In this document: positions 1 through 64,000 of the stretch, one piece after another
How positions within the stretch are numbered: position 1 is the stretch's first letter
Layout: each line of letters begins with the position of its first letter
Assembly: GCA_964016885.1 (NCBI GenBank)
Contig: OZ024743.1
Span: forward strand, 354,888,001 to 354,952,000
DNA from: Eledone cirrhosa
Taxonomy: Eukaryota
Length of the DNA stretch: 64,000 bases
Direction: 5' to 3'
The notes under the pieces: model-generated
Database searches by the model: none
What the model was told of the DNA's origin: nothing
Seen by the model: the letters and a program-made list of their open reading frames with translations, nothing else
Program-made: the position numbers and the translations under genes

Positions 1-2971
1 TCTATTATGCATCGGCTAAAGTCACCACTCACTTATGTGGAGTGAAGATGAAAAAACAAAGGAATTCGCACAATAAATCTACTTGGCAAGAGAACATCAA
101 TCGCCAAATAAACCTTCTCCGATCTGACATAGAAATTTTAACAAACTATAAAGTAGGTGAACATGTTAAACAAACTAAACTTAGAAAATTGAAAAAAAAG
201 TACAGTATAAAATCAACATGTGACATAGACATGCTGATAGAAATAATCAAGCAAAAAGTGTCGGCCAAAGCTGCTCGTATAAGGCGCTTTGAAAAACGAT
301 CTAGATTCTATAAGGACAATAATATGTTCAAAAACAACCAAAGAAACTTCTACAGCAAAATTGGTAAGTCAACAATAACTGCTAAATCAATACCACCCAA
401 GGAGGAAGTGCAAGAATTCTGGGAAAAGATCTGGGCAGAAGAAAAAGTTCATAACATACATGCCCCATGGATAGACAGACAAATGAAAGATACAGCTCAC
501 CTTGAGGAACAAACATGGGAAAATATAACAGTTGAACAGTTGCGCTTGGCTCTAAGAAAAACCAGCAAATGGAAATCCCCAGGAAAAGACAAAATACAAC
601 ACTTTTGGATAAATGCCTTCACAGAGTCTCATGAGCTGTTAGCCCAACTTTACAATGAAATAGTTAAGGAGCCAGAAAAGATACCATCATGGCTAGTTAA
701 CGGCATTACATTCCTGCTTCCGAAGAATGATGAGACAAACAATCCCAAAAATTACAGACCGATAACTTGCTTGACCACAATGTATAAAATTTTAACATCA
801 GTCCTAACTGAACACACATATGACCACCTGATAACAAATGACCTATTTCCCATTGAGCAGAAAGGGTGTAAACGAGGCTCATATGGCTGTAAGGATCAGC
901 TTCTCGTTAACAAAATGATACTGGAAGATTGTCATAATAGACACAAAAATCTATCGATTGCTTGGATAGAGTATAAAAAAGCATTCGATAGTTTGCCACA
1001 CAGTTGGATTGAAAAATGTTTAGAGATTTTCAAATATCCCCCGTTGTCAGGAGGTTTTTGTCATTCAGTATGAAGACATGGAAAACGACACTCCTTTTGA
1101 ATAGTGAAACAAAATCACTGGAAGCTGGAGAAGTTAATATTAATTGTGGAATTTTTCAGGGTGACTCTTTATCACCGCTTTTATTCTGCATCGCACTTAT
1201 ACCATTAAGTAAAATGCTCAATGAAACAAAACATGGATATAAAGTCATTGACAAAACCATTAATCACCTGTTCTACATGGATGACCTGAAACTATTTGCA
1301 AAAAATGATGAACAATTGCAAGGGCTATTATCCACTGTGGAGCAGTTCAGTGATGACATTAAAATGGAGTTTGGACTAGATAAATGCGCCAAAGCAACGT
1401 TCACCAGAAGAAAGCTGCTGAAGAGTTCAGACATTAATCTTGATCGGGGGGAACGTGATAAGAGAACTTGATCAAGAAAAAACTTACAAATATCTAGGTG
1501 TTTGTGAAGGAGACGGAATCAAGCACTCGACAATGAGGGAAAGGATAAGGAAGGAATGTTACCGCAGAGTAAGAGCATTCTTAAGAACGGAATTGAATGC
1601 AAGGAATAGGATCAATGCCATAAACACGCTTGCCATACCAGTAGTAACCTACAGTTACAATGTCATCAACTGGTCAAGCACAGAGATCCGTAGGCTCGAT
1701 ACAAAAATTCGAAAATTCTTAACCATGCACAGAATACATCACCTTAAGGCAGATATAGATAGAATATATCTCCCTAGGAAAGAAGGAGGACGTGGGTTAA
1801 TCCAGTTAGACATTGCGTTGAAAACTGCAACAATTGGATTATCTACATATCTAAGGGAATCACATGATTGGATGATCAAACTCGTTTTGAAACACGAAAG
1901 CACTAAAAGATCATATTCCATTACAAAAGATGCACAAAGATACAGTAATGGACTACAAATTTCAGAAGTCCCATTTACTGCTGAAATGGAAAACACAGAA
2001 AAAGCAAAGCAGGTAAAAGTAACTGCAAAGAAAGAACTGCTACAGAAACTGGCTAAGAAATGGCAAGAAAAGCCTCTGTATGGAAAATACCCAGAGCGAG
2101 CTAACAATCCTGATGTTGACAAAACTTTAACCCATCAGTGGTTGGCATCCTCTGGACTGAAATCGGAGACTGAGGGACTGATTATATCGGCACAAGATCA
2201 GTGTCTGCCAACAAAAAATTACCAAGCCAACATAATAAAAAATTGGGTGCAGCCCATTATGCCGTATATGCAAAAAACAACCAGAGACCATTGACCATAT
2301 AATTTCAATGTGCAGTCCTATAGCTCCAACTGAATACCTAAACAGGCATGACAGAGCTGCACAATACATACATTGGATAATGTGTAAGCATTTTGACCTG
2401 CCCCATCAAAAGAATTGGTAGGAACATCAACCAGCTCCCATACTTGAAAAAGATCACATCTCATTCTTGTGGAACTTTAGCATCCAAACAGACCGAAAAA
2501 TAGATGAAAATAGACCTGATATAATATTGAAGGACTTTAAAAAGAGTGTATGCCTGCTAATTGATATGTCTGTTCCAATAGACAAGAATGTATCTATAAA
2601 AACATTTGAAAAATTGAGCAAGTATAAGGACCTGGAGATAGAAATTGGAAAAATGTGGAAATTGAGAACTAAAACAATACCAGTGGTTGTAGGCGCTCTG
2701 GGAATGATACCTAAGGGGTCTAATGACTACTTATCGCAAATCCCAGGAAACCCGCGTATATGAGAAATACAAAAGATAGTACTAATGGGAACTGCCCATA
2801 TACTAAGGAAGATTCTGTCAATATAAGTACATCATAAGTCTAAACACTAAAGATGCATGTGTGAATATGTATGTTCTTTCTTGAACATGGCGGACCTTGT
2901 TGTCTCTTGAGGTCACTGGTTGTGACTTGGTGATAACTCGTATGAACATAAAGCAAGATAAATGCAACTGC
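1..2971 (+). mobile_element. R4/Dong-like RLE non-LTR retrotransposon, family A (decayed; 5' end outside window)
   Basis: Consecutive frameshifted ORFs 42-2763 carry RT motifs ([41 protein letters not shown]) and an RLE region (RHD, RPDI..D, KLSKYKDL); ~145 nt 3'UTR ends at (AAT)n. Dong-type R4 elements are known to target TAA repeats. Confidence 0.9.
42..2826 (+). pseudogene. RT + restriction-like endonuclease polyprotein of family A, disrupted
   Basis: Frame changes near 1040, 1450 and 2250; in-frame stops near 2418 and 2761; natural stop at 2824-2826 by comparison with the intact C-terminus at 50126-50644. Confidence 0.85.

Positions 2972-3028
<57 letters not shown>
2972..3028. repeat. 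(AAT)19 microsatellite between two R4/Dong copies
   Basis: Read directly from the sequence. Confidence 0.97.
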
Positions 3029-3600
3029 TATGGCTGGAGACATGATGTGATGGGCAGGGTGATCCACTGGCACCTATGCAAAGTAAACAATTTACCACAT
3101 TCTGAGAAATGGTATGAGCATAAGCCAGAGTCAGTGATATAAAACGAACAGGTGAAGGTGCTGTGGGATTTTAGGATACAGACGGACAAGAAACTGGAAC
3201 AAAATAGACCTGACCCGGTGGTTTTGGACAAGGAAAAAAGATCGTGCCTGATTGTGGATGTGGCCTTCCTATTCGACACGAGAGTGCAAGAGAAGAAGAG
3301 GGAGAAAATTAACCGATACCAGGACTTAAAGTGGGAGGTAAAAAAGATTTGGAACGGCCATTATGTCAAAGTGGTCCCGATTGTCATAGGCGCACAAGGT
3401 ACTATCTCAAAAAGTTTCCAGAGATGGTTAAAGAAAATTGGCTCCGCCACGCTTTTTGGAACGCTTCAAAAGGCATACTTGCTGGAAACAGCAAGAACCC
3501 ACCGATACATCCTGAATATCTGAGGCTGCAGGTAGTGGCTTGATATTCATTTCAACCAACATTCCAGTTAACTAACATCAATGACTGAGACTCAAAAACT
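3029..3600 (+). mobile_element. R4/Dong-like family B, 5'-truncated (RLE domain + 3'UTR)
   Basis: GWRHD..LWDFRIQTD..RPD..RYILNI matches the C-terminus of ORF 52089-53270; (AAT)n on both sides. Confidence 0.9.
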
Positions 3601-3617
3601 ATAATAATAATAATAAT

Positions 3618-4609
3618 TCGTGCCGATTGTGGATGCGGCCTGCCCATTCGACACGAGAGTGCAAGAGAAGGAGAGGGAGAAAATTAGTAAGGAGCCAATG
3701 CTCAGAGTTGTACTGAAGGACAATAGACCAGGGGATGTCCAAGGAGGAAATAACAACAAGGAGAAAGAGCAACCTTCATGAAAAATCCCTTCATAGTGCT
3801 TTCTTTGAGAAAACTGAATTTAGAGATCCATAGAAATGCAACTGGTTGAAAAGAGGAGACCTTAAAAAGGCTACAGAAGGAATGCTAATGGCTGCGCAAG
3901 AGCAGGCCCTCAAAACGAAGTGGTTGAAACACCATATTTAGAAGGGGGAGGCTAGCCCACTGTGCAGGATCTGTGGAGAGAGAGAAGACTGTGGCTCACA
4001 TTGTATCCGAGTGTAAACACCTAGCCCAGACTCACTATAAAGACTGGAGACATGATGTGATGTGCAGAGTGATACACTGGCACCTATGCAAAGTAAACAA
4101 TTTACCACATTCTGAGAAGTCATATGAGCATAAGCCAGAGTCGGTGATTGAAAACGATCAGGTGAAGGTGCTGTGGGATTTTAGGATACAGACGGACAAG
4201 AAACTGGAACACAATAGACCTGACCTGGTGGTTTGGACAAGGGAAAAAGGTCGTGCCTGATTGTGGATGTAGCCTGCCCATTTGACACGAGAGTGCAAGA
4301 GAAGGAGAGGGAGAAAATTAACGGATACCAGGACTTAAAGTGGGAGGTAAAAAGGATTTGGAACTGCCATGAAGTCAAACAGGTCCCGATTGTCATAGGC
4401 GCATTAGGTACTATCTCAAAGAGTTTCCAAGGATGGTTAACGAAAATTGGTCCCGCCCCGCTTTTTGGAACACTTCGAAAGGCATGCTTGCTGGGAACGG
4501 CAAGAACCCTCCGATACGTCCTGAATATCTGAGGCTGCAGGTAGTGGCTTGATATTCATTTCAACAAACTTTCCAGTTAAATAACATCAATGGCTGAGAC
4601 TCAAAGAAC
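3618..4609 (+). mobile_element. R4/Dong-like family B, 5'-truncated and rearranged
   Basis: 3618-3686 is a short RLE-region piece joined out of order to a ~920 bp 3' portion (CCHC knuckle, RLE, 3'UTR); flanked by (AAT)n. Confidence 0.88.

Positions 4610-4669
<60 letters not shown>
4610..4669. repeat. (AAT)20 microsatellite; tail-to-tail junction of Dong-B and Tx1 copy 1
   Basis: Read directly from the sequence. Confidence 0.97.
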
Positions 4670-4671
<2 letters not shown>

Positions 4672-4932
4672 TTTCTTTATTAACCACAAGGGTTTACATA
4701 AAGTAGACATTAAGGACAGTGCAGGACAATGCAGGACGGTACAAATGGGCATTTCTGCGTGTAAAAAAAACAAAAATAGAGGATGTAACAAAAATAACAA
4801 TGAAAATAACAATGAAAAATTCCCCAATAGGGGGGAGACTTCGGAGGGACATTTGTGGAGAAAGCCCAGTAAAAAGCCACAATGACCCTGACCACCAAGG
4901 CAAGTGCCCTCTCCCAGTTTTCCACCTTTAGT

Positions 4933-7900
4933 TTACAGATATATACTCAGAGTCGGCCCATTCACTCGGGCCATTCTTGCTTCTCTCACCCATCTTACAA
5001 CAAAATGCTGGGAAGAGAGCACTTCCTTCTCTACTCTGATTTTCCTTTTCAAATGAAATTTGAAAAAGTCAATCAGAGCATCACCGAAGAGGTAAGTGCT
5101 CGTCTTCAGCCCTTTCAAACGTGTCCACCATACTATCTCTTTCGCCATGGCCACCAGACAGATAAAAACTGCCTGCCCTTCCCGGCTAAAGGAGGAGGGC
5201 GGGGCAATCCTCACGATAGACTCAGATGATAGCTGGATCCGTCCTAAACGCGACAGCAGGTGTTCGACATAAACCCACAAGTCAGCAATTTTCGGACACT
5301 GGACGAGTGCGTGCAGGACGGTTTCGTCGCCCTGCGCGCATCTCGGACATGCCCGGCTGACGGCACCTCCATGCCTGTAGAGTTTATCCCGAACTGGCAA
5401 GGCTCCTCGGTAGCACTGCCAGGCCAGAGATTTCTGGAAGTTGTCCATAGGCCCTGGCCCGAAGGTTCTTCCGAAGAGATTGGCTAGTTGATTTTCGTCG
5501 ACGCCTAGAGTTTCCCCAAGTACGTCGTCGCTCTTCCCCTCCACTAATCCTCTATAGAACGCCGAGGTGGAGTTTCCACCGATCACATTGCCCGATTGGT
5601 CGAGGGCTGTGAGCGCCTGAAGACATTCCAGTCTCCAGGCGCTCCCTCTCGGTCTTCGCTTGACCCAGGACTGCAGCTCCGTCAAGGAAACGAGCTGGGG
5701 AAAAACGCGTCTAGCAAACGGCGACCACACCTGATCACCGTCGAGGAAGAGGTGGAGATGTCGTAGCCTGAGCGCGTGCCTGCGCATCATCAGCCACGGC
5801 ATGCCCAGCCCTCCACGTAGCGGGTGTTGACAACAGATGGACCGCCTGACCATCGGAGCACGTCCCTTCCACAAAAAGCGAAAGAGCAAACGCTCCAGCG
5901 CAGTCAGGCGAGGCTTAGGACAAGGTACGACGGTTAGGCGGTAGCAGATGACAGACGCGATGTACGCGTTAGCCACCTCCGCTCGACCTTTCAGGGATAG
6001 CTTCCTCTCCGCCCATTTCTGGGTGAGAGAAGCCACCCTGCTCGTCACCTCGTCCCAGTTTTTGTCCGTCTGGAGGTCCGGACCGAACCAGACCCCTAGC
6101 AATTTAACCGGTCCGTCCGTCCAGCGCCCGACGACGCTGTTGGACGGCATGGACCTGCCTCTCCAGGTGCCGAGCTGCAGGCCCACTGACTTTTCCTGGT
6201 TGATCATTGCTCCTGTCACCGCTTCGTATTCTCTTAGTGTAGTGCCGATCGCCTCGATGTGTTTGGCGTTCGACACCACTACGGTGACATCGTCCGCATA
6301 TGCTGACACGGATCTTCCGCATCCTAGTTCGCGCGGGACTCCCCTCAACGTCTCCAGTTTGTGCAGTAATGGCTCGAGAGTCAATACGTACAAGAGGGAC
6401 GAGAGGGGACATCCTTGGCGGACCGAGCGCATGATGTTGAACGGTTCCGACAGGTGACCGTTCACTCTCACCACAGAGCAGATGTCGCTGTGCATGGCAG
6501 CGATCCAGCCTCTGAAGACGGGCCCAAAGCCAGCCGCCCTCAGGACTGCCGCTAGGTAACGATGGTCGACCCTATCGAAAGCTTTCGACTGATCTAAATT
6601 GATCAAGGACCCACCCGTGCCAGGTTCCCTAGCTACCCTCTCTACGATGTATCGCATGAGGTGGAGGTTGTCGTGGATGGATCTGTCGGGAATGGCGCAT
6701 GTCTGCGCCTCTCCCACCAGACCACCAACGACAAGCGCCAACCTCTTTGCTAGCACCTTGGCCAAAATCTTAAACTCTGTGTTTAGCAGAGTTATGGGCC
6801 GGAAATTGTCTATGTTATCCCCCTTGTTCGGATCCTTTCTCAGCAGTGCCACCGCTCCTCGGCTCACAGAACTGGGAATTCTCCCGTTCTGTTGCCAGTT
6901 GCAGTAGACGTCCGCCAAGAGGCCTCCGAACAAGTCTGGCATCTGTACGTAAAGTTCATAGGGCAGACCATCCAAACCAGGCGATTTACCCCTTGTGCAG
7001 CCAGTCATTGCCTCCCTTACTTCAGCGGCTGTTATCGGCTTTTCGCAACACTTCGCCTCAGTGGCCGAGAGCCGCGGCAGTCCGTCGAGGTAGACACTAA
7101 AGTCCATCCCTCTACCCGGCCCCCCGCTGCCCCCGAACAGCTGAGCGAAGTGTCGCTGAAAAGCTTCACACATTTGCCCGGGATCGAGTAGCATGCGCCC
7201 GTCGTGGTCCACCAAAGACCGGATCGTGGCTTTGTTGCCACGACGCGCCTCCGCCACTCGGGCCCATTGAACGGCTTTCGTCCCCTCGTGTCTGAGAGCA
7301 CGCACCCTAGCTCTGACAACGCAGCCTTCGTGCTTTGCATTGAAGAATTGGTCAAGGGCCAATTTCGCCGCAAGCACGTCGGTCGCAATGCCTTTGCTAA
7401 GCGCCTCGTCTAATTTTCTAACTAGTTCTCCCTCTGCTCTATTTTTCTCTATTGCTAAAGCCTTACTAAACCTAATCGATTCTATTCTAATCGCTCTTTT
7501 CAGAGCAAACCACCACTTGTTGTTGACGATGGCCCCCGTCAACGCCCGCTTAACTAGTTCGCTAATCCGGTCTCTGTAGGCCTTGCGCGCTGGTAAGGAC
7601 GCGTTTAGCTTCCAGTAGCCGGGTCCTCGTCTATGAAGCCTATCTAAGTCAAGCACACAGATCACGAATTTGTGGTCCGTGTAGCTGACTATCTTGAATT
7701 GTGGACAGCCTATGCTAGACCTATCTATTTCCCTACAAAATACTCTATCTAGATATGATCTGGATGACCCTATGCGGTTTGTCCAAGTCCACATTGGCAC
7801 ATTCGGGAAATCCAATCGGTACCTGTCAGACAGTTCAAAACGCCTGAGCAGGTTGGTGAGGCTCTTGCACCCTCCACCCCTATCCGCTAATCCCACACAG

Positions 7901-8352
7901 TCCCAGCGTGCATCTAAGATCCCGTTCCAGTCGCCCACTAACACTAAAGAGCGCGACGTTCCAAGAAAGGTCTCCAGACGCCGGAAGAAATCAGGCCGCC
8001 CTGCTCCTGTCGGGGCATAGACGGCCACTAGCCTGAAAGCTTGCCCGTCTCCGCTGGTCACGTCCAGCACCACCAGCTTACCCTCTGGGTCCAGGAAGAT
8101 GGCCCGTATGGCGAGATCCAAACCTCTCCGAAAAAGCACAGCAACTCCTCCACCCGATCCAGGACGGCTGGGAGATGCGTACACATCGTAGCCGCCGAAG
8201 ATCGGTGCGAAGGCCCGTGCTTCGGAGATTCTGGTCTCGCTGATGGCCACTACATCTATGTTTAGTGACCTGAGGTCGTTGAGCAGGTGACCCTGCTTCC
8301 ATGACGACCCCAAGCCACGCGCATTTATGCTGCCTATTCTGAGTGAGGTCAT
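4933..8352 (-). CDS. LINE ORF2: APE endonuclease + reverse transcriptase + C-terminal CCHC zinc finger (1139 aa)
   Basis: SINARG, ISET, VYAP, GDWN, LDR, TDH (APE); GYWKLN linker typical of L1/Tx1; KSPGLDG, NFRPITLL, DQSKAFD, VRQGCPLS, YADD (RT); CPRC..ETVLHALVQC. Confidence 0.95.
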   Translation of the reverse strand: MTSLRIGSINARGLGSSWKQGHLLNDLRSLNIDVVAISETRISEARAFAPIFGGYDVYASPSRPGSGGGVAVLFRRGLDLAIRAIFLDPEGKLVVLDVTSGDGQAFRLVAVYAPTGAGRPDFFRRLETFLGTSRSLVLVGDWNGILDARWDCVGLADRGGGCKSLTNLLRRFELSDRYRLDFPNVPMWTWTNRIGSSRSYLDRVFCREIDRSSIGCPQFKIVSYTDHKFVICVLDLDRLHRRGPGYWKLNASLPARKAYRDRISELVKRALTGAIVNNKWWFALKRAIRIESIRFSKALAIEKNRAEGELVRKLDEALSKGIATDVLAAKLALDQFFNAKHEGCVVRARVRALRHEGTKAVQWARVAEARRGNKATIRSLVDHDGRMLLDPGQMCEAFQRHFAQLFGGSGGPGRGMDFSVYLDGLPRLSATEAKCCEKPITAAEVREAMTGCTRGKSPGLDGLPYELYVQMPDLFGGLLADVYCNWQQNGRIPSSVSRGAVALLRKDPNKGDNIDNFRPITLLNTEFKILAKVLAKRLALVVGGLVGEAQTCAIPDRSIHDNLHLMRYIVERVAREPGTGGSLINLDQSKAFDRVDHRYLAAVLRAAGFGPVFRGWIAAMHSDICSVVRVNGHLSEPFNIMRSVRQGCPLSSLLYVLTLEPLLHKLETLRGVPRELGCGRSVSAYADDVTVVVSNAKHIEAIGTTLREYEAVTGAMINQEKSVGLQLGTWRGRSMPSNSVVGRWTDGPVKLLGVWFGPDLQTDKNWDEVTSRVASLTQKWAERKLSLKGRAEVANAYIASVICYRLTVVPCPKPRLTALERLLFRFLWKGRAPMVRRSICCQHPLRGGLGMPWLMMRRHALRLRHLHLFLDGDQVWSPFARRVFPQLVSLTELQSWVKRRPRGSAWRLECLQALTALDQSGNVIGGNSTSAFYRGLVEGKSDDVLGETLGVDENQLANLFGRTFGPGPMDNFQKSLAWQCYRGALPVRDKLYRHGGAVSRACPRCAQGDETVLHALVQCPKIADLWVYVEHLLSRLGRIQLSSESIVRIAPPSSFSREGQAVFICLVAMAKEIVWWTRLKGLKTSTYLFGDALIDFFKFHLKRKIRVEKEVLSSQHFVVRWVREARMARVNGPTLSIYL

Positions 8353-8387
8353 GTTTAAAATAGAGTGGAAAAGATGGGAAAGACCAC

Positions 8388-10487
8388 TTACCGTATTTTT
8401 GGTAGAGGAGGGATGGTTTTTACATCCCTTTTCACTTGATCGTCTGGTGAAGGGACCGTTGAATCGTCCCTTCGGCTGGTCGTCGGCTCTTCTAAGAGAA
8501 TGTCTGAATATACTCTTCGATTAATGGTTCCTCCTAGGTCCCTGAAATCACCAACTGCGTTGGGGAATTTCGTTTTAATGTTTGTGTATTGTTTCTGTGC
8601 TATTTTTAGCAGTCTTATGTTAGTTGGCGTTTTGATTGGTGCTGGTATTATGTAGTCCTGTTGTGAAATGTCTGTGTGTTCAATTATGTAAGTCATTAGT
8701 TTCTTGTTGTGTGTGTTTATTGCCGTGCATTTGTTTTTCTGGGGGTGGGGTGTGGTTCTGCTATTTTCTTGTCGTTGTTGCTGGGTGTGTGTGTTTTGTT
8801 GTTGTGTTTGCGATGTTGGTGCTTGTGGTGGTGGTGTTGAAGGTGTTGTTGGCGGTGGGGTTGTCGCCGGTGGTGATGGTGGTGCTGGTGTGGGTGGTGA
8901 TGGTGTTGGTGGTGTTGCTGCTGTGGGTCTCTTTGCAGTAGACTTTACCCTTTTCTCATTTCTTTCCTCCCTTTTCAAAGGCGACGATGCGCTGCTTCTG
9001 CGTTTGTGCCTTCTTGAGACCTTTTGCCATCCCTCTCCCACCTCACACTCCATGTCTGATTCTGTAAGGTCGGGGAGGGGTACCAGCTCCACTCTTTCAC
9101 TTGTTGTTGTTGGTGATGTTTGCACTGGAGTCTCTGTTGCAGCTGCATTTGGTATTGCTGTTGTTGTTGTTAATATTTCCACTGCTGCTGCTGTCTTTGA
9201 TTTCCGTGGAGTGGGTATGGGTGCCACGGACCTATCGTTCCTGGTTGCCGCTTGTCCTGTTGCTGGTAGCCGTGGAACCGGATTCGGGAGGAGGGGGGTT
9301 TTCTCCTTTCTCAGGGTCTTCTCGTTGCAGAAGGCCCTGAGGTGAGTCTTCGATCCACAGCGAAAGCATTTCGGGCGTTTGCCCTCAACACTTATGGGCA
9401 GTTGAGTGCCGTTATCGAAGTCTATCACATCCGGGATAGCTTCGATGCACTCCTGGTTGGTTTGTATTAGCATCTCAATGGAGGAGCCGACCCAATCTTC
9501 TCTTACTTTTTTCTGTACTTGCAGTACAGTTGTTTTGTCCTCGATTCCGACGAGGACAGACGCGGCCAGCCAAGAAGGGGTCATTCCGGGGGGGACGTGG
9601 GTCAGTTTGACCCTCACAATTTTTTGCCCGCAGTAGGAGGGCACCAACACCATTTCCTCGCTCCTTAGGGTCACTACTGATTGGGCCTTTGCCTCCTGGG
9701 GTGTGGCAAAAAGTACGTCTACGGTGGCGTATTTTTTGCCTCGGGTGATGTGCGTTTTCCTCTGCCACACAGACCCCAAGGCTTTTTGTATTTGGGCCTC
9801 TGTGGCTCTTTCCACCCTACGGGATTTTGTACTTACTGTACGGTACGTGACCGTACAGTGCTCTTGGGTTTCGAAAAAATTTTTCGCTGCCTTGCAGATT
9901 GCTCGGTGTCCGTTCTTTGTCACCATCTTCTTCGCTTCCTCTAATTCCTCATTTGTTATGAGGATTGTTTCCAGGTTTTTCGCAATACCTGCAAATGAGA
10001 TTGGTTTTTCTCTGCTGTTGTTGTTGTCGTCAGAGCTGCTGGTACTTTTGTTGTTGCTGCAGGTACTACGACTACTGCCTCCGCCGCTGTTGCTGTGGTT
10101 GTTGTTGGTGTTGCTGCTGCTAATGGTGTTGTTGTTTATGCTGCTGGTGATGCTGTTGCGGCTGCTACTGTTGTTTTCATTGTCACTGTTGCTGTTGTTA
10201 TTACGGCTGCTACTGCTATTATTCCTGACGTCAGACGAATGAACTGGGTTTTCGTATTTCCCGCACACCTGTTTCGTCGCTGTCGTCGTCGTCGTGGAGA
10301 AACCTTGCACGCTTTGCACGAGACTTTTCTTTTCTTTCGTCGCTTGCGAAAGAGAAGGTAGGGAGAGAGACACATTTAAAGAAGGGAGGGAGAGAGACAA
10401 TCTTCTCTCTCCTGTAGTGATGATTGAGGAAGAAGAAGACGGAATGAGTGGGAGTGACGTATGAAATTTTTTTTTTTTGGTAGCCAT
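8388..10487 (-). CDS. LINE ORF1: gag-like nucleic-acid-binding protein with one CCHC knuckle (699 aa from ATG)
   Basis: CFRCGSKTHLRAFC knuckle; Asn/Ser- and Pro/Thr-rich low-complexity tracts; first ATG (MATKKKK) at 10487, whereas the track start at 10520 is a non-ATG codon. Confidence 0.88.
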   Translation of the reverse strand: MATKKKKFHTSLPLIPSSSSSIITTGERRLSLSLPSLNVSLSLPSLSQATKEKKSLVQSVQGFSTTTTTATKQVCGKYENPVHSSDVRNNSSSSRNNNSNSDNENNSSSRNSITSSINNNTISSSNTNNNHSNSGGGSSRSTCSNNKSTSSSDDNNNSREKPISFAGIAKNLETILITNEELEEAKKMVTKNGHRAICKAAKNFFETQEHCTVTYRTVSTKSRRVERATEAQIQKALGSVWQRKTHITRGKKYATVDVLFATPQEAKAQSVVTLRSEEMVLVPSYCGQKIVRVKLTHVPPGMTPSWLAASVLVGIEDKTTVLQVQKKVREDWVGSSIEMLIQTNQECIEAIPDVIDFDNGTQLPISVEGKRPKCFRCGSKTHLRAFCNEKTLRKEKTPLLPNPVPRLPATGQAATRNDRSVAPIPTPRKSKTAAAVEILTTTTAIPNAAATETPVQTSPTTTSERVELVPLPDLTESDMECEVGEGWQKVSRRHKRRSSASSPLKREERNEKRVKSTAKRPTAATPPTPSPPTPAPPSPPATTPPPTTPSTPPPQAPTSQTQQQNTHTQQQRQENSRTTPHPQKNKCTAINTHNKKLMTYIIEHTDISQQDYIIPAPIKTPTNIRLLKIAQKQYTNIKTKFPNAVGDFRDLGGTINRRVYSDILLEEPTTSRRDDSTVPSPDDQVKRDVKTIPPLPKIR

Positions 10488-10980
10488 GTTTTTTTGTTTA
10501 AAATGAAATTTTGGGTACAAAACCCCAATAACTGGCTATTTAACCCCGAAGGGCCAAATAACGGACAGAAAGACCCCTCTCACGAGGAGGAGGGTGTCTT
10601 TATCAACAATTTGGTTCAAGTTTTAAACAATTTACAATTGTTTTAACGGTTAAAAATTACTATACCTTACAGAGCCGAGCCTCCGTCAACCATGGCATTC
10701 AATAATAATAATAATAATGATTTCTTTATTAACCACAAGGGTTTACATAAAGTAGACATTAAGGACAGTGCAGGACAATGCAGGACGGTACAAATGGGCA
10801 TTTCTGCGTGTAAAAAAACAAAAACAGAGGATGTAACAAAAATAACAATGAAAATAACAATGAAAAATTCCCCAATAGGGGGGAGACTTCGGAGGGACAT
10901 TTGTGGAGAAAGCCCAGTAAAAAGCCACAATGACCCTGACCACCAAGGCAAGTGCCCTCTCCCAGTTTTCCACCTTTAGT

Positions 10981-13900
10981 TTACAGATATATACTCAGAG
11001 TCGGCCCATTCACTCGGGCCATTCTTGCTTCTCTCACCCATCTTTCAACAAAATGCTGGGAAGAGAGCACTTCCTTCTCTACTCTGATTTTCCTTTTCAA
11101 ATGAAATTTGAAAAAGTCAATCAGAGCATCACCGAAGAGGTAAGTGCTTGTCTTCAGCCCTTTCAAACGTGTCCACCATACTATCTCTTTCGCCATGGCC
11201 ACCAGACAGATAAAAACTGCCTGCCCGTCCCGGCTAAAGGAGGAGGGCGGGGCAATCCTCACAATAGACTCAGATGATAGCTGGATCCGTCCTAAACGCG
11301 ACAGCAGGTGTTCGACATAAACCCACAAGTCAGCAATTTTCGGACACTGGACGAGTGCGTGCAGGACGGTTTCGTCGCCCTGCGCGCATCTCGGACATGC
11401 CCGGCTGACGGCACCTCCATGCCTGTAGAGTTTATCCCGAACTGGCAAGGCTCCTCGGTAGCACTGCCAGGCCAGAGATTTCTGGAAGTTGTCCATAGGC
11501 CCTGGCCCGAAAGTTCTTCCGAAGAGATTGGCTAGTTGATTTTCGTCGACGCCTAGAGTTTCCCCAAGTACGTCGTCGCTCTTCCCCTCCACTAATCCTC
11601 TATAGAACGCCGAGGTGGAGTTTCCACCGATCACATTGCCCGATTGGTCGAGGGCTGTGAGCGCCTGAAGACATTCCAGTCTCCAGGCGCTCCCTCTCGG
11701 TCTTCGCTTGACCCAGGACTGCAGCTCCGTCAAGGAAACGAGCTGGGGAAACACGCGTCTAGCAAACGGCGACCACACCTGATCACCGTCGAGGAAGAGG
11801 TGGAGATGTCGTAGCCTGAGCGCGTGCCTGCGCATCATCAGCCACGGCATGCCCAGCCCTCCACGTAGCGGGTGTTGACAACAGATGGACCGCCTGACCA
11901 TCGGAGCACGTCCCTTCCACAAAAAGCGAAAGAGCAAACGCTCCAGCGCAGTCAGGCGAGGCTTAGGACAAGGTACGACGGTTAGGCGGTAGCAGATGAC
12001 AGACGCGATGTACGCGTTAGCCACCTCCGCTCGACCTTTCAGGGATAGCTTCCTCTCCGCCCATTTCTGGGTGAGAGAAGCCACCCTGCTCGTCACCTCG
12101 TCCCAGTTTTTGTCCGTCTGGAGGTCCGGACCGAACCAGACCCCTAGCAATTTAACCGGTCCGTCCGTCCAGCGCCCGACGACGCTGTTGGACGGCATGG
12201 ACCTGCCTCTCCAGGTGCCGAGCTGCAGGCCCACTGACTTTTCCTGGTTGATCATTGCTCCTGTCACCGCTTCGTATTCTCTTTGTGTAGTGCCGATCGC
12301 CTCGATGTGTTTGGCGTTCGACACCACTACGGTGACATCGTCCGCATATGCTGATACGGATCTTCCGCATCCTAGTTCGCGCGGGACCCCCCTCAACGTC
12401 TCCAGTTTGTGCAGTAATGGCTCGAGAGTCAATACGTACAAGAGGGACGAGAGGGGACATCCTTGGCGGACCGAGCGCATGATGTTGAACGGTTCCGACA
12501 GGTGACCGTTCACTCTCACCACAGAGCAGATGTCGCTGTGCATGGCAGCGATCCAGCCTCTGAAGACGGGCCCAAAGCCAGCCGCCCTCAGGACTGCCGC
12601 TAGGTAACGATGGTCGACCCTATCGAAAGCTTTCGACTGATCTAAATTGATCAAGGACCCACCCGTGCCAGGTTCCCTAGCTACCCTCTCTACGATGTAT
12701 CGCATGAGGTGGAGGTTGTCGTGGATGGATCTGTCGGGAATGGCGCATGTCTGCGCCTCTCCCACCAGACCACCAACGACAAGCGCCAACCTCTTTGCTA
12801 GCACCTTGGCCAAAATCTTAAACTCTGTGTTTAGCAGAGTTATGGGCCGGAAATTGTCTATGTTATCCCCCTTGTTCGGATCCTTTCTCAGCAGTGCCAC
12901 CGCTCCTCGGCTCACAGAACTGGGAATTCTCCCGTTCTGTTGCCAGTTGCAGTAGACGTCCGCCAAGAGGCCTCCGAACAAGTCTGGTATCTGTACGTAA
13001 AGTTCATAGGGCAGACCATCCAAACCAGGCGATTTACCCCTTGTGCAGCCAGTCATTGCCTCCCGTACTTCAGCGGCTGTTATCGGCTTTTCGCAACACC
13101 TCGCCTCAGTGGCCGAGAGCCGCGGCAGTCCGTCGAGGTAGACACTAAAGTCCATCCCTCTACCCGGCCCCCCGCTGCCCCCGAACAGCTGAGCGAAGTG
13201 TCGCTGAAAAGCTTCACACATTTGCCCGGGATCGAGTAGCATGCGCCCGTCGTGGTCCACCAAAGACCGGATCGTGGCTTTGTTGCCACGACGCGCCTCC
13301 GCCACTCGGGCCCATTGAACGGCTTTCGTCCCCTCGTGTCTGAGAGCACGCACCCTAGCTCTGACAACGCAGCCTTCGTGCTTTGCATTGAAGAATTGGT
13401 CAAGGGCCAATTTCGCCGCAAGCACGTCGGTCGCAATGCCTTTGCTAAGCGCCTCGTCTAATTTTCTAACTAGTTCTCCCTCTGCTCTATTTTTCTCTAT
13501 TGCTAAAGCCTTACTAAACCTAATCGATTCTATTCTAATCGCTCTTTTCAGAGCAAACCACCACTTGTTGTTGACGATGGCCCCCGTCAACGCCCGCTTA
13601 ACTAGTTCGCTAATCCGGTCTCTGTAGGCCTTGCGCGCTGGTAAGGACGCGTTTAGCTTCCAGTAGCCGGGTCCTCGTCTATGAAGCCTATCTAAGTCAA
13701 GCACACAGGTCACGAATTTGTGGTCCGTGTAGCTGACTATCTTGAATTGTGGACAGCCTATGCTAGACCTATCTATTTCCCTACAAAATACTCTATCTAG
13801 ATATGATCTGGATGACCCTATGCGGTTTGTCCAAGTCCACATTGGCACATTCGGGAAATCCAATCGGTACCTGTCAGACAGTTCAAAACGCCTGAGCAGG

Positions 13901-14400
13901 TTGGTGAGGCTCTTGCACCCTCCACCCCTATCCGCTAATCCCACACAGTCCCAGCGTGCATCTAAGATCCCGTTCCAGTCGCCCACTAACACTAAAGAGC
14001 GGGACGTTCCAAGAAAGGTCTCCAGACGCCGGAAGAAATCAGGCCGCCCTGCTCCTGTCGGGGCATAGACGGCCACTAGCCTGAAAGCTTGCCCGTCTCC
14101 GCTGGTCACGTCCAGCACCACCAGCTTACCCTCTGGGTCCAGGAAGATGGCCCGTATGGCGAGATCCAAACCTCTCCGAAAAAGCACAGCAACTCCTCCA
14201 CCCGATCCAGGACGGCTGGGAGATGCGTACACATCGTAGCCGCCGAAGATCGGTGCGAAGGCCCGTGCTTCGGAGATTCTGGTCTCGCTGATGGCCACTA
14301 CATCTATGTTTAGTGACCTGAGGTCGTTGAGCAGGTGACCCTGCTTCCATGACGACCCCAAGCCACGCGCATTTATGCTGCCTATTCTGAGTGAGGTCAT
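10981..14400 (-). CDS. LINE ORF2 (APE-RT-CCHC), copy 2
   Basis: 1139 aa, only a handful of substitutions relative to copy 1. Confidence 0.95.
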   Translation of the reverse strand: MTSLRIGSINARGLGSSWKQGHLLNDLRSLNIDVVAISETRISEARAFAPIFGGYDVYASPSRPGSGGGVAVLFRRGLDLAIRAIFLDPEGKLVVLDVTSGDGQAFRLVAVYAPTGAGRPDFFRRLETFLGTSRSLVLVGDWNGILDARWDCVGLADRGGGCKSLTNLLRRFELSDRYRLDFPNVPMWTWTNRIGSSRSYLDRVFCREIDRSSIGCPQFKIVSYTDHKFVTCVLDLDRLHRRGPGYWKLNASLPARKAYRDRISELVKRALTGAIVNNKWWFALKRAIRIESIRFSKALAIEKNRAEGELVRKLDEALSKGIATDVLAAKLALDQFFNAKHEGCVVRARVRALRHEGTKAVQWARVAEARRGNKATIRSLVDHDGRMLLDPGQMCEAFQRHFAQLFGGSGGPGRGMDFSVYLDGLPRLSATEARCCEKPITAAEVREAMTGCTRGKSPGLDGLPYELYVQIPDLFGGLLADVYCNWQQNGRIPSSVSRGAVALLRKDPNKGDNIDNFRPITLLNTEFKILAKVLAKRLALVVGGLVGEAQTCAIPDRSIHDNLHLMRYIVERVAREPGTGGSLINLDQSKAFDRVDHRYLAAVLRAAGFGPVFRGWIAAMHSDICSVVRVNGHLSEPFNIMRSVRQGCPLSSLLYVLTLEPLLHKLETLRGVPRELGCGRSVSAYADDVTVVVSNAKHIEAIGTTQREYEAVTGAMINQEKSVGLQLGTWRGRSMPSNSVVGRWTDGPVKLLGVWFGPDLQTDKNWDEVTSRVASLTQKWAERKLSLKGRAEVANAYIASVICYRLTVVPCPKPRLTALERLLFRFLWKGRAPMVRRSICCQHPLRGGLGMPWLMMRRHALRLRHLHLFLDGDQVWSPFARRVFPQLVSLTELQSWVKRRPRGSAWRLECLQALTALDQSGNVIGGNSTSAFYRGLVEGKSDDVLGETLGVDENQLANLFGRTFGPGPMDNFQKSLAWQCYRGALPVRDKLYRHGGAVSRACPRCAQGDETVLHALVQCPKIADLWVYVEHLLSRLGRIQLSSESIVRIAPPSSFSRDGQAVFICLVAMAKEIVWWTRLKGLKTSTYLFGDALIDFFKFHLKRKIRVEKEVLSSQHFVERWVREARMARVNGPTLSIYL

Positions 14401-14435
14401 GTTTAAAATAGAGTGGAAAAGATGGGAAAGACCAC

Positions 14436-16532
14436 TTACCGTACTTTTGGTAGAGGAGGGATGGTTTTTACATCCCTTTTCACTTGATCGTCTGGTGAAG
14501 GGACCGTTGAATCGTCCCTTCGGCTAGTCGTCGGCTCTTCTAAGAGAATGTCTGAATATACTCTTCGATTGATGGTTCCTCCTAGGTCCCTGAAATCACC
14601 AACTGCGTTGGGGAATTTCGTTTTAATGTTTGTGTATTGTTTCTGTGCTATTTTTAGCAGTCTTATGTTAGTTGGCGTTTTGATTGGTGCTGGTATTATG
14701 TAGTCCTGTTGTGAAATGTCTGTGTGTTCAATTATGTAAGTCATTAGTTTCTTGTTGTGTGTGTTTATTGCCGTGCATTTGTTTTTCTGGGGGTGGGGTG
14801 TGGTTCTGCTATTTTCTTGTCGTTGTTGCTGGGTGTGTGTGTTTTGTTGTTGTGTTTGCGATGTTGGTGCTTGTGGTGGTGGTGTTGAAGGTGTTGTTGG
14901 CGGTGGGGTTGTCGCCGGTGGTGATGGTGGTGCTGGTGTGGGTGGTGATGGTGTTGGTGGTGTTGCTGCTGTGGGTCTCTTTGCAGTAGACTTTACCCTT
15001 TTCTCATTTCTTTCCTCCCTTTTCAAAGGCGACGATGCGCTGCTTCTGCGTTTGTGCCTTCTTGCGACCTTTTGCCATCCCTCTCCCACCTCACACTCCA
15101 TGTCTGATTCTGTAAGGTCGGGGAGGGGTACCAGCTCCACTCTTTCACTTGTTGTTGTTGGTGATGTTTGCACTGGAGTCTCTGTTGCAGCTGCATTTGG
15201 TATTGCTGTTGTTGTTGTTAATATTTCCACTGCTGCTGCTGTCTTTGATTTCCGTGGAGTGGGTATGGGTGCCACGGACCTATCGTTCCTGGTTGCCGCT
15301 TGTCCTGTTGCTGGTAGCCGTGGAGCCGGATTCGGAAGGAGGGGGGTTTTCTCCTTTCTCAGGGTCTTCTCGTTGCAGAAGGCCCTGAGGTGAGTCTTCG
15401 ATCCACAGCGAAAGCATTTCGGGCGTTTGCCCTCAACACTTATGGGCAGTTGAGTGCCGTTATCGAAGTCTATCACATCCGGGATAGCTTCGATGCACTC
15501 CTGGTTGGTTTGGATTAGCATCTCAATGGAGGAGCCGACCCAATCTTCTCTTACTTTTTTCTGTACTTGCAGTACAGTTGTTTTGTCCTCGATTCCGACG
15601 AGGACAGACGCGGCCAGCCAAGAAGGGGTCATTCCGGGGGGGACGTGGGTCAGTTTGACCCTCACAATTTTTTGCCCGCAGTAGGAGGGCACCAACACCA
15701 TTTCCTCGCTCCTTAGGGTCACTACTGATTGGGCCTTTGCCTCCTGGGGTGTGGCAAAAAGTACGTCTACGGTGGCATATTTTTTGCCTCGGGTGATGTG
15801 CGTTTTCCGCTGCCACACAGACCCCAAGGCTTTTTGTATTTGGGCCTCTGTGGCTCTTTCCACCCTACGGGATTTTGTACTTACTGTACGGTACGTGACC
15901 GTACAGTGCTCTTGGGTTTCGAAAAATTTTTCCGCTGCCTTGCAGATTGCTCGGTGTCCATTCTTTGTCACCATCTTCTTCGCTTCCTCTAATTCCTCAT
16001 TTGTTATGAGGATTGTTTCCAAGTTTTTCGCAATACCTGCAAATGAGATTGGTTTTTCTCTGCTGTTGTTGTTGTCGTCAGAGCTGCTGGTACTTTTGTT
16101 GTTGCTGCAGGTACTACGACTACTGCCTCCGCCGCTGTTGCTGTGGTTGTTGTTGGTGTTGCTGCTGCTAATGCTGTTGTTGTTTATGCTGCTGGTGATG
16201 CTGTTGCGGCTGCTACTGTTGTTTTCATTGTCACTGTTGCTGTTGTTATTACGGCTGCTACTGCTATTATTCCTGACGTCAGACGAATGAACTGGGTTTT
16301 CGTATTTCCCGCACACCTGTTTCGTCGCTGTCGTCGTCGTCGTGAAGAAACCTTGCACGCTTTGCACGAGACTTTTCTTTTCTTTCGTCACTTGCGAAAG
16401 AGAAGGGAGGGAGAGAGACACATTTAAAGAAGGGAGGGAGAGAGACAATCTTCTCTCTGCTGTAGTGATGATTGAGGAAGAAGAAGACGGAATGAGTGGG
16501 AGTGACGTATGAAATTTCTTTTTCGTAGCCAT
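14436..16532 (-). CDS. LINE ORF1 (CCHC), copy 2
   Basis: Same protein as 8388-10487; ATG at 16532. Confidence 0.88.
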   Translation of the reverse strand: MATKKKFHTSLPLIPSSSSSIITTAERRLSLSLPSLNVSLSLPSLSQVTKEKKSLVQSVQGFFTTTTTATKQVCGKYENPVHSSDVRNNSSSSRNNNSNSDNENNSSSRNSITSSINNNSISSSNTNNNHSNSGGGSSRSTCSNNKSTSSSDDNNNSREKPISFAGIAKNLETILITNEELEEAKKMVTKNGHRAICKAAEKFFETQEHCTVTYRTVSTKSRRVERATEAQIQKALGSVWQRKTHITRGKKYATVDVLFATPQEAKAQSVVTLRSEEMVLVPSYCGQKIVRVKLTHVPPGMTPSWLAASVLVGIEDKTTVLQVQKKVREDWVGSSIEMLIQTNQECIEAIPDVIDFDNGTQLPISVEGKRPKCFRCGSKTHLRAFCNEKTLRKEKTPLLPNPAPRLPATGQAATRNDRSVAPIPTPRKSKTAAAVEILTTTTAIPNAAATETPVQTSPTTTSERVELVPLPDLTESDMECEVGEGWQKVARRHKRRSSASSPLKREERNEKRVKSTAKRPTAATPPTPSPPTPAPPSPPATTPPPTTPSTPPPQAPTSQTQQQNTHTQQQRQENSRTTPHPQKNKCTAINTHNKKLMTYIIEHTDISQQDYIIPAPIKTPTNIRLLKIAQKQYTNIKTKFPNAVGDFRDLGGTINRRVYSDILLEEPTTSRRDDSTVPSPDDQVKRDVKTIPPLPKVR

Positions 16533-16775
16533 GTTGTTTTTTTGTTTAAAATGAAATTTTGGGTACAAAACCCCAATAACTGGTTATTTAACCCCGAAGG
16601 GCCAAATAACGGACAGAAAGACCCCTCTCACGAGGAGGAGGGTGTCTTTATCAACAATTTGGTTCAAGTTTTAAACAATTTACAATTGTTTTAACGGTTA
16701 AAAATTACTATACCTTACAGAGCCGAGCCTCCGCCAACCATGGCATTCAATAATAATAATAATAATAATAATAAT

Positions 16776-16910
16776 TGTTTCTACTTTTGGCACAAGGCCA
16801 GCAATTATCCACTGCATTACTGGTACTTTATTTCATCGACCCCGTGAGGATGAAAGGCAAAGTTAACCTCGGTGGGATTTGAACTCAGAATGGCAAAGAC
16901 CGTAACTCTC
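16776..16910 (-). mobile_element. tRNA-derived SINE (family S1), 5'-truncated
   Basis: Minus strand has B box GAGTTCAAATCC, core GCCTTTCATCC..GGGGTCGAT..GTACCAG and 3' end GGCCTTGTGCCAAAAGTAGAAACA followed by (ATT)n; (AAT)n on both sides. Confidence 0.85.
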
Positions 16911-16939
16911 ATAATAATAATAATAATAATAATAATAAT

Positions 16940-17114
16940 TGTTTCTACTTTTGGCACAAGGCCAGCTATTACCCCAGTGTATTACTGGTACTTTATTTTA
17001 TCGACCCCGTAAGGATGAAAGGCAAAGTTAACCTCGGCGGGATTTGAACTCAGAATAGCAAGGGCCGTAACTCAATACGTCCGACCCTCTACCGATACTG
17101 CCAATCCACCGCCC
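16940..17114 (-). mobile_element. tRNA-derived SINE S1, full length
   Basis: A-box-like TGGCAGTATCGG, B box GTTCAAATCC, same core and tail; (AAT)n on both sides. Confidence 0.88.
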
Positions 17115-17130
17115 TAATAATAATAATAAT

Positions 17131-18140
17131 GATTTCATTTATTAGCCACCAGGGTCGACATGTAGGGGACAATACAAAGACAGGGACAGTGGGGGTTTAC
17201 AATAAGGTCGAGTAAAAGTGCACAATGGCAAGACTAATTTAACAATGACAATATAAAAATATAAAATATACTATGCATAAATATAACAAAATAAATTCCC
17301 CGATAGGGGGTGTACGACCCTGGGGTGCTTCAGGTACCCCACCAATCCTGAACCACCCTGCGCTCCTAGGCGAGCACCCCTCTCCTCAAGTTAGCCAGCC
17401 TATAGGCGCATGATCAGAGTAGGCCCATTCACACGAACCATTCTCGCCACATTCACCCACCTTTTAGCAAATATACTGGGGGGCCGCACTTCTCTCTACA
17501 CCCTCACCTTCCTTTCCAGGTGAAACTTGAAGAAGTTGATGAGGGATTGGCCGAAGAGAAAAGTGTCTGTCTTTAGTCCTTTCAACCTGGTCCACCATAT
17601 AATCTCTTTCGCAACTGCCACCAGACAGGAAAATTTCCTGCTCTTCCTGACCTAAGGAAGACGGTGGATCGATCTTCACTATGGACTCGGCCGATAGCCG
17701 GATTCGTTCCACACGCGACAGTAGCTGTTCGACATAACTCCACAAGTAAGTAATGCACGGACATTGGACAAGTGCGTGCAGAACGGTTTCTTCGTTCTGT
17801 GCGCATCTTGGGCAGGTCCGTCTGAAAGCACTTCCGTGCCTGTAGAGTTTATCCCGAACCGGCATTCCCCCCGGTAGCACTGCCAGGCGAGGGATTTCTG
17901 AAAATTGTCCATCGTCCCCGGCTCAAAAGTCCTACGGTACAGACTGGTCAGTTCGACTTCGTCGAGGCCCAAAGCTTCTCCGAGCGCGTCATCGCACTTG
18001 CCCACCACTAATCCTCTATAGAACTCGAGAGTGGAAGTTCCACTTATCGCATTGCCCGCTTGGTTGAGGGCAGTGAGTGCTTGGCAACATTCCAGGTGCC
18101 AGTCACCCAGTCTCGGTCTCTTCTTGACCCAGGACTGCAG
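17131..18140 (-). mobile_element. Tx1-like LINE, third family, 5'-truncated and decayed
   Basis: LQSWVKKRPR..NFQKSLAWQCY..CPRCAQ..ETVLHALVQC is homologous to the ORF2 C-terminus; distinct 3'UTR ending CCCTGGTGGCTAATAAATGAAATC then (ATT)n. Confidence 0.88.
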
Positions 18141-18671
18141 GAGGAGAGAAGGAGGAGGAGAGGTAGTAACAGAGAATGAGTGAATGAAGGGTGAGGAAGA
18201 GGCCTCATTCTCTGTTAATACCTCTCCTCCTCCTCCTCCTTCTTCCCGTTTGACCTGTGCGTAATTCTTTTCTTTCACACCCTTGGTCTGGCAGGTCGTT
18301 TTTCTTTCTCTCTCTCGTCTACGATTTCACAGAACTTACGTTCACCGAAATCACAGACTAGATCCCTTCTTCCTGCCGTTAGACCTGTACGGTATTCCTT
18401 CCCTGCTCACATTCCAACCAGGTTTGATGGTCTTTATTCTCTCTCGTTCACGATTTCACCGAATTTAAATTCATAGAAATTTGGGACTTGACTCCTTCTT
18501 CCTCACTTTTCGTTGCTTCACCATTTCTGTTTGTTTACACTCGTGTCCCCTTTATTTACGTGTCCCAACGACTTTTTTTAGCCGCTGCTCGCACCAACCG
18601 GAGATATATGATCTTTAAAGTGATGAAATACCAATGATGGTTGGAAGATCACTGATGAAGGACTAAATTTA

Positions 18672-18708
<37 letters not shown>

Positions 18709-19273
18709 TACAATAACAGAGATAGTTTAAAGCTAATCTCTGACTGGTAACCATCTCACTCAACAAACATTAGGTTATATTTTAATATAAACCCAATTTA
18801 AGTATTTGGGGTGCTAACAATATGTATTATGTGGAAAAGCAAGTTGTATTATTTTATGAGATATAATTAAAGTTAAAATAAATATCTCTTTCCAAACAAT
18901 TGTTTCATTATAAGTTTTCCACAAATTCGGAGAATATTTCCAGTTTATGTAGAAGCCTAATATACATTCATGTAAGAATATATTTAGGTGGGCGCTTATA
19001 AATCATCAGTGGAAGCCCATTAAACTTTGATATAAGAAAACATTTCTTACCGCAGTTAAAAATCGTGTCTGTTAAGTTGCTCCTTCCCGCATCGAATGAC
19101 CGGCAAATTTGAAATTCCAGCAGTTTTTGACTGAGGAAGTATTATAGCGTCACTAAGCGGGAAGGGGAGACAACTACGATCCACGGAAGGAGGAAAAAAA
19201 ATAATATACACGCGGGTTAATCAGTTTTTTCGAAAACATTATCAATCCAACGTGTTAAGAACTCAATATATAT

Positions 19274-19434
19274 ATATTTATTAAAATAACAGATTAAAGT
19301 TTAAGCAATGAATCGCTGCTTTCACCCTTAACGGGATCTTCTGAAACTAACTAATGGTTAGTTTCAGAAGATCCCGTTAAGGGTGAAAGCAGCGATTCTT
19401 TGCTTAAACTTTAATCTGTTATTTTAATAAATAT
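19274..19434. repeat. Fold-back inverted repeat, 78 bp arms, 5 nt loop
   Basis: 19274-19351 is the reverse complement of 19357-19434 with one mismatch seen. Confidence 0.93.
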
Positions 19435-19514
19435 TTGCTCTACGGTTCTTATATATTTTATATATATTTATCCTTATCGAGCCCTCTTTGGATTTTAGTC
19501 TTCAAATTTATTAT

Positions 19515-19518
<4 letters not shown>

Positions 19519-19586
<68 letters not shown>

Positions 19587-19599
19587 GTGTGTGTATTAG

Positions 19600-19662
<63 letters not shown>
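19519..19662. repeat. (TA)n/(TG)n compound microsatellite
   Basis: Read directly. Similar tracts occur near 21.5, 25.0, 25.6, 26.1, 27.5, 29.8, 30.6, 58.3 and 61.6-62.6 kb. Confidence 0.95.
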
Positions 19663-19666
<4 letters not shown>

Positions 19667-20342
19667 TGTCTGTGTGTGTTTATATATGTGTTTATATATG
19701 TATACATATATGTGTGTGTATGAGTATGTACCTATATATGAGTGTATGTATATGTGTGTGACTATGAGCGTATGGGTGTCCAAATATCTATGGGATTAGA
19801 TATAAATATGTATATGATTAAACATCCTTTTTGAATGCTTATGGATGTACCTTTTCTATATATTCTGAAATTACATGCAATATAAATATATTTTAACAAT
19901 AATCTGACTCATCATTTTACTAGTATCTAAACTCTAAATAGATGTTTTTACTTATAAAATTCCATATAGCGACTTGGCCTGAATATACACCCCATTTTAA
20001 TTAAAGTAAATTTTTATACGGTTAAGTATTATTAATAGAATTGTAAATGGAATCAGGAATAATATAATATAATGTTATAATATGTTATATTTTATCGCAT
20101 TACATTATATATTTTGCAATAAGAGATGTCTTACTATATCACGTTAAAGTATATTATATATTATATATTGTGCCAAGTCATACTTTTATGTTTTATATTA
20201 TGTGATACATAAGTATGTACGACTACACGTGTATATATATCCATAAATATGTATTTGAGTGTATTACGATTATTTAAATAGGTCGAGCGAAACTATCGAT
20301 AGTCGGGACTAGAAGAACTTTGGTAAAGTTTATGAGCATTTC

Positions 20343-20600
20343 TTCTTCAAACTTACATTTTAAACTTAGCTCAGTTTAATCGATTATTTGTCTAGTTAAT
20401 TTCTACGGACTAAGAGGGAAGACTAGGTAAATCTTATCTGACTGTTCCTCAGAGAGGAAAGTCTGTAACATTTATCTGTTATTTCTTCAAAGTTACATAT
20501 TAAACTGAGCTCCGTTTAAATGATTATTTATCTAGTTAATTTCTACGGACTAAGGAGGAGAAAAATTGGATATATTTTGTCTGACTGTTCTTCAAACTTA
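20343..20600. repeat. Degenerate tandem duplication, ~140 bp unit
   Basis: TTCTTCAAA..TAAACT.AGCTC.GTTTAA..TCTAGTTAATTTCTACGGACTAAG..CTGACTGTTC occurs twice. Confidence 0.75.
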
Positions 20601-20602
20601 TA

Positions 20603-20633
<31 letters not shown>

Positions 20634-20679
20634 GATATAGCGATGTATGTATGAATGTATGCATAGTATATATGATAAT

Positions 20680-20864
20680 TTTTTCTACTTTAGGCACAAG
20701 GCCAGCAATTACCCAGTGCATTACTGGTACTTTATTTTGTCGACCCCGTAAGGATGAGAGGCAAAGTCAACCTCGGCGGGATTTGAACTCAGATCGTAAA
20801 GGGACCTAACTATGCTGGAAAGCATGGCGTCCGACCCTCTACCGATACTGCCAATCCACCGCTG
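20680..20864 (-). mobile_element. SINE S1, full length, with target-site duplication
   Basis: A/B boxes, core and tail present; flanked by TAGTATAT(A/T)TGATAAT on both sides. Confidence 0.88.
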
Positions 20865-21264
20865 GTAGTATATTTGATAATACATTGTATGTTTATTTTA
20901 AAACATTTTGAAGATATTTCTCTATGACTTTTGAAGTAGTGACTATGTCACTTACTTAGTATCAGTATATACAAAGGGAAGCAGCCGACACTATTTCTCA
21001 TTTGTTAACGGTTATCAAGATTGCTTATCCCTTCGTTTCTATCGAGACTTATAGAAGCTGGATTCCTATAAAAATGTATTTGAATATGGCAAAGCCGGCC
21101 ATTAATCGCTCGTATATAGGAAACTGACAGGCATGTTTGCTGATATGCAAATCTGGCTGATCAGTGGATCTGCTAATATTCAAAACAGACCGATCAGTCA
21201 CTGAATATTTTAGAAAATATCATATATTTTCACTAGCTCTGAGAGTTGACAACTGAACAGTGAA

Positions 21265-21308
21265 CTGCACTGATGAAGGGTGATACCCAGAGACATTAGT
21301 GTCTGCAG
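21265..21308 (+). ncRNA. Minimal type I hammerhead ribozyme motif (GAAA mutated to GAGA)
   Basis: CTGCA-CTGATGA-A GGG tgata CCC A-GAGA-CA ttag TG-TC-TGCAG: stems I, II and III all pair. Confidence 0.65.
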
Positions 21309-21464
21309 CTCTGTTTACATGCCAGCACAAGAGCAAGAATGAGAGGCTCATTACTGACAAGGCTATAAAAAAAGGGTGTTTGAATAATTACAAACGAATC
21401 GAATATTATTATTAATATTCGAAAAACTCAGATTACATTTATATATGTATACATATATAAATAA

Positions 21465-21524
<60 letters not shown>

Positions 21525-21555
21525 ATACAATCAAAGAGTGTTTAAAAGATTTAAT

Positions 21556-21602
21556 CACTTACGATCGTTTCATCCTAGCACAAGACCGATTTCATCGGAG
21601 CA
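21556..21602 (-). ncRNA. Minimal hammerhead motif, CCGATGA core, palindromic stem III
   Basis: Minus strand: TGCT-CCGATGA-AATC...GAT-GAAA-CGATCG-TA-AGTG; lies downstream of the PLE ORF on the same strand. Confidence 0.55.
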
Positions 21603-22075
21603 TATAATAAATGTTACAACACAAATATAATATCAGAATGTCATAAGAACATTAGGAGGATACATGATATGGGAAGTAAGCCTAAGTATCAACATTTATA
21701 TAAGAAAAGATAGCAAAGGCGGAAGAAGCATATGAAAAATATGAGCATATGAATGCAATAAAATTATGAACAGCTAAAAGCATTAAAATTTAAAAAAATA
21801 CATGCTACTATAGAGAAACATGCTGCTATATAAAGTTTAAGTATAGTGCAAGATATATATCATAACCAGTAAATAAACATATATCATAAGCATTACAAAA
21901 ATTTATAAAGTTTAATAAACGCAGGTGTGTAGTTCAAATATAAATTTTAAGAAATTTGAAAAATATAAAAATACATCTCCAAGAGATATTTTTAATAATG
22001 GACATAAAAAGTTTGACTGCGTAATTCCGTTATAAAAATAAACTATCATTTTTCAAACCATTCAATGATAATAAT

Positions 22076-22335
22076 TGTTTCTATTTTGGCACAACGCTAG
22101 CAATTACCTATTGCATTACTGGTACTTTATTTTATCGACCCTGTAAGCATGAAAGGCAAAGTTACCCTCGGCGGAATTTGAACTCAGAATTGAAAGGGCC
22201 GTAACTCTATGCGTCAAAGCATGACGTCCGACCCTCTACCGATACTGCCAATCCACAGGTAATAATTGTTTCTACGTTAGGCACAAGGCCAGCAATTACA
22301 CAGTGCATTACTGGTACTTTATTTTATCGACCCCG
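22076..22335 (-). mobile_element. Two adjacent SINE S1 copies (full length + 3' fragment)
   Basis: Same consensus; the second fragment is flanked by AGGTAATAAT at 22257-22266 and 22336-22345. Confidence 0.85.
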
Positions 22336-23012
22336 AGGTAATAATGTTGAATAAGTATACTCAAAGATCAAATATAGGTTGAAGTGCTATTATTATTAAT
22401 CAAACCATTCAATTTTGAATAATTCAGGAATTTGTTGAGTAAATATAATCAGCAAAGTAAAAATCCAATATAGAATAAGTGTTATCATCGGAAAAAGCAT
22501 CATATACTTGAATAGAGAGGAGAAAGTCATATATACTTAAGCATAAATAACTCCATCTTAACATAGAGTTTGAAAATTTATCCTTAAATGACGGCTGATG
22601 CAAATAAAAAATAAAAGGGAAGTAATTCATATAAGGAATTTTATAAGAGAGTTACAAATTATTAAATGGAAAAACAAATATTTAGTAAGTCAAGATGTAA
22701 CAACTTTAAAAATGATCTATGGCTAATGATTATAGAATTAAAGAATGATTTTTAAAATAATATATTCACAAAATACAAATAAAAGATTTGATCAATGTAT
22801 ACTAAAATGCTATGTATTATCAAAAGAATTATATACATATGTTAAATAAGATTAAAGGATAAAGAATTATACTAGTTAATTAATTATTTAATAAATTATA
22901 TAAGTATTGAAAATATACTACTAAAAAAATAGAGTGAGGCAATGGTTAATATATAGTATAATATTAGCAAAAATAAATGGGACCTATTAAAAATAATATA
23001 ATAAAATAATAA

Positions 23013-23096
23013 TTGTTTCTACTTTTGGCACAGCCAGCAATTATCCTAGTGTATTACTGGTACTTTATTTTATCGACCCCTTAAGGATGAAAGGCA
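23013..23096 (-). mobile_element. SINE S1, 5'-truncated
   Basis: Tail and core match; adjoins AATAATAAT. Confidence 0.8.
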
Positions 23097-23263
23097 TGCC
23101 TAAATGGGAAGGGGTGGTTATAATAAAATGTAATCATATCGAAGGGATCAGAAGGGAATGTAAGAAGAATGTGATGATTCTAATGTTACTAAAAAAAATA
23201 AGATATAAATCTACATTGGTATAAGTTAGTTACTAGGTTTAAAATAGTAAAAAAGAATGGTGA

Positions 23264-24060
23264 TTAATATGGGGGAGGACATATGGAAAAAATTTCACAT
23301 TTCCTATTTAATAAATTTAATTTAGAATAAATAATAGTATGGGACTCAAGAAGGCAAAGGTTACAACATTTGTTGAGAGGTTTATAAGAAGAAGTTTTTG
23401 CAATCACATTCCAAGTCAGGGTGTAAGGTGTATTACTACTCTTCAGAAATGATATGAAACTAGATAAAGAGGTTGTATGCTTAAGCTTAGAGTTCTTGAA
23501 AGTATGAAGATGGGAATTACACCTCGTCTTAAAACTATTCGATGCAGAACTGATATAGGTTTTGGAGTTGGTAGAAGTTGTGACAGTGCAGGAATAAATA
23601 ATATTCTTAACAAGGCAGTTTCTATTAAGAGGGCATACATTATTAGGCCTACAATTACAGTTATTGATTAAGCAGTTTTGAATGACAAGTTGTGAAGAGT
23701 TATTAGAATTAGGTATATGAATGTTAGAATTGCTATTATTATTCCAATAAGTACTAGAAATTAATGTGTTATGAGAGTGGTTACTAAAATTATTAGATAC
23801 AGTATTGTTAACAATATCAATTGGTTGTGAATTTTTATTTAAGTTATAAGAAGAAAAATACTTACTTATTTTCTTGTTATTACTACTAGAATGTTGTGTG
23901 GTAGAGTAAGAGATTATAATGGTATTTTTATTAATTCAATTATGATATTTATGATCAAGTGGGAATTGTTTTCAATAATAGAGAAGAATACTCTAGGTAT
24001 ATTAGTAGAAACATTTAAATTAAAGGGTGGATTAAAATATGAATTAAGTTTTCTTCTATT
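23264..24060 (-). pseudogene. C-terminal part of PLE protein: RT thumb/linker + Cys motif + GIY-YIG endonuclease
   Basis: NRRKLNSYFNPPFNLNVSTNI..(frameshift)FPLDHKYHN*INKNTIIISYS..CNCRPNNVCPLNRNCLVKNIIYSC..KTYISS..FKTR..H..TSLS..WNVIAK..Y..KCCNLCLLE..LLNRKCEIFSICP; 23935-23264 is stop-free and absent from the ORF track. Confidence 0.85.
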
Positions 24061-24289
24061 CTTTTTTTATTTTTGTTACTAATAAGTGTATCCTTATCAT
24101 TATTACCTTCAGTTTTATGTTTAGTATTAGAGATCTTAAGTTTGTGTATATACTATGCGTTATATTCACAATATTTTCCTTATGTTTAAGATGTTTTTTT
24201 TATTAGTGCTGGGAGGTACTGTAGAAGGAATCCACTGTCACCCTTAATAATATTATTACCTTTATTAGTTTGAATATTTTAACAATAAT

Positions 24290-24424
24290 TGTTTCTACTT
24301 TGGGCACAAGGCCACCAATTATCCCAGTGCATTACTGGTGCTTTATTTTATCGAGCCCGTAATGATGAAAAGCAAAGTTAACCTCGGCAGGATTTGAACT
24401 CAGACCGTAAAGGGCCGGAACTCT
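24290..24424 (-). mobile_element. SINE S1, 5'-truncated
   Basis: Tail, core and B box match. Confidence 0.82.
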
Positions 24425-24994
24425 AGATCCGAGTTCATTACGCGCATACCTCTCGTCATCGCTCCAGTGAGTAACGCCTTATTTCAGCCTCTCTCAGTAG
24501 CTTACCTCTTTGTGATATGTGCAGGAAACGGTGCTGAAATGACACCTTCCTCCTTTATGTCGAGGTAATTGATGGTTGCCGTGATATCAAATAACTAAAC
24601 TTGCTTATTCATTAGCATGTGTTCAAGCAGAGATATACAAACACCTTTGTAATGTTCATTCCGTATTTCACATATTTAGGGGAGTCCTTAGTTACTGAAT
24701 CATCTTTTTAGAACAGTGGCCCTATCTTGTGGTGTACTGAAGCAGACTTTTGCTAAAATAAAGAAGGCTTTAGGATTTGTCGTTTTACAGACCTAGGCTC
24801 TCATTCTGTCCTTTCCAATCTTCAACCTCTATCTTCACCACCTTTTTCTCAGCCTCCATCCCCATTCTACCCTCTTCTATTACTCCCCTTAACCACCAAC
24901 CAATAGACACGTATACATAACTAAACAGATCAAACGTATCTGACATTCCTGGTGGTTTCATACGAATGAAACAGTTCTAATCCTGTGGAAGTAA

Positions 24995-25064
<70 letters not shown>

Positions 25065-25584
25065 GCTATCCCCCCTCCTCTCTCTCTCTCTCTCTCTCTG
25101 TACATATAGATAAGAATAGCGTTTTGTGAAATGTAAAAATAGTAAAAATAATAATAAAAATAATAAAATGATAATAATATACTCTTGCTGATGCAGAGAC
25201 CTCACGTTGAACTATAAACATTTTACTCTTTCTGATGAAGTGCAATATTTTACGTAATGCTTGCGATTGAGCAGGGAAATATGCAGTCAGTGTTAGTAGA
25301 CTGTTAGTGTACAGAAACATATGTTAAACAACGGTCTCTAAATAAATATTTCTCCTCAAACCTTTACTTCTTGCCTAGTCGTTTGTTTTCCTAGTATTAT
25401 ACGTTTAAATATATATAATTTCTCCGTCATCTTCCACTTGGATACTGTACCTTGAACTCTCTAATTGGATTCTTACCGGACCTCCTGCAATGGCCATGTC
25501 GAGAAAAATACTTTGGTAAGCAATCTTCCCTATATTGTTTGCACATTAATTCACACAAATACATATTAACCTAACATATCTTCG

Positions 25585-25622
<38 letters not shown>

Positions 25623-25631
25623 TATATATAC

Positions 25632-25714
<83 letters not shown>

Positions 25715-26117
25715 TGAGTGAGTGTACATATAAATGTATATAAAGGAAAAAAAACAATGTTGTCTCTGATCCAGACGAAGTGACAGGCAGATAAAATATT
25801 AAAAAAAGATTGAAAGAAGGGGACAAAGAGATGTATGTTGGTGCACAGATGTAACCGGAACCTCCACTTTCAAACTTTTCTATGTTTCATCTCCGGATTT
25901 CTACACCCCTCTCCCATCTCATATACACACATACACACACACACACACATAAATATATATATGTATATATATATAACTAAGGATATGTGGTAAGGAACCA
26001 GATGGACCATAACGCACCAAAGTACTCAATATTTAGGGTAGTAGAGTGGGTAATAGGAACAAGTATGAATTAGCCGTCGAAACGGCTTGAGCTCTGCCGT
26101 CGTGGTCATACTTGTTC

Positions 26118-26222
<105 letters not shown>

Positions 26223-27105
26223 TGTGTCTGTGTGTGTCTGACAGAAAGAAAGATATCCAAATACATATATCCTTATAAACAAAATCAAGATAAATAAATA
26301 TAACATTTTATAACAAGAAGAATTGAGAAAAATACAGAAAATTAGAAGAATATATCTAATACTACACAAAAACAGTGTTAATATTATATCTGTGATGCTT
26401 CCTTCTTTACAGGAATATTCTCGATTTAGATATGAGATTAAAAATATGTTTACGCGTACACAATATTTTTTGAAACACAAAGTTGTATAAATTTTGATTC
26501 TCTGTCATTGACTTTTTCTATCTTGTCCGTTTGTGTTTTGTTCTCTGCTTAAGTTTATTAACACTATACTTTTCTGTTGCCGCTTTGATTGCTTGACACA
26601 TCATTTTATCATCCCTCCCTTTCGCTTTCCTGAGCAGTGACTTTGTCTAACTTGTTGGTTATCTACCCCTAATTTTCGGACATTGTGTGATTAGAGTACT
26701 AGGCCATTCTCCAGTTGTTTTCACGGTATCTGGTTCTCTCTCTCTGATCCGTTAAGGACCTTTTCATTTTCCCCACAACGTTATACCTTATTTGTCATCT
26801 TTATGGTTCTTATAAGTTAAATGACTGGGTGGTTGACCACCACATCATTACCTGATAAAGAAGGAAAACAAATTGTTTAAATAGGTGGGTTTAAATACAG
26901 ACAAAAATGATAAGCGAAAAGATTTTTTAATACCTCCATAAAAAAATTTTTTTTCCCTTATCATTTTTACCTTAAACAATAACTTTTTTCCAGTCGTTTT
27001 TTTTTTTGCACTCTGTTTGGTAGCACGTTCCTCGTTTTTATTCACGCTGTGGCATACAGGAATATGGTTTTCTACTCTTACACCCTAAAAAGGTTTGTGC
27101 TTTGT

Positions 27106-27149
<44 letters not shown>

Positions 27150-27282
27150 CAGAGGTTATATTTAATTTGTTGGGATTCAACAAGTTTAAATTTTTTTATA
27201 ACTGATATAAAGCACTCAACAGTTTAGTGGAGTAAATATACAATATATTAACAAATGGAAACTATATTTATAAAACCATATT

Positions 27283-27348
27283 TATTTTATTATACACATT
27301 TCAAGGGCCACCAAGGCAAATTATGGCGCGCCTTCATCAGATAAAATA
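27283..27348 (-). ncRNA. Type I hammerhead ribozyme motif (left arm)
   Basis: TATTTTAT-CTGATGA-AGG...CCTT-GAAA-TGTGTA-TA-ATAAAATA on the minus strand. Confidence 0.72.
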
Positions 27349-27428
27349 CAATACAGATTATTTTTATAAATAAATATTGACATACCCTGAAAAAAAAACA
27401 ACCTTAACGGTTGGAGTTTCCTGTATTG

Positions 27429-27494
27429 TATTTTATCTGATGAAGGCGCGCCATAATTTGCCCTGGTGGCCCTTGAAATATGTATAATAAAATA
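27429..27494 (+). ncRNA. Type I hammerhead ribozyme motif (right arm), canonical core
   Basis: 8 bp stem I TATTTTAT/ATAAAATA, CTGATGA, stem II AGG..CCT, GAAA, short quasi-palindromic stem III, UA cleavage site. Confidence 0.75.
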
Positions 27495-27532
27495 AATATG
27501 GTTTTATAAATATAGTTTACATTTGTTAATAT

Positions 27533-27591
<59 letters not shown>

Positions 27592-27654
27592 AGAATAATT
27601 ACGCGGACCAAAATCCGAAGAGGGCCCGATAAGGATTGCATATATATTACTGAA

Positions 27655-28185
27655 ACTTGCACATTACAGCCTCAGCTCCTGCAGTTCTTGTACTTAATTT
27701 AGTCTCCTGCCTTCCATCACTCGAATACATGACCCCGAGATACTTGAAATTCTCTACCTGCTTCAGTGAAACTCCACTCACATGTAGAATGCACTGATGA
27801 ACAGTATGGTTTTTGCCTTAGACGCAGCACAGCCGATCAAATATTCACACTGTAGCCGGTCTTTAAAAAAGCGCGGCGCATTGCCAAGAGATGTATGCTT
27901 GTTCTGTAGACCTCGAAAAGGCATATGACCTCGTTCCACGGACACATTTGTGGAAGGTTCTGCTAGAGAATGGGATCGATGGAAAACTTCTTGATGCTTT
28001 GATGTCTCTATACGTATGTCCTAGTATTTGTGTTCGGATAAATGCTGCTAATTCAAAACCATTCAATGCGGGTGTCGGACTCCACCAAGGACAAGGATGC
28101 ATACTGTCACTCCTACTGTCCATAATCTTCATGGATAGGATTGACATGTGAAGCCTTGTTGGACGTGGTTTTAGGATAGGTAGTT
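27655..28185. mobile_element. RTE-clade (Rex3/Expander-like) RT fragment with internal inversion
   Basis: Plus 27796-28185: EQYGF..STADQIFTL..VDLEKAYDLVPR..GLHQG.CILS..IFMDRI. Minus 27795-27655: LKQVENFKYLGV..SDGRQ. Confidence 0.82.
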
Positions 28186-29721
28186 GTCGTTTTCTCTTTA
28201 CAATTTTGTGATTCCTAATTTTTAATCACTATCTCTAATGAAATTGTGTATTGTGATATAAAAACGCGTATTATAATGAATTGTAAGTAATATACTATGA
28301 TATTTCAAGTCATCACAATTACGGAGCTACCATCTGAGAATACATGATGACAAAATTAGCCCGATTTTTCTACCGGGGTTAGCATACGATCCTTCAAGGA
28401 ATCAGCTATTGTTTGATAATGGAAACAATTTTGAAGATTTTACACTATAATTTACAAGTTTTTAAATCATTATTACTGTAAAATATTTGAATATATTCGA
28501 ATGAATATGTACTTGAATATTTATAATTTCAAAATTTATTTCTTCTTAATAGATAAATTATTCACATATATTCTCGTGTAAGTAGGAAGATTTTTCTTCT
28601 ACTTTGACGCTCTTTTAATCTACAGGGAGTTTCTGGCACTGGGAAGTTACTAGTAAACTCCAGTCGTGTAGATAAGTACGTTTCAGCACAAAGAACGTAA
28701 TTATATCACGTTAGTGGTTCTAGATTGCATGTTTTTGGAAATATACTTCATTCTTAGGTATTTTTTATTTTATATCCAATGTGTTTCCGAATTTTTCTGT
28801 CACAAACAAGTTTCTTCTTCGGGTATATAAGCCTATCAATGATGATAAAAACAAATAATAATGGTGGATTATCCCAAACCGATTGATCGGCAAAATAATC
28901 CGATTCCAATTTATAATCAGAACGACCCATATATCTGATGCCGATTATCTGCTGATTAATAAGTGTATCCTCCACGTGTATATACATATATACATATTCT
29001 ATTTCTTCCTTCCTAACAATTCTTCGAGTCAACTCTTTCTATCTTTCGAGGTAATGTTTTACGCAACGCCGCTTCGATGGCATTTTGCCGTTTTACCAGC
29101 TAACTTACGCCGAGTTTTTCCATTTTCCTTCGAATTATATATATATATATATAGTATTAATTATACTATTTATGGTTATGTAAATACAAAAACCATATGC
29201 AGTTATATGTATTTTTTATATGTGAGGGGCATATAATCGAAAAATACACTCCCCTGACCATGAAAATGTCGAAGTACATGAAGTTCTTGTCATCCCTTCG
29301 CTGTGCATCTCCAATACTTTTAATATTTTTAATGCTTGCACTATTTTTAATGCTTATATCATTTCTCCACACACAGACTATAACAATCATATAAAGAATT
29401 TGCCACCAGATCAACCAACCTAACACTCTTGTTTACCTGCTTAAGTGCCTCTACCACACGTATCTCTCTGCCACATTATATAAACAAGACGCACGTGCTT
29501 GCCACACATATAACATTTGCACTATATAACCGCTTATCTTCATGTTGTATTTTAACCTGTATTTTTGATTTTTGATTGTACCTTTTAATATGAATGTAAT
29601 CTCTAAGTGTGTACTGCCACTCTAAATTCTGTAATGAATGTTGACCCACAATATTTGCATATGTATCGGTATGTCTCTTGGCTGAAAAGGAGGTCATATA
29701 ACTGTCCATTCATTAATAAAT

Positions 29722-29768
29722 TGCTCCGAAGAATCCAAACCTCGGTTTGGAGGAAACAGCTGTAAGCA
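29722..29768 (+). ncRNA. Minimal hammerhead motif, CCGAAGA core
   Basis: TGCT-CCGAAGA-A TCCAAAC ctcg GTTTGGA G-GAAA-CAGCTG-TA-AGCA; ~50 bp upstream of (TA)n. Confidence 0.7.
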
Positions 29769-29808
29769 CAATAATGTTTTGAACAGTTCTTTGATTCTTA
29801 TATTTCAT

Positions 29809-29873
<65 letters not shown>

Positions 29874-29939
29874 ATCTATGTATATATGTATATATATATG
29901 TGTGTGTGTGTGTGTCTATTTGTGTGTGTGTGTGTGTGA

Positions 29940-30182
29940 AGGCGAATGGCTTAGTAGTTAGACTTGCAATTGAGGTTGTGAGTTTGATTCTCGCACCGGG
30001 CGATGCGTTGTATCCTAGAGCAAGTCACTTTATTTCGTGCTGCTTCAGTTTACTCTGCTGTAGAAATGAAGTATGACATCATTGCTGCCTAGCTGTGTCA
30101 GCCATTGCCTTTCCCTTGGACAACATTGCAGGCGTGAGAGGGGAGACTAGTATACTAATCTTCCACAAACAAACCTTGCCCA
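29940..30182 (+). mobile_element. Degenerate tRNA-derived SINE (CORE-like), second family
   Basis: A box TGGCTTAGTAG, B-box-like GTTTGATTC, core-like TGTATCCTAGAGCAAGTCACTT...CTTCAGTTT. Confidence 0.55.
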
Positions 30183-30573
30183 TATATATATCTATATATA
30201 TATATATAAGAGTAGGTGATAACCTAGACATATAATAAATATAAAGAGAGATAGAATGTGTTTGACAAAGCTCAAGAGCGTAAGTGAAAGAATGAACAAG
30301 AGACAATATGTACATCTGTACACACACACACATATATGTGTGTGTTTATGTGTATATGTGTGTGTGTATGTGTGTATATATAGGTGCGTATATGTGTGTT
30401 GGGTGTTGGATGTACGTGCGTATTTATATATGTAGCCTATCAATTTCCATTTAGGAGTAATATTAAAAAATATTGAAGTATCTATAAAACGTAATTGAAA
30501 TATATTTTTTCCCTTGTACTCTATATTCATTTTTCTCTGTTTTCTCTGTATTTTTTAAACTACATAACCTCCT

Positions 30574-30659
<86 letters not shown>

Positions 30660-30665
30660 ATATTG

Positions 30666-30809
<144 letters not shown>

Positions 30810-30982
30810 TATATATACATACTATATATATATACAGTTTATTACTTCGTAATGTCAACTTGTATTTCTTTAACTTTTTTATTTAGTGTTAATTTATATT
30901 GAAATATTTATGGCAAAATTAATAAAAACGCAGACAAGAAATGCATAAAAATAGTAACAATAGTATTATCATTATGGAAGAT

Positions 30983-31081
30983 AACAGCAGCAGCAGCAAA
31001 ACAACAACAACAACAATAAAGATGATGATGATAATGATGGTGATGATGACGATGATGAGGATGATGATGATGATGATCAAG

Positions 31082-31143
<62 letters not shown>
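30983..31143. repeat. Compound trinucleotide tract (CAG/CAA/GAT) ending in (AAT)n
   Basis: Read directly from the sequence. Confidence 0.9.
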
Positions 31144-31144
<1 letters not shown>

Positions 31145-31381
31145 TTTTCTTCATTAACCACAAGGGTTTACATAAAGTAGACATTAAGGACAGTACAGGA
31201 CAATTCAGCACGGTACAAATGGGCATTTCTGCGTGTAAAAAAAACAGAGGATGAAATAAAATAACAAAGAAAAATTCCCCAATAGGGGGGAGACTTCCGA
31301 GGGACATTTGAAGCCCATTAAAAGACCACAGTGACCCTGACCACCAGGGCAAGTGCCCTCTCCCAGTTTTCCACCCTTAAT

Positions 31382-34300
31382 TTACAGACACATACTCAGA
31401 GAAGGCCCATTCATTCGGGCCATACTTGCTTCTCTCACCCATCTTTCAACAAAATGCTGGGAAGAGAGCACTTCCCTCTCTAACCTGATTTTCCTTTTCA
31501 AAGGAAATTTGAAAAAGTCAATCAGGGCATCACCGAAGAGGTAAGTGCTCGTCTTCAGCCCTTTCAAACGTGTCCACCATACTCTCTCTTTCGCCATGGC
31601 CACCAGACAGATAAAAACTGCCTGCCCTTCCCGACTAAAGGAAGAGGGTGGGGCAATCCTCACTATGGACTCAGCTGAGAGCTGGATCCACCCTACACGT
31701 GACAGCAGGTGTTCGACATAAACCCACAAGTCAGCAATGCTCGGACACTGGACGAGTGCGTGCAGGACGGTTTCGTCGCCCTGCGCGAATCTCGGACATG
31801 CCCGGCTGACGGCACCTCCATGCCTGTAGAGTTTATCCCGAACTGGCAAAGCTACCCGGTAGCACTGCCAGGCCAGGGATTTCTGGAAGTTGTCCATAGG
31901 CCCCGGCCCGAAAGTCCATCCGAAGAGATTGGTTAGTTGATTTTCGTCGACGCCTAGAGTTTCTCCAAGTACGTCGTCGCTCTTCCCCTCCACTAATCCC
32001 CTATAGAACGCCAAGATGGAGTTTCCACCGATCACATTGCCTGATTGGTCGAGGGCTGTGAGCGCCTGAAGACATTCCAGTCTCCAAGCGCTCCCTCTCG
32101 GTCTTCGCTTGACCCAGGACTGCAGCTCCGTCAAGGAGACGAGCTGGGGAAAAACGTGTCTAGCAAACGGCGACCACACCTGATCACCGTCGAGGAAGAG
32201 GTGGAGATGTCGTAGCCTGAGCGCGTGTCTGTGCATCATCAGCCACGGCATGCCCAGCACTCCACGTAGCGGGTGTTGACAGCAGATGGACCACCTGACC
32301 ATCGGAGCGCGTCCCTTCCACAAGAAGCGAAAGAGCAAAGCTCCAGCGCAGTCAGGCGGGGCTTAAGACAAGGTACGACGGTCAGGTGGTAGTAGATGAC
32401 GGACGCGAAGTACGCGTTAGCCACCTCCGCTCGACCTTTCAGGGATAGCTTCCTCTCCGCCCATTTCTGGGTGAGAGAAGCCACCCTACTCGTCACCTCG
32501 TCCCAGTTTTTGTCCGTCTGGGGGTCCGAACCGAACCAGACCCTAGCAATTTAACCGGTCCGTCCATCCAGCGCCCGACGACGCTGTTGGACGGTCTGTA
32601 CCTGCCTCTCCAGGTGCCGAGCTGCAGGCCCACATACTTTTCCTGGTTGATCATTGCACCTGTCACCACTTCGTATTCTCTTAATGTAGTGCCGGTCGCC
32701 TCGATATATTTCGCGTTCGACACCAATACGGTGACATCCTCAGCATATGCTGACACGAAGTTTCCGCATTCTAGTTCGCGCGGGACACCCCTCAACGTCT
32801 CCAGTTTGTGCAGTAATGGCTCGAGAGTCAATATGTACAAGAGGGACGAGAGGGGACATCCTTGGCGGACCGAGCGCATGATGTTGAACGGTACGACAGG
32901 TGACCGTTCACTCTCACCACAGAGCAGATGTCGCTGTGCATGGCAGCGATCCAGCCTCTGAAGATGGTCCCAAAGCCAGCCGCCCTCAGGACTGCCGCTA
33001 GGTAACGATGGTCGACCCTATCGAAAGCTTTCGACTGACATAAATTGATCAAGGACACACCCGTGCCAGATTCCCTAGCTACCCTCTCTACGATGTATCG
33101 CATGAGGTGGTGGTTGCCGCGGATGGATCTGTCGGGAATGGCGCATGTCTGCGCCTCTCCCACCAGACCACCAACGACAGCGCCAACCTCTTTGCTAGCA
33201 CCTTGGCCAAAATCTTGAACTCTGTGTTTAGCAGAGTTATGGGCCTGAAATTATCTATGTTATCCCCCTTGTTCGGATCCTTTCTCAGCAGCACCACAGC
33301 TCCTCGACTCACAGAGCTTGTAATTCTCCCGTTCTGTTGCCAGTTGCACTAGACGTCCGCCTAGGGGCCTCCGAACTAGTCTGGCATCTGTAAAGTTCAT
33401 AGGGCAGACCATCCAAACCAGGCGATTTACCCCTTGTGCAGCCAGTCATTGCTTCCCGTACTTCAGCGGCTGTTATCGGCTTTTCGCAACACTCCGCCTC
33501 AGTGTCCGAGAGCCGCGGCAGTCCGTCGAGGTAGACACTAAAGTCCATCCCTCGATCCGGCCCGCCGCTGCCCCCGAACAGCTGAGCGAATTGTCGCTGA
33601 AAAGCTTCACACATTTGTCCGGGATCGAGTAGCATGCACCCGTTGTGGTTCACCAAAGACCGGATCGCGCCTCCGCCACTCGGGCCCATTGAACGGTTTT
33701 CGTTCCCCCGTGTCTGAGAGCACGCACCCTAGCTCTGACAACGCAGCCTACGTTGTTTGCATTGAAGAATTGTCATATGCCAATTTCGCCGCAAGTACGT
33801 CTGTCGCGATGCCTTTGCTAAGCGCCTCGTCTAATTTTCTAACTAATTCTCCCTTTGATCTATTTTTCTCTATTGCTAAAGCCTTACTAAACCTAATGGA
33901 CTCTATTTTAATTGCTCTTTTCAGAGCAAACCACCACTTGTTGTTGACGATGGCCCCCGTCAACGCCCGCTTAACTAGTTCGCTAATCCGGTCTCTGTGG
34001 GCCTTGCGCGCTGGTAAGGACTCGTTTAGCTTCCAGTAGCCGGGTCCTCGTTTATGAAGCCTATCTAAATCAAGCACTCAGATCACAAATTTGTGGTCCG
34101 TGGGGCTGACTATCTTGAATTGTGGACAGCCTATGCTAGACCTATCTATTTCCCTACAAAATACTCTATCTAGATATGATCTGGATGACCCAATGCGATT
34201 CGTCCAAGTCCACATTGGCACATTCGGGAAATCCAATCGGTGCCTGTCAGACAGTTCAAAACACCTGAGCAGGTTGGTGAGGCTCTTGCACCCTCCTCCC

Positions 34301-34773
34301 CTATCCGCTAATCCCACACAGTCCCAGCGTGCATCTAAGATCCCATTCCAGTCGCCCACTAACACTAAAGAGTGGGTCGTTCCAAGAAAGTTCTCCAGAC
34401 GCCGGAAGAAATCAGGACGCCCTGCTCCTGTTGGGGCATAGACGGCCACTAGCCTGAAAGCTTGCCCGTCTCCGCTGGTCACGTCCAGCACCACCAACTT
34501 ACCTTCTGGCTCCAGGAAGATGGCCCGTATGGCGAGATCCAAACCTCTCCGTAAAAGCACAGCAACTCCTCCACCCGATCCCGGACGGCTGGGAGATGCG
34601 TACACATCGTAGCCGCCGAAGATCGGTGCTAAGGCCCGTGCTTTGGAGATTCTGGTCTCGCTGATGGCCACTACATCTATGTTTAGTGACCTGAGGTCGT
34701 TGAGCAGGTATCTCTGCTTCCATGACGACCCCAAGCCACGCGCATTTATGCTGCCTATTCTGAGTGAGGTCAT
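31382..34773 (-). pseudogene. Disrupted ORF2 (APE-RT-CCHC)
   Basis: At least seven fragments in different frames; YADD changed to YAED. Confidence 0.9.
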
Positions 34774-34807
34774 GTTCAAATGGAGTGGAAAAGAAGGGAA
34801 AGACCAC

Positions 34808-36730
34808 TTACCTTACTTCTCGTAGAGGAAGGATGGTTTGTCCATCCTTTTCACTGCTTGTGGCCTCCTTCGGAAGGATGTCCTTATAAATCCTTTTGGA
34901 GAGTGTTTGTCGGAAGTCTCCGATGTCTTCGGGGAATTTTTGTTTTAGTGTCGTGTACGTTTTCTGTGTCATGCGAGTGATTTGTATGTGTGGAGGTGTT
35001 GTGAACTTTTGGGTTGTTGTGTAGTCTTTTTCTGTGATACTGGTGTTGTGTTGCATGTAGTGTAATAATTGGTTGTTGTTCAAATTTAATGCTGTGTAGT
35101 GTGTGTCGTTTTCGTTGTTTTGTTTTGTTTGCGTTTGTTGTCGGTTTGTTTCTGTTTCGCTTTTTGGTGACTTTTGTGGTGTTGGTGATGGTGGTGTTGG
35201 GGTTAATGATGGTGATGGTGTTGGTGTTTGTGGTGATGGGGTTGGTGATGCTGGTGTGGATGGTGGAATATCTGTCCTAACTTTTTTGTTTGATAATTTA
35301 TTTGTTTCCCTCTGTATTTTGTTTTTGGAGGGGGGCGGAAGAGAATTTTTTCTTTTTTCGTTTCTTTTTTTCTTTTTTCCTGGTACAGTTTTCCACTCAT
35401 CGTCGTCACAATCTGTCTCCAGTTGCGATAAGCCGGGGAGTGGAAAATCCCCCACATGCGTTGGTTTTGGTTGTGGCGTGGTGGATAGTGTTGGCGCTGG
35501 TGCCAGTTCTGGCGGGTTGGGTGGTGGCGTTGTTGGTTTTGCTACTGTTGCTAGGGTTGTTGCTGTTACAGTTGCTTCTGTTGTTGCTGATACAGTTGTT
35601 GCTGCCATTTCTGCTGGTGGTGGTGTTGATCGTTGAGTCACTGGGATGGGTAAGAGAGGTGGCCTCAACCTCTTAGCCTGAGGGCAGAAAGCCCTTAGGT
35701 GGGTTCCTTCACCACAAACGACACACCTAGGCCTTCTGCCCTCGACGATTACGGTGAGGTGGCTTCCGTCAGTGATGTCTATTACCTCTGGGATCTCCTC
35801 AATGCTTTTATGTTCCGCTGGGATCAGGAGCTCCATCCCAGATCCGGACCAGTACTCCTGCTTTTCTTTCGCTATTTCGATTATCTTGGTGTTGGCCTCA
35901 ATGCCGGCGAGGACGGCAGCCATTAGCCAGGGAATTTCGATGGCCGGTGGAACGTGGGTCACCCTGATCTTCACAAGTCTATGGCCACAATAGCTTGGGA
36001 CGAGTGTGAAGTCGTCACTTCTTAATGGAGCCATGGAGTGTTCTCTGGCGTCCTGTGGTGTTTCAAAGAACTCGTCCACGGTTCCATATTTCTGCCAACG
36101 TCTGATGTGTGTTTTTTTGCCCACGCATGTCCCAAAGCTCTTCGGATACCCGTTCCACTCGGCGCGATTTTATGTTAATTGTCCGATAAGACACGGTACA
36201 TAGGCGACGATGCTTCATTTTATTAGGTGTGTGTGTGTGCGGTGGGGGGAGGGGGGTGCTGACCTTTTTCCCATCTTTCTTTACCATTCTTTTGCCTTCT
36301 TCTAATTCCTCCTGAGTTACCTGGATCGCTTCGCACGTTTTTGCTACTCTGGCAAAACTCAGGGCAGTTTTCTGAATTTCATTGTTGCTGTTGCTGTTAT
36401 CGTTATTTTTGTTATTGTTAATCTTAGTGGTGGTGGCTTCAGTGGTGTTCGGTGTGGAAGAGTTCATTTTGGTTGAATTCATTTCGATATCATGAGTTAA
36501 TTTATTATTTTCTTTTGTTTCTCTTGTCGCTGTCGTGGTAGTGTGGGGGTGGCGGCTTTAACACCTGCAGTCATTGGTAATGGCGGGAAATGAATGTCTG
36601 GCTGAGAAAAATTTAATATATTGCTACTGCTTATATTTTAATGCTGGCAAAAGGAAGTAATATTTACAATGGTGATGTGGGTGTGAGGTGTTACTTTGTG
36701 AGGAAGGCTCTCAGCTACTGAGTCGGCCAT
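34808..36730 (-). pseudogene. Disrupted divergent ORF1 (CCHC: CVVCGEGTHLRAFC); start approximate
   Basis: Fragments 34808-36124 and 36063-36482 align with ORF1 of copy 1 (SFA..AK, TVSYRT, LVPSYCG, VEG.RP.C). Confidence 0.8.
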
Positions 36731-36948
36731 GATTTCTCAAAGAAAATTTTTTTTTGTTTGATAATTATAAAAAGTTTAAATTTTGGGCTCAAGGCCCCAA
36801 TCTTTTTGAGTGTCCTTTTCAGAAATCAATGTATGTGCACTTATATACAGTTAACAATAAATATTTTCCATAAATGGCAATTTTAAACAACTGAAAATAA
36901 CAAACCTTTGCGGAGCTCACGATAATACGATTTACTTCGTAGGTCGCC

Positions 36949-36984
<36 letters not shown>

Positions 36985-36985
<1 letters not shown>

Positions 36986-37672
36986 TTTTCTTTATTAACC
37001 ACAAGGGTTCACATAAAGTAGACATTAAGGACAGTACAGGACAATACAGGACGGTACAAATGGGCATTTCTGCGTGTAAAAAAAACAGAGGTTGAAATAA
37101 AATAACAAAGAAAAATTCCCCAATAGGGGGGAGACTTCCAAGGGACATTTGTGGAGAAAGCCCATTAAAAGACCACAGTGGCCCTGACCACCAGGGCAAG
37201 TGCCCTCTCCCAGTTTTCCACCTTTAATTTACAGACACATACTCAGAGAAGGCCCATTCATTCGGGCCATACTTGCTTCTCTCACCCATCTTTCAACAAA
37301 ATGCTGGGAAGAGAGCACTTCCCTCTCTACCCTGATTTTCCCTTTCAAATGAAATTTGAAAAAGTTAATCAGGGCATCACCGAAGAGGTAAGTGCTCGTC
37401 TTCAGCCCTTTCAAACGTGTCCACCATACTATCTCTTTCGCCATGGCCACCAGACAGATAAAAACTGCCTGCCCTTCCAGGCTAAAGGAAGGGGGCGGGG
37501 CAATCCTCACGATGGACTCAGCTGATAGCTGGATCCGTCCTACACGTGACAGCAGGTGTTCGACATAAACCCACAAGTCAGCAATGCTCGGACACTGGAC
37601 GAGTGCGTGTAGGACGGTTTCGTCGCCCTGCGCGAATCTCGGACATGCCCGGCTGACGGCACCTCCATGCCT
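36985..37672 (-). mobile_element. Tx1-like LINE, 5'-truncated copy (sister subfamily 3'UTR)
   Basis: ORF2 C-terminus + 3'UTR; (AAT)12 at its 3' end and (AAT)7 at its truncation point. Confidence 0.92.
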
Positions 37673-37693
37673 AATAATAATAATAATAATAAT

Positions 37694-37760
37694 AGTGGCT
37701 TGATATTCATTCCAACGGACTTTCCAGTTAACCAACATCAATGACTGAGATTCAAGGAAT
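37694..37760 (+). mobile_element. R4/Dong family B, 3'UTR-only insertion (~65 bp)
   Basis: AGTGGCTTGATATTC..GACTGAGATTCAAGG matches 53281-53344; (AAT)n on both sides. Confidence 0.85.
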
Positions 37761-39014
37761 AACAACAATAATAATAATAATAATAATTTCGGAAGAAGAC
37801 GCACATGGTGGATAGAAGGTCATGAAATCGCTCCCGTAAGTTTTTGATTTTTAACATATTTAAATCAATTGTGAAATAACAATTCTTAGTACAAATGATG
37901 CATAAAGCACCAGACTCAACTATCAGAAAAATTCGGATCCATAATATTCTGCTATATCACTCAAATATTTAATTTTGTATGATACATTTTATATTCAAAA
38001 AATAAAATGGTTATAAATGGAAGAAAACCCCCTCTGTCTACACTATATAGAACAGCCAAATGACAGCAATTTCACCAACACCACAAACTAGATACACCAC
38101 CTATCCCATCACCCCTGTGTACACTAAATACAACAGCCAGATAACGGCAATTTCACCACCACCACCACCAATCCCAGCATAATAATAATAATTACCATTA
38201 TTATTGTCTCAAGTTTTCACAAAATGTTTAATTCCAATATTAAGAAAAATATGTCAACACATATATTAAACATACGCGACTGACCGCATAGATACGCCGA
38301 TCAAACGATCAAACAACTACAGTCTATTCAACAAAACTCAGTAACGACAACGCCATCACTATAGTCACCACCGCCACCACTCCATCCATCATTGCTACCA
38401 CTACCCCATCACCGCCGCCACCACTCCTTCATTGCTACCACCGCTATTCCCCCATTACCTTCTGTTAACTTACGAAAGGGGAAGGTGGCGGTATCACTAG
38501 ACAATATTAATAAACAATATAAATATTTAATTTTGGCTCAGGAATGTTAGAGTCGAAAAGGAGAAAAATGGCAAAATGACTAAATGACTAAATAGCTAAA
38601 TAGCTAAATGGCTAAGTGGACGGAGAAGATAATTTCACCACCAACACCACCACCACTACCACGCTAAAAACTCTGGTCAAGTTACCTCAACTTCTATTTC
38701 TACTTCAACTTCAACACCATCACTACAGTACTACGATCACATCACCACCACCACTGTCTCATTATCGCTACCGCCGCTATTCTCTCCCACTACCTCCTGC
38801 TTAGTACTATTAGCACAGCACCACCACCAGCACCACCACCACTGCCTCATTATCACTACCGCCGCTATTCTCTCCCACTACCTCCTGCTACATCGTAGTG
38901 TCCCCACTAAAAGAGGAAGGGATCAAAATAAATAAATAGACTGATTTGATGACCCGGTGAAAATCAAAAAACCAAAAATAAAAATCAAAGCAGCACAGCA
39001 ACAACGAAAAACGT

Positions 39015-40268
39015 AAAGAAAAGAAAAATGAAGAGAAAAACAAACAGACGGATAGAGAAGGGAAGGGAAAATCTAAGTCAGACATTCAAACATTACATTA
39101 CAATGAAACTTATGCTTATTCTTTTTTTTTTTTTTGGCCTGTTTGTTTGTTTATTTATGTTCGTCTACAGCGTGATAGTGCCACACAAAAATCACCGGGA
39201 GTGACGAAATCACCGGTGGTTATGTAACCATACATTCACCAATCCTCGATAAGAGTGTTTAAATGTCGAACCTAAACAGTTTGAATAACGGGGAAGTGGA
39301 GACTAGAATGTCATGTGACAGACTCTCACCCAGCAGATGCTCCCTGGCTCAGCAGCAGGGACCTGGCTGTCAACCAAATACTGCTGATGTCGGAGGAAGA
39401 AAAAGAAGGAAAGGGACCAGAACCAACTGGACGAAAGAATTGAATAGAACTGTTATGCAATGTTACCTGAAGAGTAACCCCAAGGAAAAAGGCTATAGGA
39501 AACGGATGCATAACATCTGGAACGAGATTGGTCTATTTAAATTAGATGAACAAAAATTGGCCGGGCAGGGTCGGGTTATAAGAGCTAATGGGTGGATAAG
39601 CGAGCTGGAACTGGAGGAATCAGCAGAGAGATTAGATTGGAAATGGAGAGTGGAGTATGCCAGGCAAACGAGCCAGTGGGAAATGAAGGTGAAGAGGTTC
39701 AGAGAACGGAGGAAGCATCCGAAGCAGACAATGATCTGAATGCTGAAATAAATACCTGGAACAAAGATACGGCCATTTAGGAAATGAATGTTGACGGGCT
39801 AGGACAAGATTTGGTTGATATCCTAAACTTAGAGGTAGATGAAATGAACAATGATAGTGGGAAACCTATGAACCTAAGATTTGTCGACAGGAAAAAGTTA
39901 AAAGTAACAACAGCTAAGGTAAACAAAGTCATCCCATACCTTGAGGCGAGGAACCTTCACCGGTGCAACAATATCCTCAAAGCAACAGCAAATGCGGTGA
40001 AGAAATTACTTGGCTTAAAAGCGAGAGGAAACAACAAACAAGAAAGATCAGAACCTTGGTCGAAGAAACGACTGAATGGTCAAATCAGGGAAATGAGAAA
40101 TGACATTGGAAAGCTTGAGTCCCTACTGAATGGGACACTACCAAACATAGACACTATAAATAGAGTGGAAATAAAGTACAAAACTAGGAGGAAAAAGCTA
40201 AATATTATCATAGAGGAACTGAAGCAACGCATTGTAGCAATGAGTGGCAAAGATTAGGCGATACGAGA
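39015..40268 (+). mobile_element. R4/Dong family B, 5' portion (decayed)
   Basis: Homologous to 46530-47818 (WTKELN..VMQCYLKSNP..GYRKRM); stops and frameshifts present. Confidence 0.88.
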
Positions 40269-40399
40269 GCTAAGCCCCTAAAGATGCATGTGTGTGTATG
40301 TATGTTCTTTCTTGAACATAGCGGACCTTGTTGTCTCTTGAGGTCACTGGTTGTGACTTGGTGATAACTCGTATGAATATAAAGCAAGATAAATGCAAC

Positions 40400-40400
<1 letters not shown>
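40269..40400 (+). mobile_element. R4/Dong family A, 3'UTR-only fragment
   Basis: Matches 2840-2970; followed by (AAT)n to 40453. Confidence 0.88.
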
Positions 40401-40455
<55 letters not shown>

Positions 40456-40715
40456 TTTCTTTATTAACCACAAGGGTTTACATAAAGTAGACATTAAGGA
40501 CAGTGCAGGACAATGCAGGACGGTACAAATGGGCATTTCTGCGTGTAAAAAAACAAAAACAGAGGATGTAACAAAAATAACAATGAAAATAACAATGAAA
40601 AATTCCCCAATAGGGGGGAGACTTCGGAGGGACATTTGTGGAGAAAGCCCAGTAAAAAGCCACAATGACCCTGACCACCAAGGCAAGTGCCCTCTCCCAG
40701 TTTTCCACCTTTAGT

Positions 40716-43700
40716 TTACAGATATATACTCAGAGTCGGCCCATTCACTCGGGCCATTCTTGCTTCTCTCACCCATCTTTCAACAAAATGCTGGGAAGAG
40801 AGCACTTCCTTTTCTACTCTGATTTTCCTTTTCAAATGAAATTTGAAAAAGTCAATCAGAGCATCACCGAAGAGGTAAGTGCTCGTCTTCAGCCCTTTCA
40901 AACGTGTCCACCATACTATCTCTTTCGCCATGGCCACCAGACAGATAAAAACTGCCTGCCCTTCCCGGCTAAAGGAGGAGGGCGGGGCAATCCTCACGAT
41001 AGACTCAGATGATAGCTGGATCCGTCCTAAACGCGACAGCAGGTGTTCGACATAAACCCACAAGTCAGCAATTTTCGGACACTGGACGAGTGCGTGCAGG
41101 ACGGTTTCGTCGCCCTGCGCGCATCTCGGACATGCCCGGCTGACGGCACCTCCATGCCTGTAGAGTTTATCCCGAACTGGCAAGGCTCCTCGGTAGCACT
41201 GCCAGGCCAGAGATTTCTGGAAGTTGTCCATAGGCCCTGGCCCGAAAGTTCTTCCGAAGAGATTGGCTAGTTGATTTTCGTCGACGCCTAGAGTTTCCCC
41301 AAGTACGTCGTCGCTCTTCCCCTCCACTAATCCTCTATAGAACGCCGAGGTGGAGTTTCCACCGATCACATTGCCCGATTGGTCGAGGGCTGTGAGCGCC
41401 TGAAGACATTCCAGTCTCCAGGCGCTCCCTCTCGGTCTTCGCTTGACCCAGGACTGCAGCTCCGTCAAGGAAACGAGCTGGGGAAAAACGCGTCTAGCAA
41501 ACGGCGACCACACCTGATCACCGTCGAGGAAGAGGTGGAGATGTCGTAGCCTGAGCGCGTGCCTGCGCATCATCAGCCACGGCATGCCCAGCCCTCCACG
41601 TAGCGGGTGTTGACAACAGATGGACCGCCTGACCATCGGAGCACGTCCCTTCCACAAAAAGCGAAAGAGCAAACGCTCCAGCGCAGTCAGGCGAGGCTTA
41701 GGACAAGGTACGACGGTTAGGCGGTAGCAGATGACAGACGCGATGTACGCGTTAGCCACCTCCGCTCGACCTTTCAGGGATAGCTTCCTCTCCGCCCATT
41801 TCTGGGTGAGAGAAGCCACCCTGCTCGTCACCTCGTCCCAGTTTTTGTCCGTCTGGAGGTCCGGACCGAACCAGACCCCTAGCAATTTAACCGGTCCGTC
41901 CGTCCAGCGCCCGACGACGCTGTTGGACGGCATGGACCTGCCTCTCCAGGTGCCGAGCTGCAGGCCCACTGACTTTTCCTGGTTGATCATTGCTCCTGTC
42001 ACCGCTTCGTATTCTCTTAGTGTAGTGCCGATCGCCTCGATGTGTTTGGCGTTCGACACCACTACGGTGACATCGTCCGCATATGCTGACACGGATCTTC
42101 CGCATCCTAGTTCGCGCGGGACTCCCCTCAACGTCTCCAGTTTGTGCAGTAATGGCTCGAGAGTCAATACGTACAAGAGGGACGAGAGGGGACATCCTTG
42201 GCGGACCGAGCGCATGATGTTGAACGGTTCCGACAGGTGACCGTTCACTCTCACCACAGAGCAGATGTCGCTGTGCATGGCAGCGATCCAGCCTCTGAAG
42301 ACGGGCCCAAAGCCAGCCGCCCTCAGGACTGTCGCTAGGTAACGATGGTCGACCCTATCGAAAGCTTTCGACTGATCTAAATTGATCAAGGACCCACCCG
42401 TGCCAGGTTCCCTAGCTACCCTCTCTACGATGTATCGCATGAGGTGGAGGTTGTCGTGGATGGATCTGTCGGGAATGGCGCATGTCTGCGCCTCTCCCAC
42501 CAGACCACCAACGACAAGCGCCAACCTCTTTGCTAGCACCTTGGCCAAAATCTTAAACTCTGTGTTTAGCAGAGTTATGGGCCGGAAATTGTCTATGTTA
42601 TCCCCCTTGTTCGGATCCTTTCTCAGCAGTGCCACCGCTCCTCGGCTCACAGAACTGGGAATTCTCCCGTTCTGTTGCCAGTTGCAGTAGACGTCCGCCA
42701 AGAGGCCTCCGAACAAGTCTGGCATCTGTACGTAAAGTTCATAGGGCAGACCATCCAAACCAGGCGATTTACCCCTTGTGCAGCCAGTCATTGCCTCCCG
42801 TACTTCAGCGGCTGTTATCGGCTTTTCGCAACACCTCGCCTCAGTGGCCGAGAGCCGCGGCAGCCCGTCGAGGTAGACACTAAAGTCCATCCCTCTACCC
42901 GGCCCCCCGCTGCCCCCGAACAGCTGAGCGAAGTGTCGCTGAAAAGCTTCACACATTTGCCCGGGATCGAGTAGCATGCGCCCGTCGTGGTCCACCAAAG
43001 ACCGGATCGTGGCTTTGTTGCCACGACGCGCCTCCGCCACTCGGGCCCATTGAACGGCTTTCGTCCCCTCGTGTCTGAGAGCACGCACCCTAGCTCTGAC
43101 AACGCAGCCTTCGTGCTTTGCATTGAAGAATTGGTCAAGGGCCAATTTCGCCGCAAGCACGTCGGTCGCAATGCCTTTGCTAAGCGCCTCGTCTAATTTT
43201 CTAACTAGTTCTCCCTCTGCTCTATTTTTCTCTATTGCTAAAGCCTTACTAAACCTAATCGATTCTATTCTAATCGCTCTTTTCAGAGCAAACCACCACT
43301 TGTTGTTGACGATGGCCCCCGTCAACGCCCGCTTAACTAGTTCGCTAATCCGGTCTCTGTAGGCCTTGCGCGCTGGTAAGGACGCGTTTAGCTTCCAGTA
43401 GCCGGGTCCTCGTCTATGAAGCCTATCTAAGTCAAGCACACAGATCACGAATTTGTGGTCCGTGTAGCTGACTATCTTGAATTGTGGACAGCCTATGCTA
43501 GACCTATCTATTTCCCTACAAAATACTCTATCTAGATATGATCTGGATGACCCTATGCGGTTTGTCCAAGTCCACATTGGCACATTCGGGAAATCCAATC
43601 GGTACCTGTCAGACAGTTCAAAACGCCTGAGCAGGTTGGTGAGGCTCTTGCACCCTCCACCCCTATCCGCTAATCCCACACAGTCCCAGCGTGCATCTAA

Positions 43701-44135
43701 GATCCCGTTCCAGTCGCCCACTAACACTAAAGAGCGCGACGTTCCAAGAAAGGTCTCCAGACGCCGGAAGAAATCAGGCCGCCCTGCTCCTGTCGGGGCA
43801 TAGACGGCCACTAGCCTGAAAGCTTGCCCGTCTCCGCTGGTCACGTCCAGCACCACCAGCTTACCCTCTGGGTCCAGGAAGATGGCCCGTATGGCGAGAT
43901 CCAAACCTCTCCGAAAAAGCACAGCAACTCCTCCACCCGATCCAGGACGGCTGGGAGATGCGTACACATCGTAGCCGCCGAAGATCGGTGCGAAGGCCCG
44001 TGCTTCGGAGATTCTGGTCTCGCTGATGGCCACTACATCTATGTTTAGTGACCTGAGGTCGTTGAGCAGGTGACCCTGCTTCCATGACGACCCCAAGCCA
44101 CGCGCATTTATGCTGCCTATTCTGAGTGAGGTCAT
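40716..44135 (-). CDS. LINE ORF2 (APE-RT-CCHC), copy 3
   Basis: 1139 aa intact; three amino-acid differences from copy 1 seen. Confidence 0.95.
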   Translation of the reverse strand: MTSLRIGSINARGLGSSWKQGHLLNDLRSLNIDVVAISETRISEARAFAPIFGGYDVYASPSRPGSGGGVAVLFRRGLDLAIRAIFLDPEGKLVVLDVTSGDGQAFRLVAVYAPTGAGRPDFFRRLETFLGTSRSLVLVGDWNGILDARWDCVGLADRGGGCKSLTNLLRRFELSDRYRLDFPNVPMWTWTNRIGSSRSYLDRVFCREIDRSSIGCPQFKIVSYTDHKFVICVLDLDRLHRRGPGYWKLNASLPARKAYRDRISELVKRALTGAIVNNKWWFALKRAIRIESIRFSKALAIEKNRAEGELVRKLDEALSKGIATDVLAAKLALDQFFNAKHEGCVVRARVRALRHEGTKAVQWARVAEARRGNKATIRSLVDHDGRMLLDPGQMCEAFQRHFAQLFGGSGGPGRGMDFSVYLDGLPRLSATEARCCEKPITAAEVREAMTGCTRGKSPGLDGLPYELYVQMPDLFGGLLADVYCNWQQNGRIPSSVSRGAVALLRKDPNKGDNIDNFRPITLLNTEFKILAKVLAKRLALVVGGLVGEAQTCAIPDRSIHDNLHLMRYIVERVAREPGTGGSLINLDQSKAFDRVDHRYLATVLRAAGFGPVFRGWIAAMHSDICSVVRVNGHLSEPFNIMRSVRQGCPLSSLLYVLTLEPLLHKLETLRGVPRELGCGRSVSAYADDVTVVVSNAKHIEAIGTTLREYEAVTGAMINQEKSVGLQLGTWRGRSMPSNSVVGRWTDGPVKLLGVWFGPDLQTDKNWDEVTSRVASLTQKWAERKLSLKGRAEVANAYIASVICYRLTVVPCPKPRLTALERLLFRFLWKGRAPMVRRSICCQHPLRGGLGMPWLMMRRHALRLRHLHLFLDGDQVWSPFARRVFPQLVSLTELQSWVKRRPRGSAWRLECLQALTALDQSGNVIGGNSTSAFYRGLVEGKSDDVLGETLGVDENQLANLFGRTFGPGPMDNFQKSLAWQCYRGALPVRDKLYRHGGAVSRACPRCAQGDETVLHALVQCPKIADLWVYVEHLLSRLGRIQLSSESIVRIAPPSSFSREGQAVFICLVAMAKEIVWWTRLKGLKTSTYLFGDALIDFFKFHLKRKIRVEKEVLSSQHFVERWVREARMARVNGPTLSIYL

Positions 44136-44170
44136 GTTTAAAATAGAGTGGAAAAGATGGGAAAGACCAC

Positions 44171-46271
44171 TTACCGTATTTTTGGTAGAGGAGGGATGGT
44201 TTTTACATCCCTTTTCACTTGATCGTCTGGTGAAGGGACCGTTGAATCGTCCCTTCGGCTGGTCGTCGGCTCTTCTAAGAGAATGTCTGAATATACTCTT
44301 CGATTAATGGTTCCTCCTAGGTCCCTGAAATCACCAACTGCGTTGGGGAATTTCGTTTTAATGTTTGTGTATTGTTTCTGTGCTATTTTTAGCAGTCTTA
44401 TGTTAGTTGGCGTTTTGATTGGTGCTGGTATTATGTAGTCCTGTTGTGAAATGTCTGTGTGTTCAATTATGTAAGTCATTAGTTTCTTGTTGTGTGTGTT
44501 TATTGCCGTGCATTTGTTTTTCTGGGGGTGGGGTGTGGTTCTGCTATTTTCTTGTCGTTGTTGCTGGGTGTGTGTGTTTTGTTGTTGTGTTTGCGATGTT
44601 GGTGCTTGTGGTGGTGGTGTTGAAGGTGTTGTTGGCGGTGGGGTTGTCGCCGGTGGTGATGGTGGTGCTGGTGTGGGTGGTGATGGTGTTGGTGGTGTTG
44701 CTGCTGTGGGTCTCTTTGCAGTAGACTTTACCCTTTTCTCATTTCTTTCCTCCCTTTTCAAAGGCGACGATGCGCTGCTTCTGCGTTTGTGCCTTCTTGA
44801 GACCTTTTGCCATCCCTCTCCCACCTCACACTCCATGTCTGATTCTGTAAGGTCGGGGAGGGGTACCAGCTCCACTCTTTCACTTGTTGTTGTTGGTGAT
44901 GTTTGCACTGGAGTCTCTGTTGCAGCTGCATTTGGTATTGCTGTTGTTGTTGTTAATATTTCCACTGCTGCTGCTGTCTTTGATTTCCGTGGAGTGGGTA
45001 TGGGTGCCACGGACCTATCGTTCCTGGTTGCCGCTTGTCCTGTTGCTGGTAGCCGTGGAACCGGATTCGGGAGGAGGGGGGTTTTCTCCTTTCTCAGGGT
45101 CTTCTCGTTGCAGAAGGCCCTGAGGTGAGTCTTCGATCCACAGCGAAAGCATTTCGGGCGTTTGCCCTCAACACTTATGGGCAGTTGAGTGCCGTTATCG
45201 AAGTCTATCACATCCGGGATAGCTTCGATGCACTCCTGGTTGGTTTGGATTAGCATCTCAATGGAGGAGCCGACCCAATCTTCTCTTACTTTTTTCTGTA
45301 CTTGCAGTACAGTTGTTTTGTCCTCGATTCCGACGAGGACAGACGCGGCCAGCCAAGAAGGGGTCATTCCGGGGGGGACGTGGGTCAGTTTGACCCTCAC
45401 AATTTTTTGCCCGCAGTAGGAGGGCACCAACACCATTTCCTCGCTCCTTAGGGTCACTACTGATTGGGCCTTTGCCTCCTGGGGTGTGGCAAAAAGTACG
45501 TCTACGGTGGCGTATTTTTTGCCTCGGGTGATGTGCGTTTTCCTCTGCCACACAGACCCCAAGGCTTTTTGTATTTGGGCCTCTGTGGCTCTTTCCACCC
45601 TACGGGATTTTGTACTTACTGTACGGTACGTGACCGTACAGTGCTCTTGGGTTTCGAAAAAATTTTTCGCTGCCTTGCAGATTGCTCGGTGTCCGTTCTT
45701 TGTCACCATCTTCTTCGCTTCCTCTAATTCCTCATTTGTTATGAGGATTGTTTCCAGGTTTTTCGCAATACCTGCAAATGAGATTGGTTTTTCTCTGCTG
45801 TTGTTGTTGTCGTCAGAGCTGCTGGTACTTTTGTTGTTGCTGCAGGTACTACGACTACTGCCTCCGCCGCTGTTGCTGTGGTTGTTGTTGGTGTTGCTGC
45901 TGCTAATGCTGTTGTTGTTTATGCTGCTGGTGATGCTGTTGCGGCTGCTACTGTTGTTTTCATTGTCACTGTTGCTGTTGTTATTACGGCTGCTACTGCT
46001 ATTATTCCTGACGTCAGACGAATGAACTGGGTTTTCGTATTTCCCGCACACCTGTTTCGTCGCTGTCGTCGTCGTCGTGGAGAAACCTTGCACGCTTTGC
46101 ACGAGACTTTTCTTTTCTTTCGTCGCTTGCGAAAGAGAAGGTAGGGAGAGAGACACATTTAAAGAAGGGAGGGAGAGAGACAATCTTCTCTCTCCTGTAG
46201 TGATGATTGAGGAAGAAGAAGACGGAATGAGTGGGAGTGACGTGTGAAATTTTTTTTTTTTTGGTAGCCAT
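44171..46271 (-). CDS. LINE ORF1, copy 3; +1 frameshift in the A-run just after the ATG
   Basis: A13 here versus A12 in copy 1 puts MATKKKK out of frame; the rest is intact. Could be a homopolymer sequencing error. Confidence 0.7.
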
Positions 46272-46484
46272 GTTTTTTTGTTTAAAATGAAATTTTGGGT
46301 ACAAAACCCCAATAACTGGCTATTTAACCCCGAAGGGCCAAATAACGGACAGAAAGACCCCTCTCACGAGGAGGAGGGTGTCTTTATCAACAATTTGGTT
46401 CAAGTTTTAAACAATTTACAATTGTTTTAACGGTTAAAAATTACTATACCTTACAGAGCCGAGCCTCCGTCAACCATGGCATTC

Positions 46485-46529
<45 letters not shown>

Positions 46530-46532
<3 letters not shown>

Positions 46533-49500
46533 GAAAATAAGAATGAAGAGAGAAGCAGGCGGACGGACAGAGAAGAGGGGTGGAAAAACTAAAACTAAAA
46601 AAACAAAAACTAAGTCAGACATTCGAACACTACATTACAATGAAACTTATGCTTATTCATTTTTGGGGCCCTTTCTGCCTGTGTGTTTGTTTGTTTATGT
46701 GTGTTCGTATACAGCGTGGTGATAATGCCACACAAGGGCCAAGTGGAATGGCGGATCCACAGATGGCTATGTAACCATACATTCGCCAATCCTCGATAAG
46801 AGTGTTTAAATATCGAACATAAACAGTTCGAATAACGGTGAAATGGAGACTAGAACGTCATGTGACAGACTCTCACCCAACAGGTGCCCCCTGGCTCAGC
46901 AGCAGGAACCTGACTGTCAACCAAATACTGCTGATGTTGGAGGAAGGAGAAGAAGGAAAGGGACCAGAACCAACTGGACGAAAGAATTGAATAGAAGTGT
47001 TATGCAATGTTACCTGAAAAGTAACCCCAAGGAGAGGGGCTACAGGAGACGGATGCATAACATCTGGAACGAGATTGGTTTATTTAAATTAGATGAACAA
47101 AAATTGGCCGGGCAGGCTCGGGTAATAAGAACTAATGGGTGGATAAGCGAGCTGGAACTGGAGGAACTGAGCAGAGAGAATGGCTTGGAGATGGCGGGTG
47201 TAGTATGCCAGACAAGCGAGCCAGTGGGAAATGAAGGTGAAGAGGTCCTGAGAACGGAGGAACCACCCGAAGCAGACAATGATCTGAATACTAAGATAAA
47301 TAATACCTGGAACAGAGATACGGCCACTGAGGAGATGAATGCTGACGGGCTAGGACAAGATTCGGTTGACATCCTAAATTTAGTGGTAGATGAATTGAAC
47401 AATGATAGTGGGAGACCTATGAACCTAAGATTTGTAGACAGGAAAAAGTTAAAAGAAACAACAGCTAAGGTAAACAAAGTCATCCCATACCTTGAGGCGA
47501 GGAGCCTTCACCAGTGCAACAATATCCTCAAAGCAACAGTAAATACGGTGAGGAAACTACTTGGTATAAAAGCGAGAGGAAACAACAGACAAGAAAGAGC
47601 AGAGCCGTGGTGGAAGAGGCGACTGAGTGGGCAAATCGGGGAAATGAGAAATGACATAGGAAAGCTTGAGTCACTACTGAATGGGACACTAAAAAACATA
47701 GGCACTAAAAATAGACTGGAAATAAAATACAAAACTAGGAGGAAAAAGCTAAATATTATCATAGAGGAACTGAAGCAACGCATTGTAGCAAAGAGTGCAA
47801 AAATCAGGCGATACGAGAACAGAGTCAGTCAGTATAAACAGAATCGCATGTTCGACAACAACCAGAAGATGCTGTTTGGACAGCTTGAGGGGAAAGAAAG
47901 AGGCAACGACTTGATCCCTGGGGCGGAGCAAACTAAAACATTCTGGAGAGGAATATGGGAGCAGGGTGTTAGACATAATGTCCAGGCAGGGTGGATTGAG
48001 ACAGTACAGAGGGAGATCGGTGAGCAGGCACAACAACAAACTGATTTGAGTATCACAGTTGAAACTCTTAAGGGGCAGGCCAAAAAACTAACCAACTGGA
48101 AATCACCAGGCCCAGATGGTGTGCAGGGGTATTGGATTAAACATTTAACATCCCTCCACCCGAAGCTGACGGCCATGTTCAATGACTGCTTGGTGTCGGG
48201 TGAGGTGCCAGAGTGGTTGACAAAAGGTACCACAGTTCTGATAATGAAAGACCGAATCAAGGGTAATGATGTTACCAACTATAGACCTATCACATGTCTG
48301 TCCGTAATGTGGAAACTGTTGACGAGCATTGTGTCTGAGGAAATCTACCATCACCTCCACACAAACAAATTGTTACCGGACGAACAGAAAGGATGCCGAA
48401 AGAAGTCACGTGGTACAAAGGACCAGTTACTTATTGATAAGAGGGTGATGGGGAATTGCAGGAGGAGACACACTGATCTTGCCATGGGATGGATAGACTA
48501 CAGAAAGACATTTGACATGGTGCCTCATTCTTGGATCACCAAAAGCCTGGAGATCTTCAGGGTGGCAGATAACATCAGACAGTTGCTGGGCAGGAGTATG
48601 GGGTCCTGGGAGACAGAGTTGACATCAACTGGAGTATCCTTGGGAAGCGTGAAGATCAAGAGAGGTATCTTCCAGGGAGATAGCCTGTCCCCTCTGTTGT
48701 TTGTCCTTGCCCTGATGCCCTTGACCATTATGCTGCGAAAAGTGAGAGCAGGATACAAGTTGGGAAGGGGAGAGCTTACCATCAATCACCTCCTCTTCAT
48801 GGACGATCTTAAGCTCTTCGGGAAAAGTGAGAAGGAGTTGGATGTGCTTGTTGACACTGTCCGTATTTTCAGCAGTGATATATGTATGGAGTTTGGTATT
48901 GGTAAATGTGGAGTCATTGTGATGAGGAGGGGTAGGTTGAGCAGAAGTAACGGGATCCAGATACCAACAGGTGAGATGATAAAGGAAATTGACTCTGAGG
49001 AAGGATACAAGTATTTGGGCGTTCTGGAGGCTGATGGCATAAAGAACAAAAAAATGAAGGAATTGTTAAGAACTGAATACATTCGGAGAGTAAGGAGCGT
49101 ATTGAAGTCACATCTGAACAGCAGAAATGCCATAAGCGCAGTAAATTCCCGAGCTGTGTCTATTATTAGGTACAGTGCGGGAATTCTGAGATGGAATGTT
49201 GCTGAACAAAAAGAAATGGATAGGAAGACTAGGAAGCTATTGACTATCTACAACATGTTCCACAAGAGGAGTGATGTCGATAGACTCTACCTAAGGAGAT
49301 CTGAGGGTGGAAGAGGTCTTATCAGCATAGAGGACTGTGTTCAGATGGAGAAAAACAACCTATACAAATACGTGACCTATAGTAAGGAGCCAATGCTCAG
49401 AACTGTACTGAAGGAGGGGACAGTAGGCCAGGGGATGTCCAAGGAGGAAATAACATCAAGGAGGAAGAGCAGCCTTAAGGGAAAATCCCTTCATAGTACC

Positions 49501-50104
49501 TTCTTTGAGAAAACTGAATTTAGATATCCACAGACATGGAACTGGTTGAGAAGAGGAGACCTCAAAAAGGCTACAGAAGGAATGCTAATGGCTGCGCAGG
49601 AGCAGGCCCTCAAAACGAAGTGGTTGAAGCACCATATCTACAAGGAGGAGGCTAGCCCACTGTGCAGGATCTGTGGAGAGAGAGAGAGGAGACTGTGGCT
49701 CACATTGTGTCCGAGTGTAAACACCTAGCCCAGACCCACTATAAGGGCTGGAGACACGATGTGATGGGCAGGGTGATCCACTGGCACCTGTGCAAAGTAA
49801 ACAATTTACCACATTCTGAGAAATGGTATGAGCATAGGCCAGAGGCGGTGATGGAGAACAATCAGCTGAAGGTGCTGTGGGATTTTAGGATACAGACGGA
49901 CAAAAAACTGGAACACAATAGACCTGACCTGGTGGTTGTGGACAAAGAAAAAAGATCGTGTCTGATTGTGGATGTGGCCTGCCCGTTCGACACGAGAGTG
50001 CAAGAGAAGGAGAGGGAGAAAATTAACCGATACCAGGACCTAAAGTGGGAGGTGAAAAGGATTTGGAACTGCCATGAAGTCAAAGTGATCCCGATTGTCA
50101 TAGG
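46530..50104 (+). mobile_element. R4/Dong family B, near full length, lacking its own 3' end
   Basis: Starts right after (AAT)15; 961 aa ORF with complete RT; fused at 50104 to family A. Confidence 0.92.
46843..49728 (+). CDS. R4/Dong RT polyprotein (961 aa, frameshifted in a GA-repeat at the CCHC knuckle)
   Basis: [50 protein letters not shown]; RLE continues in ORF 49662-50120. Confidence 0.85.
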   Translation: METRTSCDRLSPNRCPLAQQQEPDCQPNTADVGGRRRRKGTRTNWTKELNRSVMQCYLKSNPKERGYRRRMHNIWNEIGLFKLDEQKLAGQARVIRTNGWISELELEELSRENGLEMAGVVCQTSEPVGNEGEEVLRTEEPPEADNDLNTKINNTWNRDTATEEMNADGLGQDSVDILNLVVDELNNDSGRPMNLRFVDRKKLKETTAKVNKVIPYLEARSLHQCNNILKATVNTVRKLLGIKARGNNRQERAEPWWKRRLSGQIGEMRNDIGKLESLLNGTLKNIGTKNRLEIKYKTRRKKLNIIIEELKQRIVAKSAKIRRYENRVSQYKQNRMFDNNQKMLFGQLEGKERGNDLIPGAEQTKTFWRGIWEQGVRHNVQAGWIETVQREIGEQAQQQTDLSITVETLKGQAKKLTNWKSPGPDGVQGYWIKHLTSLHPKLTAMFNDCLVSGEVPEWLTKGTTVLIMKDRIKGNDVTNYRPITCLSVMWKLLTSIVSEEIYHHLHTNKLLPDEQKGCRKKSRGTKDQLLIDKRVMGNCRRRHTDLAMGWIDYRKTFDMVPHSWITKSLEIFRVADNIRQLLGRSMGSWETELTSTGVSLGSVKIKRGIFQGDSLSPLLFVLALMPLTIMLRKVRAGYKLGRGELTINHLLFMDDLKLFGKSEKELDVLVDTVRIFSSDICMEFGIGKCGVIVMRRGRLSRSNGIQIPTGEMIKEIDSEEGYKYLGVLEADGIKNKKMKELLRTEYIRRVRSVLKSHLNSRNAISAVNSRAVSIIRYSAGILRWNVAEQKEMDRKTRKLLTIYNMFHKRSDVDRLYLRRSEGGRGLISIEDCVQMEKNNLYKYVTYSKEPMLRTVLKEGTVGQGMSKEEITSRRKSSLKGKSLHSTFFEKTEFRYPQTWNWLRRGDLKKATEGMLMAAQEQALKTKWLKHHIYKEEASPLCRICGERERRLWLTLCPSVNT

Positions 50105-50784
50105 ACCATTGACCATATAATTTCAATGTGCAGTCCTATAGCTCCAACCGAATACCTAAACAGGCATGACAGAGCTACACAATACATACATTGGATAATG
50201 TGTAAGCATTTTGACCTGCCCCATCAAAAGAATTGGTGGGAGCATCAACCACCTCCCATACTTGAAAAAGATCACATCTCAATCTTGTGGAACTTTAGCA
50301 TCCAAACAGACCGAAAAATAGATGCAAATAGACCTGATATAATATTGAAGGACTTTCAAAGGAGGGTATGCCTGCTAATTGATATGTCTGTTCCAATAGA
50401 CAAGAATGTATCTATAAAAACATTTGAAAAATTGAGCAAGTATAAGGACCTGGAGATAGAAATTGGAAAAATGTGGAAATTGAGAACTAAAACAATACCA
50501 GTGGTTGTAGGCGCTCTGGGAATGATACCTAAGGGGTCTAACGTCTACTTATCGCAAATCCCAGGAAACCCGCGTATAGGAGAAATACAAAAGATAGTAC
50601 TAATGGGAACTGCCCATATACTAAGGAAGATCCTGTCAATATAAGTACATCACAAGTCTAAACACTAAGGATGCATGTGTGAATATGTATGTTCTTTCTT
50701 GAACATGGCGGACCTTGTTGTCTCTTGAGGTCACTGGTTGTGACTTGGTGATAACTCGTATAAACATAAAGCAAGATAAATGTA
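50104..50784 (+). mobile_element. R4/Dong family A, 3' portion (intact RLE C-terminus + 3'UTR)
   Basis: Matches 2286-2965 without its stop codons; followed by (AAT)20. Confidence 0.92.
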
Positions 50785-50845
<61 letters not shown>

Positions 50846-50846
<1 letters not shown>

Positions 50847-53344
50847 AGGCGATACGAGAACAGAGTCAGTCAGTATAAACAGAACCGCATGTTCGACAAC
50901 AACCAGAAGATGCTGTTTGGACAGCTTGAGGGGAAAGAAAGAGGCAACGACTTGATCCCTGGGGCGGAACAAGCTAAAACATTCTGGAGAGGAATATGGG
51001 AGCAGGATGTTAGACACAATGCCCAGGCAGGGTGGATTGAGACAGTACAGAGGGAGATCGGTGAGCAGGCACAGCAACAGACTGATTTGAGTATCACAGT
51101 TGAAACTCTTAAGGGGCAAGCCAAATAACTAACCAACTGGAAATCACCAGGCCCAGATGGTGTGCAGGGGTATTGGATTAAACATTTAACATCCCTCCAC
51201 CCGAAGCTGACGGCCATGTTCAATGACTGCTTGGTGTCGGGTGAGGTGCCAGAGTGGTTGACAAAAGGTACCACAGTTCTGATAATGAAAGACCGAATCA
51301 AGGGTAATGATGTTACCAACTATAGACCTGTCTGTCCGTAATGTGGAAACTGTTGACGAGCATTGTGTCTGAGGAAATCTACCATCACCTCCACACAAAC
51401 AACTTGTTGCCGGACGAACAGAAAGGATGCCGAAAGAAGTCACGTGGTACAAAGGACCAGTTGCTTATTGATAAGATGGTAATGGGGAATTGCAGGAGGA
51501 GACACACTGATCTTGCCATGGGATGGATAGACTACAGAAAGGCATTTGACATGGTGCCTCATTCTTGGATCACCAAAAGCCTGGAGATCTTCAGGGTGGC
51601 AGATAACATCAGACAGTTGCTGGGCAGGAGTATGGGGTCCTGGGAGACAGAGTTGACATCAACTGGAGTATCCTTGGGAAGCATGAAGATCAAGAGAGGT
51701 ATCTTCCAGGGAGATAGCCTGTCCCCTCTGTTGTTTGTCCTTGCCGTGATGCCCTTGACCATTATGCTGCGAAAAGTGAGAGCAGGATACAAGTTGGGAA
51801 GGGGAGAGCTTACCATCAATCACCTCCTCTTCATGGACGATCTTAAGCTCTTCGGGAAAAGTGAGAAGGAGTTGGATGTGCTTGTTGACACTGTCCGTAT
51901 TTTCAGCAGTGATATATGTATGCAGTTTGGTATTGGTAAATGTGGAGTCATTGTGATGAGGAGGGGTAGGTTGAGCAGAAGTAACGGGATCCAGATACCA
52001 ACAGGTGAGATGATAAAGGAAATTGACTCTGAGGAAGGATACAAGTATTTGGGCGTTCTGGAGGCTGATGGCATAAAGAACAAAAAAAATGAAGGAATTG
52101 TTAAGAACTGAATACATTCGGAGAGTAAGGAGCGTATTGAAGTCACATCTGAACAGCAGAAATGCCATAAGCGCAGTAAATTCCCGAGCTGTGTCTATTA
52201 TTAGGTACAGTGCGGGAATTCTGAGATGGAATGTTGCTGAACAAAAAGAAATGGATAGGAAGACTAGGAAGCTATTGACTATCTACAACATGTTCCACAA
52301 GAGGAGTGATGTCGATAGACTCTACCTAAGGAGATCTGAGGGTGGAAGAGGTCTTATCAGCATAGAGGACTGTGTTCAGATGGAGAAAAACAACCTATAC
52401 AAATACGTGACCTATAGTAAGGAGCCAATGCTCAGAGCTGTACTGAAGGAGGGGACAGTAGGCCAGGGGATACCCAAGGAGGAAATAACATCAAGGAGGA
52501 AGAGCAGCCTTAAGGGAAAATCCCTTCATAGTACCTTCTTTGAGAAAACTGAATTTAGAGATCCACAGACATGGAACTGGTTGAGAAGAGGAGACCTCAA
52601 AAAGGCTACAGAAGGAATGCTAATGGCTGCGCAGGAGCAGGCCCTCAAAACGAAGTGGTTGAAGCACCATATCTACAAGGAGGAGGCTAGCCCACTGTGC
52701 AGGATCTGTGGAGAGAGTGAGGAGACTGTGGCTCACATTGTGTCCGAGTGTAAACACCTAGCCCAGACCCACTATAAGGGCTGGAGACACGATGTGATGG
52801 GCAGGGTGATCCACTGGCACCTGTGCAAAGTAAACAACCTACCACATTCTGAGAAATGGTATGAGCATAGGCCAGAGGCGGTGATGGAGAACAGTCAGGT
52901 GAAGGTGCTGTGGGATTTTAGGATACAGACGGACAAAAAACTGGAACACAATAGACCTGACCTGGTGGTTGTGGACAAAGAAAAAAGATCGTGCCTGATT
53001 GTGGATGTGGCCTGCCCGTTCGACACGAGAGTGCAAGAGAAGGAGAGGGAGAAAATTAACCGATACCAGGACCTAAAGTGGGAGGTGAAAAGGATTTGGA
53101 ACTGCCATGAAGTCAAAGTGATCCCGATTGTCATAGGCGCACTGGGGACTATCTCCAAAGGTTTCCAGGGATGGTTAAAGAAAATCGGCCCCTTCACGCT
53201 TTTTGGAACGCTTCAAAAGGCATGCTTGCTTGGAACGGCAAGAACCCTCCGATACGTCCTGAATATCTGAGGCTGCAGGTAGTGGCTTGATATTCAATCC
53301 AACGGACTTTCCAGTTAACCAACATCAATGACTGAGATTCAAGG
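50846..53344 (+). mobile_element. R4/Dong family B, 3' two-thirds (RT, CCHC, RLE, 3'UTR)
   Basis: Near-identical to 47806-50104 and continues to the normal 3' end; three frameshifts. Confidence 0.92.
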
Positions 53345-53517
<173 letters not shown>

Positions 53518-54077
53518 CGGTCTTAAAAATACTTTTATTCCTTTATCTTAGAACAGTGACAGATGAAAGGACATTACAAATACGATCTACAAAATGGTAG
53601 TTGTTTTTACGAAGGAAAACAAACATGAAAAACAAACACATAAAATACAATTAAGGATATTTAGAAAAACACGTCCTCATTGGGGAACATTCAACTATGG
53701 CCAATGAGGAAAGCACACAAGTTCTGGATTATCCTTACTGCTCATGTCAAGTTCCTTCTCCCAGCTGTGTTCTCTAGTCTAGTGGGGCATGTTGAGAGTA
53801 GATTCATTTACTCAGACCCTACTCAACACACTCAACTGTCTTTCAGAAAAGGGCAGCATTTATCTCTTTCTCACTCTCTCTCTCTTCTCCACCCCCCTCT
53901 CTCTCTCTCTCTCTTTCCTTCAACTGATACGTGAATAAATTAATCCCCGAAAATAACTGGCAGTATATTTTGTTGATCCCGCAAGTACGAAAAATAAAAT
54001 TGGCCTCGGTTAGATTAAAAGCCATAACGCAAAGGGACGTAACTAAATATTGCAAGGTATATTTACTACTTCTAAAG

Positions 54078-54295
54078 CAGGCATGCCAAACATGCGGTCT
54101 GCGGACCGCATGCGGTTCTTTACAAACACACCTGAGGCTTGCACAAAGGTTTTTCCAGCGCGACATGTTTTATCTTAGTAATATAAAATTAAAAAAAATA
54201 GTTGTAATGTACGCAATTAGTTGACGTGTGTGGCCCTCAGACAATACATATGTGACCCATGTGGCCCTCGGGGGACCTTCAGTTTGACATGTCTG
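54078..54295. mobile_element. hAT (Charlie-like) non-autonomous MITE, 218 bp
   Basis: TIRs CAGGCATGCCAAAC / GTTTGACATGTCTG (12 of 14 match); perfect 8 bp TSD TTCTAAAG at 54070-54077 and 54296-54303. Confidence 0.88.
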
Positions 54296-55899
54296 TTCTA
54301 AAGATTCTGTCACTCTAACGTTTTAGCCTTTATAATATTTGAATCATTCGATACATTTTTAACGATAATATGAGAACTCGGTTCGTCGCAGTTACACAAT
54401 TTTAGCAAAATTTCCTGCATTTCATTGCTTCTGCTAAAGGTGATAGACACTTGTTGCTATTAAAACAGGGATAAAGGGATTAAACGACATTCGTCGAAGG
54501 ATAAGAAAGGAATTACTCAGGCAACCAGTCTTCTGCAGTAATGGTGATGTCACTAAACTCATGTTGGTATTATCCCTGCTGTTATGATGCTAACCGAAGA
54601 GAGCATGATAGTTGATAACGTGACTTAGCTAGAAAACCAAAATATGATACTTTTGAAAATTCTAAACATGAAAAAAAAAAATTAAATATGACTACTAATC
54701 ATATATTCTTTTGTATGCTTTTCTTTTATCATATAACCAGAAGAGGAAGGAGAGCAAGTATGGCAGTGTGATATGCACGAATAAACCACGAGCTATAGGC
54801 CGCTGCTGTAGGAAGAAGTGCATAAAGTTATCGAGGTACCCCCTGACTGGAGACTTGATACTAAATCTTGGGACAAAGTGTAATCCTAAGAGACAAACCA
54901 AAGATGTACGGTCGTACCAAACATATTCCATCGGCCCAATTCACCCATCAGGTTTGGGCCGACTCGAGTGAGTAGAAAGCATTTACTCTTCACAAAACAT
55001 TTCCATACTATTCTGAGATCATGGAACAATTGATCAACAATAAAAACAAAACATTGTGGTTTTCTTATTTTAACCCATGATATACAACATATCTTTCTCC
55101 ACAATATGATTGTTGATCTGGTATCTCAGTCCTAAGTTGATTTTAAAGCCTAGCTTACTCAGAAGTTTTGTTGTTGTTGGTGTTGTTGTTATAACAACAG
55201 TGGTTGTTTTATATAATTTATACGACACAATGTGCTTCCAAAGAGATTAAACACTTCGGCATATACGTTTGAAGAACTTTCTCTTGTGTACAGTTGGACA
55301 ATAAGAATATCTGAACAAAATTTCTAATTGATTCTACGCAGGTGTGATGGCTGGAGATTTAAACGTTGTGGTCTCAATTTTAGTGTTCCTATAGTGGAAT
55401 GAATCCACAGAATGTCTAAGATATAGCACCGAAATAGAAACAACTAACCAAACAGAGGCTACATTTTTCTAAGAAACTACCACTGGTTACAGTGGGGAGA
55501 CGTTAAACACTGTACTGTCTAGATATAGCTAGGTGCACAAGACTATATATATAATCGGAGATTTGAACAGGCTAGGCAAATGATACACCAAAGTACCAGT
55601 AACGATCTTTGTAAATGCACATGATTCCTATCAAAGTAGTTTAAATGAGTCAATGAGAGGCGTCATGATAAGTTCTCTGTCAGTTTCTATAATATCCATT
55701 TAATTGTTCTACTAACTGAACATCCAACTCGTTGAGTTAATATGTAAGTAGCTACGCATGACATGAACATGCGTACTCTTTACATAATTCTCAGAAAGAA
55801 TCAGTACCGCAGTGTAGGGGTCTATATTCGATGTAAAATTCATCCACCAAACATGGGTACACTTTACATAATTCTCAGGAACAATCAGCGCCGCACTGT

Positions 55900-56085
55900 A
55901 GGACAAAGCTGGACCTTTGTCCCTCCAACGGGTTTCCAAACACTTTCTATTTACCTAATTTCACTTACAAGCTTAACTCGACCTGAGGCTATAGTCAATA
56001 ATACTTGCCCAAGATACCTTACATTCTTATCGAACCAAGAGCCTGATAATTGCGAAGCGATCTTTTTTATCACCCAGCCTCGCCT
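55900..56085 (-). mobile_element. Old degenerate SINE, third family
   Basis: GAGGCTATAGT..ACTTGCCCAAG..GAACC pattern recalled from cephalopod SINEs; heavily decayed. Confidence 0.45.
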
Positions 56086-56819
56086 TTCCATATCCATAAT
56101 AACATAACCTTGGGCAAAATAAAAAATGACGTAATGCTAATGTTTGCACATAAACATCCGACTGGTTGGTCTGTAGAGCAAAATCTCATCAACTTAACCA
56201 GGAGTCACTTTGTGAATTAATCGGCAATACCGTGGGACCTTTATGTGAATTGAACAATTCTATGTTTGGTGTTAATCCTGCTGCCCATATTGTCTTAATC
56301 TCGTCCGTTTATTTATTGCCATAATAACTCACTGCTGGCAGTTCAACATAACACTAATGAATTAAATAATTAATTTAAATATAATACTTGCAAACAACAG
56401 CAGCAGCAACAACAACAATTACAACAAAAGCAACTGCGGCAAATGTTGTTGTTTTAAGTATTAGTGGTGGCCTTAGCGGAAGAAACATTCGTTCGAGCAA
56501 CAATAACAGCAACAATAACATATGTATAGCAGAAACAAAAAAAAACAACAGTAATAGTAACAAAATCAAAATCTACAACAACAATAATTGTTTCTACTTT
56601 TGGCACAAGGCCAGCTACAACAACAATAATAACAATTGTACAACAGAAACAAGAATAGCAGCTACAGCAACAAGAGCAATGTCCACAACAACAGCAATAA
56701 CAATTACAACAGCAGCAATGAAAACAGCATCAATGATAACGACAACAGTAATATATACAATAGAAAGAGCAGCAATGGACATAGTTTCCTGCTGCAACAA
56801 ACTCCATCCATGACATTCA

Positions 56820-57600
56820 TTATCACTTCATCTTCACCCACTTATTCTGAAAATGTCGCGGGGTGGTGGGTGCGGTGGGGGTTGGTGGGGGGTGGACAGA
56901 GTCCTCAAGCACGCCTTCCAGCGGGTCATGTCAGAATCAACCGTCTCCAATTGATCCGGCTGGACGCCTAAGCGGGACCAGAGGAGCTCATGGATGTTAT
57001 CCAACCATCTTGCTCGAAGTCTACCCCTGGGTCTCCTGCCGGTTGGTTTTTCTCGTAAAATCTATCCAGCGATTCTTTCTTGGGACATTCTAACAACATA
57101 ATCGTAGTAGCTCACAAGAGTCAGCCAGAGAACACCTTCTTTTAACATCTTGGGTTGAATTTCATCTTCCCCAGAGGTCTTGCCACATTTGAACTCTTTA
57201 ACTGCTCTCGAGACCGCAGCCTCCGTGAGGTTTTCCATCGCTCCCAGATGCACTTCGTGTACATCAGAAGATGTTGATGTAACTAGGTTTAGGATATTGG
57301 TAAGTATCCTCTCCACCTCGCGAGGATACAAATCCCTGAAGGGAGGAGAACCTCTGATGCATTACTAACAGGCACAGCGGAGGTCTGATTATGAAGTCGA
57401 TGGATGGTCTACCAGAATACTTTATTTGCTGTTTAATCCCAAAGTCCCCCCCGTGTCTCACTCAAACGTGGACGTATTTACTGTTTCTGCAGCGAGTTTT
57501 TGCGCCTGCTTATACTGTAAATGCAAGAGGGGGACTTATTTCCAAGCCAAGTTTTGTAAGCCTCCTTCTTTGCTCGGATGGTACAACTTGATTAAATTAA
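56820..57600 (-). mobile_element. RTE-clade (Rex3/Expander-like) LINE remnant with internal deletion
   Basis: AVKEFKCGKTSGEDEIQPKMLKEGVLWLT joined to the C-terminal KPTGRRPRGRLRARWLDNI..W. Confidence 0.78.
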
Positions 57601-58146
57601 CGGGTCCTTCTGCTATCCGGCGCCACGCCAAGTTGTTTTCACTTGCTGCATTTAAGCAACGTTACCATTTAATGTGCCAATCAGAGAGTCCGTATACAGA
57701 TTCATCTAGCTTTCTAGCTAGATTAATTTCTTGCACACACCTTAGAATTTGGTCTATAGAATTCGCTTTCAACGCTTGACCGGCTCCACCCACTCCTTCA
57801 TTGTTCTACAGGCAAGTTCAACCATCGCCATGAAAGATTGAATTGTGTTTACAAGAAACTTTGACCAATCCTTTTGACAACTACAATATTCCCATATAAG
57901 GAATTACCCCTTGAAATGTTCGGCTATTTATTACCACGCTAAAAATCTAATTTAGTCCAGAAATAGCAGTCGAAACTGCTCAAGCTCTGTCGTCGGGGTC
58001 TTGAACATTTTCCTATATGTATTTTCCTATATGTATATAATGAGTTTTTTTCTAATATAAAAAAAACCGAGATGTCCTACACGGGGAAAATATAAGAAAA
58101 AGAAATCGAAAATGCAACTAGAGTCTTTTTAAGAATATTTATTTAT

Positions 58147-58190
58147 TTCCTTTACCGGTTTCACAGCTCTAATGCTTTTCAAAAGTAGAA
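58147..58190 (-). ncRNA. Minimal hammerhead motif with U3-A8 covariant core (copy 1)
   Basis: Minus strand: CTT-TTGAAAA-GCA ttagagc TGT-GAAA-CCGG-TA-AAG; part of a ~125 bp repeat at 58090-58215. Confidence 0.5.
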
Positions 58191-58321
58191 TTGTGATGTA
58201 TGGTTTGTGGTTTGTCTATATATATAAAGATATGCAACATATGCAAGATATGCAACAAGCGATTTTGGCGTGTGTGCTCAGTACGCCTTTACTAACACAC
58301 ACACAAAAACAACATGTATAA

Positions 58322-58406
<85 letters not shown>

Positions 58407-59296
58407 TATATATAGACTTAAATAAAAGTATTACACCTTAAAAGTAGATCACTACTAATACAGGCTAAAAACCATATTACGTAGAGCTCATTTATATAAA
58501 TGATATTAAAGTGCTATTATGTATACATTATTAAAAGTAATCATTGCAAGCAAAAATACATTTTAAAGGAAAAATTATGATCTTACCTACAAACAGTTGC
58601 TTATACCGTACGGTTTTATTTTGCAAAGAAGATTACTAATTAAGGTAATTAACCCAAAATAAAGACGCCAAAATTGTCGATTGTCCCTCTTGCTTCTGCT
58701 GGACACCACCAGATGGCGTTAGCCCCGGTGTTTTGCATAGCTACGGCTTTCTAAATGTTTACCGAAATGTTTACCGAAATCGATGGGATTGACTTGTTTG
58801 TTTGGAAGCAGATTCCAAACAAACCAGTCTTTCCGATCGATTTTTAAGTTTCTCATGGGGTTACTCCCTTGATAATGGGTTATTAAACCCGAAGATATTT
58901 GGGATCGTTAAATTTGCTAAGGTAAGATTCTTTTGTTATCTTGGCGATTTAACATTCTGCATACGCATTATTTTAGTTTTTAAAATATAAATCTGTGTTT
59001 CCTATTCAAGAATGCCTCACGCTAGCTACAAATATATATAAAGAATCAGAAATATCAAAGAGTCGATATGCTGTCAAACTAACACATTTTTTAACCGATA
59101 GAGATTCCGATGATCGAAGTTTAAAGTCATAATGGAACTTTAGATAAAAATTCCGTCTTAAAAGAATTCTAAGATTTCTGGTTTTATAATCTCACATCCT
59201 CCAGATGAATCTCTATCGGTTGAAACATATGTTTATATATATATAAGGAAAAGAAATCGAAATGCAGCTGGAGTCTTTTTAAGAATATTTATTTGT

Positions 59297-59340
59297 TTCC
59301 TTTACCGGTTTCACAGTTGTAATGCTTTTCAAAAGTAGAA
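59297..59340 (-). ncRNA. Minimal hammerhead motif with U3-A8 core (copy 2)
   Basis: Same as 58147-58190; the only differences fall in loop II (ttacaac). Confidence 0.5.
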
Positions 59341-59356
59341 TAGAGATGGAGGGTTT

Positions 59357-59832
59357 GTGGTTTTTCTCGCATCTGGTTGGTGTTCGGATGTTACTTCTGT
59401 GTTATGTGGAAAAAAGTGGCTCGAATGGCTAGGTTTTTTTAACAAATAATTTTGTTGGTTAATGACTGTCATGTGAATAAGTATAATAAATTTCGTCATC
59501 TTTGAGGGTTCTTTATTGTCATTTTCACTTTAAAATGTGAAAATGACAATAAAGAAGCCTCAAACGCGAACTGGCGCGAAAGTTGATGTGCTTATTCACA
59601 TGACTGTCATCAACCAACCAAATTTCCTTAATATATGAAAAAACAATTTGAGCTCCTTTTTTTAAAGGCAAATACAATAAGAACTTTGTAACACGAACTG
59701 GCGCGAAATTTATTATACATATTCACGTGACAGCCATCAACCAACCAAATTACTTTTTAAAAAAACCTAGCAATTCGAGCCACATAAAATAGAATTAACA
59801 TTCGAACACCAGCCAGATGCGCGAAAAACCAC
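59357..59832. repeat. Long imperfect fold-back adjoining the hammerhead-bearing repeat
   Basis: GTGGTTTTTCTCGCATCTGG..CTAGGTTTTTT versus AAAAAACCTAG..CCAGATGCGCGAAAAACCAC; central hairpin CTTTATTGTCATTTTCAC / GTGAAAATGACAATAAAG. Confidence 0.8.
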
Positions 59833-60352
59833 TCTGATTGAAGTGGCGTGCCGGGTTGCGGCGCGAGGGCCGCCTGTTGTACGCCCCTGGTCTGAAGCCT
59901 CTGGTGTTATTGTCATGATGGTAAATCAAAGACATCTGAAATACATTCTTATATGCGCAACTTATCATATCAGAGTTACCTCAGAACGGAGGCAGTTTTG
60001 TTGATGGACTAGCATATCAATGGTATATAGTCATAAGTACAGACTGGTACAATGGTACAGCTGAGATAAATCAGCAATTTGGTAAGCAAGTGTATTTATG
60101 ATGCATCCTCATGCACGAAGACTAATGAATCGTAAGTACGTAACCATGTAGCTAGATTACTATATCAGGTGCATTGACATGTATGTAGAATAGCATATCT
60201 GAGGCACACAATTATGTAGGAAGACTATCTGGTAGATTCTCATGGAAATGTGGTGAAATATACGTGGTCCGTTTATCATTTAGGTGGATTACTGTACCTG
60301 GAGTATATCTTAATGTTGGCAAAATAATGCATCTTCGGTACATTCATTATAT

Positions 60353-60516
60353 AGCTGGCAGTATCAGTAGATAGTCGGACATGCTTTCCAGTATAGTTAC
60401 GTCCTGAGTTCAAATCCAGTCGAGGTTAACTTTGCCTTTCATCCTTACGGGGTAGATAAAATAAAGTACCAGTAATGTACTGGTTTATTGTTGGCCGTGT
60501 GCCAAAAGTAGAAACA
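60353..60516 (+). mobile_element. SINE S1 (the only plus-strand copy)
   Basis: TGGCAGTATCAG, GAGTTCAAATCC, core and GTGCCAAAAGTAGAAACA followed by ATTA. Confidence 0.87.
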
Positions 60517-61013
60517 ATTATATAGGTAGGCTAGAGCAGAGGTCCCCAACCACCGTTCCGTGGATCATTTGCTAATGGGCCGCAAATAAATAATTAATTT
60601 GTTTAAAATTATATAATGAATAAATTGAATATTGGACGTTAATTTAAAAAGATGTACATGTGTGTCAAAAGATTATACACTTTTTCTTTCCTTTAATAAC
60701 TTGCTCTTTTTATTAATGCTCTCTTTATCGAAATACACTTAAATTACACATATGAGGTACATCCTCATGTAGGTAGTCTCATGTAATTATGTTACATGAT
60801 ATTACTACATGAGGTATTCTAAAACATCTATGGCATATCCTTACCCTTTCAAACGGATAAACAAGCTCAACAAAAACAACAACATTGTTACAACAAAAAA
60901 AATGTTGTGAACAAACATTAGAAGCAAAATACTAATCAATGCTGATGTCGTGTCTAACGGAAGGAATACACCTCTATGAGAGAGATAATTATCTACAGCT
61001 TATTGTAGATAAT

Positions 61014-61192
61014 TGTTTCTATTTTAGGCAGAAGGCCAACAATTACCCAGTACATTCTTGGTACTTTATTTTATCGACCCCGTAAGGATGAAAGGCAAAG
61101 TTAACCTCGGACGGACTTGAACTCAGATCGTAAAGGGACGTAACTATGCCGGAAAGCATGTCCGACGCTCTACCGATACTGCCAAATCACCG
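61014..61192 (-). mobile_element. SINE S1 with 13 bp TSD
   Basis: TATTGTAGATAAT at 61001-61013 and 61198-61210. Confidence 0.88.
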
Positions 61193-61608
61193 ATATATAT
61201 TGTAGATAATGTATTGCAGACATGTTATAGAAGGTGACTAAAGGTCTTGCAATATTTAGTTCTCTGACTTGATTTCAACCAGCTGAGTACAGTTTTAAAT
61301 CATTTCTCTCAAATATTTGTCCTTACATGTATAACAAATAAGAGATCAATATTGCGATATTTGATGATTCTGTGGTTTTAGCTGTTCACATATATTTAAA
61401 TGGAGAGGGTGAGATATAGTGGAACTTTAGATAGAAATGATATACGCTTATAATAAAATAAATAATGGGGACGTTTTATATAATGTATTTTTTAAAATAA
61501 ATATAACATCACGCTAAAATCATATTTTGAAAGAAAACACTTTCTATCACTCTCTTTCTGTGAATATATATATATGTATATATATATATATACACATACA
61601 TACATATG

Positions 61609-61640
<32 letters not shown>

Positions 61641-61691
61641 CATATACACATATATATATATATACATATACATATATATACATACATATAT

Positions 61692-61780
<89 letters not shown>

Positions 61781-61794
61781 CAGAGAAAAAGATT

Positions 61795-61900
<106 letters not shown>

Positions 61901-62227
61901 TATATGTGTGTGTTAGAAAGTGTATATAAATATTTAATTTATTTGTAGATAGACACTACGCACATATATTGTAAACGGTTTAGATTTTTGATGTATTTCC
62001 AAGTATTTCTACTTACGTAATAACTTTAGGGACAATGTAAACAGAAATCAATACGTTAGGTAGGTAAATTTATTGTATATATACATTAGTACAGGCCACT
62101 TTACATCTCGTTACTCATAGTTTCATACCCGATGGCTGAAGAAAGTTGAAACCTTAGGTACAGCCTGATACATACACACACACACACACACACACATACA
62201 TACAAATATACATATATGCACACACAC

Positions 62228-62292
<65 letters not shown>

Positions 62293-63275
62293 AATATGCA
62301 TACAAACAAACAAAAATATATATACATACAAACATATATGTTCATACATACATAAATACATACATTCAAACACATACAAATATACAAACATGCATTCATA
62401 CATATATATATATATATATATATATACATACAAACATACATACATGTATACACACATACATACATATATGCATACATACATATATATATATATATGCATA
62501 CAAATATACATACATACAAACATACAAATATACATACACACATATATACATACAAACATACATGTATACATATATACATACACAGATACATACATAAATA
62601 CATACAACCATACATAGATAAACACATAAAAATAAACTCAAAATTAAGAGAGAGGACATACATAACTACATAGATATATACATATATAAGCATGTATATA
62701 TATGTGGAATGTATTATAACACTAAAAATATACATAAATTCTATTGTGTTTTGTTATCATTATGGCCTCTGCAGTTATCTGTAGCTGCTTACGTGAATAA
62801 TATATAGAAGTATTGTGACATTTCGTTGTTAAATCTCCGACGACGTTTTCTCCTTTCACATATATTTCCCGTTCTAGTCTTTCTAATAATTCTTTGACAA
62901 CAATAATTCTATTCATCTTTAAGTCAATATTGTCTAATTGGGTGATATTTCTAAAGGTTCTTCACTATGATTAATTGCCTTTAATCAGACACTATATGTC
63001 ACTTCAAATAAAAGGATTGTTATGGTGTCCATAGTAGCTCTGATATGAAACTATTTTAGTATTATTATAGTGATATGGTTAGGGCCATTATATAAAATCC
63101 TCAGCTCTATATTAAAATGTGTGTTAATATTAAAATTAAGCAATAAAAGCTTCGTAAATGGTCCATAAATAAATATTATATACTCGCAGGTGTTTACATG
63201 ATAATGTTAATAATTAAAATAGGTACAATCATTTTAGTTCATCATGTATATTCTTTGAATGCAATATATGTACGT

Positions 63276-63322
<47 letters not shown>

Positions 63323-63769
63323 TAGTAAGGTTTTTGATATGAAATCGTGTGCTGAAACAAATATTGTTATATTTGGGGAAGGTCCTATTGTTATAATATA
63401 GCCAGAAATAATAAATAATAATAAAACACACTCACTGATTGGTTGTATTGGTTTTCGTCTCTATCTTTTATATCTCCATAGTTAGATATAAAATTAACCA
63501 TGGAGATATAAAAGATACAGAAGTGAAAACCAATCCAAACCAAACAGTGAGTGTTTCATTGTTAGTTCTGGCAATATTATAACATTATGATACTCCCCAA
63601 ATTTAACAATATATATATATATATATATATCCAAAACTAAATTAAGGGTGTCATATCCGAGAGACATGCGCCATATCCACTGTAGAATATGCTCAAAGAT
63701 TCCAATGAATAGATCCAAGCATATTATATCAACTAGGAATTGATTGACATATATATATATATATCTAAA

Positions 63770-64000
63770 ATAAACATATGAAACAATCCCAGAGGATAAT
63801 TTGTAAAAGTGTGTAATCACACACAGCTAGGTAGGTAACTAATTAAAGTTTAACTAGAACTTTAAATATAGATACCTTTTAAAATGATTAAAAGGTATCT
63901 ATATTTAAAGTTCTAGTTAAACTTTAATTAGTTACCTACCTAGCTGTGTGTGATTACACACTTTTACAAATTATCCTCTGGGATTGTTTCATATGTTTAT
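63770..64000. repeat. Perfect fold-back, arms at least 113 bp, 5 nt loop, runs off the window
   Basis: 63770-63882 is the reverse complement of 63888-64000. Confidence 0.95.

Follow-up and report, generated by a model that had tools for sequence, protein, structure and literature searches.

Tx1-like and Dong-like retroelements on opposite strands of one AAT microsatellite in Eledone cirrhosa, with probable growth of mixed arrays by serial insertion

Retroelements with narrow targets

Elements of the R4 clade such as Dong of Bombyx mori, DongAg and the snail element DongBg are described as inserting into TAA microsatellites (PMC3812793), and Dong-R4 was reported as recently active in Octopus vulgaris (PMC13282606). 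The annotation of the latter genome, in the parts drawn upon here, lists active Dong-R4 and L1-Tx1 elements as well as hotspots, without an analysis of targets (PMC13282606). Families of the Tx1 clade occupy other microsatellites, namely Kibi (TC)n, Koshi (TTC)n and crocodilian families (TTCC)n and (TTTC)n, and the crocodilian SINEU, likely moved by Tx1-Mar, shows tandem sequential insertions, and certain SINE families there are less selective for their target (PMC4494074). Convergence of an APE and an RLE element on one target already has a precedent in Keno and Utopia, which were described to have evolved in parallel onto U2 snRNA genes (PMC4640811). Modules at the 5' end common to different LINEs (Nimb and RTE, ingi and L1Tc, turnover of L1 5'UTRs) have been ascribed to template switching (PMC4758252).

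In the present study 64,000 nucleotides of Eledone cirrhosa (assembly GCA_964016885.1, contig OZ024743.1, positions 354,888,001 to 354,952,000), hereafter the window, were analysed together with further genomic copies of their elements. In our reading, held with a probability of about 80%, Tx1-like elements insert into (ATT)n and Dong-like elements into (AAT)n, i.e., into opposite strands of one microsatellite, and mixed arrays likely arise by serial insertion. Whereas Keno and Utopia share a gene site, the elements studied here occupy the two strands of a microsatellite scattered through the genome, keep repeat on either side and stand in long mixed arrays. Like Kibi and Koshi, the Tx1-like elements are two-ORF APE-RT LINEs that belong to the L1 group and lie in a microsatellite, but differ from them in that their target is (ATT)n and is common to an RLE element; the literature search yielded no (ATT)n-specific Tx1, although Repbase or paper supplements may list one. 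Unlike known Dong, the two families Dong-A and Dong-B are interleaved with APE elements. The system is natural, very young and of high copy number, with thousands of near-identical copies, many of them with open frames, and suggests how retroelement hotspots may form in octopod-type genomes.

Composition of the arrays

Positions 1-18140 consist of retroelements in a row with (AAT)n spacers between most of them (Table 1), as a sequence-only reading of the window had proposed. Its assignment of strands holds throughout this part as well, with all RLE elements on the plus (AAT) strand and all APE elements, i.e., Tx1, together with both SINEs on the minus (TTA) strand. Three junctions in the window are without repeat (about 3685, 40268/40278 and 50104), the first being the exception within 1-18140 and the last two joining Dong-B to Dong-A. 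To the left this array continues beyond the window to about -32,989 and comprises about 51 kb and 16 elements, the full-length Dong-A that ends at 2971 starting at -1987 with the shared leader described below; its right end (18140) adjoins an unrelated hairpin repeat. The same pattern had been proposed to recur at 31.1-37.8 and 40.3-53.5 kb, where it is indeed present, but as a single block (31084-53428) rather than two, and the supposed gap at 37788-40268 is filled by a copy of Dong-B, whose 5' leader of 1.2 kb had been missed.

Table 1. Retroelements and (AAT)n spacers mapped in the window.
Feature	Position	Strand	Remarks
Dong-A (single-ORF RLE-type LINE), 3' part	1-2971	+	RVT_1 matches; ORF broken in window copy
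(AAT)19 spacer	2972-3028	+	sequence
Dong-B, 5'-truncated	3029-3602	+	91% to Dong-B 3' end; then (AAT)5 at 3603-3617
Dong-B, 5'-truncated, internal jump near 3685	3618-4609	+	then (AAT)20 at 4610-4669
Tx1A, full length, 6031 nt	4670-10700	-	both ORFs open; 3' hairpin, (ATT)n tail
(AAT)6 spacer	10701-10718	+	5' flank of one Tx1A and tail of the next
Tx1A, full length	10719-16748	-	37 substitutions vs neighbouring Tx1A
SINE, 5'-truncated	16776-16912	-	flanked by (AAT)9 at 16749-16775 and (AAT)9 at 16913-16939
SINE, 176 nt	16940-17115	-	Tx1-type 3' hairpin; (AAT)5 at 17116-17130
Tx1C, 3' piece	17131-18140	-	52% aa to Tx1A ORF2 C-terminus; 5' side not repeat
(AAT)20, then Tx1B, full length, broken ORFs	31084-36948	-	
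(AAT)12; truncated Tx1B 36985-37672 (-); (AAT)7; Dong-B 3' tip 37694-37766 (+); (AAT)7	36949-37787		
Dong 5' leader common to Dong-A and Dong-B	37788-39020	+	
Dong-B 5' body fused without repeat to Dong-A 3' tip (40278-40400)	39021-40400	+	
Tx1A, full length, both ORFs open	40454-46484	-	between (AAT)17 and (AAT)15
Dong-B body without leader, fused at 50104 without repeat to Dong-A 3' end	46530-50785	+	(AAT)20 next
Dong-B, 5'-truncated	50845-53428	+	then (AAT)24 and (AAG)n run

The ORFs of the Dong-like elements (1216 aa in an intact Dong-A copy, and 1130 aa) encode an RT followed by CCHC and PD..D..K motifs. A single ORF with RT, CCHC finger and PD..D..K restriction-like nuclease is characteristic of the Dong/R4 clade, with which these elements also share the TAA microsatellite target. 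Their RT was nearer to R2 than to L1 in a PDB search, and the homolog search returned lepidopteran relatives at 34-37%, with no element name attached to any match. Whereas Dong of B. mori possesses an HDV-like ribozyme (PMC3774820), none was found here, neither with Rfam, where no ribozyme matched the window at E ≤ 1 and the sole matches, of miRNA type and due to microsatellites, stayed below their cut-offs, nor with a strict descriptor applied without positive control (0 folds). Tx1A encodes an ORF1 of 699 aa with a CCHC knuckle and an ORF2 of 1139 aa with APE-RT-zf according to Pfam; its best PDB match was L1 ORF2p (E 2.7e-52, compared to 1.3e-21 for R2). Two ORFs, an APE-RT-zinc domain ORF2 and affiliation to the L1 group are the architecture of the Tx1 clade, and the name is based on this architecture and the targeting; the homolog matches carried no named reference.

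Target, strand and the associated SINE

Both kinds of element lie at thousands of genomic places in the same AAT repeat. Sequence-specific insertion, a trait of the Tx1 clade, is evident from 2,291 of the 2,369 exact Tx1A 5' ends in the genome, which are preceded by (ATT)3, all in one phase. At the sampled loci, mostly best matches and their neighbours, the own repeat was present at 59/61 Tx1 and 104/108 Dong 3' ends, and 16 of 26 truncated Tx1 5' junctions followed it, so that the repeat is to be seen as target and not merely as part of the RNA. Dong loci were gathered with a protein query (150 scored among 43,003 candidates); 97 of 145 Dong 5' junctions, mostly of truncated copies, followed the own repeat, and the remaining 48 without three AAT units comprised another Dong piece (17), (AAG)n (seven), two units (three) and other sequence (21). 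Furthermore, (AAT)4 lay within 6 nt of 512 of 756 reverse-strand Dong leader starts, and at 26 of the first 30 leader sites at least three AAT units were read by eye within about 25 nt. An evenly spaced sample, small as it was (n=12 and n=4 only), had the own repeat at 7/12 Dong and 4/4 Tx1 5' junctions. As a background, 60 stretches spaced evenly over the genome and totalling 600,000 bases held 1,251 bases of perfect runs with at least four AAT units, and three ATT units stood directly upstream of 26 of 18,000 random positions.

Repeat runs had a median of 8-11 units on both sides of the elements, and inside pure repeats the TSD lengths of Tx1 and Dong are unreadable. Reversed orientation occurred at none of 206 sampled LINE 5' junctions, and a targeted search recovered two Dong starts directly after (ATT)n (loci L311 and L333). 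A majority of copies with unique 5' flanks, or a random orientation, which the sequence-only reading had named as evidence against its proposal, was found for neither LINE. From target-primed reverse transcription one would expect the AAT strand to be nicked and used for priming by Tx1, and the ATT strand by Dong. The two endonucleases may have converged on one microsatellite, and we favour the view that nuclease and pairing of the RNA tail both act, the nick preference residing in the protein. With two unrelated nucleases on opposite strands, and a SINE as built-in control, the contributions of nuclease and RNA tail become testable.

Three unrelated types had been counted at this repeat; two types of LINE in (AAT)n stand, but the SINE carries the 3' hairpin of Tx1 and probably adds no third machinery. 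The same loop (5 nt) and a 4-bp stem, the latter with a compensatory change, are followed in both by GAAA and an ATT tail, and Tx1-mobilised SINEs are marked by such a 3' end in common with their LINE. For the 4 bp and 15 hand-picked related sequences on which these statistics are based, pairing was 83% and covariation 0.50, and 0 of 500 shuffles scored as high. In random DNA, the RT loci of 10 other LINEs lacked the hairpin downstream. An RTE-type partner was rejected, since such RT loci in 600 kb end mostly in (ATG)n, without the hairpin. In comparison with SINEU, the link consists here of the shared 3' hairpin, and the head with its A- and B-box-like motifs, read by eye against a consensus, is presumably of tRNA type; ARAGORN returned no tRNA. 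About 50 SINE tails were present per 600 kb, 44 of 50 having one or two ATT units, and TSDs measured 10-19 nt, 13 of 15 beginning with ATTAT. Insertions thus lie mostly at short ATTAT sites, with strand and short motif as in Tx1. Since in random DNA at least three ATT units preceded only 4 of 35 heads of the SINE (background 50/18,000 positions), the flanks are mostly unique and speak against the SINE as a repeat-specific element. The hairpin points to Tx1 as a likely partner LINE of this very abundant SINE, which would probably be copied by the Tx1 protein and need just a short ATTAT site.

Growth of the arrays, exchange of parts and rival explanations

Target duplication and the repeat tail would turn one (AAT)n run into two, and each insertion would therefore add target; because the repeat is kept on both sides, elements would be likely to land side by side and to form mixed arrays of tens of kb. 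In four samples of 30 copies each, 20-24 copies per sample had another family member beyond the repeat (20/30 confirmed by eye). Evenly spaced DNA amounting to 600 kb held 34 runs with at least five AAT units, of which 20 touched an element and 13 lay between two, which suggests that many long AAT microsatellites of this genome are retroelement junctions. The five Tx1A copies of the window region are 11-37 substitutions apart. Within the window serial insertion is supported, because the neighbours at 4670-10700 and 10719-16748 are separated by 37 substitutions, yet the former has, on contig C2, another chromosome, a counterpart just one substitution away.

Dong-A and Dong-B have only 36% protein identity, yet their 5' leaders are 98-99% identical, and, unlike in known Dong, the first 230 nt of this one leader resemble Tx1 5'UTRs. 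A profile of eight Tx1 5'UTRs matched the Dong leaders weakly (E 0.45-5.1 only), a single Tx1A 5'UTR as query did not recover them, and tblastn found no remnant of the Tx1 ORF1 protein in them. The leader is thus near-identical in two RLE families, and by sequence resemblance it has possibly crossed the divide between APE and RLE elements, for which the literature search yielded no earlier case of a common 5' module. Template switching or recombination among co-oriented Dong copies would be a likely way of swapping leaders and bodies. We tentatively propose, at somewhat short of an even chance, that the microsatellite is a ground for the exchange of parts, where the RLE element Dong would have obtained its 5' promoter/UTR from the APE element Tx1 in replacement of the ribozyme route of B. 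mori, the leader would pass between Dong families, Tx1 machinery would drive the dominant SINE and the group would make up most long (AAT)n runs of the genome.

Specificity for long repeats might also stem mainly from pairing of the RNA 3' repeat tail with the nicked primer and not from endonucleases that converged. In that case any site resembling ATTAT would be open to the Tx1 nuclease, but the long tails of the LINEs could prime nowhere except in long runs. The SINE, likely served by the same protein, would fit with its short tails (44/50) and ATTAT sites in unique DNA, as would sister Tx1 families that retain the hairpin but have (ATCT)n-like tails, one pair being tandem across such a run (locus L183). 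The fixed phase at 2,291 Tx1A 5' junctions argues against it, as does the view that Tx1-clade specificity lies mainly in the endonuclease (PMC4494074), and the partnership of SINE and Tx1 is itself inferred; we regard this explanation as possible, at clearly less than even odds. If, by contrast, the repeat before full-length copies were element RNA from upstream read-through, the association would be inherited and not targeted. The exact, single-phase Tx1A 5' junction would agree with this, and so would the ribozyme that is reported to cut B. mori Dong from a TAA co-transcript (PMC3774820), but the repeat also precedes 5'-truncated copies (16/26 Tx1 and 71/108 Dong), and run length as well as the DNA beyond the run vary among copies. 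The truncated copies largely refute read-through, which we consider very improbable.

Serial insertion as the source of the arrays, proposed beforehand, stands for the Tx1 neighbours of the window, which come from different sources; some arrays elsewhere, however, appear locally duplicated. Of the five copies at C2:188.05 Mb, four are within 0-3 substitutions, and the marked spacers of 54 nt are identical, and at C2:353.6 Mb six ORF-broken Dong-A copies are 1-9 substitutions apart; both arrays fit duplication better than fresh insertion. A unit of Tx1A and Dong fragment at C4:288.5 Mb is likewise present twice, 4 substitutions apart, and local tandem duplication probably lengthens some arrays. 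That arrays are mainly formed in this way, by unequal crossover or read-through copying after a single targeted insertion, is nevertheless unlikely, considering that copies on other chromosomes are closer than the neighbours within the window, that the window mixes seven families or subfamilies with differing truncation points and that neighbours in other Tx1A arrays are 10-15 substitutions apart. Serial insertion remains our preferred reading. An artefact of assembly might be suspected where copies are more than 99% identical and where contigs and RAD-seq reads break at repeats, none of them spanning the array or showing an empty allele, but it is scarcely credible in view of the distinct substitutions of the copies and of the same junction types at thousands of sites.

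Array composition and element families

The Dong/Tx1/(AAT)n system is real and genome-wide in the 3.0-Gb assembly, of which the window is C4:354,888,001-354,952,000. The host is probably an octopod, as the likeness to octopus SINEs and one short match to an Octopus protein suggest. By mapping and Pfam-type domain matches the elements and repeat runs of the window were found at the positions of the sequence-only reading, which had described an array of 18 kb, with its pattern recurring at 31.1-37.8 and 40.3-53.5 kb. The first array exists, although its left edge lies far upstream, and the pattern does recur, although as one single second array and not two; the leader at the Dong 5' end had gone unrecognised.

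Features of the window and of further loci (contig C2, loci L041 to L224) of the same assembly
Feature	Position	Remark
First array	about -32,989 to 18140	~51 kb, 16 elements
Right edge of first array	18141-19250	100-nt hairpin and dispersed repeat, the latter also in 4/60 evenly spaced stretches
Second array	31084-53428	
Dong leader	37788-39020 (+)	
GTAAG motif	37835-37845 (+), 10664-10670 (-)	30-50 nt from element start
Repeat-free Dong-B-to-Dong-A joins	40268/40278, 50104	
(AAG)n run	53429-53500	
Sampled Tx1A words	9300-11200	
Tx1A array	C2:188.05 Mb	
Tx1A copies, L221-L224	C2:188.05-188.08 Mb	
Dong-A array	C2:353.6 Mb	
(ATCT)n-like tail	L183:5260-5560	also L168, L159, L282
Tx1A 3' end fused to SINE-like body	L041:1410-1700	

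The labels Tx1 (APE-type, on the ATT strand) and Dong (RLE-type, on the AAT strand) were assigned by architecture and target, not from a tree containing named references. Tx1A, of 6031 nt, has an open ORF1 (699 aa, CCHC) and an open ORF2 (1139 aa; APE, RT and zf-RVT), whose nearest PDB relative is L1 ORF2p; in ORF2 pieces it is ~72-92% identical to Tx1B and ~59-76% to Tx1D, and a Tx1C piece reaches 52%. Dong-A has a single ORF of 1216 aa and Dong-B one of 1130 aa; both carry RT, CCHC and PD..D..K motifs, and the two are 35.6% identical. The 150 scored Dong-B matches are all identical over 116 aa and all on contig C1, many of them in 1141-codon open frames; Dong-B is very young. Sequencing runs of four other organisms contain 0.69-0.89 of the sampled Tx1A words, in pieces 0-16 letters apart, which may reflect recent shared ancestry or horizontal transfer.

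Targeting of the microsatellite and array growth

The proposed tie of Tx1 to (ATT)n was borne out by tabulation of its flanks. In one phase, (ATT)n precedes the Tx1A 5' end in 30/30 fetched loci, and genome-wide (ATT)3 stands directly before 2,291 of 2,369 exact 26-nt Tx1A 5' ends. Among distinct junctions (at least 90% identity; loci L001-L310 and the window) all 35 full-length Tx1 5' ends and 16/26 truncated ones follow at least three ATT units, the remaining ten adjoining another Tx1 piece (4), two units (2) or other sequence (4); 59/61 Tx1 3' ends carry the repeat. Dong 5' junctions lie on at least three AAT units in 97/145 cases, the others adjoining another Dong piece (17), (AAG)n (7), two units (3) or other sequence (21, some of them alignment-edge artefacts). 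Exact leader starts number 1,482 genome-wide; on the reverse strand, where listed matches occur once per site, (AAT)4 lies at most 6 nt from 512/756 starts. Of Dong 3' ends, 104/108 carry the repeat.

The strand-specific orientation claimed for both types held, with 0/206 Tx1 and Dong junctions reversed; a search aimed at the reversed case brought up mainly starts of the Tx1D type and, in two cases, Dong beginning behind (ATT)n. These two (L311, L333) read (AAT)n, (ATT)m, Dong, and their inverted junction resembles a product of fold-back synthesis. The sampled loci are mostly best matches or their neighbours; in the 60 evenly spaced 10-kb stretches taken alone, the element's own repeat was present at 4/4 Tx1 and 7/12 Dong junctions (background 26/18,000 positions). 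Runs of (AAG)n frequently separate (AAT)n from a Dong 5' junction or adjoin the 5' flank of Tx1 copies (e.g., L007, L023, L065, L082) and may stem from slippage synthesis or pre-existing compound repeats.

The repeat flanks most copies on both sides (median run 8-11 units). Past it a family member was met at 22/30 loci for the Tx1A 5' end (20/30 confirmed by eye), 21/30 for the Tx1A 3' end, 24/30 for the Dong-B 3' end and 20/30 for the Dong 5' end, a few family labels in these counts being unreliable; in evenly spaced DNA, 20/34 runs of at least five units touch an element and 13/34 lie between two. Growth by serial insertion, as had been supposed, fits the adjacent Tx1A copies of the window: local duplication is evidently not their origin, because they differ at 37 sites, yet the first differs from a C2 copy at one. 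Two C2 arrays, however, speak against a purely serial model. In that at 188.05 Mb the marked 54-nt spacers are identical and four copies lie 0-3 substitutions apart, with a fifth 13-14 away; that at 353.6 Mb has six Dong-A copies 1-9 substitutions apart, without an open frame above 445 aa in the one copy translated. In L221-L224 the middle Tx1A copy shows 14 spread differences, yet its marked 54-nt spacer is the same on either side, for which long target duplication or whole-copy conversion may account. In the reads and contigs compared, which break at the repeats, neither an empty allele nor a spanning read turned up.

In the parts of the sources available, Dong targets TAA repeats (PMC3812793), Tx1 elements target TC, TTC, TTCC and TTTC repeats and likely drive SINEU (PMC4494074), APE and RLE elements target U2 in parallel (PMC4640811), different LINE clades have common 5' ends (PMC4758252), and Dong-R4 and L1-Tx1 are active in O. 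vulgaris (PMC13282606; further sources behind these precedents: PMC3774820, PMC3747384, PMC8967140, PMC9115989, PMC4824008). Each ingredient has precedent; the combination is absent from the freely accessible papers searched, which yielded no (ATT)n-specific Tx1, no mixed Dong/Tx1 array and no octopod SINE paired with a Tx1 element.

The SINE and the Tx1 3' hairpin

The SINE had been regarded as a third unrelated type on the repeat, a view supported neither by its Tx1-like 3' end nor by its heads, of which only 4/35 follow at least three ATT units (background 50/18,000 windows). The final 30 nt of the SINE can be aligned to Tx1-family 3' ends; in both, a CT(T/G)GT loop closed by a 4-bp stem is followed by GAAA and then ATT. 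Across 15 hand-picked sequences, whose kinship inflates the result, 83% of cells pair with a covariation of 0.50 (0/500 shuffles as high, slid controls lower). Of 50 SINE tails in 600 kb, 47 have a SINE body upstream and 44 only one or two ATT units; target site duplications of 15 copies measure 10-19 nt, 13 beginning ATTAT. The SINE is thus enriched in arrays, yet mostly dispersed, and it is likely a Tx1 passenger. Since the same Tx1 protein apparently accepts a 5-nt site in SINE insertions, long-repeat specificity may partly derive from RNA-tail pairing, the main rival explanation.

Sister Tx1 families at 55-59% identity, and a wider set of distant ones at 49-59% in C-terminal aa, keep a similar hairpin with (ATCT)n-like tails; two such elements stand in tandem across a run of this kind, which suggests a target shift inside the clade. 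The fusion in L041, involving a short Tx1A 3' end, is possibly a template-switch chimera.

The Dong leader and its likeness to Tx1

Full-length Dong copies open with a leader of 0.8-1.3 kb. Of 45 distinct leaders 33 run into Dong-B and 12 into Dong-A; 9 of the 12 have a B-linked counterpart 98-99% identical over 300 nt, and both kinds are interspersed in the tree. The first 30 leader sites by position lead to A (13) or B (16), with one unassigned. Joins of B to A do occur, as the repeat-free junctions of the window demonstrate.

The first 230 nt of the leader are colinear with Tx1 5'UTRs: a motif of 16 nt agrees exactly with Tx1D, and both have a T-rich tract as well as an A-run with ATGG at similar distance. 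Against window shuffles, alignment Z is 3.2-6.0 with Tx1A and Tx1D; with Tx1E and Tx1F it stays low (-0.2 to 2.1). A profile built from Dong leaders matches Tx1A and Tx1D at E 0.016-0.044 (next match E 4.1), and 5/5 leaders score above all but three of 10,200 out-of-register genomic windows, those three being Tx1A 5' ends. Common descent of the two segments would have a slightly better than even chance; it is weakened by the lack of a significant leader match with either a single-sequence Tx1 query or an 8-sequence Tx1 profile, and of an ORF1 remnant in the Dong leaders searched. Alternatively, both segments may have converged on a promoter motif of the host. Under common descent Tx1 is suggested as the donor, because the shared ATG opens ORF1 in Tx1A and only short frames in Dong. 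The motif common to Dong and Tx1 5' ends includes GTAAG, a candidate splice donor by its likeness to the consensus.
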